Source of the DNA: Psammoneis japonica
Lineage: Eukaryota
DNA: 64,000 nucleotides
Direction: 5' to 3'
Assembly: GCA_008632985.1 (NCBI GenBank)
Contig: QPGO01000119.1
Span: 186,001 to 250,000 of the forward strand
Position numbers and translations under genes: made by a program. This document shows positions 1 to 64,000 of the stretch, piece after piece; position 1 is the first letter of the stretch, and each line of letters starts with the position of its first letter. The notes beneath the pieces are model-generated. The model saw only the letters and a program-made list of their open reading frames with translations. It made no database searches and was not told the origin of the DNA.

Positions 1-199
1 TGAGTTCCCTCTATAAGTGATGTAAGAAAACAACAGCGCTAATGGGGAGCTTCCTCGATCTACAGTGTTTCTGTTGTGCAACAAAGACAATCGCCTTTTC
101 AGTTGAAGTTTTGCTCTCCTTTTCTCGGTTTTTCGGTGTTTCGCATGTTTTTGGTTTGGGCGGTAAAACTCTCTACTGTCTGTCACGCGTCCGTCTCAC

Positions 200-3100
200 G
201 AGTAGCAAGACCGGACCGCAAGGGGCCCGCCTTCAGAAAATGTCATGAGAGATGCCACACATCGACATGGACAATCATCTCCCGGCTCCACCACCTCTGG
301 ACAGCACTTTACCAGCATTTTCAGGTCTTGGAGCATCTTGGCATCGTCAATGCATCGCCTGCAAGCAACATCCAGAGGGTGCAGACCTGCCCCATTTCTT
401 TTGTTGAGCGCGGCCGGTCCGGCCTTTGCAAATGCTTTGACAACTTCAGATGGCAGACACTTCCCAAGAGCACAGTGAATGGGAAAATCACGTCATTGAA
501 GGAAACGATGGTTTTGTGTGGGAGTCACAAGGTCCTGTTGAAAACGGCGGGTCAGCATTCGAAGAACATGGGGAGATGGACATGCAAGACCCTCATGGCA
601 TTCCAAGTGCACATGCAAAGGACTCTGACACCATGCTCCATTGGTCATGCAAGGCATCCTTTTGGCAAGAAAGAGAATGATGTCAGTGCTGCAGTCATGA
701 ACGATTGCTGTGTGCAACGGAAGGCATTGTTCAAATCGAACTGTCAGACTGGCCACTCGACGGAAATGCTTTGTTGCTTCAGGACAAATTCGAGCCAAAG
801 ACTGGACTCTCTCCAGAGAAGCTTCATCATCTTTGTTCAGCTCTTCATGGAGTGCATCAGACATTTGCTGCAGGTCTTCTGGACGACGGTTTTGCATCGA
901 CACTGCCATGGTGAAGGCTGTGATGAATGCAAAAAATTTGAGCATGTTTTGAATGCGGACAGACTGTGGAGCGACGATGAAAAAGCAGAGCAGAGACCTT
1001 TGAAAGCAACTGGTGATCAAGTCTCGTGCCGACAAGAGCAACAAGAAATGACAAGCTGGTGGAGAGCAATGCTTCACACAACAGAGTGTTTCTAGATGTT
1101 GCAAGAGAAGCAGAGCTGGTCTCTGCTGCACTTCAAACTGCGACAGCAAAAGCACCACCACAGCAAGCCCATCAGCACCAGCCAAAAGATGTTGTGTCGT
1201 CCATCAGAAGACAGAGTTTCAGCCACGAGTGATGCAGAGAAATCAGCCACACAAGATGGGAAGAGCAGATCTCCAGTCATGAGATTGCATTTGAAAAAGG
1301 CGTTGGGCATCTCCTGCCATGGAGAGAGACAGAGAAGAGAGACAGGTGGCTGCAGCTTCATTTTGTGTGCTCTCCCCCAGCTCTCTCAACTGCTGTCTGT
1401 CTCTGGCGCAAGGGAGAGAGAAGTGCTCAAATGCAGCACTTCTTTTTGACAGCAGCTCCATCAAAGAAATGAAGTGCAACAATTTGGCAATTTTGCACAA
1501 AAGAAAGTTCTCTGGGTTCCTGCAGCAAACAAAAGACCAGTGCAAATTGAGCCCCCTGAGTGCAGCCCAAATTCACACTCCTTTTTTTTTAGAGAATTCT
1601 CACAGAACATCAGCTCAACCCAGAGTGCAGTGCACACAATGCACAGTGTCATCATCAGCTGCACCAGTGACATGATGACAAAGGCACTCACTTGTGCTCA
1701 GCTGGGGCTGCAAAGAACCTTTGTGTTTTGAGCACTTTGCACCAGGAGGCTGTCAGTGTGCAACTCTCAGCAGACAAGCATGGTCCTGGAGGGGTTGGGC
1801 TGTGGTTGGTGGAAAAGTCATGGACAGCGATGCTCACCAGCTGAGACTGGAGTTGGTGGATGGACTTTTGAGTTCTTGCAGACAGCTGGTTGCACCTCAA
1901 TGTGCTTTGGGAATGATGCACACACCAAACAATGGGGCCCCTTTGTCATGTTGTGGGGTTGGTGGCAGGCTGCTGGCGCACATGTGCTGCAGCAGAGGCG
2001 CGCAGCTCTTGGCATGGCATCTGATGCAAACAACACAGAAGCTGCACAGCCGGCTGAGCTGTTGTTCAACCTTCAAACTGCCACAATTCACCACACCAGT
2101 GACAATGTTGCTGCCATGACTGCAAATCCTGAAGCTCCCTTGATTGTGGCACACATGAGCTTGGTCACTCACTTTTTGAATTGGCCGATGAACACCCATG
2201 TGGGTGTGGTCACGACTCGTCACCAAACTGCGCTTCTAGCAAATCTTGTGACAAATGGTCTGGACGTGTTCCAGCCCCAGGTGACACACAAAATGACAAT
2301 TAACTTTGAACACAAATCATGCATCTCTCATGCATGGAGCATTTGCACAAAAATGCTTAAAAGGAGGGGTTTTTTACAGGTGTCTAGAGCATGAACATTC
2401 AACTGGTTTTTTCATTGGCGCGCAAGTCCTCATGGGGTGTGGGATGTGTGTCACAAACTCCCTCAGCAGACTCAACGCTGATTGCACATCAGTGCATTGC
2501 ATGCAGAGATTTGTGTGCAGGTGGAACTCATGCCAGAGAGCATTGTTGAAAAATCATTTGTGATTGCATCAAAACAATGGCAATGATTTTGCCAAAAGTC
2601 ATCCGTTGTGTTGCAGCTCATTTGTTGCAACAAAAAACACAGGTTGCACCAAAACAATGATGTTGCAACACTCGCGCAAGTCTTGTTGGTGTTGCAAAAC
2701 ATTTGCATTTGTAAAAATCCATGCTTTTGGTGGTGAAAGCTTGATCGCAAGTCAGGGACCATGAAAAAATCATGCAAATGTCATTTTTGTGCACGACTTG
2801 GTTCAGGTGTGGCTGGAACATGTCTCTGACCTCTTGGGGAGAGAAAACAAGCTGAAAGGCTACGATCAAGAAAGGTGCATTCCTGGGTGCGACAACTTGA
2901 ATGACTTGAGTTGTCCAGTTGGGGCTGTCAACAATCAACTCAGTTGCTGCATGCATTTGGCATTGACAAAAACAGCTCCGAGCTGCTGCAAAATTTTTGA
3001 TCCTTTCCCAAATCATTTGCCCAACTGTTGCCAGACTTCTGATTGCCAGAGTTGTGGCAGCTCAAGTTGCCCAAGTGAAGAGCTCCTGGCTGCACCCGGC

Positions 3101-4340
3101 TGCACAACAAATGACAAACCCGATGCAAAGCACATCCACGTTTCCTCTCCAGCGCCAGTGACAATTGCCCCTCCAAGATGAAGAAACAATGACAATCCGG
3201 TGATGCGATGACATTCCAAGTGAAAAGCTCTCCCCTGGAGGATTTGGGAATGTCTCAGAAATCTCAGGTTGTTGGTGAATTTGGTGGTCCCAGGGCTGCT
3301 GCCCGGCAAGGGGTGGAGAGACAAGAAACAGAACAATTGAAGTGCTGCTGCCTCCTCCAAGTGGCAGCACAAAATCAAAAGAAGAAGAGCCCCCTCCAAT
3401 CGTTGCTGCAGAATCCAAAGTTTTTGAGTTGGTCTTGGACAGCGTCCAGTCTGCCAAGCACCTCAGTTGAGGCAAAAACCTCAATTGAGGCAGTTTTTTG
3501 CCCCCCCCCCCCCCTGCTAAATCGCTGAAACCTTCACAGCCCCCAAGTGACATTGGCGCATTGTTCTCCATGCTTTAAAACCTCTTGGGGCAATGACTCG
3601 GCTCTTTGTTCACCATCAACCACACTTTTCTTCTTCACCTTGTTGGCATGCAAATGCGCGCATGCCAAAAATGCACAAATTTTGGGACTTTGATGATGAT
3701 GCAACCACCATTTTACAAACTCTGGGACTCTCTCAACAACCCACCTTCAAACAAAATCGTGAAACACAGCAAGGACGACCTTGTCATGGTGGCCCAAGTC
3801 TCGAAATCAAAGCGACAGTCAAGAAAAGGAGGGTTCAAGCAAAAAACACAAAAAAATGGCACCTCAAAAATCCGGGTCTGCAACGATGGCAAATCTGGGC
3901 TGCATGCGCCGCAGGCTGTCTTCTCTGTGACAACGGAAGCTCGCTGTTGTGTGCTGAGCTTTCAGGGAGCATTTTTTGCGACCGCAGCATCAGAGTTGTT
4001 GATGTCACAACAAACAACTGAGACCACCAATCCTTGTGTTGACCCATGTCACCAAAACACAACAATTGACAATGACAAGCACATGATGCACCAATGTGCA
4101 TTAAATGTGAGACGATGTGGTGGTTGAAAGCACGTCAAAGGGCTTTTCATGAATGTGATGGGCCATTTTCGCATCCCACGTTTGTGGCTAATTTGTGGAT
4201 CTCAAGATTGAAATTTGACACAGACAAGCACATTGCGCATGTAAAGCAAGGTGTCATGAGCAATGAAGTGGCTTCATTGTCATTGCAGACTGCTTTGCAC
4301 ACCGCAATGGGATTGACATCGTGGTCTCTCGTGTTGTTTG
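200..4340. repeat. TpA-depleted, TpG/CpA-rich degenerate block (repeat/TE-derived, family not assignable)
   Basis: Very few TA dinucleotides; many survivors are in ctag/ttaa/ttag contexts. Many overlapping Cys/His-rich, Tyr-free ORFs. Confidence 0.65.
240..950 (-). pseudogene. Degraded ankyrin-repeat-like coding remnant inside a TpA-depleted block
   Basis: The minus-strand translation has LPLHTAIVHDCSTDIILFL, SPLHVHL and LHPLDVAC-like motifs resembling ankyrin repeats. The frame is broken and Tyr-free. Confidence 0.3.
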
Positions 4341-4419
4341 CCAAAACAGCACGTTATTTTCTGTCTGCGGTGCGTTTCGCCTGCCTCAATTGAGGTAGAT
4401 TTTACTACCTCAATTGAGG
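3461..4419. mobile_element. Possible ~1-kb non-autonomous DNA element bounded by paired CCTCAATTGAGG palindromes
   Basis: The left end (3461-3493, cctcagttgagg-caaaaa-cctcaattgaggcag) resembles the reverse complement of the right end (4381-4419). The right end holds a perfect 15-bp hairpin (4384-4398 with 4405-4419). No TSD identified. Confidence 0.35.
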
Positions 4420-4509
4420 AAAAAACCCGGTAGACTCTCTAGACACTCTCTCTAGAGTCTAGCAGCTAGAGCTGAGTCTCAAAGGTGAGAAGTGTAACAG
4501 TCAATAGAT

Positions 4510-5845
4510 CGTGCAATCAAGTCGAAGGGGTCAAAAGATCACAAGATCTTCCGCTTTTTTTTTTTCGCGCGAAAGAAAAAAATCAGATCGCCATGACCTT
4601 GCGAATTCCCAGTTATGCTCTCTAGTAGTAGTGGCATGGGGTCAGAATTCCTCATGCATCATGATGCACAAGTAAGATTTCACTAGAAGAATGAACGCTA
4701 TCAAAGAAACTCCACCGTTTGTGGACCATGAAGATGATCCTCCGGAGCAGCAACTCGAGCCTCGAGCACACACAGCACAGAGCCACTTGACAACATGCTG
4801 AACGGAAACGTGGCGACAGAGTACTACAGGACAAACTATGTCGAGAATGAAGTATCATCATCTCCATGGGAGGAACAAGATAATGATGCGTTTTTAATGG
4901 CGTTGCGGGCTACATTCGACAATGGAAGCGAAAATGGTGGTTCGCCACAGCAGGCTCCTCGATCCGTTGTGAGAAGATCGATCGATTTTTCGGGTCTAAA
5001 ACAAGTTCCAGAAGAAGGATCTGAGGACGAGATTGAAACTGGTAAACAAGAGGAAGTAGCGATACATCAAGAAGGCTTTTCAGAGCGAGAAAAAACTGCG
5101 GAGAACAATAATGGAACTGATACTATGCCTACTACAGTCGTTGCATCTACTCGTTCATCTGATCTGACAATACAAAGAACTGGCACGATAGTTTTGACTG
5201 GATCAATCCTACCGCGGTTCGTTTTGGACTTCGGATATCTGCCATCTTGACGGCAAGTTTACTGTTTGTTCTTACGCAGCCACCCGATTCCCAATCGTAT
5301 CCACAAGGCGTTTGTGGGTATATTTCTGCCTGATGATGAGCTGGTTCCCAAACATGACTGCCGCTTCGGTGGGGGAAAGACCTTCCAACGTATTCTCTAG
5401 AGGGACATGCATTGGCGCATCTCTTGGTATTGGAGTGGGGTTTTTGTTCTCGGTGGCAGTGATATCCTTTTTATACTCGTTTGCAACCATTCAGTTCAAC
5501 TCTGCAAGTTGCTGTGCCTATTGATATTTGGTATTTCAGTGGTAATTCGAAATGGAAGAAAAGAGTCTTTAGAGCAATCAAGTTGTCGCAAAATTGGGGG
5601 CATAGGGAGGATTGTCCTTTGCCATTGTCCTGTGGCCAAAACATAACAAAAGAATGTTGCGCGACAAGATTGAAAAGGTACGTTTGGTTTCCTAGTTAGA
5701 AATTGCCATTGATGGCCTGTCGCTCACTCGAAAGCGGAGTTTATCTTCAATCTTTTCTCTGTGAAGCAAGTCAATTTGGCCGGCGATGTATCTCTACTCT
5801 CTAGCTAGTAGAGCTAGAGTTCCCATGCGGCTGACACACAGACTT
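4510..5845 (+). pseudogene. Truncated, frameshifted duplicate of the 5' part of the ALMT/FUSC gene at 10012
   Basis: High similarity to ~9840-11290 (e.g. ATEYY.TNYVENEV.SSPWEEQDNDAFLMALRATFDNGSE). It has frameshifts and internal deletions (including the intron-1 region) and ends near 5845. Confidence 0.85.
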
Positions 5846-6049
5846 CTTGGTGCGTTCGCGCGCAATGAATGATTCAAAGCCGCGATGTTTGGTCGCGATC
5901 GATGCGAACACACTTTTACCGGTATGTCGCACGATCGATGCGAACACTACTACTTTTCAATCTGTTCAACTCACAATGTACACACATTCTACACCTTTAA
6001 TTGCAACCATCATCAACAAACAAGTGTCTGGGATAAAGCAAAAGTAGCA

Positions 6050-7732
6050 ATGCCTGAGCCCAATGAGCAAGAACCACACGCAACTCGCCCCTCTCTGGTG
6101 GAGGACGACTACCATCGGTGCTTGACAGAGCTGGACGATCTGCTTCCCGGAAGCGAACTGGCTGTGTCAACGGAGACACTCATTCCTTTGACGGTGACAT
6201 CTTGCAATCCATCAAGTCTCGTGGAAAAGATCCTCTCCGTAGCAGATGCTTGCCTGGCGCAAAATGACTTTGTTGAGGCTCATTGTTGGTTTCGGTTTTT
6301 GGCAGCACTGAAAGAGCCACATGCAGACAATACCGCCGCAACTATTTCACTCATGTGGCAGGATTCCGGGAAGGTCCATGAGGCGGCAACGGTTTTGAGG
6401 GATGCGAGTATGACTGATCTCTCGCCTGAGCTTCAATCAATTGTGGATGATTCTCAGCAACAGCGAATCGATGCTTGGTCTCGTTCTCAAGTCAGTGGCG
6501 ATCCGTTAGCTCCCTTGCGAGGTGATGTGCAGTCTGTCATTCTCATGCTGCGCAAGCATTTCATTCGACAGACTTTTGCATGGCAGGAAAATCCAGAGCT
6601 CGAGAAAACACGAGCAGAATGTGCCAGTTCGCTCCTAGATATCTTCATGGGTTGGCGCTCTACTGCCATGGGCGACCCATCGAACAAGTTCGGCATTCGG
6701 GGCCTTCTCGATGACACCCCTCATAGTGACGCTATGCAGCCCAGTTGGGACAAGCACGGAAACTTCAACTTTGAAGAGCAACAAAAGGGTGGTTTTCTAT
6801 TCATGAGGTCCCTTCAGGATCCGGGGATACATCCCAATCAAATTGAAAACGCGTTGTACAATGAGCAGTTGCCCGGTTCACAGTTATGCACGGCCAAACT
6901 TTACTCCAAGCCATCGGTCCGCATTCCCTACAGCAAGTTTGTCAGCGTGGGCTCACTTCTAAACATGGATCATCTTGTGCGCTTCCAGGATCTTCCTTGT
7001 TCCTCATTTGTCAGTCAGTGTCATTTTGCTGTTTCTCATAGGTGGCAGTCACCCAAACACCCGGATCCAGACGGAAGTACGCTTCGCCGGCTCAAGTCTA
7101 TTCTGACTCAGGTTGACGGCATTTCATGGGATGACGGTGTTTTCATCGACTACTGCTGCATTCCACAGGATCCGTGCAGTGAAAAGGAAGCTGCGCAACG
7201 CCTTATTGCGTCGTCCTCCATGGACCAGCTGTACAAAAACGCCCATATCATTTTTCTTCCTTCGCAAGACTTTTTTGTTCGTTCTTGGTGCTGGCATGAA
7301 TTTGCTTGTTGGCTGTTCTCGCCGCGACCCACGCAGGCATTGTGCGACCACACGGGCGCCATTTTCAACACGCTGATGGAAGTCAGCCTCTTTCTTTTTA
7401 GAAAGCCAGTGTTTCTTCTCGATCGCGTCGAACTAGATAAATTCGAAGGAGCCTGGGGACTTTCTCATACACAAGCTAGCAAAAAGAATGACAAACATGT
7501 CATTCGAACAATGTGTGCGATGAATGTTCAAGAACAGCCGATGAGCGCATCGCTGATTGAGCTACTCACCACAATCGTGTGGAAATTGGAAACGTATTTG
7601 AGCGTTTCTTCGCCGGTAACCATTCCAAAGCAAGGAGTCGTAAGCACGAAGATGCAAGGTCATCCGGAAGCTGCGCTTACAAGAGAATATCCTGGACTGG
7701 AAGTGGCTTCTGGTTGCTGTGCGATTCTTTAG
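6050..7732 (+). CDS. HET (heterokaryon incompatibility)-like domain protein with helical N-terminus and C-terminal CaaX (CCAIL)
   Basis: Open frame; ATG 6050 is the likely start (frame open from 5885). Motifs AVSHRW..PKHPDPDG, VFIDYCCIPQ, MDQLY and RSWCWHE match the HET-like pattern. Confidence 0.7.
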   Translation: MPEPNEQEPHATRPSLVEDDYHRCLTELDDLLPGSELAVSTETLIPLTVTSCNPSSLVEKILSVADACLAQNDFVEAHCWFRFLAALKEPHADNTAATISLMWQDSGKVHEAATVLRDASMTDLSPELQSIVDDSQQQRIDAWSRSQVSGDPLAPLRGDVQSVILMLRKHFIRQTFAWQENPELEKTRAECASSLLDIFMGWRSTAMGDPSNKFGIRGLLDDTPHSDAMQPSWDKHGNFNFEEQQKGGFLFMRSLQDPGIHPNQIENALYNEQLPGSQLCTAKLYSKPSVRIPYSKFVSVGSLLNMDHLVRFQDLPCSSFVSQCHFAVSHRWQSPKHPDPDGSTLRRLKSILTQVDGISWDDGVFIDYCCIPQDPCSEKEAAQRLIASSSMDQLYKNAHIIFLPSQDFFVRSWCWHEFACWLFSPRPTQALCDHTGAIFNTLMEVSLFLFRKPVFLLDRVELDKFEGAWGLSHTQASKKNDKHVIRTMCAMNVQEQPMSASLIELLTTIVWKLETYLSVSSPVTIPKQGVVSTKMQGHPEAALTREYPGLEVASGCCAIL

Positions 7733-7799
7733 ATAATGCATGTTATAGCCCTACCTTATTCATTTCTGACAGCACCAGACAAGGATTGTAGAAAACGAA

Positions 7800-9660
7800 A
7801 AGAATGGCAAAGAAAATGACAAGAGCCCTGCCGTGTGTTGTGTTGTGGGAAGAGTCAACGTCATGGTCGTGCTCTTATCATTGCGTGCAAATTCAGATGT
7901 CCGCCATCAGGGCGCCACACCGGCACCTGGCAAATGCCCTTTTAGACGGGATGAACCACGGTCGCAAGGTGGCCGCCTGAGCCAAGGCAACTTCATGGCT
8001 TAATTTCACTTGGCTGGTGCATCTGTTTGCCCACACAAATGGTGGTTAAAGTCACTTTTAATGGGGCAATCCTCTTGATCGGCCAAAAAAGCAGGGGAGG
8101 CACAAAGCTCAAAGCGGAGCACTCAACTCCCGCTGACACCAACCACAAACTTTGACAGCATTGAAAAACATCCTCTGTTCATTGAAAGTGCCACACCCTG
8201 TTGCATGGATCCACTTTTGGAAGCCTTTGTGGTGCTGTGAAAGCCGACTGGCACTGGAGTGCATCACAGCATGCCAGCATTGCTCGTTGCCTCCCGCGTC
8301 CCTCTCTGCTCTGCAGCCTGGCTGCTCAACGTGCGTGTTGTTTTTACAAGGGCTTCATGTTGCTCTCAAGTTGTGTCATTGCATTGGACATTGCTGTGAG
8401 CCTGTTGCCATGCTTTCCAAGTCCACCTCTTCTTCTTTTCTTTCAACAGTGCACTGAGCTCCACACACACTCTGGGAAAGTGCTCTGGCACAGGAGAGTG
8501 TGGATGTGCAAGCAGCAACAGCATGGTGCAGCCACCCAATGGCTTTTGTCAACCTTCATCAACATGGCAATTTCAGCAAATGTTGATCTCCCTTTTGAGT
8601 CTGTGCAGCAAGAATGTCAGCCATGTGTCAACATCCTTTGGCTTGTTTCAGCACTGTCTTGTTCTCCCCAGCTGCAGCTCCCACCTTGGCGGGGCTTGGG
8701 GTTGAGAGTTGATTGAAGGTGGTGCCATTTTGGCAAGAAAAGTGGGCAGCATTTTTAGAGCTGGAAGTGGCAGTTCCAACATTGTTGTGTGGTGCCAACA
8801 TTTTCACATTTGCTTCTTGTTGCAGCATGGCACTGCTTCAAGTCAAAAGAAGATGTGGACGTGTTCCAGCTCTAGGTGGGACCTCGTACAACTGAACTGT
8901 GACATCGATAGTTTTTTTGATCGCGTCGTATGTCGCGCACGTAGATTTCTACGTGATTTTTTCGATAGTTTGTGTCATTTTACGGTACACTTATTGAGCG
9001 ATCCGTCCAACAACTTTTGACATTTTTTCTTACAGCGCGATTCTATAATGTCTTAAGAATCGCGTAGGGCAGGCGCATTTGCAAAAACGTCGAGTGGTAA
9101 GAGGCATAATTGTACCACAAACTTGGCCGTTTATTTGATGTTGAAGATAAAAATATCCATTAATTAAATTCTCGTACTACGGAGCTCGCACGTAGAATTC
9201 TACGGGCCCAATGTCACACGGAGTCCCACCTAGGGATGGAACGCGTCTGTGCTGCATCAAAACATTTGCTGGCTCACCTCCAGTGTGCTGTGCCTGCATT
9301 CTTGCCAAAGTCAAAACATCACTTGCTGACTTCCCCAATGGTCACAAAAGGAAATTGTGAAAGTCAACAGAGCACAACCCAGCAGCACAGCACTTTTGCT
9401 GCTGTGATTGCATTTTTTCTGCAAGAACTCGCTGGTGTCTTCCCATTGTCCTTGTCCACTTGTCACTCTGCCTCATGGAAGGAGGCAGTGTTTTGCTTTG
9501 CTGTGCACAGTTGTTTCCAAAGCAAGGTGAGTCTTTTCACACTTGGAAGGTGATGCGCCAATGCAAAAATCAGCATCCACATTTCTTCTTGACAGAGAGC
9601 TTTTTTCTTTTGGGGTTGCATTTTGTGCAAGTGAGTGGTGGTTTTGCAGATCAAATCATC
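7800..9660. repeat. TpA-depleted degenerate block (hosts the MITE at 8872-9233)
   Basis: Near absence of TA at ~8100-8870 and ~9235-9660. Confidence 0.6.
8872..9233. mobile_element. MITE-like element (~360 bp) with terminal inverted repeats; TSD either TA or CTAG
   Basis: ctaggtgggac at 8872 and gtcccacctag ending at 9233; further inverted match tgtgacat/atgtcaca; repeated subterminal cgcacgtaga(t/a)ttctacg at ~8936 and ~9187. Normal TpA content, unlike both flanks. Confidence 0.75.
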
Positions 9661-10011
9661 TTGAGTCTCTCTATGTGGCTTTGTGCTGTAGCTAGAGGTG
9701 TTCTCTCGAGTCATCCTCTACTGTACACTCTCTCCTCTCTACTCTAGAGACAGCTCTCTACCGGTGCTGTGTGGTGTGGCTGGTGGGGTTCGGTGTGCCG
9801 ATCGATTCTTCCTTCGCGGTCGCGAGAGCGAGGGAGAGCTCGCGCGATCAAGTCGAGGGGGTCAAAAGATCTCCTGCTGCTTTTTTTTTTCGCAACAACA
9901 AATCAGAACACCATGACCTTGCGAATTACAGTAAGATCGAACGATACGCCGTCGGCATGAGTTCAGAATTCCTCATGCATCACGAGGCACAAGTAAGATT
10001 TCAATAGAAGA

Positions 10012-11986
10012 ATGAGCGCTATCAAAGAAAATCCACCGTTTGTGGGTCATGAAGATGATCATCCGGAGCAGCAACACGAGCATACAGAGGCACTCGACAA
10101 CATGGGCAGACCCGTGGCGACAGAGTACTACACGACAAACTATGTCGAGAATGAAGTATTATCATCTCCATGGGAGGAACAAGATAATGATGCATTTTTA
10201 ATGGCGTTGCGGGCTACATTCGACAATGGAAGCGAAATTGGTGGTTCGCCGCAGCAGGCTCCTCGATCCGTTGTAAGAAGATCTATTGATTTTTCGGGTC
10301 TAAAACAAGTTCCAGAAGAAGGATCCGAGGACGAGATTGAAAGTGGTAAACAAGAGGAAGTAGCGATCCAACAAGAAAGCTTTTCAGAGCGAGAAAATAC
10401 TGTGGATAACAAAAATGGAACTGATACTGTGACTCCTACACTCGATGCAGTCACTCGTTCATCTGACAATACAAAGAACTGGCACGACAGTTTTGACTGG
10501 GTCAATCCAAACGCGGTTCGTTTTGGACTTCGGATATCTGTCGTGTTGACGGCAAGTTCACTGTTTGTTCTGGCGCAACCACCCGATTCCCAATCGTATC
10601 CACAAGGCGTTTGGGTGTATATTTCTGCCCTGATGGTAAGCTGGTTCCCCAACATGACTGCCGCTTCGGTGGTGGAAAAGACCTTTCAACGCATTTTAGG
10701 GACATGCATTGGCGCATCTCTTGGCATCGGAGTTGGATTTTTGTCTATTCTCTTTCCTGAATTTACGGGGCAGGCCATCTTTATTGGTATGTGCGAGTTT
10801 TATCGACACGACACAGCACTGTAGTGCTCATGCTCATGGTCATGTGTTATTGGTTTCTCGTTGTGAAGGTTTCTCGGTGGCCGTGATATCCTTTTTCTAC
10901 TCGTTTGCGACCGTTCAATTCACCTCTTTAATCTTTGGCAAGTACTCGTATGCAAGTCTGTTGTGCCTATTGACATTTGGTATTTCGGTATTGCCATTCT
11001 ATACCGACGACCATCCGAAATGGAAGAAAGGAGTCTTTAGAGTAATCAATGTTGTCGTTGGATGCACAATTGGTGGAATAGGGAGTATTGTCCTGTGGCC
11101 AAAATCTACAAAAAGAATGTTGCACGACAAGATTGAAAAGGTACGTTTTTTTGGTTTCTTAGTCAGATATTGTCGTTGATGGCCTGTCGCTCACTCGAAA
11201 GGCGATTATCTTTTTACGGTGTAGCAAGTCAAGTTGGCCGGCGAAGCATCCAGGGCTGTACTACTCTTTGCGGCTGACACGCAGACTCGGGGCCAAACGT
11301 TCCGAGCATCTCTTACTTCGGCAGCCGACATGTCCATGAGACGTCATACCAAATCGGGATATGCTGCGGACGACGATGGTGGCGATGCCTTGAACTTTGC
11401 GGCGCACGACAAGTACAATCAAGCATTGGCAGAATGGAAGGGGGTGAGCGGTGTGTTTCCACTTGCCAAGTGGGATCCATTTCTTCGTCTCTGTGGAGAC
11501 CCACAACGAGACGCCGAGTATCGAGAGCAAGTAGCTTTGACTCTGGCACGGGCGTTGCGCATTCAAACAACTGTCGTGATTTTGGATGGACTTGTGCGTA
11601 ACGACCAATCGGTAGAATTCACCTCGCGACAAGTAGAAACGATAAAGAGCATTGGACAATACATCAAGTCCATGTTGACACCACCGTATAATGCAGAGCA
11701 AACCGAATCAGCGGCAGAATTTCTACTCGACCGACTCGATGACATTCGTGAGTTTGTTTCCAACGAGGTCTTGGAAGTATCGGCCGCGTGCAACGCTCAT
11801 CGACGGCTCTTTAGCGGCAGCATGGGCAAAGAAGACTACAAGCGGCGTCTCAGTGATCAAAACGACCAGCTTCCCTTGTTGATTCGATCGCACGATACAT
11901 TGAAGGTTCTTTTCCTCCAACTTGTTGAACACTTGGTCGTGCGTTCCCTTCGATTGTACTACATTTGGCGACAAGTAGAAGAGTAG
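10012..11986 (+). CDS. Aluminium-activated malate transporter (ALMT)/FUSC-family membrane protein, 3 exons (10012-10786, 10869-11140, 11225-11986)
   Basis: GT-AG introns 10787-10868 and 11141-11224 join three ORFs in frame. Motifs RFGLRISVVL, KTFQRILGTCIGASLG and FRVINVVVGCTIGGIGSIVLWP are typical of ALMT/FUSC. Confidence 0.85.
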
Positions 11987-12549
11987 AGCGTTGCGGATGG
12001 GGGTCTGTGCTGTCGTCCTTCTTCGCGGCAAGGCGGATAAACTTGGTAATGGCATCAGAATGTGAACAACGCGAAAAAAGATTGGGTTGCTCCTTCGGTG
12101 CCGACTCCCTAGAAAAGGTTCTTGTTTGGTGCGAGCCACGCCCTAGTCATGAATACCAATGCTGCTTTGGTGGATTGCTCACAGAACCCCTAAGTTCTTT
12201 CCACATCGACTCTGGCTTCAAAGTATGTGGCCATGCCGCAGCATGGGGAGTTTCTTTGGAAAAATTGTCCTCTTCAGAACTACGGTGTTGACAGCTGTTT
12301 GCAACAGCTGTGCCGGAGCTATTGTCGAATGATAGAGATGACCAATGGCCATTGAAATAAGGTCCCAAGTCTCGATGAAGCGATTATAATTGAATGTTCA
12401 GCGATTGGAAGACTGCATGTGTCGAAACAAAGGATGAGATAAAAAACATACAGGTATTGCATGGAAGAGTGGAGAGAGATGTTTTAGATTATTCACGTTA
12501 GAGTTGCCCGTTACTATCTTGCGGCAGGTCAGTTGCATATGGGGACGTT

Positions 12550-13330
12550 CTATGCTTTGTCAGCGCCACAAGTGATGTTAGCCCTCACATTTCTTTGCCT
12601 TTTCAGATGATTCTCTTTATCCCGAAAGTATTTGTAAAGAATAACAAGGCCCAAAAATGCACCAGTAGAGAGAACTATACCTAAAGAAAGGATAGCAGTC
12701 ATGGCAATCTGTAGCTCCAGTCTATCCAGAAGTGCAATTCCAAAAAACAAGAGCCCTAAGAGGTACAGAGGGATACAAAACACTGCACAAAAAAGGGCCA
12801 AACCACACGGAAACTTTGATGCTCCAATGAAAGAACCAACATAGCTTGGAGCAAAGACTATCATTCAATTGTGACCAACAAAAACTGCAATGCTAGATGA
12901 CGTTGCCAGGCAGACCAAACACATAACAATCGCAAACCCTGACGCTGCCACAGACTTGTGGGAGGGCTCACCGATGCTAGGTAGAGAGTTCAATAATGCC
13001 AGCCCCTTCAATAAATCCAGTTACCGCAAAGCCTAACACAAGAACCAATAGATTAGTAAGGCTCGAGTACGCTTCAATTCGATCCTTTGCTTGCTTCTTC
13101 TGACGCTTCCAACTCCGTTTTCCTTGTTGCGCCTGTTATTGACGGTCCCCAGCAAACCGCCGAGTGAGACAACGAAGAACACAATTTTTGCAAAGGCAGA
13201 TGCGACGCAGGACGTTTTTCCAGCTGGGCGAATGGCATTCATTGGGAAAAGATTTTTTTGAAACTTTCAACTTCATTTGAGAGATGCTGTAGAGTTCGCT
13301 TCTTCCCGCACTGTAAAGAGAATGTTCGGA
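12550..13330 (-). pseudogene. Disrupted 4-TM membrane protein gene (Orai/PGG-like hydrophobic pattern)
   Basis: Reads DRIEAYSSLTNLLVLVLGFAVTGFIE, then a stop and frameshift at a CTAG-rich tract (~12976-12988), then SGFAIVMCLVCLATSSSIAVFVGHN*, then two more TM segments (12550-12864). The 5' boundary is uncertain. Confidence 0.45.
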
Positions 13331-13971
13331 TTTTGTCCATTCCGACATGGCTTCCTTTTGCTTGAGGTTCGCAACAGACGTCCGTGCGTGTGCGTGCGCG
13401 CTCGATGCCATTCCCACCGGTGCGGGTGGGCCTGCGGCCTGCATCAGTGTATTTTGTCAGCTCAAGTCGCACTCTCACTCAAACATCAAACGTCATTCTT
13501 TTGAAACATCACCATGAACCGCATCCAAAATGTGCTCACCACTCACCACTGGAAGCTGCTGCAAGTGTTCTTCTGCCACAGAACCCATTGTGTCCTTGTT
13601 CTTGTTGCACATCATGTCAAGTCATCTGCCCATGTCTGCTCCTGGGGAATCATGTCGGAGAGCTCTCACGAACACAACATCTCAGCAAACAACTCCATTT
13701 TCAAAGCCACTGCTGAATCTTGAATGGCATGTGTGCATGCACCATGCATCTTCTTCATGCTCCTCACACATTCATTCTGTGTTGTTTGTTGCCAGCAGTG
13801 CTCTCCTGTGGTTGTGGCTTCACATTTTTGCACGGCGCCGCTTCTCTTCGCACTCACAAACACTTCCCAAAATGGCCAAAGGCTTGTTCCCTGTTTGTTG
13901 TTCCTGGTGCCATGGGTGAAAGCACTGGCCTGTTGCTGGTGCACCAGTTGCTCTTGATGAAGTGTTGTTGG

Positions 13972-14430
13972 GAGGAAGGAGCGATGTTTGGGTGTGCAGA
14001 CATTTGGCTTCCAGCAGCAATGTGCCAGCAGGAGGCACTGGCTGTGGCTGTGTGGCTGGCCCCAGTTTGTCAACAGCATTTCTTTGGTTCTGTGAGACTG
14101 TGGTGCTCATTTTTCTCTTTGCCAAGCCTGGTTGGATGAACAAAGCTGGCCCAGAACCCCACTCAAGACAGTCAAATTTCAACATTTCCCTTCTTCATTC
14201 GAGACACCACAGTGAGGAAGAGATGTTTGGGTGTGCAGACATTGTTTGGCTCCCAGCAGCAATGCCAACAGGAGGCACTGGCTACAGCTGTGTGGCTGGC
14301 CCCAGTTTGTCAATGGCATTTCTTTGGTTTTGTGAGACTGTGGTGCTCCTTTTCCTCTTTGCCAAGCCTGGTCAGATGAACAAAGCTGCTGGCCCTGAAC
14401 CCCACTCAAGACAGTCAAATTTTAACATTT
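13972..14430 (+). repeat. Tandem duplication of a ~240-bp unit (~13972-14187 and ~14214-14430)
   Basis: Shared gatgtttgggtgtgcagacatt...ccccactcaagacagtcaaatt. Differences include TA/CA/TG swaps. Confidence 0.9.
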
Positions 14431-17026
14431 GTTCCCTTTTTTGTTTGAGATGCCACAATGCTTGCCAGAGAGTCAGCCATGCTTGATGTCAGCAAAATGG
14501 CAACCCACGGATCAGCAGAAATTCCCAAGCTTTCAGGAGACATTGCCGCCAAAAGAGAAAAAAATTGCAAGTGTGGAACATGCTGCAGATCACCAGCTTC
14601 CCCACACTGCACTCATTCTTGTCAAATGTGTTGTTCATGTCTGTGCCTGCCCACTGAGACAGGGCACATCAGCTTCACTGGATGACTTGTTTTCCAGACT
14701 GAGGTTTCATGCACTTTTCATTTCTGCACACCAGCCCCATTTTCAAGATGTGCTCAAAGCCAACAAAACAGCCCAAAAAGACACACAGAACACAGAACAC
14801 AAACAATTGGCGAGCAACTCAGAGCTGGGCCAGTCACATGATTGAGCAGACAAAGAGTGCCAACATTTGGAATCCAGGTGCTGCTGCGTTCAACATGACA
14901 TCTTCAACAACAAACCACTGTTGACGGGAGATCACTGGATCAAGGTCTGCCAATGTTGATGCCATGTCATCAACAGTTTCAGCAAAAGCAGTCTGACAGG
15001 AAAAAATGAGGAGGTGGAAGACTGGTTTGCAAGGAGCATTCAGAGAAAGTCACACAGGAGCACCAGTTGTCAGCTCTTTCACCCAACTCAGAAGCGCTCC
15101 AAAAGAGTTGTTTGGGCTTGTCATGTTTGACAGACAGGTCCAAAATTCTGTGGTGGGCCAAATGACAATGAGCACCAATTGACCATCAATGGCTCTTTTC
15201 TTGTTTTCCAAATGTGTCAAAACACCAGAGGGAGAAGTTTGTTGAGTTTGACTGGCAGGACGATGATGTGCTTTGTGGCCTTGTTCCAAACTTCGCCACC
15301 CAACACAAGTGCCAGCTGCAAGTGGGGCATGTGGGTTGGTGAAAGGAGAGAAGAAGAAGAAGAAGAGAATTTTTGCAACTGATTTGTTTGCTCAAGCCAT
15401 TTCCCAAATGACAATGCCTTTCACTGTTGGTGCCCCAATGACATGGAGTGAGATGAAAAGGGGCCAATGAGCAACCGCCTGTCCCAAGCACAGGGCTGCC
15501 TCATCTGAGTGTGCTTGCAGTTGTGTGATTTTGTAGAAATTCTCAAAACAAAGTCAAAGTGCTGTGTGTCAACTGCTCCAAGAGATGCAAAACATGGAAA
15601 AACCAGTGCTGCAGTGTCGCGTGATGACCACACAGTTTGTGTGTGCAGTTGAGCCAATCATGACATGGCAGATGACCAAAGCAAGCTTTTGTGTGCAGCC
15701 TCACAAAATGTGTGATCATGCATCATTTTGGTGTCTGCAGTTTTGGGTTGTTCTTTCTCCTTTTTGCTGCTTTTTGTTGCATTTTTGCACATCCGTGAAA
15801 AAACCTGTTTGGAGCACTTTGAGTGCTTTTTGTTGAAAACCCTGCTGAAAATTTGAGCAGTGCAAGTTTGCAGCACATGGCACTCTTCATCATTGGACAC
15901 TGCAGAACAAGTTGAAATGTGTGCCTGATGTGTTGAAACATGTCATGTTGGGCTGGCATCAAAACGGCACAAAGATTGTCAGTCTTTGCATGTCACCAAG
16001 TTGCGATTGTTGCACAATGTGTTTCAAGGTGAAAGAGCAGCCCCCCTCTCTTTCTGTGTGATTGTGTCACCAAATGCATGGCAGGCAACAAATGCACATG
16101 CAACAAGAAAGAACACTTTGAGAGACGGCACAAAATTTGTGCCTTGAATGATGAGTGCCCTGCTTTGAAAAAGAAACCCAGGGAGCAGCTTGCATCATGG
16201 CAACTTTTGAAAATCTGACAAGAGCAGGCCACACAATGATGTGTGCCATGATGTTCATTGAGGAAAGCATGAGTTGGGAAAAAGAGGGACAGTGAAGAAA
16301 GATGTGCAATGCCACAGTTCACAAAATGCACTGGCTGTGTTGCTGGCTCGCTGACCAGCAGCATTGCTGTCTGCACTTTTTTGTTGTGCGCATCAGTGAC
16401 AGCCATCGTGATTGAAAATTGAAATGCTTTTCTCAACAAAAATGCCTCTGAACACAGACCCTGACTGTGCAGCAAGAAAATGACTTTGTCCGTTCCAGCT
16501 GCCGCAGCATGACCAGGGGCCCACAATGGCACATGCCTGCTCTAGAATGCCACTCGCTTGAAAAAAAATGGAGGATCTAGAAAAAGCGGCGTTCTTGTTG
16601 TGTCACATGATGACCACACAGATTGTGCAATTTGGTCAATCATGGTTCAGCAGACCAAGGCAAGCTTTTTAAGACACATGCAGGCAAAAACAAGATGCAA
16701 AGAGATTGTTGGTTTGTGTGTGTGTCACAGAATTGTCATGGCAGTTGTGAAGCACTGCATCTCAAGAGGCAGCCCCTTGTGTGTGTGTGTGTGTGTGACT
16801 GCAATGCCAACAAGAGAGAAAAAAGGGCACTTCAAGATGATGCAAGTTTGTGCTTTAAATGACAAGTGCCACACACAAAAGAAACACAGGGGTCATTGAG
16901 GAGAGAGAGCATGAGTGGGGAAAAGGTTGTGTGAAACACACACAATGTGTGTGCTGATGGCGTCAATGGTTCCTCAGCAACCAGCAGCATTGTTGCTGTC
17001 TGCTCTTTTTAAACTCCATCATTTCT

Positions 17027-17090
17027 CCCCCTCCCTCCCTCCCTCCCTCCCTCCCNNNNNNNNNNNCCTCCTCCTCCTCCTCTTCCTCCT
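17027..17090. repeat. (CCCT)n/(CCT)n microsatellite flanking a short N gap
   Basis: Seen directly. Confidence 0.9.
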
Positions 17091-18480
17091 CTGTTCTGGC
17101 TTTGTGGCAAGACCCCTGGCATGTGCCAGCACAAATGCACAGTCTGCCACCAGAACACTGCTTGCTTGCTGTGCATCAAAACACAAAGCAGTGCTGTGCT
17201 GTGTGTGTTCCTCACTGCACAGCCCATGTGTCACAAAAATGGATTGCACGCACCACACAAGAGACATGATTTGATGGAGAGCATGTTTCACATGCTTGTT
17301 GAACACAGCTCACCATTTGAAATGGGAAAGGTTGCTCAATGCTGCTCAAGCATTTCTCCTTTTTTGCACCAACCGTGTTTTTCACACAAGTCTGCAATTT
17401 GCTCAAAGAAAGCAATCTGGTGGGAGAAATGAAATGAAAACAAACCAGCTTGCAGAGGGAGTGTGCTCACCAGAGAAAGCAGTGTGTTCTCATGCAGTGT
17501 GCAAAAAGCAACTCAGCAAGAACATTTCAAAAGCCCCAAATTCCATGGCATGAGCTGAATGACAAAGAGAGTGTCAACTGATCACCAGCAGCTTCTTTTT
17601 TGTTCCCCAAACATCAAAACACCAAGGAGAAGTGTTTTTGTGAAATTTGGCTGGCAAAGAGAGATGCCGGCATGTGCTGGTGTGTGGCCTTCTAGATCCT
17701 GCAGCCACATTGCCAGTCCTCAAGCACCACAGTGGTGCTGTTTTGTTGCATTGAGGGAAAACATGCCCGCTTAAGCTGGTGTAAAAGAGAACAAAAAATG
17801 CCAGCATTTCTGCAAAATTGATTTGTTGGTGCCCAAGTTCACTGCCTCCCACAGCTGTTGGCACCCCAGCAGTGGAGTGAGACACAAAGAGATGCTGAGC
17901 AACAACCACTTGTCTCAAGCAGCGCAGGGCCTCCTTCTGACAAAAAAAACAATGATTGCAACATCCTGATTGCAGGAATTCTCCAAACAAAAAAGTCAGA
18001 GTGCACAGCAGAGTGTCAAGAATTCCAAGACATGTGAAAGACTCTTGGAAAAGAGAAAAACTGGCATTGTTGTCGTCATGTGTGTGTCACATTGTGATGA
18101 CAGCCACACAGTTTGTGTGCAAAGTTGATGTTCACAACATGTCACACTTGGTTTGGCAGTTTTGGTTCATGTTCTTGCACACTGTCCATTTCTCACTGCT
18201 TTGTGTTTTGCAAATCCCTCCAAAACAAAACAAAATCCCTTTTGGAGCACGCACTTTACCACTAGCTAGTTTTGTTCTCTGCGGCACACCCCATCCTCTA
18301 ACAATAGAGATTTGCGCACTGCCATGTTGGAGATGATTCGACGTGTCTAGAGTAGAGCGTGCTTGTTGCTATACATGCTACCGTATTTGGAATAGGAGAG
18401 GATATATTCAAAACTCGAACATTTTTCGTTTTTGTGCCAAAACAGCATTATAGTAGTATTACACAGTATTACATTTTCTC

Positions 18481-19230
18481 TTAAATAACACTGGCTTCAT
18501 TCTTGAGTTTCTCCACAAGTTCATCGACACTTGACACCATGATGCCTGCCGATCGTTGTGGTGGTTCCATCATTGTCACGGTGGTCACGTGTGGTTCCAA
18601 ATCGACCTCCAAGGAATCCGCTTCCACAATTTCCATGGGTTTCTTTTTGGCCTTCATAATGTTGGGTAGTGTCGCATACCGCGGTTCACAAAGACGCAAA
18701 TCACACGTCAAGACGGCTGGCAAATTTAATTCAAACGTTTCCGTTCCACTGTCCGTTTCGCGTTCAATGTTCCATGAATCTGAATCAATATTGGCACAAA
18801 AGGTCACTTGTGGCCATCCAAGCAATCCGGCCAACATGGGACCCGTTTGACCACAATCCCCATCAATACCCTGTTTGCCCAAGAGGACTAAATCGGGCTC
18901 GTGTTGTTGTACGAGCTTTTCGAAAATTTGCGATAACGCCCGAGGCTGTAATTCCGTATCCGTTCTCTTGTCGGTTAAAACATGAATGGCCGAATCACAT
19001 CCCATGGCAAGTGCTGTGCGGAGTGTTTCACTACACGATTTGGGGCCACAACTGACGGCAATGACTTCGGAGGCGACTTTGGCTTCCTTGAGTCGTACCG
19101 CTTGTTCCACGGCAATTTCACAAAAGGGATTCATGCTCATTTTGACATTGGATAAATCAATGTTGTTGTTATTGACGCGGACCTTGACGGCATAGTCCAC
19201 GACGCGCTTGACACCCACTAAAATCTTCAT
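18481..19230 (-). CDS. ETFB: Electron transfer flavoprotein beta subunit
   Basis: MKILVGVKRVVDYAVKVRV, MSMNPFCEIAVE, GKQGIDGDCGQTG, EPRYATLPNIMKAKKK. ATG at 19230. Confidence 0.97.
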   Translation of the reverse strand: MKILVGVKRVVDYAVKVRVNNNNIDLSNVKMSMNPFCEIAVEQAVRLKEAKVASEVIAVSCGPKSCSETLRTALAMGCDSAIHVLTDKRTDTELQPRALSQIFEKLVQQHEPDLVLLGKQGIDGDCGQTGPMLAGLLGWPQVTFCANIDSDSWNIERETDSGTETFELNLPAVLTCDLRLCEPRYATLPNIMKAKKKPMEIVEADSLEVDLEPHVTTVTMMEPPQRSAGIMVSSVDELVEKLKNEASVI

Positions 19231-19329
19231 GGTGAAATGATTTGTGGAGAGATTGGCAACAAAAAATCGACGACGCGATCTTGTTGTAAGAGAGATTGTT
19301 GTAGGCAATCACGTATGTAGAAATGTGTA

Positions 19330-19620
19330 GAAGAGATAGGGAGGAGAAAGATCCATGGATTGGTAATTATTAGTATTCAACCTTTAAATTATATTCAATT
19401 TATGAACATATATGACTTTAATATATTTCATATAATCATTTCAACATTGAAAAACTACAAAACCATACATTCTTATTATTTTACTTAGCAACCAATTTTT
19501 CGAAAGCTAGCCGTTGAGTATTGTATACGTATATAACTAATTTAAATGATCACTTTAAATTCTATTTATATTCTTCATTCAACTCAATTTTTCGAAAACG
19601 ATCCGTTGAAGCCGGTCGTG
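19330..19620. promoter_or_regulatory. AT-rich divergent promoter region between ETFB and the membrane-protein gene
   Basis: Head-to-head genes, strongly AT-rich, with a direct repeat caatttttcgaaa....ccgttga at ~19493 and ~19585. Confidence 0.4.
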
Positions 19621-19735
19621 TACGAATGAAATCGCGTGAATTGCACGTGCGAATCAACTCCGCGTGAAGCCTCAGCGGGAACGAAACGAAAAAAGCAATG
19701 CCATAACGTTGTTTTCATCACAACAACAACTAAAA

Positions 19736-20673
19736 ATGACAGACGGCACGGTCGAAACATCTCGTTCTCCTCGCTTTACCCTTTGGGTAGCCTTCTTGGT
19801 CTTTTCTGCCATTACCCTTGGCGCATCGGTCCAAGAAAAAAACAATTCTTCTTCGGTTTCGTCGGAACAAAAGTGGGCCGTGGCATGCTCCAGCATTACC
19901 TTTGCCTTGACGGCCATTGTCGTAATCATGCACCTATTGCCGGTCGCATCCATTTTTATCGTGAATACCAAAATCGAAGGCCTCCTTTGTATTGTCCTCA
20001 TGGTCTTTTGGGCTGCCACCGTGGCGATTGTCTCGGATGCGAGCAATGGTCTTGCCGTCGACAAGAATGGGACCGTCTCGAATGGGAATCTCTATTACTT
20101 TTCGTGGGCCGGCTTTGTGTGTTCCATTTTGCTTTTGTGTCGTATCTTCGCGGTGTCTTTGGTGTCGATGTGGCGGGTGAATTAAAGTCACGGGCCGCAC
20201 GTCTCACCACGTGGTCGGCATTGATTGCTACCTCGTTCATTGTCATGGGGAGTTCCAGCAAGATTTTGCAAAATTCGTGCAAAAACTCCGATGCCACTCT
20301 CAATCAAGATGATGTCTTTTGCAACCGTACCAAATACGGCATTGCACTTGGTGCCTTTGGTGGAACCATGGCCATGGTGATTTGTGCCCTCAAGATTTAT
20401 TCCGGTGCGTGTCCATTCTTGTTGGAGGCAATCATGGGCTTTGTTTTGGCGGTCATGAATGGCTTTGGTGTGGCATTCTTGACGTCCTCCAAGGGACCCG
20501 GATCGCCCTTGGGCAATTTGTATTACTTTTCGTGGGGATCCTTTTTGATTTCCATGATTGTCACGGCGTCGTGTGTCGAAGATTATCAAGGAGGTGGTCA
20601 AGCTGCAGCGGCGGCGGCAGAAGACGAAAACAAGGAGGATGTGCAGGTGGAGAATTTGGATGATACTATTTAG
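19736..20673 (+). CDS. Multi-pass membrane protein made of two homologous halves (each ending GNLYYFSW); apparent 1-nt frameshift near 20135
   Basis: ORF 19736-20185 and the distal part of ORF 19636-20673 join if one T is restored in the gcttttgtg run. About 8 hydrophobic segments. Confidence 0.75.
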
Positions 20674-20919
20674 ACGAACCAAGAGATTGGTTGTGTAGTA
20701 TGGATTTGTAGTTTTTGTGAGAGAGAGAAAGGTGATTCTTACAAGCTACTGTATTAGTAGATGCGCAAATTAGTATTGAGATTCTAGAAGATTCTGTACT
20801 AGTAGAGCAGAACAGCCGAGGTGGGTTGTTTTTAGTTATTTTATTGAATCGTGCCCGTCATCCTTGTTGTTCCCGCGCAATTTCTACACGGATTCGGTCT
20901 TGTTTGGCATGCATGGCGG

Positions 20920-22195
20920 AACTGCTACAGGTGGGTTGGGAATGGACTACAACTCCCAACTATCGTCATCACACGTGCTCTAACAATTGCTTCTCCAGAA
21001 AAAAAAAGTGAGAAGACTTTTTCTCTTCAAATAGTCTAATGGAGCGGGACAGCGCATTGTGCGGCCTTGTGTGCCCTGCCATCTCTACTAGAGAGTAGCT
21101 AGAGTAGAGAGTACTCTACTAGTAGAGAATACTGATAGAGCTAGAGCTAGAGTAGCAGTGGTAGGTATTAGAGTAGCCCTCTAGCTAGAGATAGAGTACA
21201 GTAGTAGAGAGAGCATCCACGTACGCTCGCCGTCGCTCTTCAACTTTGACGGCAGAGGGACGGACGGACTGCACTGGTGTGGTGGGTCTGTCCATCATCC
21301 ACGCAAATCTGCTCCGAAACGCACTCTAGAGTGGCAGCTGCTCTTTTCAAGAGAAGCGTCAAATGCAGCACAACTTTGATGCTTGGGAGCCCTGACAAAA
21401 CTGTCCAGCCCAATCAACAATGTATCAGACATGGTGCAACCCACAATGACATCTCAGGCACAGCAGGCGGCAGAGCAGCTCCACTCTGCGCCACAAGTGT
21501 GGTGGGAGCGGCAAGCAACACACAAAAGAAAAGAAGACGGCCCCCCAAAAATGCACAGGCCTGTGTTGTTCTCCCAGAAGATCCTGTCCTCTTGTTCAGC
21601 ATGGTTCAACAAGGTTGGCAACAACTGCACCCACCAACATCCTCAGCACAGTGCAGCCTGTTGGAGGTTGTTCCTCCCCCCCCACCAGCAGCAGCTCTTG
21701 TGTCAAAAGAAGAAGTGGTGGTGCACAGTGTGCATGCAGAGCACCACCACAGAGGCACGTGAGACTGAGGCAGCCAACAACACATGTGCAGCCTGTTTTT
21801 GTCAGCAAGTTTGTCTCTGAATGAGTGCAACAACAAGCAGCAGTTGAAGCAGCAGTTTCGCTGCTTTTCATTGAGGAGCCGCCTGTTTTTGGCAGCAAAA
21901 CAAAGTTGAGTTTTCTTCCCAGCAGTTGTGTGCTGGGCACACACCTGCCTAGAAATTTTGGGCAAGCTGGGCACTCTGTCCCAGATTGTTCCTCTCTCAG
22001 AAGCTGCATGTCTCTTTTTCTTTTGTCATCACTCCACTCTTGACTGTCCCTTGGCACTGGCATGTGCAGTTGTTCCAGCAGTCAACAACTGCCCTCTTCT
22101 GAGCCACTGCTTGGTTCTTGTGGATTTTGTGATTGGGTTGCTTCAAGCAGTCATTTCAACATTTGAGGAGTCATTCAATGACACACAAATGACCA
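20920..22195 (+). repeat. Copy 1 of a local dispersed repeat family (other copies ~22675-23135 and ~30830-31920)
   Basis: 20921-21450 aligns with 22675-23135; ~21810-22195 aligns with ~31505-31920; ~21250-21450 resembles ~30830-31060. Confidence 0.8.
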
Positions 22196-24670
22196 TCGGA
22201 TGACAAAACCTGGGGAATTGATCTCAAGTTGGAATCAAAAATGCCGCCCGGCAGTCTCCACATGTGACTGCACTGCGTGTGTCATCAGAAGCTGCCAAAC
22301 AACTCCACTCATCATGACAATGAAATGCAACAGTGTTGGTGCTCTTGCCACCTTGTGCGTGCACACATGGTCACCACAACACAACAGCCAATGACAAAAG
22401 AAAGAACAGGCTTCTTCCTGGCAGCATGAGTGGAAAGTTGTGATTGATTGTTGACGTTGCTTCTGAATGAATTGACAGCAAAACATGCTGCACTTCTTCA
22501 TGGCATTTGCTGCATCTGATGATCTGTGTGTTCATTGTCATGGTCAACTTGTGTGGCTTGTTGGTGATTTGCATGCCACAAGCCTTGGCAATCAACCTGG
22601 GTGAATGTGCCGCATTGTCGTTGGCCTCATCATGGTTGACAACTCAAGAGGTCAGTGAAACTTTCGCTGGTGAGACTGCTGCAGGTGGGTTGGGAATGGA
22701 TTGCAACTCCCAATTGTCATCATCACACATGCTCCAACAATTGCTTTGCCAGAAAAAAAGTGACAAGACTTTTTCTCTTCAATGCAGTGGAGCAGCACAA
22801 CGCATTGTGGCCTTGTGTGCCCTGCCATCTTCCCTGGCTGGAGTGCTCTCTGCTCTCTCCAGCTGCAGGAGCATCCATTGGAGAGAGCATCCATGTGCGA
22901 GTGTGCTCATTGCTCTTCAACTTTGATGGCAGGGGGATGGACTGACTGCACCAGTGTGTGATGGCTGGGTCTGTCCATCATCCACAAATCTGCTCCGAAA
23001 CACACTCCACTCTTTTGAAAGAGAAGCATCAAACGCAGCACAACTTTTGATGCTTGGGAACCCTGACAAAACTGCCCAACCCAATCAACAACAACATTTG
23101 AGATGTCATGGAATCTGGTGCAACCCACAATGACAGCAATTTTTCCTCATGCATGAGCCCCACGCAGAAATCACGCAGAAGAACAATTTTGGCATGACCA
23201 ACAGAATGTAACTTTTCTCACAATGACCCTCAGTTTTGACCATTCGCGTTGTTGGAAAGCTCTTTTCTGTCCTTTTTGGCTGTGTGATTTTTGCAGAAAC
23301 TTTAAAAAAGTCAATTCCCTGGGTTTTGTCATCCAAGGGTTCAAATGTCTGCTCCACACTGTGTGCAGGGCCACACACAGCAGCTTCTGAGTCATCGCAC
23401 TTTGTTGCAACTCAATGCTGATCACTGCACCAACAATGAGATGAAGCTGCAATCTTGACAAGATTCAAAATGTGATGGGGGAAACTTCAATCTTTCCCTT
23501 GACTTCTTTGAACATTGCGCTGTGGGGGGGTCACTCTGTTCTTCAGCAACGAAGGATGAAACTTCTTCTCAGCCTGAAAATGTTTCTTGTTGGTCTTCTT
23601 CCATCATCACCTCAACAGCTTGATCTGTCACCTCTTTTTCCACTTGTTGTGCAGACACTCTCTTTTCCTGACAAGGTGTGGTGGTCTCTCAATGGACAAG
23701 CACCCACTGGGTGCTCCTGACTCTTTGGAGTGTGAAGAAGAATGTTGAGCCGCGTGCAGCAAGTCAATGTTGCTGAAAGGAGGGAATCCCATGTGAGGAC
23801 TCCTGCCCACTTGTTGCACTTGCCTTGGTGTCTCCAGCTGCTGTGGCATGCCTTGGTGTCAGAACAACTTCTGCAACTGCTGTGATGCAGGCATCTCTTG
23901 ATGCTGGTCGACAATCGTGCAAACCAAATGACTCACTCAAAAGAGTGAGAACAAAACACACACATTCTGTCAACATGGATGAGATCATTGAACACAAAGA
24001 AACACTCTTCAAATCCATGTCAGAGATCAAAGATCTTCTCTTCAACACATCCGGGTCACAATGTGATGTCCGGGTCTCTCATGTCACCATTCCAAGAACA
24101 GCTGACAAAGTTGATTTGAGCGTTCCTGAGCTCCTCCTCACACTCCTTTTCTCGTTTTTGTTCTTTTTGCAAGATTTGATGAATTGAGATGGTTCTTGCT
24201 GGCAAGATTTGCAGTTGGATCATCTTCCATCATCTCGATGTCCAATGTCTGAGTTGGCGGCATTGTTGTTTTCATTTGTTTCTTGGTGATCTTCTGGTTG
24301 AAAGAGTGTCATCTTGAGCAAAACCATCATTGCAGGTTTCCTCATGACTTTGGCCATCACTCATTTGATCTTCATTGTCAACAACTGATGCATCATCTGA
24401 CATGGAATTGTCCTTGGCTTTGCTCCTGGTGTTGCAACGAAGGTCTCCATGGTGTGTGTGTGTGACTTCTGTGCAGAATTTGTGTTGTTGGAGTTCTTCA
24501 GCATCCGCTCTTCTTCACGACCTCCTCCTTTGGCAGCCTTGTCAGTTAGATCAATGGGATTTTCTTCCTTTCCATTTTGTCTTCTGCCCTTTTCCTTGTT
24601 GGCACCCTTGCGGGGAGAACCTTGATTCGTCCCGCCAGAGCTGCGGCGTTTGCCTCTTGCCATGTTGCGA
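21330..24670. repeat. TpA-depleted degenerate block, including repeat copy 2 (22675-23135) and a degraded minus-strand ORF starting at 24663
   Basis: TA is nearly absent until ~24680, where normal composition resumes abruptly. Confidence 0.65.
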
Positions 24671-24846
24671 TCTTTTTTTTTAGCTTCTTGTTTCTACTGT
24701 AAAGGGCTACGGTGCTGGGTACCGGTGTGTGCTGTACCGTACTGTACGTACGGCAACGCCATCTCACACAATTCGCTCTTCACTCTTCACAGCACAAAAA
24801 AAAAAGCAAAAAAGATACCCTGCGACCTGCGACGGTTGACTCTCCG

Positions 24847-26342
24847 ATGATGCTGCAGAATCAACCTTTTCCAGAGGAATCCCTGAACAAAGTTCTAGCT
24901 GTCAAGGCTCCACCGCTACCGCAGTGGCAAACTTTCTTTTTCCCTGCCATTGCGTCGACCATGGCGGCGCCCTTTTCCAACCCCTTTGGGTGGCAAGGAC
25001 GCAACTGCAGTTGATCAAAGGCAAGGGAGGTTTTGGAGTCTCGGGCTTTTTTCGTTTGGCAATTGCGACGGATGTTTGTATCTTGCAGCGTGCCCTTGTA
25101 CCCGTCATGATGAGGGAGACGACTCAAAATCTGTTTCGCATCGGGGCGTTCCAACCCATTCTCGACGCGGTGCATGACCCCAACCATGGGCAACAGGGTT
25201 CATCGTCGTCGTCTCCTTCTCCACCGGCCTGGAAACGAATGATTGCGGGTGGAATCAGTGGCGCGTTGGGATTCTTTATTTGCAATCCATTCGAAATTGT
25301 GCGGACCAAGGTGCAGGCCCAGCCCATCACCAAACCAACGATTGGCAGTGCGGCCACTACGCTCGGACCGTATCGCATTGCTCAAATCATCTTGGAGACG
25401 GATGGGTTCAAAGGATTCTTTCGTGCCGGTGGAGCGAGTGTGGCACTGGGTGTGGTTTGCACATCGGTCAATCTCACGTCGTATACGATGTTGCATGAGT
25501 ACGTGTTGCAACAGGGATACCACGATACCGCCGTCGTGGACATGACGTGTGCCTTGTTGAGTGGATTTCTTTCGGCCTTGGCAATGAATCCAATCGATGT
25601 TATTCGGACTCGTCTCATGGCGCAATCGTCTGGCTCCGGCCAACATCGTGTGTATCGTGGAATGTTTGACGCAGCCTACAAGATCTTCCAGAAAGAAGGA
25701 CCGGCGGCCTTTTTGAAGGGATTTACCCCATCCTTTTTGCGAATCGGTCCGCACTTTGTCTTGACATTTGTCTTTTTGGAACAAATGCGCCGCATGGCAA
25801 AAGAGGACAACGTCCGACGTGCACGCGATGGATGGTTGATGGGTATATTTTCTAGTATCGACGAAGACTGCAACGGTGAAATTGACCAAATGGAACTACA
25901 GAATGCGCTACAAATGGCCGATCCGACAAGAGATGTGTCTACGGCGAAAAAGATTGTCAATAGCATTTTCGCCGAAGCCGATCAAGACCGCAATGGTGTC
26001 ATTGACGTGAACGAGTTTCTGCACGCGGCTTGCACACAGAAACTGGATCACATTATCCGTGAACAGCAACTCGTGGCTCTGTTTCGGTCCCTGGACGAGG
26101 ACGAGGATGGTTTCGTTTCGGAAAAAGAAATGTACGACGCCTTTCGCCGTACTACTGCGTTTCAAGGGACCGACGACCGGGACCTTCGACACGCTGTACA
26201 CCGTATCATGAAAAAAGCTGACATTGACGGTGACGGCAAGATCTCGTTTGTTGAACTCTGTGGTGCCTTTGAATATATGGAAGATTTGCGGGATAGCCGC
26301 CTTCTCCGAGAAAAAGCTCGCCATGCGAGTGTCGCCCTGTGA
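24847..26342 (+). CDS. Mitochondrial carrier (SLC25/MCF) protein with four C-terminal EF-hands; apparent 1-nt frameshift near 24990
   Basis: Carrier signatures NPF[E]VARTQLQ (split by the frameshift), NPFEIVRTKVQ, NPIDVIRTRLM and KGFTPSFLRIGPHFVLTF. EF loops DEDCNGEIDQME, DQDRNGVIDVNE, DEDEDGFVSEKE, DIDGDGKISFVE. Confidence 0.9.
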
Positions 26343-26467
26343 AGACAATCTCATGTTGTCACAACCGCTGGAGTTCTGGCATTCCTTCACCCCACACCCA
26401 TTAACAGTTACCCAAACATTTCAAGACTACTGTCCCATCAAGAAACCTTGATGTAGAAATGTCTCCA

Positions 26468-26770
26468 ACTTTGGTGTAGCTTTCTTGACGTCCAACAAGG
26501 TATCCGTATCGCCCTTGGGCAATTTGTACTAAAATGGGGGTCCTTTTTGATTTCCATGATTGTCACGGCCTATCGTGTGTCGAGAATTATCAAGGAGGTG
26601 GAGGCAGAGCGGAAGAATACTAGTAGGTGTGTTGACTTGTTTGAGCTCTGCGTCCTTGTAATTTTCGCTATTCGACCGAGTCCACAACAGCCGAGACTGA
26701 TTATTGTTTTTCACACATTACTAAATCGTGCCCGTCATTGCGTTCCCTGCAATTCCTGCTCGATTCGGCC
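26468..26770 (+). pseudogene. Degenerate copy of the 3' end and downstream flank of the membrane-protein gene (source ~20463-20900)
   Basis: Shared ttcttgacgtcc, atcgcccttgggcaatttgta, tcctttttgatttccatgattgtcacggc, aacagccgag and aatcgtgcccgtcat. Confidence 0.8.
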
Positions 26771-26799
26771 TTTTCTTGTGTGTGTCTACCCTCTCTGCT

Positions 26800-26898
26800 T
26801 TCAGAAGAATGCCGTTTGAAAAAACAAAGGGTGTGCAACAAATGAGCAGGCCGAAATCCCCGGTGGCATGTTGCCTTCACCTTCAAGAAGGCCCCACA

Positions 26899-26971
<73 letters not shown>

Positions 26972-29900
26972 CCCACAGCTCCATGTCCGTTCTGACCCCA
27001 CCCCATGGCCTCCCTCCAGATGACACTCTGCACAAGACAATCTGCTGTTGCTTGTGCAGGCACATGGTTGTGGTGAGCACATGCACTTGTGTGTGTTGTG
27101 CATTTGTTGTTTTTGTGCAGCACCAGCTGCTGCCACGGCAGGGCTCATGTTGACAGAGTGCACCAAAAATTTTTTGGGACGTGGGCCTTTTTCAAAAATT
27201 TCCTTTTTGGTCACAGCTTGGGCATGACTTGGGAGTGCTTTTGGAATGATCCCAGAACACTGGAGTGCAGGAATGAATGACAAAATGCGTTCATTGAGTG
27301 GCATCTCAACTTTGGAGCTGTTGACAAAAACACTCCAGGGCTTGTTTGTTGTCAACCCACCAACCCAGCAGCTGCAATGCAACCTGACAGTTTGGCTGCA
27401 GCTGCCGAAACTTAAAACAGTGCCAAGGCTTCTAAGAGCTGCCTTTTCTTTTTTGGGGAAAACAGGTGCTGGTTTTGATGGTGGTGCACCTCTCTCTTGG
27501 CAATGAACCGTCATCATCCAGGAAATTTTTGCATTGTTGCATCATGCTTGGATGGTTGGAATGACAAGTCACAATGATGCTGCACTGGTCTTGTTGGCAC
27601 ATTGACAGGCTCTGGAGTTGGCTCCCTAAATGAGCTCAAATGTTTGAGTGCTTTCTCTGAATGCTCCTTCTTTTGAAGCACTTTGGGGCGGCTTTGTGGC
27701 ACAACATGATGCAATGGGAGAAGCTGCCGTCTAAAACCAAGTGCCTTGGAAGAATGAGAGCCCCCCAAGAGACCATCCCTCAAAAAGAAGAGTGGATTGA
27801 GATGGTCACAAGTGGCTCAAGCCAGAGCGTGGGGCAGAAGAGTGTTTTTCATGTTGTGCTGCACACTCAGCTCAGAGCATTTTGCAACTCTCACACTCAA
27901 TCTCTCTGCCACAGGCACAAAAAAACAACAGCCCAAAACACACTTGCTGTGCCCAAAGTGAGTGCCAGGGGCAAGTCAGTGCTTCAGGCCAACTCAAAGT
28001 CTGTTCTCCTCATCTTTCACTGAGGATCACCTGGCTGGATGCTGCTCAGGCAGATGCCAGCGAACAAAAAGAAAATGAGTCCAGGTGCAGGCCCACAAGA
28101 GATCAGTGCAGGTGCAGGCTGCAAAAAAATTTGAAATGCCCGCTGGTCAAATTTTGCACTGAGCTGCAAAAATTGAAAGACAAAGCTGGCTTTTCTGTCC
28201 AGCCTGTGCACACAAAGCACCAGAGCAGCGCTGTGCATGATGATGGCAATTCATGACATTGTGCTGCAGCACATGACAAAAAAGGATGACAATGTCTTCT
28301 CACAGTGCATTCCCCCCCTCTTGCCTCCTGCCCTCTTGTTTTGAGAGATGAGGACCTTGGCAAGGAAAAGGACAAGCCAGTGGCCACCATCAGCTTGTTT
28401 TCTGTGACATGTTGCAGGGCCACCCCCGTTGGCATGGAAAATGGGGGGTGTCCTCAGAACCACACAGCGCCCTCAGGCTTTTGATTTTGCAGCCCATGCA
28501 CAAGGGTTCTGTCAACAAGACAGACCACATGATGGCACTTGTCGATGAAGCATCTTTGGGCATGTTTGCTTCTGACATTTCTGGACTCAAGCACCAGCAC
28601 CGAATGGCAGCGGTGGCTGGATTTTGTGGTGCACCTCCAAGAGACCCCGGTCCCAGCATTGGACAACATGGAGTCACCCAGTTGTGCTGTGTTGGCAGAG
28701 GAGGCAAAAGCCCAAGGTGACCTTGAGAACAGGGGTGAGCAGCAGTGCAAGTGCCCAGAGACCCTTTCTGACCAGCTGTCCTCTGTGAGGTTGCCAGGCA
28801 GCAATGTGCTGGGCACCAGCTGCTGCCACTCCTTTGCCCACTCAAGTGTCAAGAAAAGTTGGCATGGTGTGTCTTTTGGGAGGTGAGGGTTGTTCAAGGA
28901 GATTGCCCACACTGGCTTCAGAGCTGAAGACTTGACATGCTCTGCTCCTTGCCCTGACAAAAAGAGCACTGCTGCTGCCCTCATTGAGATCCAGCTTGTG
29001 CCCAGGCACATCCTTGTCAACCAGAGGAGCAACAACATGCCCAAGCAATGCTCGAAGCAACTCAACCCTTGATCTGGGTCCATTTTTTGATGATGCAAAA
29101 CACACTCAATCTCCAAGGATGGAGCTTGTTGGGTGCTTCAAGAGTGCTTTGTGAAGAGCCTTGTCCTGCTGGCGGTGCAAGGCCTTGATGACATCACATC
29201 TCACCCACTGTGTTGCTCATCAAGCACCCAGTCACAACTGACATGTCATTTGGTTGCAAAATGCAACTAAAACAACCACGGCACATCAAAAAATTAGCCA
29301 ATCTCTTGAAAAACATTTTTAGAGTTGCAACAAACTGTGCCACAGCCAATCTTTAGAAGAAGAAGAAGAAGACTTTCAACAAACATCCTTTTGCCTCATT
29401 GCCATTGGCTGCTGCCAATGCCAATCACCGAGAACACTCTTGATTGTGTGTCAACCTCAGCATTTTTTCTTGACTGGTCACAGAGATCAGTTTGCACATT
29501 GGCGTCAAGCTTCTGGCTGAGTTTGTCACCACCAATGCCATTTTGAAGCAAACCCAGGAAAGCATTTGAGTCACCCTTTCTGCCTTTGCATCCAACCATG
29601 GCACCTGCCCCACCCGGTGCTCCCACAAGCTGATGTGAGAACTCAAGACAATCTTCTCTGGAATTGGACTCAAGAGCCAACCACCACCAATGTCACCCCT
29701 GCAAGGCAGAATCCATCAGACTCATGGAGTTGACATTGCAGGATCAAAGTTGAATGACAACTGCAGCCAGACCAAGACACACACCTGTCATTTTGCATCA
29801 CAGCATTGTCACCCCAAAGCTCTTGATTTGATCAAGTGCTCTCTCTGAGTTCAACAAGCTTCCGCAATGACTTCCAAGTTCAATGGTTGACTTGAGATTT

Positions 29901-31840
29901 TGAACGGTCCTGTCAATGATTTGGACAAGGGTCATTTTGTCAAGACTGTCCGTGAGCCTCATGTCAAGAAAGCAGATGGCACGGTTGCCTGCATCTTTGA
30001 CAACCCACATGAGTTGTTTGCAGCAGACCTTTGCAATGAATGCTCCTCCCACTCAGCAGCCAAGGACAACTCAGCCTGCGACAACATCAAGGTTGATGAT
30101 GTTTGGCTTTCTCAGCTTCTGGTTCTGTCTGGAATCACAAATGCCTGTTTTTCTGCATGAGCACCCATTGGCAATTTCTGCATGAAATTCTACAAAGATG
30201 GTGTTTTGTGCTGGGTTCCCCAAGACTCCTTTGGCCACTCACATCCATGGCACACCTCTGTTTTGGCATGATGTGCAATGCTTTTGAGTGGAAAAAGAAT
30301 GGCATCAAAACCTCATGGCTCGCATGTTCATCATTCTTTTTGGCAATTTTTTGAAAATTCAGTGCACTTGCTGCACAGGATCCAGTGCAAATTCTGGGTG
30401 CTTTAGAAACATCCTGCAATGACCAATTCATCAATGGTGCAAACTGCTTCCATCCACACCCATCAGTCCCCAATGATTTCTTCAGCCCTTGCTGGCCAAT
30501 CAAGACTTGTTTTGCTTTGAGAACTGCATGCTTGTTGCTTCGGTTCATTGAGAGTCCAAATGTGGAGGTGGGTTGTTTGCCACATTAAATTGTGCCTGTC
30601 ATTGCTCCTGCACATTTGCTGCAATTTCTGCTGATTCAGTCTCAAGCATGGGGTGGGGCTGCATTGGGACACATGTTGGACCACAACACTCTCCTGTCTG
30701 TTGTCATGACACATGCCAGAACAGTCTCAAGTGTTTTTCCAGAAAAGTGAGCAAAATCTCTTCAAATGCATGGCACAACATCATGGTGGATGTGCTCTTG
30801 TGATCTGCATCCATGCACTGCAATGGCAATTGGCAGATGGATGGACAGGACTGCACAACAACAGTGGCAGGTCTGTCACTCATCCATCAATCCACTCCAA
30901 ACGCAGAGCAGCAGCCAGCACTCCTTTGCACACAAGCTTTGAACAATGCACACAGTTTTTGATGCTTGGGCACACTGACACAGCACTTGTCCTGCCTGGA
31001 AAATGTTTCAGGACATGTTTGTGCCTGCCCAATGACACATCTCAGACTGGCAGCCAGCAGCAGGCACAGGAGAAGCTCTGAGCAGCTCTGGTCATGGGGG
31101 GGCTTCTGGCAAAAAAAAAGAGAGTGTTGGCACTGCTGATGTCTGAGAGGAGGTGCCAAACATCCCCTTGTGCTGTTGTTCCTCTCAGAGCAGCCCACCA
31201 CCCTCTCATGCAGCATGGCCATAAAAGTTGGCAATGAACAGCTGTGCTGCAACAAGGCCTGGGGGGTTGCACCCAGCGCTGCTGGCTGGCTGGGGAGGAA
31301 ACTTTTTTGGCTTTTTGTCAGCAACAAAGCACAGCAGCCACACAATGCTGTGTGAGAGACAAGCTTGGCTGCTGGCCATTTTTTGTGGGTTTCAGAGTCC
31401 AACAAGCAAGGGAGCAGAGAGAGGGGAGCTTGGGGCCCTGGTGTGCAAGAGAGAAGCACGGACAAAGAAAGAAAAAGAGAGTGCGCTGCACCCCCGCCAG
31501 CTTTTTTTTTGTCAGCCAGTCTGTCTCTAAATGAACCCAACAAGCAGCAGTCAAGCAGCACCACTTTTTATTGAGAAACCCACCTGGCAGCAAAACAAAG
31601 TTGAACTGGCTTTCCCAGCTGCTGTGCTGGGGGTGCCCACATGGAAGTTTTGGGCACCACACTGGATCCTCCCAGCGTGTCTCAGATCATTGCTTTGTTC
31701 CTCTCTCAGACAGGTTGCATTTCTCTTTTTCTTTTTTGTTGCCACTCCACTCCTTCCACTCCTGGTTGTGCCTTTGTGTCAGTGTGCAGTTGCTCTGGTT
31801 GTCAACAACCGCCCTCCTTTGGCAGCTTCTCCTTGGCTGC
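26800..31840. repeat. TpA- and CpG-depleted degenerate block, probably TE-derived; includes repeat copy 3 (~30830-31920)
   Basis: About 5 kb nearly lacking TA and CG. No protein family assignable by eye. Confidence 0.65.
26903..26968. repeat. (CA)33 microsatellite
   Basis: Seen directly. Confidence 0.97.
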
Positions 31841-32119
31841 TGCTCTAGAGCTGCTCTAGAGAGCGGATTTTGCGATTGGGTGTCGCTTCAAGCGGTCATT
31901 GGAAGAGTCGTTCAATGACTCAAAGATGTGTCCATTCCACTCAGTGTCGTGCATGTCGTACTGCTTCCGAGTCACGCTTTGGCGCGACTCAACCGGGTCA
32001 CTGCATTGCACCCGCAATAACGTGATGAAGAGGCGATCTTGACAAGATTCAAGATTGAAGATATGGTGAGGGAAAAAAAAAAATCCGTCACACCACAACA
32101 AATCAATGAGATTTTCAAG

Positions 32120-34058
32120 ATGTTAACTTCCTTTGTATTATTTGCCTTTATTGTTTTTGTCATTGGAAATGGGCAAACTGCCGCGCAGGAACAATTCCGT
32201 TGGGCGTCGTCGGGTGGCGGTTGGCGTGCCATGTCTGCCAACATGGCGTACGCCAATGTGTTTCGTCAAGCCGGCCTCATGAGCGACGCATCCACAAGCT
32301 TCAAGGCGATTTCGACCGAATCTGGATCTTCTTGGTTCAGCATACAGCTCTTTTACTCTCAGCCTTTCTTTGATAATGTCACCAAGTCGTCTCCCACAGA
32401 ACTCTCGGACTTTGTTTTGGCGTGGATGAACTCTTATCAAAACTTTACAGAGAGTCTCACTCAGAATCCCAAGTGTGACTTTCTCGAAAGCATTGTGGAT
32501 ATTCCTCCGTTTCAAGAGCTCGCAGATTTCTGCAACATATTTGTCGACTTTGATGGTGAATGGGCGGCCTTTGTCAGTGGCATGTTGACAAGTGCGTCTT
32601 TTAACTACGGGGACCCCAATCTGGTGAATCGTAGCGTGAGTGCCACCGACCGTATCCCAGCCATGGCGGAGACTGATCTCTATGTGCAAACCTCTTTGAC
32701 ACCCAATAGTCGATTCCGTGAGTCAAATGTGGGAAACTACATTGGTCCCGGCGGAGCAGATGCCGAAAAAGTCTATTCACTCCCGATTTGCGTTCAGTGG
32801 ACCGTGGCGAACGACAGCACTCTCTACTACAGCACAGTCCCGGACAGCGCCTTTCCACTCATGGCGCATGAAAAGAGTATTCCAGAAAACTTTGAATTCA
32901 GCGACTGGAATAACTTTCCCTTCTTCCCCAGCAATGACCAAGACACAATATTGATGGATCGTCCTCTCGAATCCAGTCGGGCCGGGGACTTTACGAATCC
33001 GTTCGGGGGCTCGGATCCAACGGTTGGGCAGATTGCCTCTGCGAGTTCGGCTGCGATTGGGTATTTTTCTCCTCTTGTACCAAGTACATTGGCTCAGTAT
33101 TTGTCCGTCACTCGGTACGGCATTCAAAACTCCAACGCGTCCTTGGCGGAACGAGAAGCGGCACTTGCAGCTCTCACTGATGCAGCCAACCAACTTTACG
33201 GAGATTCAATCTTTGATGGTCTTTCTGTTTGTGACCAGTGGCCCGAGGAGTGTACAGCTGTGAATGGTCGATTCATTGATGGCACTTTTACGGACAGTCC
33301 GACATTGGCACTCAACATTGGTCAATACCAGACACGCGAGGGTGGCGACCTTTCGGAAACACTCAAAATCATTTTGACAAACGACAACAATGCAGGGTAT
33401 CTTCCCGAAAATGTTCTTGCATATTTCAACACGACGTTCAACGCAAATGTAGAACCTGGAGGATTTCTATGGCCTGCAAACTACTCGGAGTTTTTCAGTT
33501 TACCCGTCGCGTCTCCCCAGATATTTAGCGAATTCTTGGACGTGGAAACTTTGGACAATATTACAGAGTCGATTGAGGGAATTAACGTCACTACGGCCCT
33601 TATCAATGCCACCACTATTGAGAATCCCCTCTTCAAGACCAAAGCTGGCCAGCCAGTTGAAATTCTTCTTTTGCGTCTCAACAGTGATGTGCCTACCGTA
33701 ATAATTGGTACACCTGAAATTGAAAAATACAAGGGCCCGCTCGCCGATATGGTGGAGGGCATTGCTGCCAGCGAAACTCTTGTCAATCGTGTCAAGAATT
33801 TATGAGTTCAGGAGCATCTGGTTCTCCCACCTCAAGCCCATCGAGCATCACTCCGCCGCCAATGTCCGCTTCGCCCACCGCGGGAGCGTCGGATTCATTA
33901 AGTCCATCAAGAGCTTTGTGCCAAACCCATCAACGACGCCAATGCCCACCCCGATCATCACTTCCACAGAGCCTCCAAGTGCCGGATACACGTTTCTTTG
34001 TTGCAGTCCATTACTCGTTGCGGTTGTGACGGCTTTGCTAATAACAGGACTGGTTTGA
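32120..34058 (+). CDS. Secreted patatin/PLA2c (lysophospholipase)-like protein, probably with a Ser/Thr/Pro stalk and GPI-type tail reached via two apparent frameshifts (~33795, ~33915)
   Basis: Signal-peptide-like MLTSFVLFAFIVFVIG; SGGGWRAM oxyanion motif; STESGSSW nucleophile-like motif; FIDG Asp motif. The main ORF ends at 33805; adjacent frames give SSGASGSPTSSPS... and ...SAGYTFLCCSPLLVAVVTALLITGLV*. Confidence 0.7.
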
Positions 34059-34699
34059 TGGAGCCTCGTTTTCCAAATTGGCTTGTGTTTCTCATGACGC
34101 AAAAGGCCTTTCCCCGAAGAGCATTTGTCTCTGTGATCTGAATTACTCCATTTTTGTCCGCCTATTTGGATAACTGTGCCACCGTCCGAGGGATGCAAAT
34201 CATACAGCCTGGTCCATCCGTGAGATGCAGGATGAAATTAATGGACGAGTTCCTCGGAGGACGCTCAAGAGAACGAAACTCTGGCGAGGCTGTAAAGGAT
34301 CTGGAGACTCGTTAACGTTGTTGTCATTCTAGACGATTTTCAAAGAGACAGCCCTCTGGAAACTTTTTCAAGGTTTGCTCTAGAGCTGATTCGTTGACGA
34401 TAGTAGACTGCCTCAAATTGTGAATTCCCACGTAGTCTAGCTACTTTTTGTAGTTCAGTGCATGATAGTCACTTGCTATTCCTCTCAGTTTTCCCATTAT
34501 TGCAGTTGTAACAGAAGATCTTTTGGTCACTGTTTGACGAATTACAGTACCGTACTACCGTTCCGACAATGCGTACAGTTTTGTCTTTTGGAAGAATCGT
34601 GACGCAAATAAGAGCAAGTAACTATCGATCAAAGGTAGCGCGACGTTGGTTCTCCTCAATAAAAGAGTGTCGTGGAAAGCCTTCTCCTGCCAAATGGGA

Positions 34700-34905
34700 G
34701 TTGCGTGTGGATTTTGATACTCTTTGTTGTACTGCTCTAGAAGACGGACTGCTACTGCTGTGCGCAACACTGCCTCACGATTCTAATTTTTTTTATTCCT
34801 TTTGAACAATGGCTTGATAAAATTCGTCAAAGGACATTCTTCCATCATGATTGGTATCCACCAAATCCATCAATTCCTTGGCTTGCACCGAATCCCTCAA
34901 AATAT
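34700..34905 (-). pseudogene. Displaced ~200-bp copy of the CDPK 3' end (last EF-hand plus 3' UTR; source ~39840-40068)
   Basis: Near-identical ttattccttttgaacaatggcttgataaaattcgtcaaagga...ccaaatccatcaattccttggcttg. Confidence 0.9.
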
Positions 34906-35083
34906 TGTTGGAATTGATGATTTATTTGGAGTTTCCGTGTCGCTCTCCGTCACGGGTGAGCATTCTGCAAAACAGGTCTCTCGCCCACAATGGTGTCAGA
35001 GGGAGGAGTGGTGTGTAAAAAGACGTTATACAAGATTCAAGTTACTTTAAACCCTTGTTACCTTGAAAGAGGCATTCAAGCCA

Positions 35084-35830
35084 TCAATCAACTTCAGGCA
35101 TCATCTGCACCGTGAGGAACTCATCGTTATCGGTCAACGTCATAGCGATCTCAACCTCAGGGACCGGGCAGAGTTCAAAATCATTGTCAAGGGGAGAAAC
35201 GAGCATGTCATCCCCATTGAGGTGAGCAAAGGACATCTCATCCATGACGATAGAGCCTTCAGGAGGGTCCTCATCCGCGGAGATCCGGTCTTCAGAGTCT
35301 GGTCCAAGGGAGATAATCGCCTCCCCCACGATAAAACCACATTGAGAGACCAAGTCGGGCTCCAGTTCTCTGACAAGAGTGGAGGTAATCTCGTCGTCTT
35401 CGTAGATCAAGGGCGGCGCATCATCATCAATAGCGACAACCATGCTTTTATCTTCCATGACAACAACAGGAGGGCCCTGTGCCGGGTCTTGATCCCCAAG
35501 ACTGCTCCTCATGGCGGACACACAATCTCGCAAGGTGGAGCTGACTTTGTATCTTGCTGAAATGGGGTGAACCTTGTGCCACTGTCCCGATTCAGCATTC
35601 TTGCGAAGAAAGCGACCGCCTTGGTGATCAATCAAATCAACAATCAACAGTGCGATGGAGGTCTTCTCGTTCTTGTTGGCGCGTGCGTACGCTGGTGCAA
35701 ACATTCCCGCAATCGCTCTCAAGTGGTTGTTGCCAGGGTGAGCGTTTGTGAGTCCACCACGGCCAAATAGGATATCTTGGTCGTTGTAGCCACCGAGTGC
35801 TTCATCATCATCAGGACGGAGAGAGCGCAT
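35084..35830 (-). CDS. DUF6824-type domain protein (diatom-expanded family) with acidic C-terminus
   Basis: DILFGRGGLTNAHPGN, K..IA..IV....QGGRFL, W..V...ARYKVSSTLRD. Confidence 0.85.
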   Translation of the reverse strand: MRSLRPDDDEALGGYNDQDILFGRGGLTNAHPGNNHLRAIAGMFAPAYARANKNEKTSIALLIVDLIDHQGGRFLRKNAESGQWHKVHPISARYKVSSTLRDCVSAMRSSLGDQDPAQGPPVVVMEDKSMVVAIDDDAPPLIYEDDEITSTLVRELEPDLVSQCGFIVGEAIISLGPDSEDRISADEDPPEGSIVMDEMSFAHLNGDDMLVSPLDNDFELCPVPEVEIAMTLTDNDEFLTVQMMPEVD

Positions 35831-36530
35831 CGTCGACGTTTACTTCGGATCCGCAGCAAGACTTATGACACGAGCCTCACTGAAGAATGAAGACTGTTCA
35901 GAGCACGGATCAATGTGGCATCGATCCTGCGTGCATGCTCCTCTCTCTCCGTCCTACCCCCCCTGCCAGCTGTTCTCCTTACTCTCCCCAGTTCTGTGCG
36001 CGCAAGCAATAAATGACATGTTGTGCAGTATGGCAAGCAAGGGCATCATGTTGGCGTGGTGGCAGGGAGGATACTGTCTATGAAGTGCGTCCCTCGTCCC
36101 TGCATGTCTGTGTGTTATGTGTGTTTTGTGTTTTGCGTTGTGGTCTTCGCGGTCTATATTGTATGTACTCTAGGGCCCTACCCAGTAGCATCTACTGTAT
36201 GTAGGCTCTACCGTACTGTACAGTACTGGTAGCACGAGGGAGCGAGGGACATATATATTTAAGGAAAAATGTATGGAGGGAGGGAAAACAGTTTCAGCCG
36301 TTTTATGTCCCATGAATTCATTACGTGGAACTTTCGTATGATGGACATGTAATATAAAACGTAGAAAGTCTATGAATGACATTTTAAAAAATCAAAGCAG
36401 ACGAGAATGCGTGCATGCATGATGAAGAGAAAGCAAAGGATGAAGATTGCTTCAAAGCTTCAGCGCACTCAAACAATAGAGAACAGAAAGAACTTACTGT
36501 ACCTTCAGCGGTCATCGCAAACTATTAAAC

Positions 36531-39500
36531 ATGGGGAATGGACAGTGCTCGCTGCGCCTGCACGAAATGGCTGCAAATGACGTTGCCACTTCTGTCAAGC
36601 AAATGGCGGATGACATTGAGGACGAGGAGATGGCGGACGACTTCAATAACTACTCAAAAACAATACGCGGAAAAGGTGTCACAGGCAAGGACTTGTTGGA
36701 CTGCAACGAATCGGAATTTGAGCAGCTCCTCAAGGAAGATTTCGGTGTCAAAAGCTTTCTCCACCTTATGAAGCTTAGAACTAAATGGCGTGAAGCCACC
36801 AACAATTCCCGGTCCATTTCCGGATCCCCGAGTGACTCCAATACTACTGCCACACACAGCGTGGACAGTTCTCCAGACAGCCAACCAGAGAGAAACGGAC
36901 CTCCTCCTGCCTTCTCCATCGTTGCCAACAATCGTACACGTACCGACGATGACTCAGCTCTGGCATCAGAAGTCACGCCCGAAGAATGTTATGACGAAAT
37001 GTATGAGAGGTCGCCTTCTGACGAGATCGAGCCTGCAGAAGTCGCCGGAGATACCAACGGATTGCATAATGCCGCTATCCCAAGTCACAACAGCCACTAT
37101 CAAGCCAATACTACCCCGCCTCAAATTGTTGGATTCTCTTGTGATTTCAGCCACTTCAAGAATATGCCGAATCACCAGTATCTATCCCCGAACCCTTCGA
37201 CTGCCACCTTTCCCGTCAACACAGGGCACCCTCATGCCGCCAAACTTTGCCATCTTCACCAGCATCCAGCGGCTCCCCATGTGACTATGATTCCTCAGGC
37301 TTATGCATACTCTGGCGCTACCAGTACTTACCACTTCCAAAATATTCCGCAGCCGGGTTACTCTGCCACCGACCTTCCTGGTCACAACAATCCTTATCAA
37401 GCCTCTGCCTCTTTCACCGCCAACCCTCAGGTCTCTATTTACCCTGGTGCTGCCAACCAATTCCAAAACATGCAGCAACACCAACACGCAGCCCAATACC
37501 CTCCGGCGACAGCTACCTATACTCAAGAAACTCTTGGCTCGGTAAGCCGCAGTTCCAGTGCTGGTGGCGCTTCTGGGGCTACTGTTGTGCATCACCAATG
37601 CGTAGACCTACGACATCCGAGCGTCAGACTTGAATCGATCCAAGACAAAGACAACATAGTAATCAGTAGATGGTCATTCAAGGAAAAAAGTTGGGGAAAA
37701 CTACCGAAGGCCACGCAAACCTTTTTAAAATGCTGCAAAGACAAGAGGCTGCATGAAGGGAAGAAAAGATTGACTACAGCGGAAAAGGACGGAGTTTTGA
37801 AAGTCATCTTGAATGAATACCCTGATTACATAGCAGTTCGTTCTGTCAACAAGAAAGAGATTGAGCAACTGATCGCTAAAAACCAACCATTCACGTTATA
37901 CTGGCGAGAGAGGGTTAAAGAGTCTAAGCCTAACTATTTTCTGGTAAGGGAGGATATGGAAACGCATAAAGGTGGCGAGCAGAGCGATGACAATGACAGC
38001 ATCGGCACCTTCTGTATAGAGCAAGAGGCGGATGAAGACGCCTTCAGTCCAGAGCAAGTGGCGGACGAAGAAGCGGCTCACTTCCCAGAAGAGAACATTC
38101 TTCTTCACCCAGCCCCGGCTATGGAACCTGTCATTAGGGTTTCTGATGATACAGAACCCCATGTTGATCAAACTGATTCGAACAATGGCAGGGATAAGAA
38201 GAGACGTCGCAAAAGTTGCATCATCGTTGGAGGAGTTGCGACTACAATCATTGCTACGATTGTTGGTGTTGTTGTAGGAGTGAAGCCATGGGAAAACGGT
38301 CCCATATGGAACGGTCGCATACCGAACCCGACATCAACGATGACTCCGATTTCCAACCAAGAGCCAACACCATCTCCCACAGTTGACCAAGCTTCTGCAT
38401 CTGCCATTTCAAATGGGACGTGGAAGCCCGCTGGACAAGTATTGCACGGCAAAGCTGCGAAAGATTATTTTGGCACTTCGGTGTCCTTGTCTCGTCATGG
38501 TAGTGTCATGGCTATCGGAGCAGAGCAATCTTCTTCTGATCCCGGCTATGTTGTTGTCAATCGACACAGCCCAAAAAAGTCGAGGAATCAATTCGTACGG
38601 AATGACGTAGACCAACAATGGATACAAATTGGTCAAGAACTGGTTGGACAAGCCGACGGTGACGATTTTGGAAGGTCTGTTTCGTTAAATGGAGATGGCA
38701 CAATTCTTGCGGTTGGAGCTCCATCATGGAATGACAGTGGCGGAGAAAATGTTGGCCACGTTCGAGTGTTTGAATATGACTCTGCATCAGATCGTTGGGT
38801 CCAACTCGGTGGCGCCTTTTTTGGAATAGACGCTGATGATCGATTTGGTTTTTCCGTGTCGCTGTCGGACGCGGGCGACATTCTTGCAGTGGGAGCTTAT
38901 TCGAGTAGCTTGGGAAACGGCGAGAATTATGGATCAGTTCAATTGTTTCAATACGACCGTGCCGCATCCTCCTGGAGGCAACTCGGACAGGCACTATTTG
39001 GTCAAGACCATTTCGGACGTTCCGTGTCCATAAATGCCCTGGGAACCATTGTTGGAGTTGGGGCATTTGAAGCCAATGCTGGTAAAGTGTCTGTATATGA
39101 ATACAATTCTACATCATCAGAATGGCATCCATTGGGTAGTCCAATCAATGGACAGGTTATTAATGGCCAATTTGGACGTTCTGTTTCTTTTGACGATAGC
39201 GGCTTGACCATGGCCGTGGGCGCACCTGGAAGTGACGAGAGAGTCTTGGTTTATTTGTACGACCGCTCGGCGTCTAAATGGAATCAACGTGGCCAAACTC
39301 TGTTAACGCAACAGCCAAATGATGGATTTGGTGTCTCAGTATCATTGAGTGGAAATGGAAATGTTGTGGCTGTCGGTGGTTGGCAGCACGACGTCAATGG
39401 ACTGAACGATGTTGGTCAAGTTCGAATCTTTCAATACGACATCACCATGTCTAAATGGAATCAAGTCGGAGATTCTTTGAATGGTGAGGCTGAAGATGAT

Positions 39501-39623
39501 AATTTTGGATATTCCGTTTCCTTGTCAGCCAACGGAAGCGTCATTGGAGTTGGTGCTCATCGGACTGATGTCAATGGCGAGCATTCTGGTTCCGCGTATG
39601 CTTTCTCGGTAAACAACAATTAG
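36531..39623 (+). CDS. Type II membrane protein: N-terminal SAM-like domain, low-complexity region, one TM helix, C-terminal FG-GAP (integrin-alpha-like) beta-propeller
   Basis: 1030-aa ORF. GVTGKDLL..EFEQLLKEDFGVKSFLH.KL is SAM-like. KKRRRK precedes the hydrophobic IIVGGVATTIIATIVGVVVGV. Seven repeats of W.Q.G....G....D.FG.SVSL..DG..LAVGA. Confidence 0.85.
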   Translation: MGNGQCSLRLHEMAANDVATSVKQMADDIEDEEMADDFNNYSKTIRGKGVTGKDLLDCNESEFEQLLKEDFGVKSFLHLMKLRTKWREATNNSRSISGSPSDSNTTATHSVDSSPDSQPERNGPPPAFSIVANNRTRTDDDSALASEVTPEECYDEMYERSPSDEIEPAEVAGDTNGLHNAAIPSHNSHYQANTTPPQIVGFSCDFSHFKNMPNHQYLSPNPSTATFPVNTGHPHAAKLCHLHQHPAAPHVTMIPQAYAYSGATSTYHFQNIPQPGYSATDLPGHNNPYQASASFTANPQVSIYPGAANQFQNMQQHQHAAQYPPATATYTQETLGSVSRSSSAGGASGATVVHHQCVDLRHPSVRLESIQDKDNIVISRWSFKEKSWGKLPKATQTFLKCCKDKRLHEGKKRLTTAEKDGVLKVILNEYPDYIAVRSVNKKEIEQLIAKNQPFTLYWRERVKESKPNYFLVREDMETHKGGEQSDDNDSIGTFCIEQEADEDAFSPEQVADEEAAHFPEENILLHPAPAMEPVIRVSDDTEPHVDQTDSNNGRDKKRRRKSCIIVGGVATTIIATIVGVVVGVKPWENGPIWNGRIPNPTSTMTPISNQEPTPSPTVDQASASAISNGTWKPAGQVLHGKAAKDYFGTSVSLSRHGSVMAIGAEQSSSDPGYVVVNRHSPKKSRNQFVRNDVDQQWIQIGQELVGQADGDDFGRSVSLNGDGTILAVGAPSWNDSGGENVGHVRVFEYDSASDRWVQLGGAFFGIDADDRFGFSVSLSDAGDILAVGAYSSSLGNGENYGSVQLFQYDRAASSWRQLGQALFGQDHFGRSVSINALGTIVGVGAFEANAGKVSVYEYNSTSSEWHPLGSPINGQVINGQFGRSVSFDDSGLTMAVGAPGSDERVLVYLYDRSASKWNQRGQTLLTQQPNDGFGVSVSLSGNGNVVAVGGWQHDVNGLNDVGQVRIFQYDITMSKWNQVGDSLNGEAEDDNFGYSVSLSANGSVIGVGAHRTDVNGEHSGSAYAFSVNNN

Positions 39624-39664
39624 AATTGCATGTTTGTATTTCATCCTTTTGCATCAATCATGCT

Positions 39665-39985
39665 GCTTTTGCACCAACCACACCGCGAATGTTTGTGCTT
39701 TCTGCTACTATTTCGTACTACTTCTACTCCTACTACTACCAGTGGGCGGACTACTACTACTCCAAGCAACACCTTGCTTCACGATTCTAATTTATTATTC
39801 CTTCTGAACAACGGCTTGATAAAGCTGCAACCACACCGAGCTTGTGTGTGGATTCTGCTACTCTTTAGCACTACTATCACTATCATACTGGAGAGGACGG
39901 ACTATGCTACTGTCAAGCAATAACACTGCCTCACGATTCTAATATAGTTTTTGTTTATTCCTTTTGAACAATGGCTTGATAAAAT
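39665..39985. repeat. Degenerate tandem duplication (~160-bp unit) at the CDPK stop/3' UTR
   Basis: caaccacaccg..ttctgctact and cacgattctaat..ttattcctt.tgaacaa.ggcttgataaa each occur twice. Confidence 0.7.
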
Positions 39986-41438
39986 TCGTCAAAGGATATT
40001 CTTCCATCATGATTGGTATCTACCAAATCCATCAATTCCTTGGCTTGTACCGAATCTCTTAAAATATCCTTGACATTATCCACCGACAATCCCTTGGAAT
40101 CGGACGTGACAAAATGATCAAACGCACTCTTGATGCGTTTTTCATCTTCCGAATTGTTGTCGTCACTAGTAGATGAAGCATTGCTATCGGCATGTTGCTT
40201 GTTTTTTTGTAAATAGGCATAGGTTGCCTTTTTGAGTTTTTGCAAGGCACGATCACGTTGATACTTTTCACTCTTGACACTATTCCGCTTTTGCTGTGGT
40301 TGTGCTCGCTGTGATGATGATTCTGGTTTTGGTTTTGTCTCATTGTTATACTTCGTAATCCATTCATGTTCCAACGCTTGGGCTGCCGTCATGCGTTTGG
40401 AGGGATCCATTTGCAACAAATTATTGACAAAGTCCTTGGCTTCATCGGAAATGTCATTCCATTCGGGTTGTGGAAAGCAATAATACCCCGCCGAAACGGA
40501 TTTGAAAATTTCGGCATCGGAATCCCCGTAAAAGGGTGGGTAGCCACAGAGTAGAATGTACTGTGTTGTAGTTAAGTGAATTAGAAAAGAAAAGATGGTG
40601 AGGATGTGCAATACAAAATTATAAAACAACAACAACAATAGCTCTGTTTTCTACACACACATACCGTAATGACTCCCAAGCTCCACATGTCACACGCCTT
40701 GGTGTATCGTCGTCGCAACACTTCCGGTGCGACATAATACGGCGTTCCGACCTTGGTTTTCATGATTTCTCCATCCAAATCAAATCTCGACAAACCAAAG
40801 TCGATAATTTTAATGTGTGTTCCATCTGGATTCAAAAACAAAAAATTCTCGGGCTTTAAATCCCGATGACAAATCTGTTTCTCATCGTGACAATACCGAA
40901 TCGCCGACAAGACATCCCGCATGAGCTGCGCCGCATCCACTTCGGAAAAATGCTCTCGTTTCAAAATTTCATCAAAGAGTTCACCTCCCTTGCATAGTTC
41001 GGTGACAAAATGCAAATAATGTTCATCTTCAAAGATTTGTTTCAATTCCAACACATGCGTATGATGCAGTGCTTGCAGGACATGCACTTCTCTCTCGAGT
41101 ACTTTGGTATTGCTGAGTTTAGATTTTTGAATCGATTTGATTGCACACCATTCACCCGTTTCACGATGACGGCATTTACGTACAATCCCATAATGACCGT
41201 GTCCAATCTCTTGAGGAGACACGTGATATGTATCGCGGACATGGGATAATCGACCCGTGACGAGTAAATTATGTTTTCCGGAAGACGGCGAAGCAGCAGC
41301 AACCGTTGTGGCGGTTGTAGCGGGTGTATCATGGAATTGAACAGCCTTACTGGCAGTAGCATAGGAAGACTTGACGACTTGGACAAGAGTCTTTTTGTCC
41401 TGTCGTTGTTTTCGTGCCTTGGAACTTTCGTTTCCCAT
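39955..41438 (-). CDS. Calcium-dependent protein kinase (CDPK/CAMK-like), 2 exons (41438-40665, 40560-39955)
   Basis: IGHGHYG, AIK, HRDLKPENFL, IDFG, GTPYYVAPE, DMWSLGVIT|YILLCGYPPFYG across GT-AG intron 40664-40561. EF loop DTNHDGRISFDE. MGNESS N-myristoylation-like start. Confidence 0.95.
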
Positions 41439-41693
41439 GGTGCTTGTCGCGTTTTTGTTGTTTTTTTGCGAGAATGCGTTCTCTCAGTGACTGGCAGCTG
41501 GTGTGTAGAATGTGGTACGAATTCTACGTGGACTGCCTGCGAGTGAAGTGGAAGAGAGCGTTGGAATGATTCCCACGATTGAATGTTGCTCGGAGTAAGA
41601 CCACGCGCGCGCGGGCGTCGCGTAGTAAAATCGAGCATCTATCTGTGCGTGCACACGCAAAAAAAGTTTTGCAACCCGAATTTGCTCGGCGCA

Positions 41694-43755
41694 TGTCATA
41701 AACCACTTGGCTGTTGTTTTGTGGGTCACCAAACTGTTAATGAATGCACACACACACACACAAAATGCACATGACAATGCATGTTGCATTCACCTCCCCA
41801 ATTGCACATCACAACATCATTCGTCAAAAACGGCACACAACACAATGAATGCTGACAGCCGTCAATGACATCACTGTGTTTGATCTTTGCTGTGCCATTG
41901 GCATGTGTCATTGTCATCACAGCATGCAGCCCTGCATGCGGCTGTTCTAATTTTTGGAAGTGTTTCTCGAGTGGTGTCTTCTCACCTGCTCTGTGGTGCA
42001 TGCATGGAGTGCACAGATCGAGCGTTTTCTTTGGCATTGTCTCCATTTGTGATTTGCTGTTTTTGCTTTTGGACAAACTTCTAATCAGCAACGTGTTGGA
42101 CATTAAAAATCATGTCTCTCTGTTGAAGACTGATTGTCCTGGTGCAGCTTGCACAGTGGCATGATGTGCACAGAAAGCACAGCAAAGGCTGCTGTGGATG
42201 GCACACCACAGAGTGAACAGATCACCAGCATCCAACGGTGAGAATGTTGTGGGTCAAATGCATGCAGCACATTGCCCAGCACTTGATGTGCACATTCTAC
42301 AGTTGTGCTCGACTGTGGATTTTGTGTGGTTGCAGGCTTGACTTTACAGCTCCACAGCCCTCTTCAACCATGTCTTTAAATCAGTGTCTGATGAGCTCAC
42401 TTCCACAGTCACGTGCAATTGACAATGGCCAAGGATGTCTGCTCTCAACCATGTTTGTTCCAACAGTCCAGCTGCAGTTGTGGATTCCTTGTTTGGAATT
42501 TCCACAACTTCAAACCATCTGGTTGCTGGATCAATCATTGTCAAACATTTCAGGGCTGGGGGTTCTTTGTTCTTTCCCTTGCAATGCACTTTGCATGGTC
42601 CAATGAGATCCACACACAGTCATTCCCATGGCACTGTTTCTGCACACTTGGGGGGGGGGGCAAATGTCCAAATGTCTTCTGTTTCTTTTTGAATTTTTGG
42701 CACATCTCACATTTTGACACACGCATTTTTGCATGTCATCATGCAGGGCAGACCACCACAAGTGTTTTGTGAGATGGTGTTTCTTCTGTTCTGTTTGTGC
42801 CAGGGTGAAAAAGGTGAGTGTGACACCAATCTGTTGTCACTGCCTTTTGCAATGTCTTTGGAGTGATGATTTTGTCCTTGTGACATGTGAGCAACCAGCC
42901 TCACTCACCTCCATGAAGAATCTTTGTGTGGTGTGTTGCGCCCGGCAATTTGGAGAGAATGTCTTTGTCCTGCTTTTGTTCAGTGTCAAGAACTTTGCAC
43001 GTCAACAGAAAGACATTGTCGCTGGATTTTGGTGGCAACATTTCAGCTGGTTCTTCATTGCTGAGGTTTTCCACAGGTTCCACTTTTTTCATGGTGAGTC
43101 TGCTGATTGCATTTGCAACAATGTTGGCCTTGCCCTTGAGGTAAATTGGTTTGGGACTGCACTCTTCCATTGTCAGATGCCAGTGCATGACTCTGTCCAT
43201 TGTGAAGTTTGTGTGTGTGAGATTTTTATGATCCATGTGCACATTCATCTGTTGGCCAAACAGCACGTTCCGGAACTCTTTTAACATCTCCACTGTGAAC
43301 AGCAGTTCTTTTTCTTCCATTTTAGCACAACGCATCTGTGCTCCATTCAGCTTGCGGCTGTGGAAAGCAACAGGCCAACTGTTCTGCATGACAACCACTC
43401 CCAATTGAGAATTGCTCGCATCAGCACACATCTCAAAGGGTTTGTCAAAATTTGGGTGTGACAGTGACATGTCTTTGGAGATGATGCGCTTCACATTTTT
43501 GAAGGCTTTTTCTTCCGTTTTGGTCCAATCCCACTTTGCCTGTGTTGAGGTGAGTCTGGCCAAAGGAGCAACAACGTGAGATTGTTGAGGCCACATGACT
43601 CGACAGCAGTTGATCATGCCGACAAAGCGTTGCAATTCTTTGTGAGTTTTCGGAGTTGTGATCTTGTTCTTTTGGATGAGTTTGATGCTCTGCTGAAGTG
43701 CAAGCCTCACCGTAATCCTGCCAATGTCATTGCCCAGTGCCTGAAGAAATGACAC
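41694..43755 (-). mobile_element. Degenerate Ty3/gypsy LTR retrotransposon remnant (RT C-terminus, RNase H, integrase, PPT and LTR start)
   Basis: FVGMINCCR, FDKPFEMCADAS..QLG, VAFHSRKL, EKELL, VHMDHKNL, KGKANIVANAISRL; integrase DLIGP..LTMIDPATRWFE; purine tract at 41789-41799 followed by TG on the minus strand. Confidence 0.9.
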
Positions 43756-43759
43756 GGGG

Positions 43760-44471
43760 ATCTGTTGCAGTCCGTCCTTTGCTCTGTGACTGCATCAGAC
43801 ATGCTGGGCTCTCCGAAGCTGGCTGGCTAGAAGCATGTTTGCAAGAAGATTGCGCAGCTGCAATGGTGGACAAGGACAATGTCCTTGTGACTTCATCATT
43901 GGATGGTGGAAAGGAAGGGTCTGGAAAAGGGCAAGCTGCTCGAGTCAGTTGAACAGCAATTCACGGTATCGTGCACATTCCGCATCATTGACATGCTCTT
44001 GAGACTTTGCGAAGAACACTGCATGCTGATCCATTGCCACAACAGACACCAGTTTTTGCCAAAAACTCTTGAAAGGTAGATGTCATTGTGGAAAAGCTAG
44101 AGAGGGCATGGGCATTGTTGCCGCCCCTCTTCACGGTGGACGAGGGAGTGAGAAGATTGCTTCAGTTACAAGAAGGCTAAGTTGGCATCGTTGTTGCTAA
44201 AGAGCTGACAGCACGAGGTCTCGACTCACCCCTTTTGACACATGTGATCAACTTTGATTCGCCAACAGATGCTTCGCACTACGCTCATCGCACTGGCCGG
44301 TGCGGGTGAGGTGGGAGACCAGGAGTTGTTGTCATCAACTTGACAACCAGTCCCCAAGAACGCAATGTACCGCAAAAGTTTGCCGATCAACTGGGTGTCA
44401 CCATGCATGCTGTTGAACCTCGAAATGGCAAACTTAACATTGTGGATCCTAGCTCACAAGACATAGACTAG
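43760..44471 (+). pseudogene. DEAD-box RNA helicase C-terminal domain pseudogene
   Basis: [24 protein letters not shown] (motif V) and [10 protein letters not shown] (motif VI, with the last Arg replaced by TGA at 44307). The frame ends at TAG 44471. The 5' part abuts the gypsy remnant. Confidence 0.85.
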
Positions 44472-44835
44472 CTAGCTACTGAGAGACACGACGACTACAT
44501 TCGGCACCCCAATAATTGTGCGCCTTTTTGTTGGTCAACTACCGGTACGATAGCAAACTTCGAGCAGCTAGCTAGAGAGAACGCACATCCTTCTTTATAA
44601 GCGCTTTCGGCAATTAAGAGACCACATACATGTAGAAGCAACTAAATTATCGTGCATATCGAACTTTTGTTACGCCATGTCTTCCGCTTCGTTTCTCGCT
44701 CCTCTGATCCATTCTCCTTTTGGATTGACCAAGCAAAGTTGCAGCGTTATGCATACTAATATTCGTAGCCGTGATGAAAGATACGATTCAGCTTCTCCCA
44801 AAGGCCAAAGAACAGCTCCGGAAGAGATTTCACAG

Positions 44836-46098
44836 TTATCCCTTCATGTAAGGCACGATGTGCTTCAAAGCAAATGAACGGATAATTTCATACTGTTCAT
44901 TTTCGTCCACCATATCTAACAGGTCAAGCTCATTGGCTACATCTCTATCGGCAGGAGGCGCAAAGAGGCTCAACATTTCAGTCATGTTCATTGGGGCACT
45001 GCTATTCCCGCGAACGATGCTTTGATTGTTTCGATCTGATTTGCCACCCCTCTGTGAAGAGGCATGTTGGCTTCTTTTAGGTGTTGGAGACTCATCCGAC
45101 CCACCAGCAGGCTTCGCAGCTCCCTCATCATGGCCACTACTTTCAATTCGCGTCTTCTTGCTCGTTGCGACACACTCCAAGGCAGCCTGAAGTGAAATTC
45201 GATTAGCAAAGGTGGCCGGAAGTCTGTCCTCGGGCACGTCTTTGACGAAAAGGCTATTCAGTATGTGTTTTGCCTCTGCCGCTGCGCTTGATCCCTTGAG
45301 ACAGATCTTGTAGAGAGCAGCCGAACCCAAACAATCCTCTCCTCTTGCAAACCAGAAGAAAGTCCATGAGTCGTTCAAATCGGTCAAAACGGAAACCACC
45401 GGACAATGGATATTAAGATAAGAGGCCGCAAAGTGTTCACCAATTGTTTGTGGGGTGTGATCTTTTTCTTGCAAGTTCTGGGGCTTCTTCAATTCAATCA
45501 GAGCTTCAATGTTGTTCCGAATTGCCGCATTGTTAACGTGAACTGATTTTGCGATGACAACATCAGTAGTTCCACGTATTTGTCGACTTTCGGGTTCTGA
45601 TCGAAGGAAATGTACCGTCAACAGGTCCCTATCTGGCTGCACATCTGCTAATGCATACTCCACTGGTTTTTGTATGAAGGCATTGAGATGAGCCATATAC
45701 CCTTCACGATTCTCGTCAGAATCTTCGTTACTTTTTAACCACAAAAACCCATCGACATGCTGCCCTGACTGCGAAACAGCAGTTCTATCTCTCCAGCCAG
45801 CCCCTTTCTCTTGCATATTCAGCATATCCATCAGGTCATTTTTCGTTGAACTAGTTGCTCCAGAAAGTACAATTGTCCTTTTTCTTGTTTGATAATCCGT
45901 TGCAAACTGTGCAAGACCAGCAACGGTTTCTTCGGAGAATTGCTTCGGGGACGGCGCCTGCTGTTGCTGCTGCTGAAATTGGGTCAGTAAAGTTCGTCGT
46001 TCAACAGGTCCAAGTCCATTGTACTCTTCAGCTGTCATGGCCTCCAGAAGCCATGACTTGTAGGCATCATCAGTTATTCGGGCCCAAGGAGCCGACAT
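44836..46098 (-). CDS. Crinkler/CR-effector-like protein with a probable PD-(D/E)XK restriction-endonuclease fold
   Basis: Intact ORF from ATG 46098. GTTDVVI...IELKK...Q..GE....S...VVSVLTDLNDSWTFFW pattern. Confidence 0.6.
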   Translation of the reverse strand: MSAPWARITDDAYKSWLLEAMTAEEYNGLGPVERRTLLTQFQQQQQQAPSPKQFSEETVAGLAQFATDYQTRKRTIVLSGATSSTKNDLMDMLNMQEKGAGWRDRTAVSQSGQHVDGFLWLKSNEDSDENREGYMAHLNAFIQKPVEYALADVQPDRDLLTVHFLRSEPESRQIRGTTDVVIAKSVHVNNAAIRNNIEALIELKKPQNLQEKDHTPQTIGEHFAASYLNIHCPVVSVLTDLNDSWTFFWFARGEDCLGSAALYKICLKGSSAAAEAKHILNSLFVKDVPEDRLPATFANRISLQAALECVATSKKTRIESSGHDEGAAKPAGGSDESPTPKRSQHASSQRGGKSDRNNQSIVRGNSSAPMNMTEMLSLFAPPADRDVANELDLLDMVDENEQYEIIRSFALKHIVPYMKG

Positions 46099-47865
46099 GG
46101 TCGTGTGGTTGTTGTTGTTGCTGTTGTTGGAGCTCTCTTGTCGCTCTATCACTCTAGCTAGAGATCGATGTCTTAAAATTCAACACATCGCGGCAATGAA
46201 GGCAAGCAAGGCGCGGATTACGGTAGCACGTACATTTCGCGCGTACAGCACCCCGTTTCACCACGGTTCAACTTACGTGCGGTGGTATTAGCGTCGAATC
46301 ATATGACTAAAAATATTTCTTGTCAATTACAGACGATATCCCTGCTCATTACCGGCATGCACAGAAACGCGCAGCGAGGTCCTGAGCATTTTCGATGGCA
46401 CAGAACCTTGCCACGGGTTTCTGTGCCATCTACGACAAAGCTGCGTAGATTTGTACCGAAAAAAATCTGAGAACATTTTGGGATTGTTTTGAATTGCAAT
46501 GTTCACATTTAACTCACCTTGAATGTTCGAAAGAGACAATGTTCCAGCTGTTGGTTCAACAAGATGAACAGACACGATGACAGGATTTGAACAGGATTCA
46601 GGTGCGCGCGAAATGTCGCACGCTGTTTAGTTTGCCGCGCACAGTTTTGTGTGCTTTGGTTCCGCGCGTTCGCGCGCGATGCAGTTTGCTTTCGAGCCAC
46701 AAGGCTCACAAGAACAATGACAGTGGCCCGATCATGCCGACTCACACGTCTTTCGGCTCCTGCAACGGTCTCTGAGCGGAGACTCATCTGCTGTTTAGAC
46801 AGCAGCAAGGAGTTGTTGTTTGAATTCTTGCCATTTGCCTTCAATTTCTGTCAGATTGACAGTCTTGCTCATTGTCAACCCATTGAGCAACCGCCATCAT
46901 CGTCGTTGATTTACCAACGATGCCACTTCAATCCTGCGTGGACCTCCGTGTGTGTCCCACACACATCGGCAAGTCTGCGCGCATTCAATGCCAGGGCATC
47001 GGCAGGAAGTTAACGTCACCGTCAAGTCTCCTTGCCGCTGGACATCTGGATTGATTGCACCACCTTTGATCGCTGAAGACACACACTCAACGGTCACATC
47101 CAAGTCTGCCCTTGATCCTCATCCCTTGATGTGCCTGTTCATCGGTTGACGGTCAAGAACCCTGCACATTCAAGGATCTTCGTCGCTGAGGACATGCACA
47201 CACACACACATGTCTTCACGGCCAAGAACCTGCACCCACTCTTCGGACTGTGGTTTTGCCACCACTCCACAAGCACACCGAGTCCATTGCACCTGATCCA
47301 CCCCAGACTGCTGGTGCTCCACAGTTCTGCCAGGTCCACGAGGACGACTGTGAGAGCAAGCAGCCGTGATTGCAGCCTGCGTTGGGGCGAGGGTGCTTTC
47401 CCGCATTTGTTCGTTCGTCCACAGTGCCTGGCGCCTGCATCAACTGGCCAGCCTGATCGGGAAATCCAACCGACATAAAACAAGAATGGTTCGGGGGTCT
47501 TGTCCACCTCTGGTCAGCTTGCCTGCAGGGGTTTGCAACCTGCTGCTCCGCTCGCAAGCAACCCAAAGCGCCGCTGGCTGTGGGTTCGGACGTGCTGGCA
47601 CAACTCTACGGACTGGATGGGAAGTTTAGCACTTGACAACGAATGGGGTGGCACAACCCGGCGACTTCTGATTTTAAGATGGTCCAAGATTTCAAGTCAA
47701 GTCTAGCTCAAGTCACGTCTTTTTCAAGCCAAGTTCCAAGTCAAAACTCCGAGTCAAGATCGCGCTCTAGATTGGTTCCTGTCTTTTGTTTCTACTGCAC
47801 CGTCCTCCGTCATGGTTCTCACGTGACAGCAACAAACCGAAAGCTTCAAATACATTCTAGGCACT

Positions 47866-50412
47866 GTGCTCAATCAAGACGATGACAGCCCTCTTCGTTC
47901 TGCCCTGTCCACCAACGGGATTGAATCGTGCGAGGAATTGTTCACGTTCTTACCCACCCAAATTGACGCCCTCACTTACAGAGACGGTGCCAATGTAGTG
48001 CCTTTGCCACGGACCCACAGAAACCTCCTAGCAGCTTTGATCAGCTTCTACTTTGTCAAAGTTTGCAACGGTGATGATGTGACCAATGAACCCCAGTTGC
48101 TCACACCCGAGGAATTTCGCAACTGCAGCCTTGGTCCGGACTGCTTGACCTCTCTAGCCACTGGCGCAGCACCCTCCACACCTGTGCCGAGTCCCTTGCC
48201 ATCCAAACCAGATGAACCCAGTGCCATTTTGACACCAGCCTTGCACTGTGCCACCACTCAGGTGTCTCCTAGAAGTGGTGTCAGTCGCACCCCGCATGTC
48301 TTGACCAACCCACCTGCAAGCAACCTCGGCCCAGTGCAGGATTGCAGCCCTTGCACAGGCCCGCACTTCGAGACCAGTTGGGACACTCCACCCATGGCTT
48401 CCAAAGCTGCAGTCTTGGCACCCCGCAAACCACGTGCTGCCAACCTCCACGTGTTGACTTCTGTCGCTGTCACCCTTCACAGTCTTCGTTTGGGAAGTGA
48501 TGGAGGTGACAACTTGCTTCTCGTATCTCCTGATGGGGAGCCTCCTTTTCCCGTCATTGAATCTGTTCACAACAGTTCAACCGGTTCATCAGATGGGGAG
48601 TTCAGGACATCCAAGCAGCTTCGTTGTCTTCGGATCCTCCAAGCATCGCACCATGAGACCAGGCCTCCTGATTGGATGCCTCAAGTCTCGTACCTCGAGA
48701 CTGGGCCTCCTGATTGGATGCCTCAAGTCTCGCACCTCGAGACCAGGCCTCCTGATTGGATGCCTCAAGTCTCGCACCTCGAGACCAGGCCTCCTGATTG
48801 GATGCCCCAAGTCTCGCACCTCGAGACCAGGCCTCCTGATTGGATGCCCCAAGTCTCGTACCTCGAGACCAGGCCTCCTGATTGGATGCCTCAAGTCTCG
48901 TACCTCGAGACCAGGCCTCCTGATTGGATGCCCCAAGTCTCGTACCTCGAGACTAGGCCTCCTGATTGGATGCCCCAAGTCTCGTACCTCGAGACTAGGC
49001 CTCCTGATTGGATGCCCCAAGTCTCGCACCTCGAGACCAGGTCTCCTGATTGGATGCCTCAATGGATGCCTCAAGTCTCGTGCCTCGAGACCAGGCCTCC
49101 TGATTGGATGCCCCAAGTCTCGTACCTCGAGACTGGGCCTCCTGATTGGATGCCCCAAGTCTCGTACCTCGAGACTGGGCCTCCTGATTGGATGCCCCAA
49201 GTCTCGCACCTCGAGACCAGGTCTCCTGATTGGATGCCCCAAGTCTCGTACCTCGAGACTGGGCCTCCTGATTGGATGCCCCAAGTCTCGTACCTCGAGA
49301 CCAGGTCTCCTGATTGGATGCCTCAAGTCTCGTACCTCGAGACTGGGCCTCCTGATTGGATGCCCCAAGTCTCGTACCTCGAGACTAGGCCTCCTGATTG
49401 GATGCCCCAAGTCTCGCACCTCGAGACTGGGCCTCCTGATTGGATGCCCCAAGTCTCGCACCTCGAGACCAGGTCTCCTGATTGGATGCCTCAAGTCTCG
49501 TACCTCGAGACTGGGCCTCCTGATGGGATGCCCCAAGTCTCGTACCTCGAGACCAGGCCTCCTGATTGGATGTCCCCAGTCTCGCACCTCGAGACCAGGC
49601 CTCCTGATTGGATGCCTCAAGTCTCGTGCCTCGAGGCTGGGCCCCCTGATTGGATGCCCCAAGTGTCGTACATCGAGACTGGGCCCCCTGATCGGATGCC
49701 CCAAGTCTCGTGCCTTGAGACCAGGCCTCCCAACTGGACTCTCCACGTCTCGTGCCTCAAGACCGGGCCTCCCAATTGGATCCTCCACGTCTCATGCCTC
49801 AAGACTCGGCCTCTGGATTGGATCCCTCAAGTCTTGCGCCACGAGACTCGGCCTCCTGATTGGATCCCCCAAGTCTCACACCTCAAGACTTGGCCTCCTG
49901 ATTGGATCCCCGAAGACTCGTGTCACAACACTGGCAAGTCCTTTTGGATCCCAGAAGTCTTGCAGCACGGGACTGGTTGCCCCAATCAGACATCTGCAGC
50001 CTTGCACCACAAGATGTCTTGCTCCAATCCGATCCCCGAAGGCTTGCACCTTGAGACTCGTTTCTCCAATTGGATCAGTCTCTCAGGAGATGCAGTCGGA
50101 TTGGTGGAACACAAGACCACCGCTTGTGCCTTTGAACTGATGCTTGCTCTGTTCCCCGAGTCGTGCAAACGCCATGCCGCCTGCAATGTTGCCCCACCGT
50201 TCAACATTGTCAACCAGACCAAGCTTTGCTCCTTCCATTGCAAGCGCGGATGTGGAATCCCACAAGATCCCAAGTGTGCCTTGAGCTTTGAAAAGCACAA
50301 CGGCATCTGCAATTGGGGAGACGCAGCTCATCTCAAGATGACCCACTTGGAGAATGCAACGTTGCTCTCGGATCTTGATCCTTTCTTGTCTCCTCATGTT
50401 TTGGTGCTTTGA
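47866..50412 (+). CDS. Element-encoded ORF: gag-like N-terminus fused to 14-aa tandem repeats (ETRPPDWMPQVS[Y/H/C]L)
   Basis: DDDSPLRSAL..GI...EL......IDALTY...PL....L....F...LTPEEF resembles diatom copia gag N-termini. The ORF has no ATG start and is probably mutated. Confidence 0.5.
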   Translation: MLNQDDDSPLRSALSTNGIESCEELFTFLPTQIDALTYRDGANVVPLPRTHRNLLAALISFYFVKVCNGDDVTNEPQLLTPEEFRNCSLGPDCLTSLATGAAPSTPVPSPLPSKPDEPSAILTPALHCATTQVSPRSGVSRTPHVLTNPPASNLGPVQDCSPCTGPHFETSWDTPPMASKAAVLAPRKPRAANLHVLTSVAVTLHSLRLGSDGGDNLLLVSPDGEPPFPVIESVHNSSTGSSDGEFRTSKQLRCLRILQASHHETRPPDWMPQVSYLETGPPDWMPQVSHLETRPPDWMPQVSHLETRPPDWMPQVSHLETRPPDWMPQVSYLETRPPDWMPQVSYLETRPPDWMPQVSYLETRPPDWMPQVSYLETRPPDWMPQVSHLETRSPDWMPQWMPQVSCLETRPPDWMPQVSYLETGPPDWMPQVSYLETGPPDWMPQVSHLETRSPDWMPQVSYLETGPPDWMPQVSYLETRSPDWMPQVSYLETGPPDWMPQVSYLETRPPDWMPQVSHLETGPPDWMPQVSHLETRSPDWMPQVSYLETGPPDGMPQVSYLETRPPDWMSPVSHLETRPPDWMPQVSCLEAGPPDWMPQVSYIETGPPDRMPQVSCLETRPPNWTLHVSCLKTGPPNWILHVSCLKTRPLDWIPQVLRHETRPPDWIPQVSHLKTWPPDWIPEDSCHNTGKSFWIPEVLQHGTGCPNQTSAALHHKMSCSNPIPEGLHLETRFSNWISLSGDAVGLVEHKTTACAFELMLALFPESCKRHAACNVAPPFNIVNQTKLCSFHCKRGCGIPQDPKCALSFEKHNGICNWGDAAHLKMTHLENATLLSDLDPFLSPHVLVL
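48655..50076 (+). repeat. 42-bp tandem array: 25 conserved units (48655-49716, one with a 12-bp duplication) plus ~8 decaying units
   Basis: Unit GAGACYRGGCCTCCTGATTGGATGCCYCAAGTCTCGYRCCTC. Confidence 0.97.
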
Positions 50413-50759
50413 CTCCAAAGTTCTTCAGTCAATCCGAAGTCGAATCTGTTTCTGTGGCTCCTCAAGCAAACTGGGGAGTGACAGGATTTGAGCAGGATTC
50501 AGGTGCGTGCGAAATGTCGCGCGCTGTTTAGTTTGCCGCGCACAGTTTTGTGTGCTTTGGTTCCGCGCGTTCGCGCGCGATGTAGTTTGCTTTCGAGCCA
50601 CAAGGCTCACAAGAATGACAACAGCAGCCCGATTGTGCCGACTTGCACGTCTTTCGGCTCCTGCAACGGTCTCTGAGCGGAGACTCATCTGCTGTTCAGA
50701 CAGCAGCAAGGAGCCATTGTTTGAATTCTTGCCATTTGCCTTCAATTTCTGTCACACGA

Positions 50760-53700
50760 AACCCCGCCGTGTTGCTGCTTGTCGGCACCCTCGGAATGCT
50801 GCAACATTTCTTCCTGATTGTTGGCAACTGAGTTTCTTCAACTTCTGTGCAATTTCAAGCAAACAAGCATTGTGGGATGTTCCTTCGAAGATCAATGATG
50901 CAACGAGCTAATTGTCAGTGCATGATGCACTTGCGATGGCTGCCGAAACACTTCCAGCACAATGGCGAAGGTTTCGGGTTGAGAAAAAAATGTGCAATCT
51001 TCCGTTGCGGTCTTGCCATGTCACAAGTCTGCAAAAGATCTTGGCACCATTTCTACGCTGGTGCTAAAAATTTTGCTCTACAGACACAAATGTTGTGGAT
51101 GAACCGTGGTGGTTTGTTGGTGTGTTTGCCACGTGCGCACTCTAGAAAGCAACGCATTTTGTGGCGCTGTTCAACATTGATTCATTTCAGTGCTTCGTGC
51201 TCTCGTGGATGGGAGAATGAACAAAAAATGCTTGCAAAAGCACAATGACAGAATGTGCTTCGACTCCGTTTGCGTTCGTCACTCGGCAGTTTCCAAGTGT
51301 GTGTGGCCACATGACAGCCTGTCAGAGACAGCAACACTGATGTTGCATGTGTTGTGTTTCTCAGGAATCAGGAAAGAAGTGAGTGTCAATGAATGAGACA
51401 TGCAAAACACACGTTGATTTTTGTTCTTTGTTGCCCGTGTTGGCGATGCAGGTGTCGAAGAGTCTCGATCTTGTTGTCCTTTGGTGTCAGTTTGTCTTCA
51501 TCGCACTTTGAATTCATGATTTCTGAACTGAATTTAAGCAACAACAGCACAGTCCAACAATGCCATTGTCATCACATCTTGCCTCACACATTGTTTGCTT
51601 CTGTTTTCATGCCCAAATGTTGTTCGAAAGTGTTGCTGCACTTGCGCGCACACTGCACTGAGATTCCCTCGGTCGGTGCAACAGATGTTTAGCCAACAGT
51701 GCCAGGTTGTCCAGAGTGATGATGCGGCAGCTTGGACAGCTGATTCGCTGTTGAGGTGACCTCATCGGCACGCAGACAAGCAATCAATCTTCTTGATGAG
51801 GATTTGCTTCTCTGAGTGTTTGGATCCGGACCAGCATGATGCAGTCGACATGGCATGCTGCCGCACTCTGCATGCTTTGTCAGAGCAGCTCTGGTTTCTT
51901 GCACACCATGGCAAGAGGCAAGAGAGAGCAGTGAGTCAGCCGTTTGTTGCCATGGTGGGTGCCAATCAACTTGCTTGCCCACTCATGTGCACCAATGGCT
52001 GCTGCTGCTGCCACCCAGATTGCACAGGCAGGCAGCACAAGAGAGCAGGTGCCATCCAACACCACCAATGACAAGCCCAGAAGTCCTTGCTGGCACAACA
52101 TCAACATCTTTTTGTTGAGCTTTTTTGTGCTTCTATTTGAAGGCTTGGTTCCTCCAAACACTGGTGTGCTGGCATCTCTTGCTTGCACACAGTGTGCTTT
52201 CACCTTTTTTCTCCAGCAGCCTGCAAACAACAAGTGATTGAGAAAAGTTAAAGAAACACAACTGCTGTGGTGTGACACACACATTGCTCAGCAAAGATGT
52301 GGGCAGGTTGAAGCACCAAACCAATGTTGCTGTGCTGCTGCTTTGAAGCATTCTTTGAACACCCAGCTGAGCATGCACAAAAGTGAAGCCAGCCCAGCTG
52401 TTCAGCAAAGAAGCAAGAAAAGTGACAGACAAAGTGCTTTTGCATGCCCCCCCCCGTGAAGAGCTCCTGTTGCTGTTGGAGCTTCACCACTTGCCAGCTG
52501 GTGTGCATTTGGTCTCACCATGATCTCTGAGCCTGCTGCGTGGCTTGCAAAAACACGTTGCCATTGTTGTCAATCACTGTTGCCATGTTGGCCAGGTGCA
52601 GAAGCTAAAAAGTGAACACAACAAGACCTGCAACTCAAACCAAGTTGCAAACACAAACTTGCCACATTGTCCAAAATTGTCGCCAGTGTGCATCACACTG
52701 TGACTTTGTCTGTCTGTCCTGCAAAAACTGACTCTGACCTTGATGCTCCAACACACTTCTTCACACAAGCCATGTCAACTGGTCAACCTCATGCCCATCA
52801 AGCATGGGTGGATGACACTTGGAAACCATGCAACCCAACAACATGTTGGCTGTTCTGCCAATTCCAATGGCCCACATCATCCAACTCTGCTGACAGTGAA
52901 CGATCATTGTCAGGGCAACCCTCCTTCTCACATGCCCAACAAACTTGTTGCATTGCCAGCACTCAATCTGCTTCATCTCACTCCATGCAAAACTTGTGCC
53001 ACCCGGTTTCTTGTTGGTCCTGCAGCAGGTGTGTCCAACACCCATGGTGCCTTTTCAGCTGGATTGGGGTGAGTGTCAACCCCCAATGTGAGCCGCTGAT
53101 GCAGGTCTTTCAAGACTTGCCAGTGTGTTCCTTGGCACCTTCCACTGGCATCGCCACCAATGGCTTGTTCCTTTTTTTGTTCCAGGCGTCATTGACATCC
53201 TTGCTGGGTCCATCTTCTTTTTTGGTGATTTCTTCCGTCCGGGATGATCCTGCCACAGGACGTGTGTTTCCACTCCTGTTTCAACTGAGCTTGCAAACCA
53301 ATTGTGCCAACAATCTTAAAAAAAGTGCTTCCACCTCATCTTGATGAATGAGCGCCAGCTGCTTCCAAGCCTTGACTGCCTTTTCGTTTGCATCTGACAA
53401 GATCGACTTGCCACATTGCCCGCCACAATCGTCGCTCAGTGTGTCTTTGTCTGTGTCTGTCCTGTGAAAACTGCCTCTAACCCCAATGTTCCAACAGGTG
53501 CATGCTGGACCAAGTGGGTCGAGAAGCACACGGCGGATGAAAAAATGAAATGCTGGTCATGTTGCAAGAACAAATCATGTGGGTGACCCTCAAATTGTTC
53601 CACGAAAATGAGTCACGGAGATGATCATAGACAAATTCAGTCGAATGAATCAACCCACGACCAATGTTGATTCGGGCAATGCGTGAGGTCATTCAATGCT
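50760..53700. repeat. TpA-depleted degenerate block
   Basis: TA is rare throughout; CG is also rare at ~51900-53100. Confidence 0.6.
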
Positions 53701-53834
53701 TGCCTCGTGAGCCCTCCTTCATCTTTTCCTTGTCACACGGCACCCGCACATGATCGTAAAATTGTGCCCAGTGACAAGACACTGTTCACAGACATTCTAA
53801 CATCTTAGAATGTCCTGCTGCAAACGATTTTTAA

Positions 53835-55070
53835 TTGAGCCCCGGGTGGTGTGGTTTTCACCACGACGTCCATCCCATTTTTTCTCGTCATGTTTGGTTT
53901 GAGAACAAGTCCAAAAGATCCAAAATGAGGACCATGCGTTGCTTTGTCTCTTGGACGCCAGTGTTGAGTGCCCCATTTGCAAGGGGTGAGTTCTTGTGTG
54001 GCACATCAAAGGCGCCTGGAGAGACAAACGGACATGGAGGTCTTGAACGCGACGAGGTCAACGCACCAAATGGTGCGACATGCACAATTTACGGAGGGAT
54101 CAAGGGATCGTCTCCAGCCACGATTTATGACAAAGTCCAAGTGAGTGGGGGAGCGACACTCATCATCACTGGACAAGTCACCTTTGAAGGAGAGATCACT
54201 TTAAAACGTAGGAGCAGTTTGGTTGTTTCATCTGAAGAAAATGTTTGTCCAATGTTCAAGACGGGCATCAAGGCAAAAAGAACGAGCCAGGTTTCCATTT
54301 CAGCAGAGGGATGCTGCGTTCATGTGGGCAGAAACCTTGAAGTCTGCGAAAGTTCCGGATCCAGTTCCAGTGTCGAGATCCAAGGAGTCCCAGCAGACAC
54401 TGTCACAGTTGACAAGAATTCTGTTCACACTCTCAAGACAGTCAACAACATGTTGAAGAGAGGAAAGTCATTGATCGCATCAAAGAACACTGTGACGGGC
54501 TCCAAGAAAGCTTTCATCAGCATGAACTCCAACACCAAGAGGATTGCCATCAAAGGAAACAAGTTCCACGCCATTGACATTGTTGGCAACGTCGCAACTG
54601 ACTCAATCGTGTTCAGTGGGAATGCGCACAACTCAACGTTAGTTTTTCAAGACAATGATTCAGGCAAGAAAATGAAACTCAAGAACAACGATGGCGCAAA
54701 AGGAAGATCTCTTGACTGTCAAGGGAACGTCGTTGGTGGGAAGTTCATGGTGAAGAGACGGTGCAAAGCTCCAAACCCTCAGAAGCAAGTCGCAGCTTCT
54801 AATTCTTCCCCATCAAGAAGCCCGCTGACGAAGGAATTAGAAACCGAAGGCACAGACCAGAACGGTGAGACAGGCGGTGGTGCCACGGCACGTGCTCTCA
54901 CCCAGAATCCCACGCCTTCGCCAACACCACCGCCAACGACACCCTCAACTCAGGAGCCGACGCCCGAGCCAACCACAAGAGAAACGGCTGAACCAACTCC
55001 ATTCCCGATGCGAGCTGCGACAAACAAGTCGGAGGGAGGTCTTGAGGCACAGACCACCACAAAAAAGTCA
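53835..55070 (+). pseudogene. 5' part of a host gene (beta-helix-like Asn/Gly-rich repeats and PT-rich linker; probably extracellular) interrupted by the LINE
   Basis: The ORF runs ...NPTPSPTPPPTTPSTQEPTPEPT...TTTKKS up to the TSD and continues in frame at 63135. True start uncertain. Confidence 0.7.
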
Positions 55071-55184
55071 AAACAAAACCAAAATTCCATGTTTGCAGTG
55101 CTGCCACGCTTCCACCCTGCAACTCCGGCAACAAGCCAACCCACACCCCCAGCGCACTAAAAGTGCGGCAGGAGCAAACAGTGG

Positions 55185-58100
55185 TTAGCCGAGATCGGCG
55201 TCACCCGAGGGTGACGCCAAGCCAAAATAACTTGCGATGGTTCTGGTGCCTCGTGCAGCCAAACATTTGGCTTCACGCATGCTTGATTTAAAGACTGGTT
55301 TGAACATGGCCAACCAGTTTCGAATCCGGTGAGTGGAGTGTGACAGGTGTTCTTCTGCCGAATCAAGGAGGAGCGCCTTGTCTCTTGCAAGACAATTGTC
55401 TGTACGAGAACAAATGGCCTTGACCTCTGCTTCTGCGTCTCGTCTTTGAGACGACTTCCTCGTTTCCGAATCGTGTCCGTGCACAGCGTCGTTGTGAGCG
55501 TCCCAGAGGTCCCACCACTGCTCCCCACATGAAATTCCCAATGGTTGCAGCCCAATCCAGCCATTTCTGTTGATCTGAGAGAGTCCGACAAATGCCGCTC
55601 GACGAAAGGTGAGAGGTTTGCGTCGCATTCCACTGGACAGAAAAACGGCCATTAAACAACTGACGCCAACCTGTTTCCCCTTGGGAATGAAATGCGGGCA
55701 CGACGCTGTGATGAAATTGTTCTGAGTGCAAAAGCTCGCCTCGAAACCATGCTTCAACAGCCGAAATTATCAAGTCTCGTAAGGAAGGAGACATGTGAAC
55801 ATCATCGCACTTCTTGCGCAATCCTTGCAAAAATTTTCTGTGCCAGGCTTCATTGTGAGGGCAACGGAGAATGTGATCTCTGTCTTCCATGGGGTCCTGA
55901 CAGTGAACAACAACAGTCCGGACGTGTCGGATTGCATCTGTGCACAATCTTGTTGGTGGGCAGAAGATCTTGAACCAGCTTGACGGCACTGACTTTTCGA
56001 CGAATGTTTCGTGACATCAATTTCGAATGAACGTCCCAATCAATCGATGCGCACACTTCGTCGGACCAACTGTGTTTCTCTTTCATGTGCTGAACCAGTG
56101 CAGGACTCGATGCCTGACATCTGACAACCGGCTTGCATTTGGAAGAAACAGTGGCTCCTTGAAGAAGCAGGTTTGCTCGGCAATGAGGCATGCGGGGAGC
56201 AGCAAGAGCATTGCCCGTAAATCGACCTTGGAATTGTCCAGCGAGTCTGTCGGCACGTGTGTTCAACTTCGCCGCTTGAGAGAGAGAGTCAATGGGAAGG
56301 ATGTCATCTTGGTGTCCCTTCACCCAGTGAATCTCGACTGTGGGACACGACAGTTCATCAGTGCGTGCTTCTGACAGCTGTCTCAGGGAATGGAAGACCT
56401 CATTGACAACACCCCAATCCGGAGAGAGAGCATCAGCAATGTGAAAACGCCAGTGGAAGTCTCCTTGGATCTCCTCCTCGTCGGCAGGATGAGGAATCAC
56501 CTGGAAATTCGAGACAGTGCGAATGAGAGCGGAATTGTCGCAATGCAAATCAGCGCCGCTGACCTGTGTAGAACAACAGTCTGACAATCGGATCAGAAAA
56601 CGGAGAAAAGACAGTGGACCGCATGCCTCCGCACGACAAGACGATGGGCGAAAACCGAAAACTGGACCGGCACAATCCACAAGAGGAACCCCGTCGATCG
56701 CAATCGTCCACCCGAACGTGCCTTTGAAATGGAGGACCGAACCGTCGCCAGCTGCTGAAACCTTGTGGGTGACGAGGAGCTCAGCGATTTCAAATGTAGA
56801 CCGATGTAAATGCAATTCTTCGAACAGAGCAGATTCCCACCGAGGAAGAGACCGCAGCATGGCCAAGAAATCATTCGGGACGGGAGGGACTGTCGGCAAG
56901 GACACTGGAGAACCGAATGACTTGATCCGCCACAAACCGGTTGTAGTCGTAACTGCTGGCACAGGGGAAGCGGCTGGGGAAAGATCTGGAACGTTTTCCA
57001 GAGCAGCAAGAGTCTCCGCACAACCTTGGTGCACTGGGAAAATCTCGAAACCCGAATCTCCACGAATGCACAAGTGATCCTCGGAGGATTCGTAATGTGC
57101 GACATGTGTCATGCGCATTTCCGTAGCTGGTGCAACCCATTGACCTAAAGGGTGTCGCAGATCGAGCGAGTCTGGTTTGCAAAACAAGGAACAGGCTCGA
57201 CGCCACTGTTTCCATGCCCGAGCGGATGGACGTTGTTGTTCGATGGGATTCAGAGTGCTGCGACTGCTGAGAAGGAACGATCGGCCGTTCACTTTAAAGG
57301 GATCGAGCGAAAAACCATCTGGAGAGGCAACATCCGACAGAGTCAAAACATTTGGATAAAGACGACAGTGGTTGACCCACTGCATCTCACGATCACTGAA
57401 CACCTGGGATTGAAGTGCAATGTCCATGATGCATTGGTCGTTGTCTCGCTGGAGTGGAAGCACTCCAGCACAATCACAGTCGATGGTGGCATCGATCCGG
57501 GCCAAGAATGAATGCAAGGACATGAACCATTTCGATTCGGAATGAGGGAGCTTGGCATGGACGTCCTGAAGAAAACTCACACCTGTGCCAAGCTGCAACT
57601 GAATCCACAATGCAGCGATTTGCGACAACACCTGAGGTTGCCCAGAGCCCCGCCAGTGGGTGAGAAACTGCAGAACCTGCGCTGCACCCTGTTCCACGTC
57701 TAAAGACCTGAAACCACCGCCTCCCAGGGAATGAGGTCCGAAGAGGACGTCACGTTTCGAGTTCCGATTGCACCCGCATTTGGCAAAAATGGCACGCATG
57801 GCCTTCCTCTGCACTTCGAGCAACTCTTTCTCCTTGAAGTGAGTGTTCGGGAGAACATGCGTGGTTGCAGACAGATGACAAGCAAAATGGTGAGTCCATG
57901 ACTCGTGTCGATCTAAAGGACAAGACCGAAGGAAAAGGGCAATGCCGTCACTCTTTTGTTTCAGAGCCGAGTGCTGGGTCTTTTGAGTCCCCGCTGGAGC
58001 TTTGCAGTGTCCAAGTGTCTTGTGAGAAGAGCATGCGGACAATTGTTTGCTTGACCCGGTCGTGGTGCGGTCTGCAGAAGAGATTTCAATGTCAATGTCC

Positions 58101-61076
58101 TCGTTGTGGGGTCAAAGGTGAGGTTCGCCGTCCTCTGTAAACATCCATTCGACAGCGTGGAAGGAGCATTTGGGTAATTCTAACTCGTGGCCAGCCGCGT
58201 TCAAAAGGTCGCACCACAGTTGATTGTCTTCCTGCATCTTGAAAGCCAAATCGAGGATGCAAGGTTGAGGACTCGAACAAAAATCGTTCACCTGCTTGGA
58301 CGTGTCGTCGACATGTCCTCCATTGAACATCTGCAGCGAGAGGGAGTGATCTGGGGACTCGAAAAATGCACCATGTGCCCGTTGATCGAAGATCTGGAAC
58401 AGACCATTGCAAATTTGGTTCCAGCAAAACGGAGAGTTTCCGCTGCCCTGTCCTGTTCCGTAAATGGGGAAGTCATCAGAGTGAGAACAAGAAGTTAGTG
58501 ACAGGCCCAGCACCATTCGCAACCAGCAGCGAGCCTTGTGAACAGTGGCGTCAGCGACTTGAGTGACTTCTTTGGGCATGCCATTGCTGCGGCTCTCAAT
58601 TGCAACCAGAGCGGGAATGTTCCGATCGCAGCACGATGTGCAGTCATCATCGCTGTGAACAGCGGATTTTCGGGAGGCACGGCCAATCTCGAGCATGAGT
58701 TCTTCAAGGCACACAGGAGTGTTGGCATTTAAGAAGGCACGAGTGCCGCAGATCCCCGAGTTGCACAATCGGCGGTGTTCCATGTTTTGGGCCAGAGTGC
58801 GCCACTTGACGCTCAAGATTAATTGAAAGTCAGCTTTTGCAGATGTGGGTGACACGGAGACGATGCATCTTGTTGTTGCCTGGCTCTTTAAAGATCATCA
58901 CGTTGACAACATCTTGCCAGCGGTGAAAGGAGTGTCCCCAACGAAGGGCACAGTTAAGCAGATTCAACCTGATTTGAGCAAGGGATTGTTGAACTTCATC
59001 GAGGGCCTCACATTCAGGGGCAGGATTGCCTTCGGAATCAGCTGCATCTGAGAACCGATGAGGAGCATGCATTGCTTTCCAATGACCTGGGTGGAGGCCG
59101 GAGCAAATGGACGTGGAGGTGGATTCTTTCCAACGTTATATTTTTCCTTCGAGATCTGATGCAGACAGAAGATTTGGTGCAGAGACTGGGGAACGGCGAC
59201 GCAAGTGGTTGATGAAAAGGGCAGTTGCTTCGTTCAAAGCCAACGTGTCACACTCGCCATCAAGAATGAGATCCGCCACAACAGTGTCACCTTCGTGGCC
59301 TGGGTCCATGGATGACGGAGGCACCGTTGGAGGGGTGCCTTGTGCCTGACTGAAGTGTTTTTGATTGCGTTGACGGAGAGCAGTGGCTGCCTCTTCCGGA
59401 GCGTCAACAGTGGTCCAATCTTGACATTCTTTGGGAGGAACAGAAGGATTGCCGGGAACTTGGACGCTCTGAATGCCTGTGTCCCTCTGAGTGCGGCATG
59501 AGTCAATCTTCCTGAACAGCTTTTTCATCTCTTCTGCCTTGCGGACATTGCGCAAGACAGTTGCCTGTTTGCGTGACTCCTTGGTGCCTTCCAGATCGAG
59601 TGCGGCCATCCTCTCGGAAACTTCCCTTTCGCGGTGTACGACACTGTCAGCCGCTGATCGCTTGCAATCGTCTTGAGCAGCACACAGCACCTCTTGACAA
59701 CCTTGCAAAGTGTCGGGGACAGTGAAGGATCCACTCAGTTTGTCTCGCATTGCTCGAATCTGTGATGCGCAGTCCAATTTTGTCCTCATCATGGATGCGA
59801 GGCGGGAAAAGATGTGCACCCGGTACCTCAGGTCTGAAAGTTCAACCGACCAGTCGGGTTCGCAATGAATTCGGCATTTCTTGGCAGCGGAAAGAGAGAA
59901 CTGCAGGAGATCACGGTCCAACCGTTCAGCCAGAGCATGATCTGGAGCGTCAAGTTCCAGCAGCTGGAAAGAGCGTTGCAATGCCGAACGACTCTGAATC
60001 ATTGGGCCGATTGCCTGTAGACAAGAGGTGAGCTGTGGTTTAGACGTAGCCTGAATGTCCCTGAAGGATGCCTTGGGTAAATCGACAGTCGGGTTGCCGA
60101 AAAGAGCTGCGGTGTCAAAGTCCACGAAGTGAGCACGATGATCAGAAGTGACTCGACATCCAAAGGCTTCACATCCACCGAAGCGAGCTGCAGCAAGAGC
60201 GCCAGGAGAGGCCAGTGCGCAGTCAAGACGCCGGGAACCTCTGGCACATGTGGAGAACTCAGTGTCGCCCATGATGTTAAACAGGACGTCAGACAAATTG
60301 AAGCGCTGGGCAACGGCAGCCAAAGAGTCAGTGTCACAGGTGAAATCAGTGTTAAAGTCCCCAAAAACAATGACTTCTCAATTGGAATCCGCCAGAAAAT
60401 CCTGCAAGACTCGGGACAAGTCTGCACAAAATGCCTTCCTGGGATCGAGTGACGGCGCCCCAATTGNCCGGAGGAGGGCCAATTGTTGAGCACATGCTGT
60501 TGTCTTCCCTGGGTGTTGTTGGTTCTTAGCGCAAACTCGACAGCAAGAGACAAACACAACTTGGCGTCCATTCCCACCGTCGAAGACTTGAATTGACCAC
60601 CTGCCGAGCGGGTCGGATTCTTGAGTCCGGAAGCAAGCAGAAATCGAATTACATGACAACAAGGCCATTCCACCCGGTTTGCATTGCATTGCAAAGGTGG
60701 TGGAACTGCTTGAAAAGGCAGACCGCCCATGATGTAAAGACTTGGAAACGGCAGATCTGCACATGGATGAAATGTCGAATTGGGTGGTGTCGAGGCACAC
60801 CTCCGAGATGCCAATGACATCGGCTTGAATTTCGGAGGCGAGTTGACAGCACTTGTTCACATCACCGCCACGCTTGTCGAATTTACAACCGTTGGCATTG
60901 AAGGCGTAAAGGCGCGCATGGTGAGAAAGCTTGGGCCGGAGTTCGTCGCCCACAGGTGCGTTGGTCTTCAGTCGAGAAAAATCTATCCGACGATCTGTGG
61001 GAGGGTGGCAACTGCGTCCGTCTAGGACATTCTGCCAAGCGAGAGCTGGATCTTCAGCAGAAGGCGAATGACTCAT
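55185..61076 (-). pseudogene. LINE ORF2 (AP endonuclease, reverse transcriptase, RNase H, C-terminal Cys/His motif), disrupted
   Basis: EN: FNANG, DVIGISE, KPGG, DPLGRW, SDHR. RT: FKEPGN..HRLRV.H, GTGQGSGNSP, HVDD. RNase H: GDGSV, RAEA.G, CDN, WVKGHQD, N..ADRLA. Also EDRDHILRC. Confidence 0.9.
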
Positions 61077-61125
61077 TGTTGGGCCATGCTCCTCCGAAGA
61101 GAAGACTGAGGCTTAGAGCACTGCA

Positions 61126-63042
61126 TTAACTTGGTGTTGGCTTGGAAGGAAAAACTCCGGCATCGTGAAGTCCGACGGAAAATTGATGTTGGCGCAAGTG
61201 GTGAGTGGGGCGAGGAAGCAACATCAGGAGGTCGCCTGATTTCTTGAGGGGGTGGAGGCGGTGAAGTCCAACCCCTGCCTGAAAATCCGTCTCCCGTTCT
61301 TTGTGGTCGCCAGGGCGTTCAGGAGTTTCCATGTTGTTGGGGCGTTTTCTGGCTGAACTCTGAACAGGTTGGTTTGCTTGAAGCAGTTGAACAATTTGGT
61401 TCATTTGTTCCTGCACTGCAGCCAACTGTTGGGAATGCTGAAACTGCATGGTGGCCATGTCCTGGGAGTGTTGTTTGGTGAAGGTGTTGTGCAAAGCTTC
61501 CACATCCTGAGAATGCTGTCGGCGGAGATCTGCCAGAGCCGCATCGTTCTTCTGTTGCATTTGTGACAGGGTCTGTTGCACTTCCGCCATCTGTGCTGAC
61601 GTGAGGGAAGAACTTGTAGACGACTGAGTCGCTTGAGCGCACAAATGCGGAGGGGACGAGATTCCTGGGTGTCCAGAACATCCGCAAGGAGTTGCCTGGA
61701 AGGAGGGCCTGGGGGCGAAGATTTGCGGAGTGACTGACGGGCTTGGAGAGTGGCCTCGACCAGGGGTGCTGCCACGACCATGGCCTCTGCCCGCGAACTG
61801 TGCCGGAGGAGGAGGACGGTTTGACCTCGAGGCCTGGGTGTCCGTCAATGGAGATACGTCTGAGAAGGTTGGGGACTCCAAACTGCGGATGCTCGCAGAC
61901 ACTGTGGATTTGCTGGTGTCGGACTGCTCGTCAAGCACACCAGACACGTGAGGTTGATCGGGAAACGGAGGAGACGGCCAAGATTCTTTGGGGACATTTG
62001 GAATTTGATCCATGATGCATGTGGAGATGCCAGCACGGGAAGCTTTGAAATCCGTACGTTTGACCAACACATTGTACCGACCAGGGGTGGCACTAGACTT
62101 GCAGATCTCTTTCACTCCGGAGATGGCCCTGATGTGGTTTTCCAAATAAAACATCACATCCGGGGAGGTGCACAACAGCGGAACCACGCAAGCATCATGA
62201 TTGCGACGAGCTTGGAGTTTGACAGCGTTATAGAAGGCGAGTGGCGACATGCACCGTGTCTTTGCCACAACAATGTGTGTCGGCAGCTTGTTGGAGGCGT
62301 GCAGCAAGGTTTTTCCTGCAGTGCGGCAATCGTCTTGTTGCACTTCGATGGCACAAGTGACGGTGCGAAGGGGAGGAGCCAATTGATCGTCATCGGCACG
62401 AATGGAGGTAGGTGCGAGACGAAATTTCGGCATCTTGGACTTGAATTCGCCCAGATCTTTTGCAAACAACTTGGTAGCTTCGTCGATCGGAGTGTGCTTG
62501 GATGGGGCAGCGACGCAACATGCCGGAGTCGCCGTGTCGATCACTGGCTCATTCCAGCAGTGGCGCTTCAAACCCATGTTGTTTGAGTCTAAAATGCTCT
62601 GAATATGAGGATGAGAACAGATCTCTCGAAGGGGGACTTTGGTCAAAATACGGTGGCACAGGCGGTGGACGACAGGGCGTTTTTCTCCACTGCGAGTCGC
62701 AGAAATCGTGAAGTGACGTTCGTGCTGAAGGGTTGCAATCCATTCTGCAATGTTGACATTGGTGATCTGGTTGTTGTGGTTGTCCAGGATCTGAACATCG
62801 TTGTGATACGTGAATAGGATTTGTTGCAAAACTTGAAGATGAGCGGTGGTGAGGGTCATCGGCTTGCACGTCGCCTCCGGGCCACGAACATCAAAGCGTG
62901 GGGTGATCTCCACATAGGGAGGCTCTTTCGGTTTAGAAGAAGGTTTGTTGGATGCGTGATCAACAGTGATATCGTCCGCCATATTGATATCGTTGTTATC
63001 GTTGGGGGTATGGCTACCGTCAGCGACGGAACGAGACGCCAT
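61126..63042 (-). CDS. LINE ORF1 (Pro/Ser-rich region and Gln-rich coiled coil)
   Basis: 638-aa ORF directly upstream of the endonuclease frame, starting ~77 bp inside the 5' TSD. Confidence 0.8.
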   Translation of the reverse strand: MASRSVADGSHTPNDNNDINMADDITVDHASNKPSSKPKEPPYVEITPRFDVRGPEATCKPMTLTTAHLQVLQQILFTYHNDVQILDNHNNQITNVNIAEWIATLQHERHFTISATRSGEKRPVVHRLCHRILTKVPLREICSHPHIQSILDSNNMGLKRHCWNEPVIDTATPACCVAAPSKHTPIDEATKLFAKDLGEFKSKMPKFRLAPTSIRADDDQLAPPLRTVTCAIEVQQDDCRTAGKTLLHASNKLPTHIVVAKTRCMSPLAFYNAVKLQARRNHDACVVPLLCTSPDVMFYLENHIRAISGVKEICKSSATPGRYNVLVKRTDFKASRAGISTCIMDQIPNVPKESWPSPPFPDQPHVSGVLDEQSDTSKSTVSASIRSLESPTFSDVSPLTDTQASRSNRPPPPAQFAGRGHGRGSTPGRGHSPSPSVTPQIFAPRPSFQATPCGCSGHPGISSPPHLCAQATQSSTSSSLTSAQMAEVQQTLSQMQQKNDAALADLRRQHSQDVEALHNTFTKQHSQDMATMQFQHSQQLAAVQEQMNQIVQLLQANQPVQSSARKRPNNMETPERPGDHKERETDFQAGVGLHRLHPLKKSGDLLMLLPRPTHHLRQHQFSVGLHDAGVFPSKPTPS

Positions 63043-63134
63043 GGTGTATCGGCAGTTCTACGGAGAGCGTGGTACTAAAAACACGTAGGTATATTCAGTA
63101 CAAGTAATCGCAGAATTATACCACAAAAAAGTCA

Positions 63135-64000
63135 GTAGGGGGGCATGTCAAAGGTCTTTCGTCCTGCAAACGTTCGGGAACCTTTGAAACGTACGCCCTT
63201 GTGGAACACACGCTGCACGATCCCGACGAGAGCAATGAAGAGATATTTCCAATCCTTGAAAGCGCATTTCGTGACACGTACAATGCTCTTAATGCCCCCA
63301 GTCAAGAAGAGCATGTTTGCGACATGGATTCGAAACGGGTTGTGGAGAGAGTCACGGTGGTAGAGACGGACCACATCTTGAAACACATGGAAGGCCACAA
63401 ACTCACCTCACGAAACTTTCTGTATAGAGTCACTGGAAGTTGCGAAGGTATTGGCTGCACAGAAGACACACATCTCTTTGACGTCGGCAATCGTAGAAAC
63501 GAGGAGAAGGTCCTTTCTGTGTTGGCGGACAAGACGCCAACAACCTGCGAGTGCGCTGGAGGCCTTACCGAAAATCGCGCACCCATGGAGGCAGAATTCA
63601 GAGATGCTTTCCAAGAAGCGCTCTTCGAGACTGAGGCTCATGGAAGCTTATCGAATTTGAAATCGGTGAACACTGTCATAGAATATGGGGTGGTTAACTG
63701 CGATTGGCAACAAGATGTGTTTGAAAGTGACTATGACTTGGATTTCACTTGTGATCCCTTGGAGAAAGACTTTGGCTATCTCGGTGACAGTTTCTTGAAC
63801 GAATACAACTCTGCCGCAACGTAAGTCCAGGAATATTTTTCGTCAAACACCGCATTCAAATATCTCACACTAACCGCTTTCACTATCACGTCCATGCAGG
63901 TCCTACTGCGACCCAGAGTTCCGCTACATTACGGAAGTGAGTGTCCAAGACGAAGAGCAGCCAATGCTAAGACACAGAGATTTGAATATTGTAACAAAGC
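63135..64000 (+). pseudogene. 3' continuation of the LINE-interrupted host gene (Cys-containing acidic domain; intron 63821-63899; runs off the window)
   Basis: VGGHVKGLSSCKRSGTFETYALVEHTLHDP... is in frame with ...TTTKKS. A gtaagt...tgcag intron is followed by SYCDPEFRYITEV. Confidence 0.75.

Follow-up and report, generated by a model that had tools for sequence, protein, structure and literature searches.

The window, the whole 64,000-nt stretch of DNA that was analysed, contains a dead LINE, an LTR element to its left and two more degraded blocks. The features are listed below; TpA and CpG values are ratios of observed to expected dinucleotides (O/E).

13500..18000, no strand: older block without both dinucleotides (TpA 0.035, CpG 0.154); no recognisable Pfam domain
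27000..31500, no strand: older block without both dinucleotides (TpA 0.041, CpG 0.129); no recognisable Pfam domain
46578..50754, plus strand: LTR element, 4,177 bp (TpA 0.19, CpG 0.66), its LTRs having TG..CA ends and the 3′ one preceded by a purine tract
53500..55070, plus strand: TpA-poor flank (TpA 0.12, CpG 0.75), including the upstream part of the ORF interrupted by the LINE
55056..55070, no strand: left copy of the target-site duplication, ACCACAAAAAAGTCA, a perfect match to 63120-63134
55071..63119, minus strand: non-LTR retrotransposon (LINE), 8,049 bp, full-length but dead (TpA 0.18, CpG 0.84 over the whole element)
~55206..~61112, minus strand: ORF2, ~1,950 codons, with three premature stops and frameshifts
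56240..56746, minus strand: tentatively assigned RNase H-like region (DGS ... SSCRAEACG ... HCDN ... KGHQD ... AD)
58304..58315, minus strand: putative reverse transcriptase motif C, HVDD
60138..60902, minus strand: EEP (apurinic-type) endonuclease domain at the N-terminus of ORF2 (PF03372)
61129..63057, minus strand: ORF1, 643 aa, open, six Tyr, without a Pfam family
62801..63119, minus strand: LINE 5′ end, unaffected by either loss (TpA 0.95, CpG 1.35)
63120..63134, no strand: right copy of the target-site duplication, a perfect match to 55056-55070

The original prediction placed a structurally complete, full-length LINE with a perfect target-site duplication at 55185-62600. The longest word common to those two ends is only 7 nt, while a perfect 15-bp direct repeat lies outside them and brackets 55071-63119; the duplication is therefore real and the element longer than had been stated. 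The repeat is translated T-T-K-K-S, in the same frame, in both plus-strand ORFs flanking the LINE. A repeat search of 55071-63119 found no long terminal repeat. Read-contig depth was 2458 in the 3′ end bin, 219-584 in the body and 113 in the 5′ end bin, compared with ~57-59 for single-copy DNA. The element thus has the hallmarks of a non-LTR retrotransposon, namely a target-site duplication, no terminal repeats and 5′ truncation of copies. Although its length is full, ‘complete’ needs correcting: ORF2 has in-frame stops at 60378-80 (TGA), 59136-38 (TAA) and 58112-14 (TGA) and is frameshifted at least three times, near 58835, 55900 and 55524. One-base indels relative to other LINE copies in the read contigs were found at 55523/55526 and 55909/55910, and an ambiguous base (N) stands at 60467.

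The endonuclease match (E 1.5e-11, 44.9 bits; cut-off 24.5 bits) spans profile positions 3-225 of 225, with one TGA read as X, and places the element among the endonuclease-type LINEs. We aligned the C-terminal part of the LINE copy with 17 relatives; the EEP endonuclease was found in 13 of these 18 sequences. Pfam RVT_1 had no match in the LINE copy (55071-63119). It was matched by 11 of the 18 aligned members (best E 6.9e-8), and the alignment of the LINE copy with proteins of this set extends over ~980 residues (E 4e-220 and 7e-224). A profile search of solved structures with the LINE protein gave only a weak match to the L1 endonuclease (E 0.009). V-D-D of motif C is invariant across the 18 sequences and is preceded in the relatives by F or Y, mostly F. 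In the putative RNase H-like region D717, G718, S719, R754, E756, D786, H861, Q862, D863 and D882 are invariant across the 18 sequences, one of which matched Pfam RNase_H (E 0.003).

The frame at 55853-58042 contains two Tyr among 730 residues, the number originally reported, with Cys at 4.0% and His at 5.2%. Tyr makes up 2.3-4.8% of 31 relatives compared with 0.3% of the LINE copy. At 29 columns in which Tyr is the majority residue (17 from one alignment and 12 from another), the LINE copy has C at 15, H at 6, F at 3, Y at 3, W at 1 and D at 1; the closest relatives used in this test are only 30-42% identical to it. Control columns were largely kept (W 18/19, F 18/23, D 30/36 and G 51/60). 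The five motifs quoted as lacking an expected Tyr or Phe, CKPGG, SCCRVC, SSCRAEACG, HCDN and HVDD, are all present in the translation. Four of them bear out the expectation, aligning with YKPGG, SSYRAEgYG, yCDN and F/YVDD, respectively; in SCCRVC only the middle C stands opposite Tyr. On the sense strand of the LINE both TG (O/E 1.32) and CA (O/E 1.40) are in excess, which means that the TpA change hits both strands.

The nucleotide composition agrees with the claim that the LINE has lost TpA and kept abundant CG. Positions 55071-62800 hold 62 TpA (O/E 0.143) and have a CpG O/E of 0.821; the TpA-normal parts of the window, pooled as a reference, have values of 0.536 and 0.929. The blocks listed at 13500-18000 and 27000-31500, described earlier as lacking both TA and CG, do lack both. 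In this window TpA O/E was below 0.2 in 62 of 128 bins of 500 bp, and these bins are grouped in blocks. All but one of the 39 CpG-poor bins are also TpA-poor, while 16 TpA-poor bins retain CpG. These 16 all sit in one contiguous domain (46.5-62 kb), so they represent few independent cases, and insertion age is confounded with local methylation state. On the left the domain starts at the outer end of the LTR element, where TpA O/E drops from 0.55 outside to 0.19 inside; on the right it ends within the 5′ end of the LINE. Within this one window TpA loss is therefore local with sharp borders, as in the hypermutation of Bigelowiella natans. In a pair of copies within the window, seven of the eight TpA of the TpA-normal copy read TG or CA in its TpA-free partner, which retains none of the eight. 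RTAY was lost most and YTAR, which survives, least; the loss was strongest at TAY, not TAG.

The LTR element provides an internal clock. Its LTRs, 276 bp each (46578-46853 and 50479-50754), were identical at insertion. A 5-bp duplication, CACGA, flanks the element at 46573-77 and 50755-59, and an exact empty site is present in read contigs of X1 (depth 63) and of X2 (depth 57), which join 46571 to 50754 and skip 4182 nt, the element plus one duplication copy. The two LTRs differ at 11 sites: six TG<->CA doubles, two TA-versus-CA, two CG-versus-TG/CA and 1-2 other transitions. No transversions or indels were found between them. Each LTR retains two TpA and 21 CpG. Since insertion, at least 14 of 18 TpA site-copies have been lost compared with two of 44 CpG (at least 78% versus 4.5%), so TpA loss is faster than CpG decay and, for this element, follows insertion. 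Together with the O/E values of the LINE and the nesting of the bins, this supports the prediction that TpA loss outpaces CpG decay. The direction of change, TpA to TG or CA, and the order of the rates are, like the site preference, observed in the copies themselves.

TpA loss is not confined to repeats. The TpA-poor flank is single-copy from about 53850 (read-contig depth 44-67): contigs of depth 44-50 cover 53852-55009 and the bin 54006-54672 has a depth of 67, while the bins on either side are raised by adjoining repeats (53339-54005, 381; 54673-55339, the 3′ end of the LINE, 2458). Single-copy contigs reproduce the TpA-poor DNA with five differences in 1,219 nt and two in 1,011 nt, although the read runs may come from the same sample as the window and the contig support is then not fully independent. 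All other counts of differences between assembly and contigs come from 40 of 330. Nineteen of these 40 lie in the LINE and comprise five adjacent TG<->CA doubles, seven sites with CG in the contig that read TG/CA in the assembly and two TA/CA singles; no other kind of site occurs among the 19. The double at 56088/9 falls in a Tyr-majority codon. Seven private CpG losses fall in the first 1.7 kb of the LINE and two in the LTR pair, and hardly anything else has changed there. At the five doubles a contig of depth 164-388 carries the alternative resolution, which is consequently common to several LINE copies, and the TpA loss of the LINE may in part be inherited from an already mutated source copy. 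In the flank, at 54025-54940, all eight differences among the 40 are G/C in the assembly and A/T in the contigs, and six of them are TpA in the contigs. They could be haplotype differences, ongoing mutation or assembly errors. At 51400-53195 one of seven differences among the 40 restores TpA.

We consider it probable that the LINE is a recent arrival in a TpA-erasing domain in which CpG decays more slowly. A LINE of a diatom-type family, with an endonuclease, a reverse transcriptase and an RNase H-like part, would recently have entered an open reading frame on the margin of a transposon island and would now lie within a 16-kb domain (about 46578 to 62800), where a DNA-level process would convert TpA to TpG or CpA (A:T to G:C) on either strand. 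The LINE would have been killed by missense changes, Tyr to Cys or His; stop codons could not arise from this process. CpG in the same DNA would decay to TpG/CpA roughly ten to forty times more slowly per site, and this slower decay would leave young insertions TpA-poor and CpG-rich and old ones without both. The chemistry would be adenine deamination, and targeting would be by a chromatin or silencing domain rather than by sequence repetition. CpG loss would reflect deamination of 5-methylcytosine, which the accessible text on diatoms makes plausible (PMC9998398).

The two losses may come from separable mechanisms, although a single machinery with two unequal activities gives the same nesting. 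Such a machinery, strong on TpA and weak on CpG in the same silenced domain, would make the order of the losses a matter of two rate constants, not of two mechanisms. We regard it as unlikely. In its favour are the nesting of the CpG-poor bins, the TG/CA products and block borders common to both losses, the reported deamination of both A and C in DNA by ADAT2-type enzymes (10.64898/2026.01.13.699255) and the frequent presence in diatoms of DNMT4, which is related to RID, the fungal enzyme of repeat-induced point mutation (RIP) (PMC9998398). The unequal losses of the LTR pair stand against it, as does the documented DNMT5a-dependent CpG methylation of diatom transposons, which alone predicts CpG decay (PMC9998398). 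The best outside support for separability is the B. natans experiment, where the accessible preprint text gives 230 of 231 hypermutations as A:T>G:C, all at TpA, with no C>T alongside (10.64898/2026.01.13.699255). The target in that experiment is single-copy, which, with the equally TpA-poor flank at single-copy contig depth, makes it quite improbable that sequences here are sensed by homology, as in RIP, and mutated for being duplicated rather than for their location. Read-contig depth is ~4-10 times that of single-copy DNA in the body of the LINE and much greater at the 3′ end, as homology sensing would have it, but the 5′ end is spared at a bin depth of ~113, still above single copy, and the direction of change is opposite to that of RIP.

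Modified bases or assembly errors might turn TA into TG/CA in the assembly, and the flank differences at 54025-54940 are of the kind expected; this we hold very unlikely, because contigs at depth ~60 reproduce the TpA-poor sequence almost exactly, other LINE copies in the reads show the alternative TG/CA resolution, and 51400-53195 hardly restores TpA. LINEs have an RNA stage and ADAR-type enzymes usually favour A>G beside a 5′ U (10.64898/2026.01.13.699255, accessible text), so an A-to-I hyper-edited transcript might have been copied into DNA. That is highly improbable given that the sense strand carries TA>TG as well as TA>CA (Cys for Tyr at 15 columns, His for Tyr at six), that the LTRs of the neighbouring element diverged after integration, that the non-LINE flank changed as well and that the loss peaks at TAY. 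A family in which codon choice or selection keeps Tyr and TpA natively scarce, the case that the original prediction set against itself, deserves hardly any credence even though TpA is under-represented in normal parts of the window (O/E 0.54): as far as relatives of 30-42% identity allow, it is refuted by their normal Tyr content and by the Cys or His at Tyr columns, and the TG<->CA doubles between copies and the TpA-rich 5′ end of the LINE also oppose it.

The recent insertion of the LINE into a TpA-erasing domain may be extended to a broader reading, which we find possible but doubtful. The TpA eraser would be a domain-guided adenine-deaminating DNA defence common to Rhizaria and stramenopiles and, for that reason, possibly old within the SAR group. 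It would act independently of, and well before, CpG methylation decay, hitting RTAY while YTAR resists, would spare the promoter-bearing 5′ end of the LINE and would kill by Tyr-to-Cys/His missense without stops. It would still be active in the strain, with haplotype- or culture-specific TpA losses beside still-polymorphic insertions.

The only description to date of TpA-specific hypermutation of foreign DNA is a 2026 preprint dealing with a chlorarachniophyte, and our literature search found no diatom report of TpA-only hypermutation. A near-saturated signature in diatom-like retrotransposons would turn the process from a curiosity into a genome defence widespread among marine algae. New here are the LTR-pair clock, the RTAY/YTAR preference, the affected single-copy flank and the spared LINE 5′ end. 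How fast TpA is lost relative to CpG decay can be read from two dated insertions, the LINE and the LTR element, which has an empty-site allele; the four-base site preference constrains the enzyme, and the domain borders invite comparison with chromatin or methylation maps. The findings also have a practical side. TpA-free DNA is almost without stop codons and therefore has long false ORFs in all six frames, and its proteins escape domain searches, the putative reverse transcriptase of the LINE copy having no Pfam match. In such genomes the annotation of genes and repeats is distorted by both effects.

The closest known system is B. natans, in whose mutation-accumulation lines integrated giant-virus and virophage DNA underwent TpA-only hypermutation (Mettrop et al., bioRxiv 10.64898/2026.01.13.699255). 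In the accessible text the hypermutation arose de novo in culture and was episodic, an ADAT2-like deaminase was a candidate, and TpA-poor coding sequences were enriched in reverse transcriptase and endonuclease-reverse transcriptase domains; the words diatom, CpG, flanking, context and trinucleotide are absent from it (10.64898/2026.01.13.699255). The changes in the window are of the same type, A:T>G:C transitions at TpA with TpG or CpA as the product, whichever strand is hit, and in both cases foreign or silent DNA, single-copy DNA included, is the target. Unlike the rhizarian B. natans, the host here is a diatom-like stramenopile, retrotransposons and the intervening DNA are targeted, and the loss is near saturation (TpA O/E 0.01-0.14 versus 0.45 in their viral region). 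It also shows the flank preference of RTAY over YTAR and is accompanied by CpG decay; the raised CpG>TpG/CpA, which has no counterpart in the C>T of B. natans as far as its text goes, may be a separate process.

In Neurospora and other ascomycetes, RIP depends on duplicated sequence and on a sexual cycle; it changes C to T at CpA, so that TpA is enriched and stop codons are created. It resembles the process here in being transition-only, dinucleotide-specific and post-insertion, in ruining transposons in place and in reaching neighbouring DNA. Here, however, the change runs A:T>G:C, erasing TpA and removing stop codons, and a single-copy flank (depth 44-67, TpA O/E 0.12) is mutated, so fungal RIP was rejected on both counts. 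CpG methylation of diatom transposons depends on DNMT5a (PMC9998398, accessible text). Decay of 5-methylcytosine in methylated transposons likewise produces CG>TG/CA in transposon DNA, more strongly in older blocks, but it cannot alter TpA, and CpG decay is the slower of the two losses here. Animal deaminases edit retroelements as well, ADAR acting on RNA and APOBEC3 on cDNA. There too the host hypermutates mobile elements by transitions at a preferred dinucleotide, but these enzymes act on RNA or one cDNA strand before or during integration, whereas here both strands, LTRs after integration and a flank outside any element were changed.

An LTR element in the window provides an internal clock for the loss of the two dinucleotides, the two LTRs of such a pair being identical at the time of insertion.

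46578-50754: LTR element, found by self-comparison, with 276-bp LTRs and TG..CA ends

The element is flanked on both sides by the 5-bp duplication CACGA, and a purine tract precedes its 3′ LTR. It looks non-autonomous, and no Pfam domain was found in its ORFs. The LTRs now differ at 11 sites (18 bases), with no transversions and no indels. Six of these differences are adjacent two-base changes, TG in one LTR and CA in the other (TG/CA doubles); two are TA versus CA, two are CG versus TG or CA, and one or two are other transitions. Each LTR retains 2 TpA and 21 CpG. Counting visible events only, at least 14 of 18 TpA site-copies (78%) have been lost, compared with 2 of 44 CpG site-copies (4.5%); the TpA loss reaches ∼87% once double losses in the same direction are allowed for. 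Since 20 CpG sites are kept in both LTRs and 2 are lost in one, double loss of a CpG is expected at far fewer than one site, and the six doubles did not plausibly originate from CpG. The LTR pair shows directly that TpA loss took place after insertion, independently in each LTR, and that per site it was roughly 30-fold faster than CpG loss, a loss that in turn exceeds the background at other sites by a wide margin. The original prediction that TpA loss outpaces CpG decay is thereby supported.

Contigs assembled from the reads of two runs connect 46571 to 50754 (6 ambiguous letters) and omit 4,182 bases. This length equals the element plus one copy of the duplication. The sample therefore still contains the empty site, and the insertion is polymorphic or heterozygous there. 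Inside the element a GC-rich tandem array occupies 48632-49976; its period is some multiple of 42 bp (self-hit offsets of 42, 84, 126 ... bases) and its contig depth is in the thousands.

The LINE, a minus-strand non-LTR retrotransposon at 55071-63119, had been read as depleted in TpA with abundant CG. Over 55071-62800 the observed/expected ratio (O/E) is 0.143 for TpA (n = 62) and 0.821 for CpG, in agreement with that reading; the pooled TpA-normal parts of the window have 0.536 and 0.929, respectively. Tyrosine is indeed scarce, with 2 of 730 residues in the frame 55853-58042 (Cys 4.0%, His 5.2%). Its content is 0.3% in the window copy versus 2.3-4.8% in 31 relatives. At the 29 columns with Tyr in at least half of the relatives, the window copy has Cys at 15, His at 6, Phe at 3, Tyr at 3, and Trp and Asp at 1 each; control columns are retained at 18/19 for Trp, 18/23 for Phe, 30/36 for Asp and 51/60 for Gly. 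A change of Tyr to Cys is TAY>TGY and one of Tyr to His is TAY>CAY, so both strands were affected; sense-strand O/E is 1.32 for TG and 1.40 for CA. The five motifs in which Tyr or Phe had been called usual (CKPGG, SCCRVC, SSCRAEACG, HCDN and HVDD) are all present, and the call holds in part: CKPGG aligns with YKPGG, SSCRAEACG with SSYRAEgYG and HCDN with yCDN, while HVDD aligns with F/YVDD, F in most relatives, and one C only of SCCRVC stands for Tyr.

Between 44001 and 64000, comparison with contigs from one run of the same sample gave 323 differences from the window, 310 of them transitions. Among the differences listed (40 of 330), 19 fall in the LINE. They comprise 5 TG/CA doubles, 7 sites with CG in the contigs and TG or CA in the window, one contig TA against a window CA and one reverse case; none of those listed is at any other kind of site. 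A TG/CA double is the kind of trace left when one ancestral TpA is lost independently in two copies, and the double at 56088/9 falls in a Tyr-majority codon. Within the limits set by relatives of 30-42% identity and by the differences listed, a natively Tyr- and TpA-poor LINE is excluded by the Tyr content of the relatives, the Cys and His at Tyr columns and the doubles together.

A perfect 15-bp direct repeat, ACCACAAAAAAGTCA, at 55056-55070 and 63120-63134 encloses 8,049 bp (55071-63119). It reads T-T-K-K-S, in frame, in both flanking plus-strand ORFs (53835-55160 and 63108-63824); the LINE therefore landed inside an open frame and the repeat is a target-site duplication. A perfect duplication had been predicted correctly but with borders at 55185 and 62600, where the longest shared word is 7 nt. 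The upstream part of the host ORF (53835-55070) had no relative among proteins of 226-721 aa and no Pfam family. The LINE, described originally as structurally complete, is full length but dead, with three premature stops and frameshifts near three positions in ORF2. Its reading frames are on the minus strand.

61129-63057, minus strand: ORF1, 643 aa
Start near 61112, end ∼55206, minus strand: ORF2, from tblastn with nine relatives
60378-80, 59136-38 and 58112-14, minus strand: premature stops in ORF2
Near 58835, 55900 and 55524, minus strand: frameshifts in ORF2, from tblastn with nine relatives
60467: ambiguous base N in the LINE

The homologue columns at all three stops are too variable to indicate their origin. 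ORF1 matched no Pfam family. The EEP endonuclease domain of ORF2 is complete (PF03372, E 1.5e-11, one TGA read through as X), and the rest of ORF2 aligns over ∼980 residues with ORF2 proteins of 1,900-2,100 aa (E 4e-220 and 7e-224), the named relatives being from the diatoms Fragilaria crotonensis and Cylindrotheca fusiformis. The nearest relative has 42% identity in a 50%-cluster library, and likewise among proteins of 1776-5000 aa. In an alignment of the C-terminal part of the window copy with 17 relatives, EEP was matched in 13 of the 18 sequences, RVT_1 in 11, zf-RVT in 3 and RNase_H in 1; no RT model matched the window copy, and the sole match of the 18-sequence profile among solved structures, 2v0r, was weak (E 0.009). 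Using nine LINE relatives, tblastn found no further LINE pieces in the window.

Contig depth is ∼57-59 in single-copy DNA, 219-584 in the LINE body and 113 in its 5′-end bin. This profile is that of a 5′-truncating family with a handful of long copies. By far the highest depth is that of the 3′-end bin (2458 versus ∼59), a value suggestive of numerous short 3′ fragments or of a non-autonomous element with the same tail. No poly(A) is present at the 3′ end (55071-55340), whose tail is T/G-rich (sense ...TTTTGGTTTTGTTT).

The TpA-poor domain is not confined to the two elements. It begins at the outer edge of the LTR element (TpA 0.55 outside, 0.19 inside) and stops 300-500 bp inside the LINE 5′ end; TpA is 0.95 and CpG 1.35 in the 5′-terminal 319 bp, and the adjoining flank is normal. 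Between the elements the domain spans the upstream half of the ORF that the LINE interrupts, together with older debris, and TpA O/E there is 0.12 at a contig depth of 44-50 (67 in bin 54006-54672). Repetition is thus not required. A runs test on TG/CA order gave no consistent signal of strand-coordinated patches (z +2.3 in the LINE, −3.5 to +1.1 in TpA-poor blocks, −2.1 to −0.5 in normal regions), and the C-C-C-C-H-H-H-H order of ex-Tyr codons was not significant by a hand estimate.

Older blocks, such as 13500-18000 and 27000-31500, are poor in both dinucleotides, as had been noted for degraded blocks (TpA 0.035-0.041, CpG 0.129-0.154). Log-loss relative to the window baseline amounts to 1.32 (TpA) and 0.12 (CpG) in the LINE, and to 1.8-3.6 and 1.0-2.4 in the old blocks; these values fit constant rates with TpA already at its floor. 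Of the 39 CpG-poor bins (500 bp each, 128 bins in all), 38 are also TpA-poor, while the 16 TpA-poor bins that retain CpG all lie within 46.5-62 kb. Two repeat copies only 1.7 kb apart differ in state: 20921-21451 is TpA-normal and 22675-23135 TpA-free, so a block border passes between them. In their aligned parts, the TpA-free copy has TG or CA in place of 7/8 TpA and 9/15 CpG of the TpA-normal one. A 1.3-kb segment also occurs twice, at 4506-5792 and 9837-11250, ∼5.3 kb apart (identity 86% then 71%); both copies sit in TpA-normal, CpG-normal DNA, and the pair looks like a tandem gene duplicate that escaped TpA loss.

TAA and TAG cannot occur without TpA, and for this reason several of the six frames stay open over long stretches in the TpA-poor blocks (68 ORFs of ≥110 aa in ∼24 kb). 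A domain scan of these 68 ORFs gave one credible transposon domain, the only recognisable coding remnant in the old blocks.

42904-43794, minus strand: RT-RNase H fragment from the pol of an LTR retrotransposon (PF17919 RT_RNaseH_2, E 1e-21)

Three other matches had E near 0.005, under their cut-offs. Nearly all ORFs of such blocks are meaningless and are a trap for gene prediction.

The surviving TpA are a non-random sample, with YTAR over-represented and RTAY under-represented (Fisher p 0.006 to 5e-21).

Surviving TpA by flank class
Normal regions: YTAR 154/965, RTAY 293/965
LINE: YTAR 23/62, RTAY 9/62
Old blocks: YTAR 51/76, RTAY 1/76

New TpA arising from TG or CA would spread roughly evenly (23-26% per class) and so does not explain this bias. 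TAY drops more than TAR, and TGY/TGR climbs from 1.03 to 1.17 to 1.32, which suggests A>G in T-A-Y. All six oppositely resolved LTR sites are of mixed flank class, however, and the preference is claimed for survival only and not for the choice of strand.

It is highly improbable that the depletion is an artefact of assembly or base reading. Contigs at depth ∼60 are almost identical to TpA-poor DNA, differing from it at 5 of 1,219 nt and at 2 of 1,011 nt, and in 51400-53195 only one of the seven differences listed restores TpA. The contigs reproduce the TpA-poor sequence, so the depletion is in the reads, which come from the same sample that the window may derive from. In 54025-54940 the assembly has G/C and the contigs A/T at all eight differences listed, and at six of them the contigs have TpA. 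Possible sources are an allele that lacks the additional losses, mutation still going on in the culture, and assembly error. The TpA loss is most likely explained by a process of the Bigelowiella natans kind, which targets domains, acts on DNA, converts A:T to G:C at TpA and is far faster than CpG decay. Adenine deamination is the chemistry we infer for it, presumably directed by a targeting signal, and CpG loss would originate from 5mC. A single machinery with two unequal activities behind both losses seems unlikely; the strongest argument against it is the B. natans experiment and not the window data.

In that experiment, as given in the preprint text, 231 of 302 mutations in mutation-accumulation lines fell in two integrated viral regions, and 230 of the 231 were A:T>G:C, all at TpA; they arose in single-copy DNA and in only some of the lines. 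The authors proposed an ADAT2-like adenine deaminase and found RT and endonuclease-RT domains to be over-represented among the TpA-poor genes (10.64898/2026.01.13.699255). Our literature search found no description of TpA loss in diatoms. CpG methylation of diatom transposons is DNMT5a-dependent, and a RID-like DNMT4 of unknown function is present in many diatoms (PMC9998398). The text of the B. natans preprint mentions neither diatoms nor CpG nor flank context, although its tables S2-S12 could bear on flanks (10.64898/2026.01.13.699255). In the window, CpG loss, which may be a separate process, and a flank preference accompany the TpA loss. The TpA-specific A:T>G:C change in the LINE, the LTR element and their flank, single-copy DNA included, is like that reported there for the viral regions.
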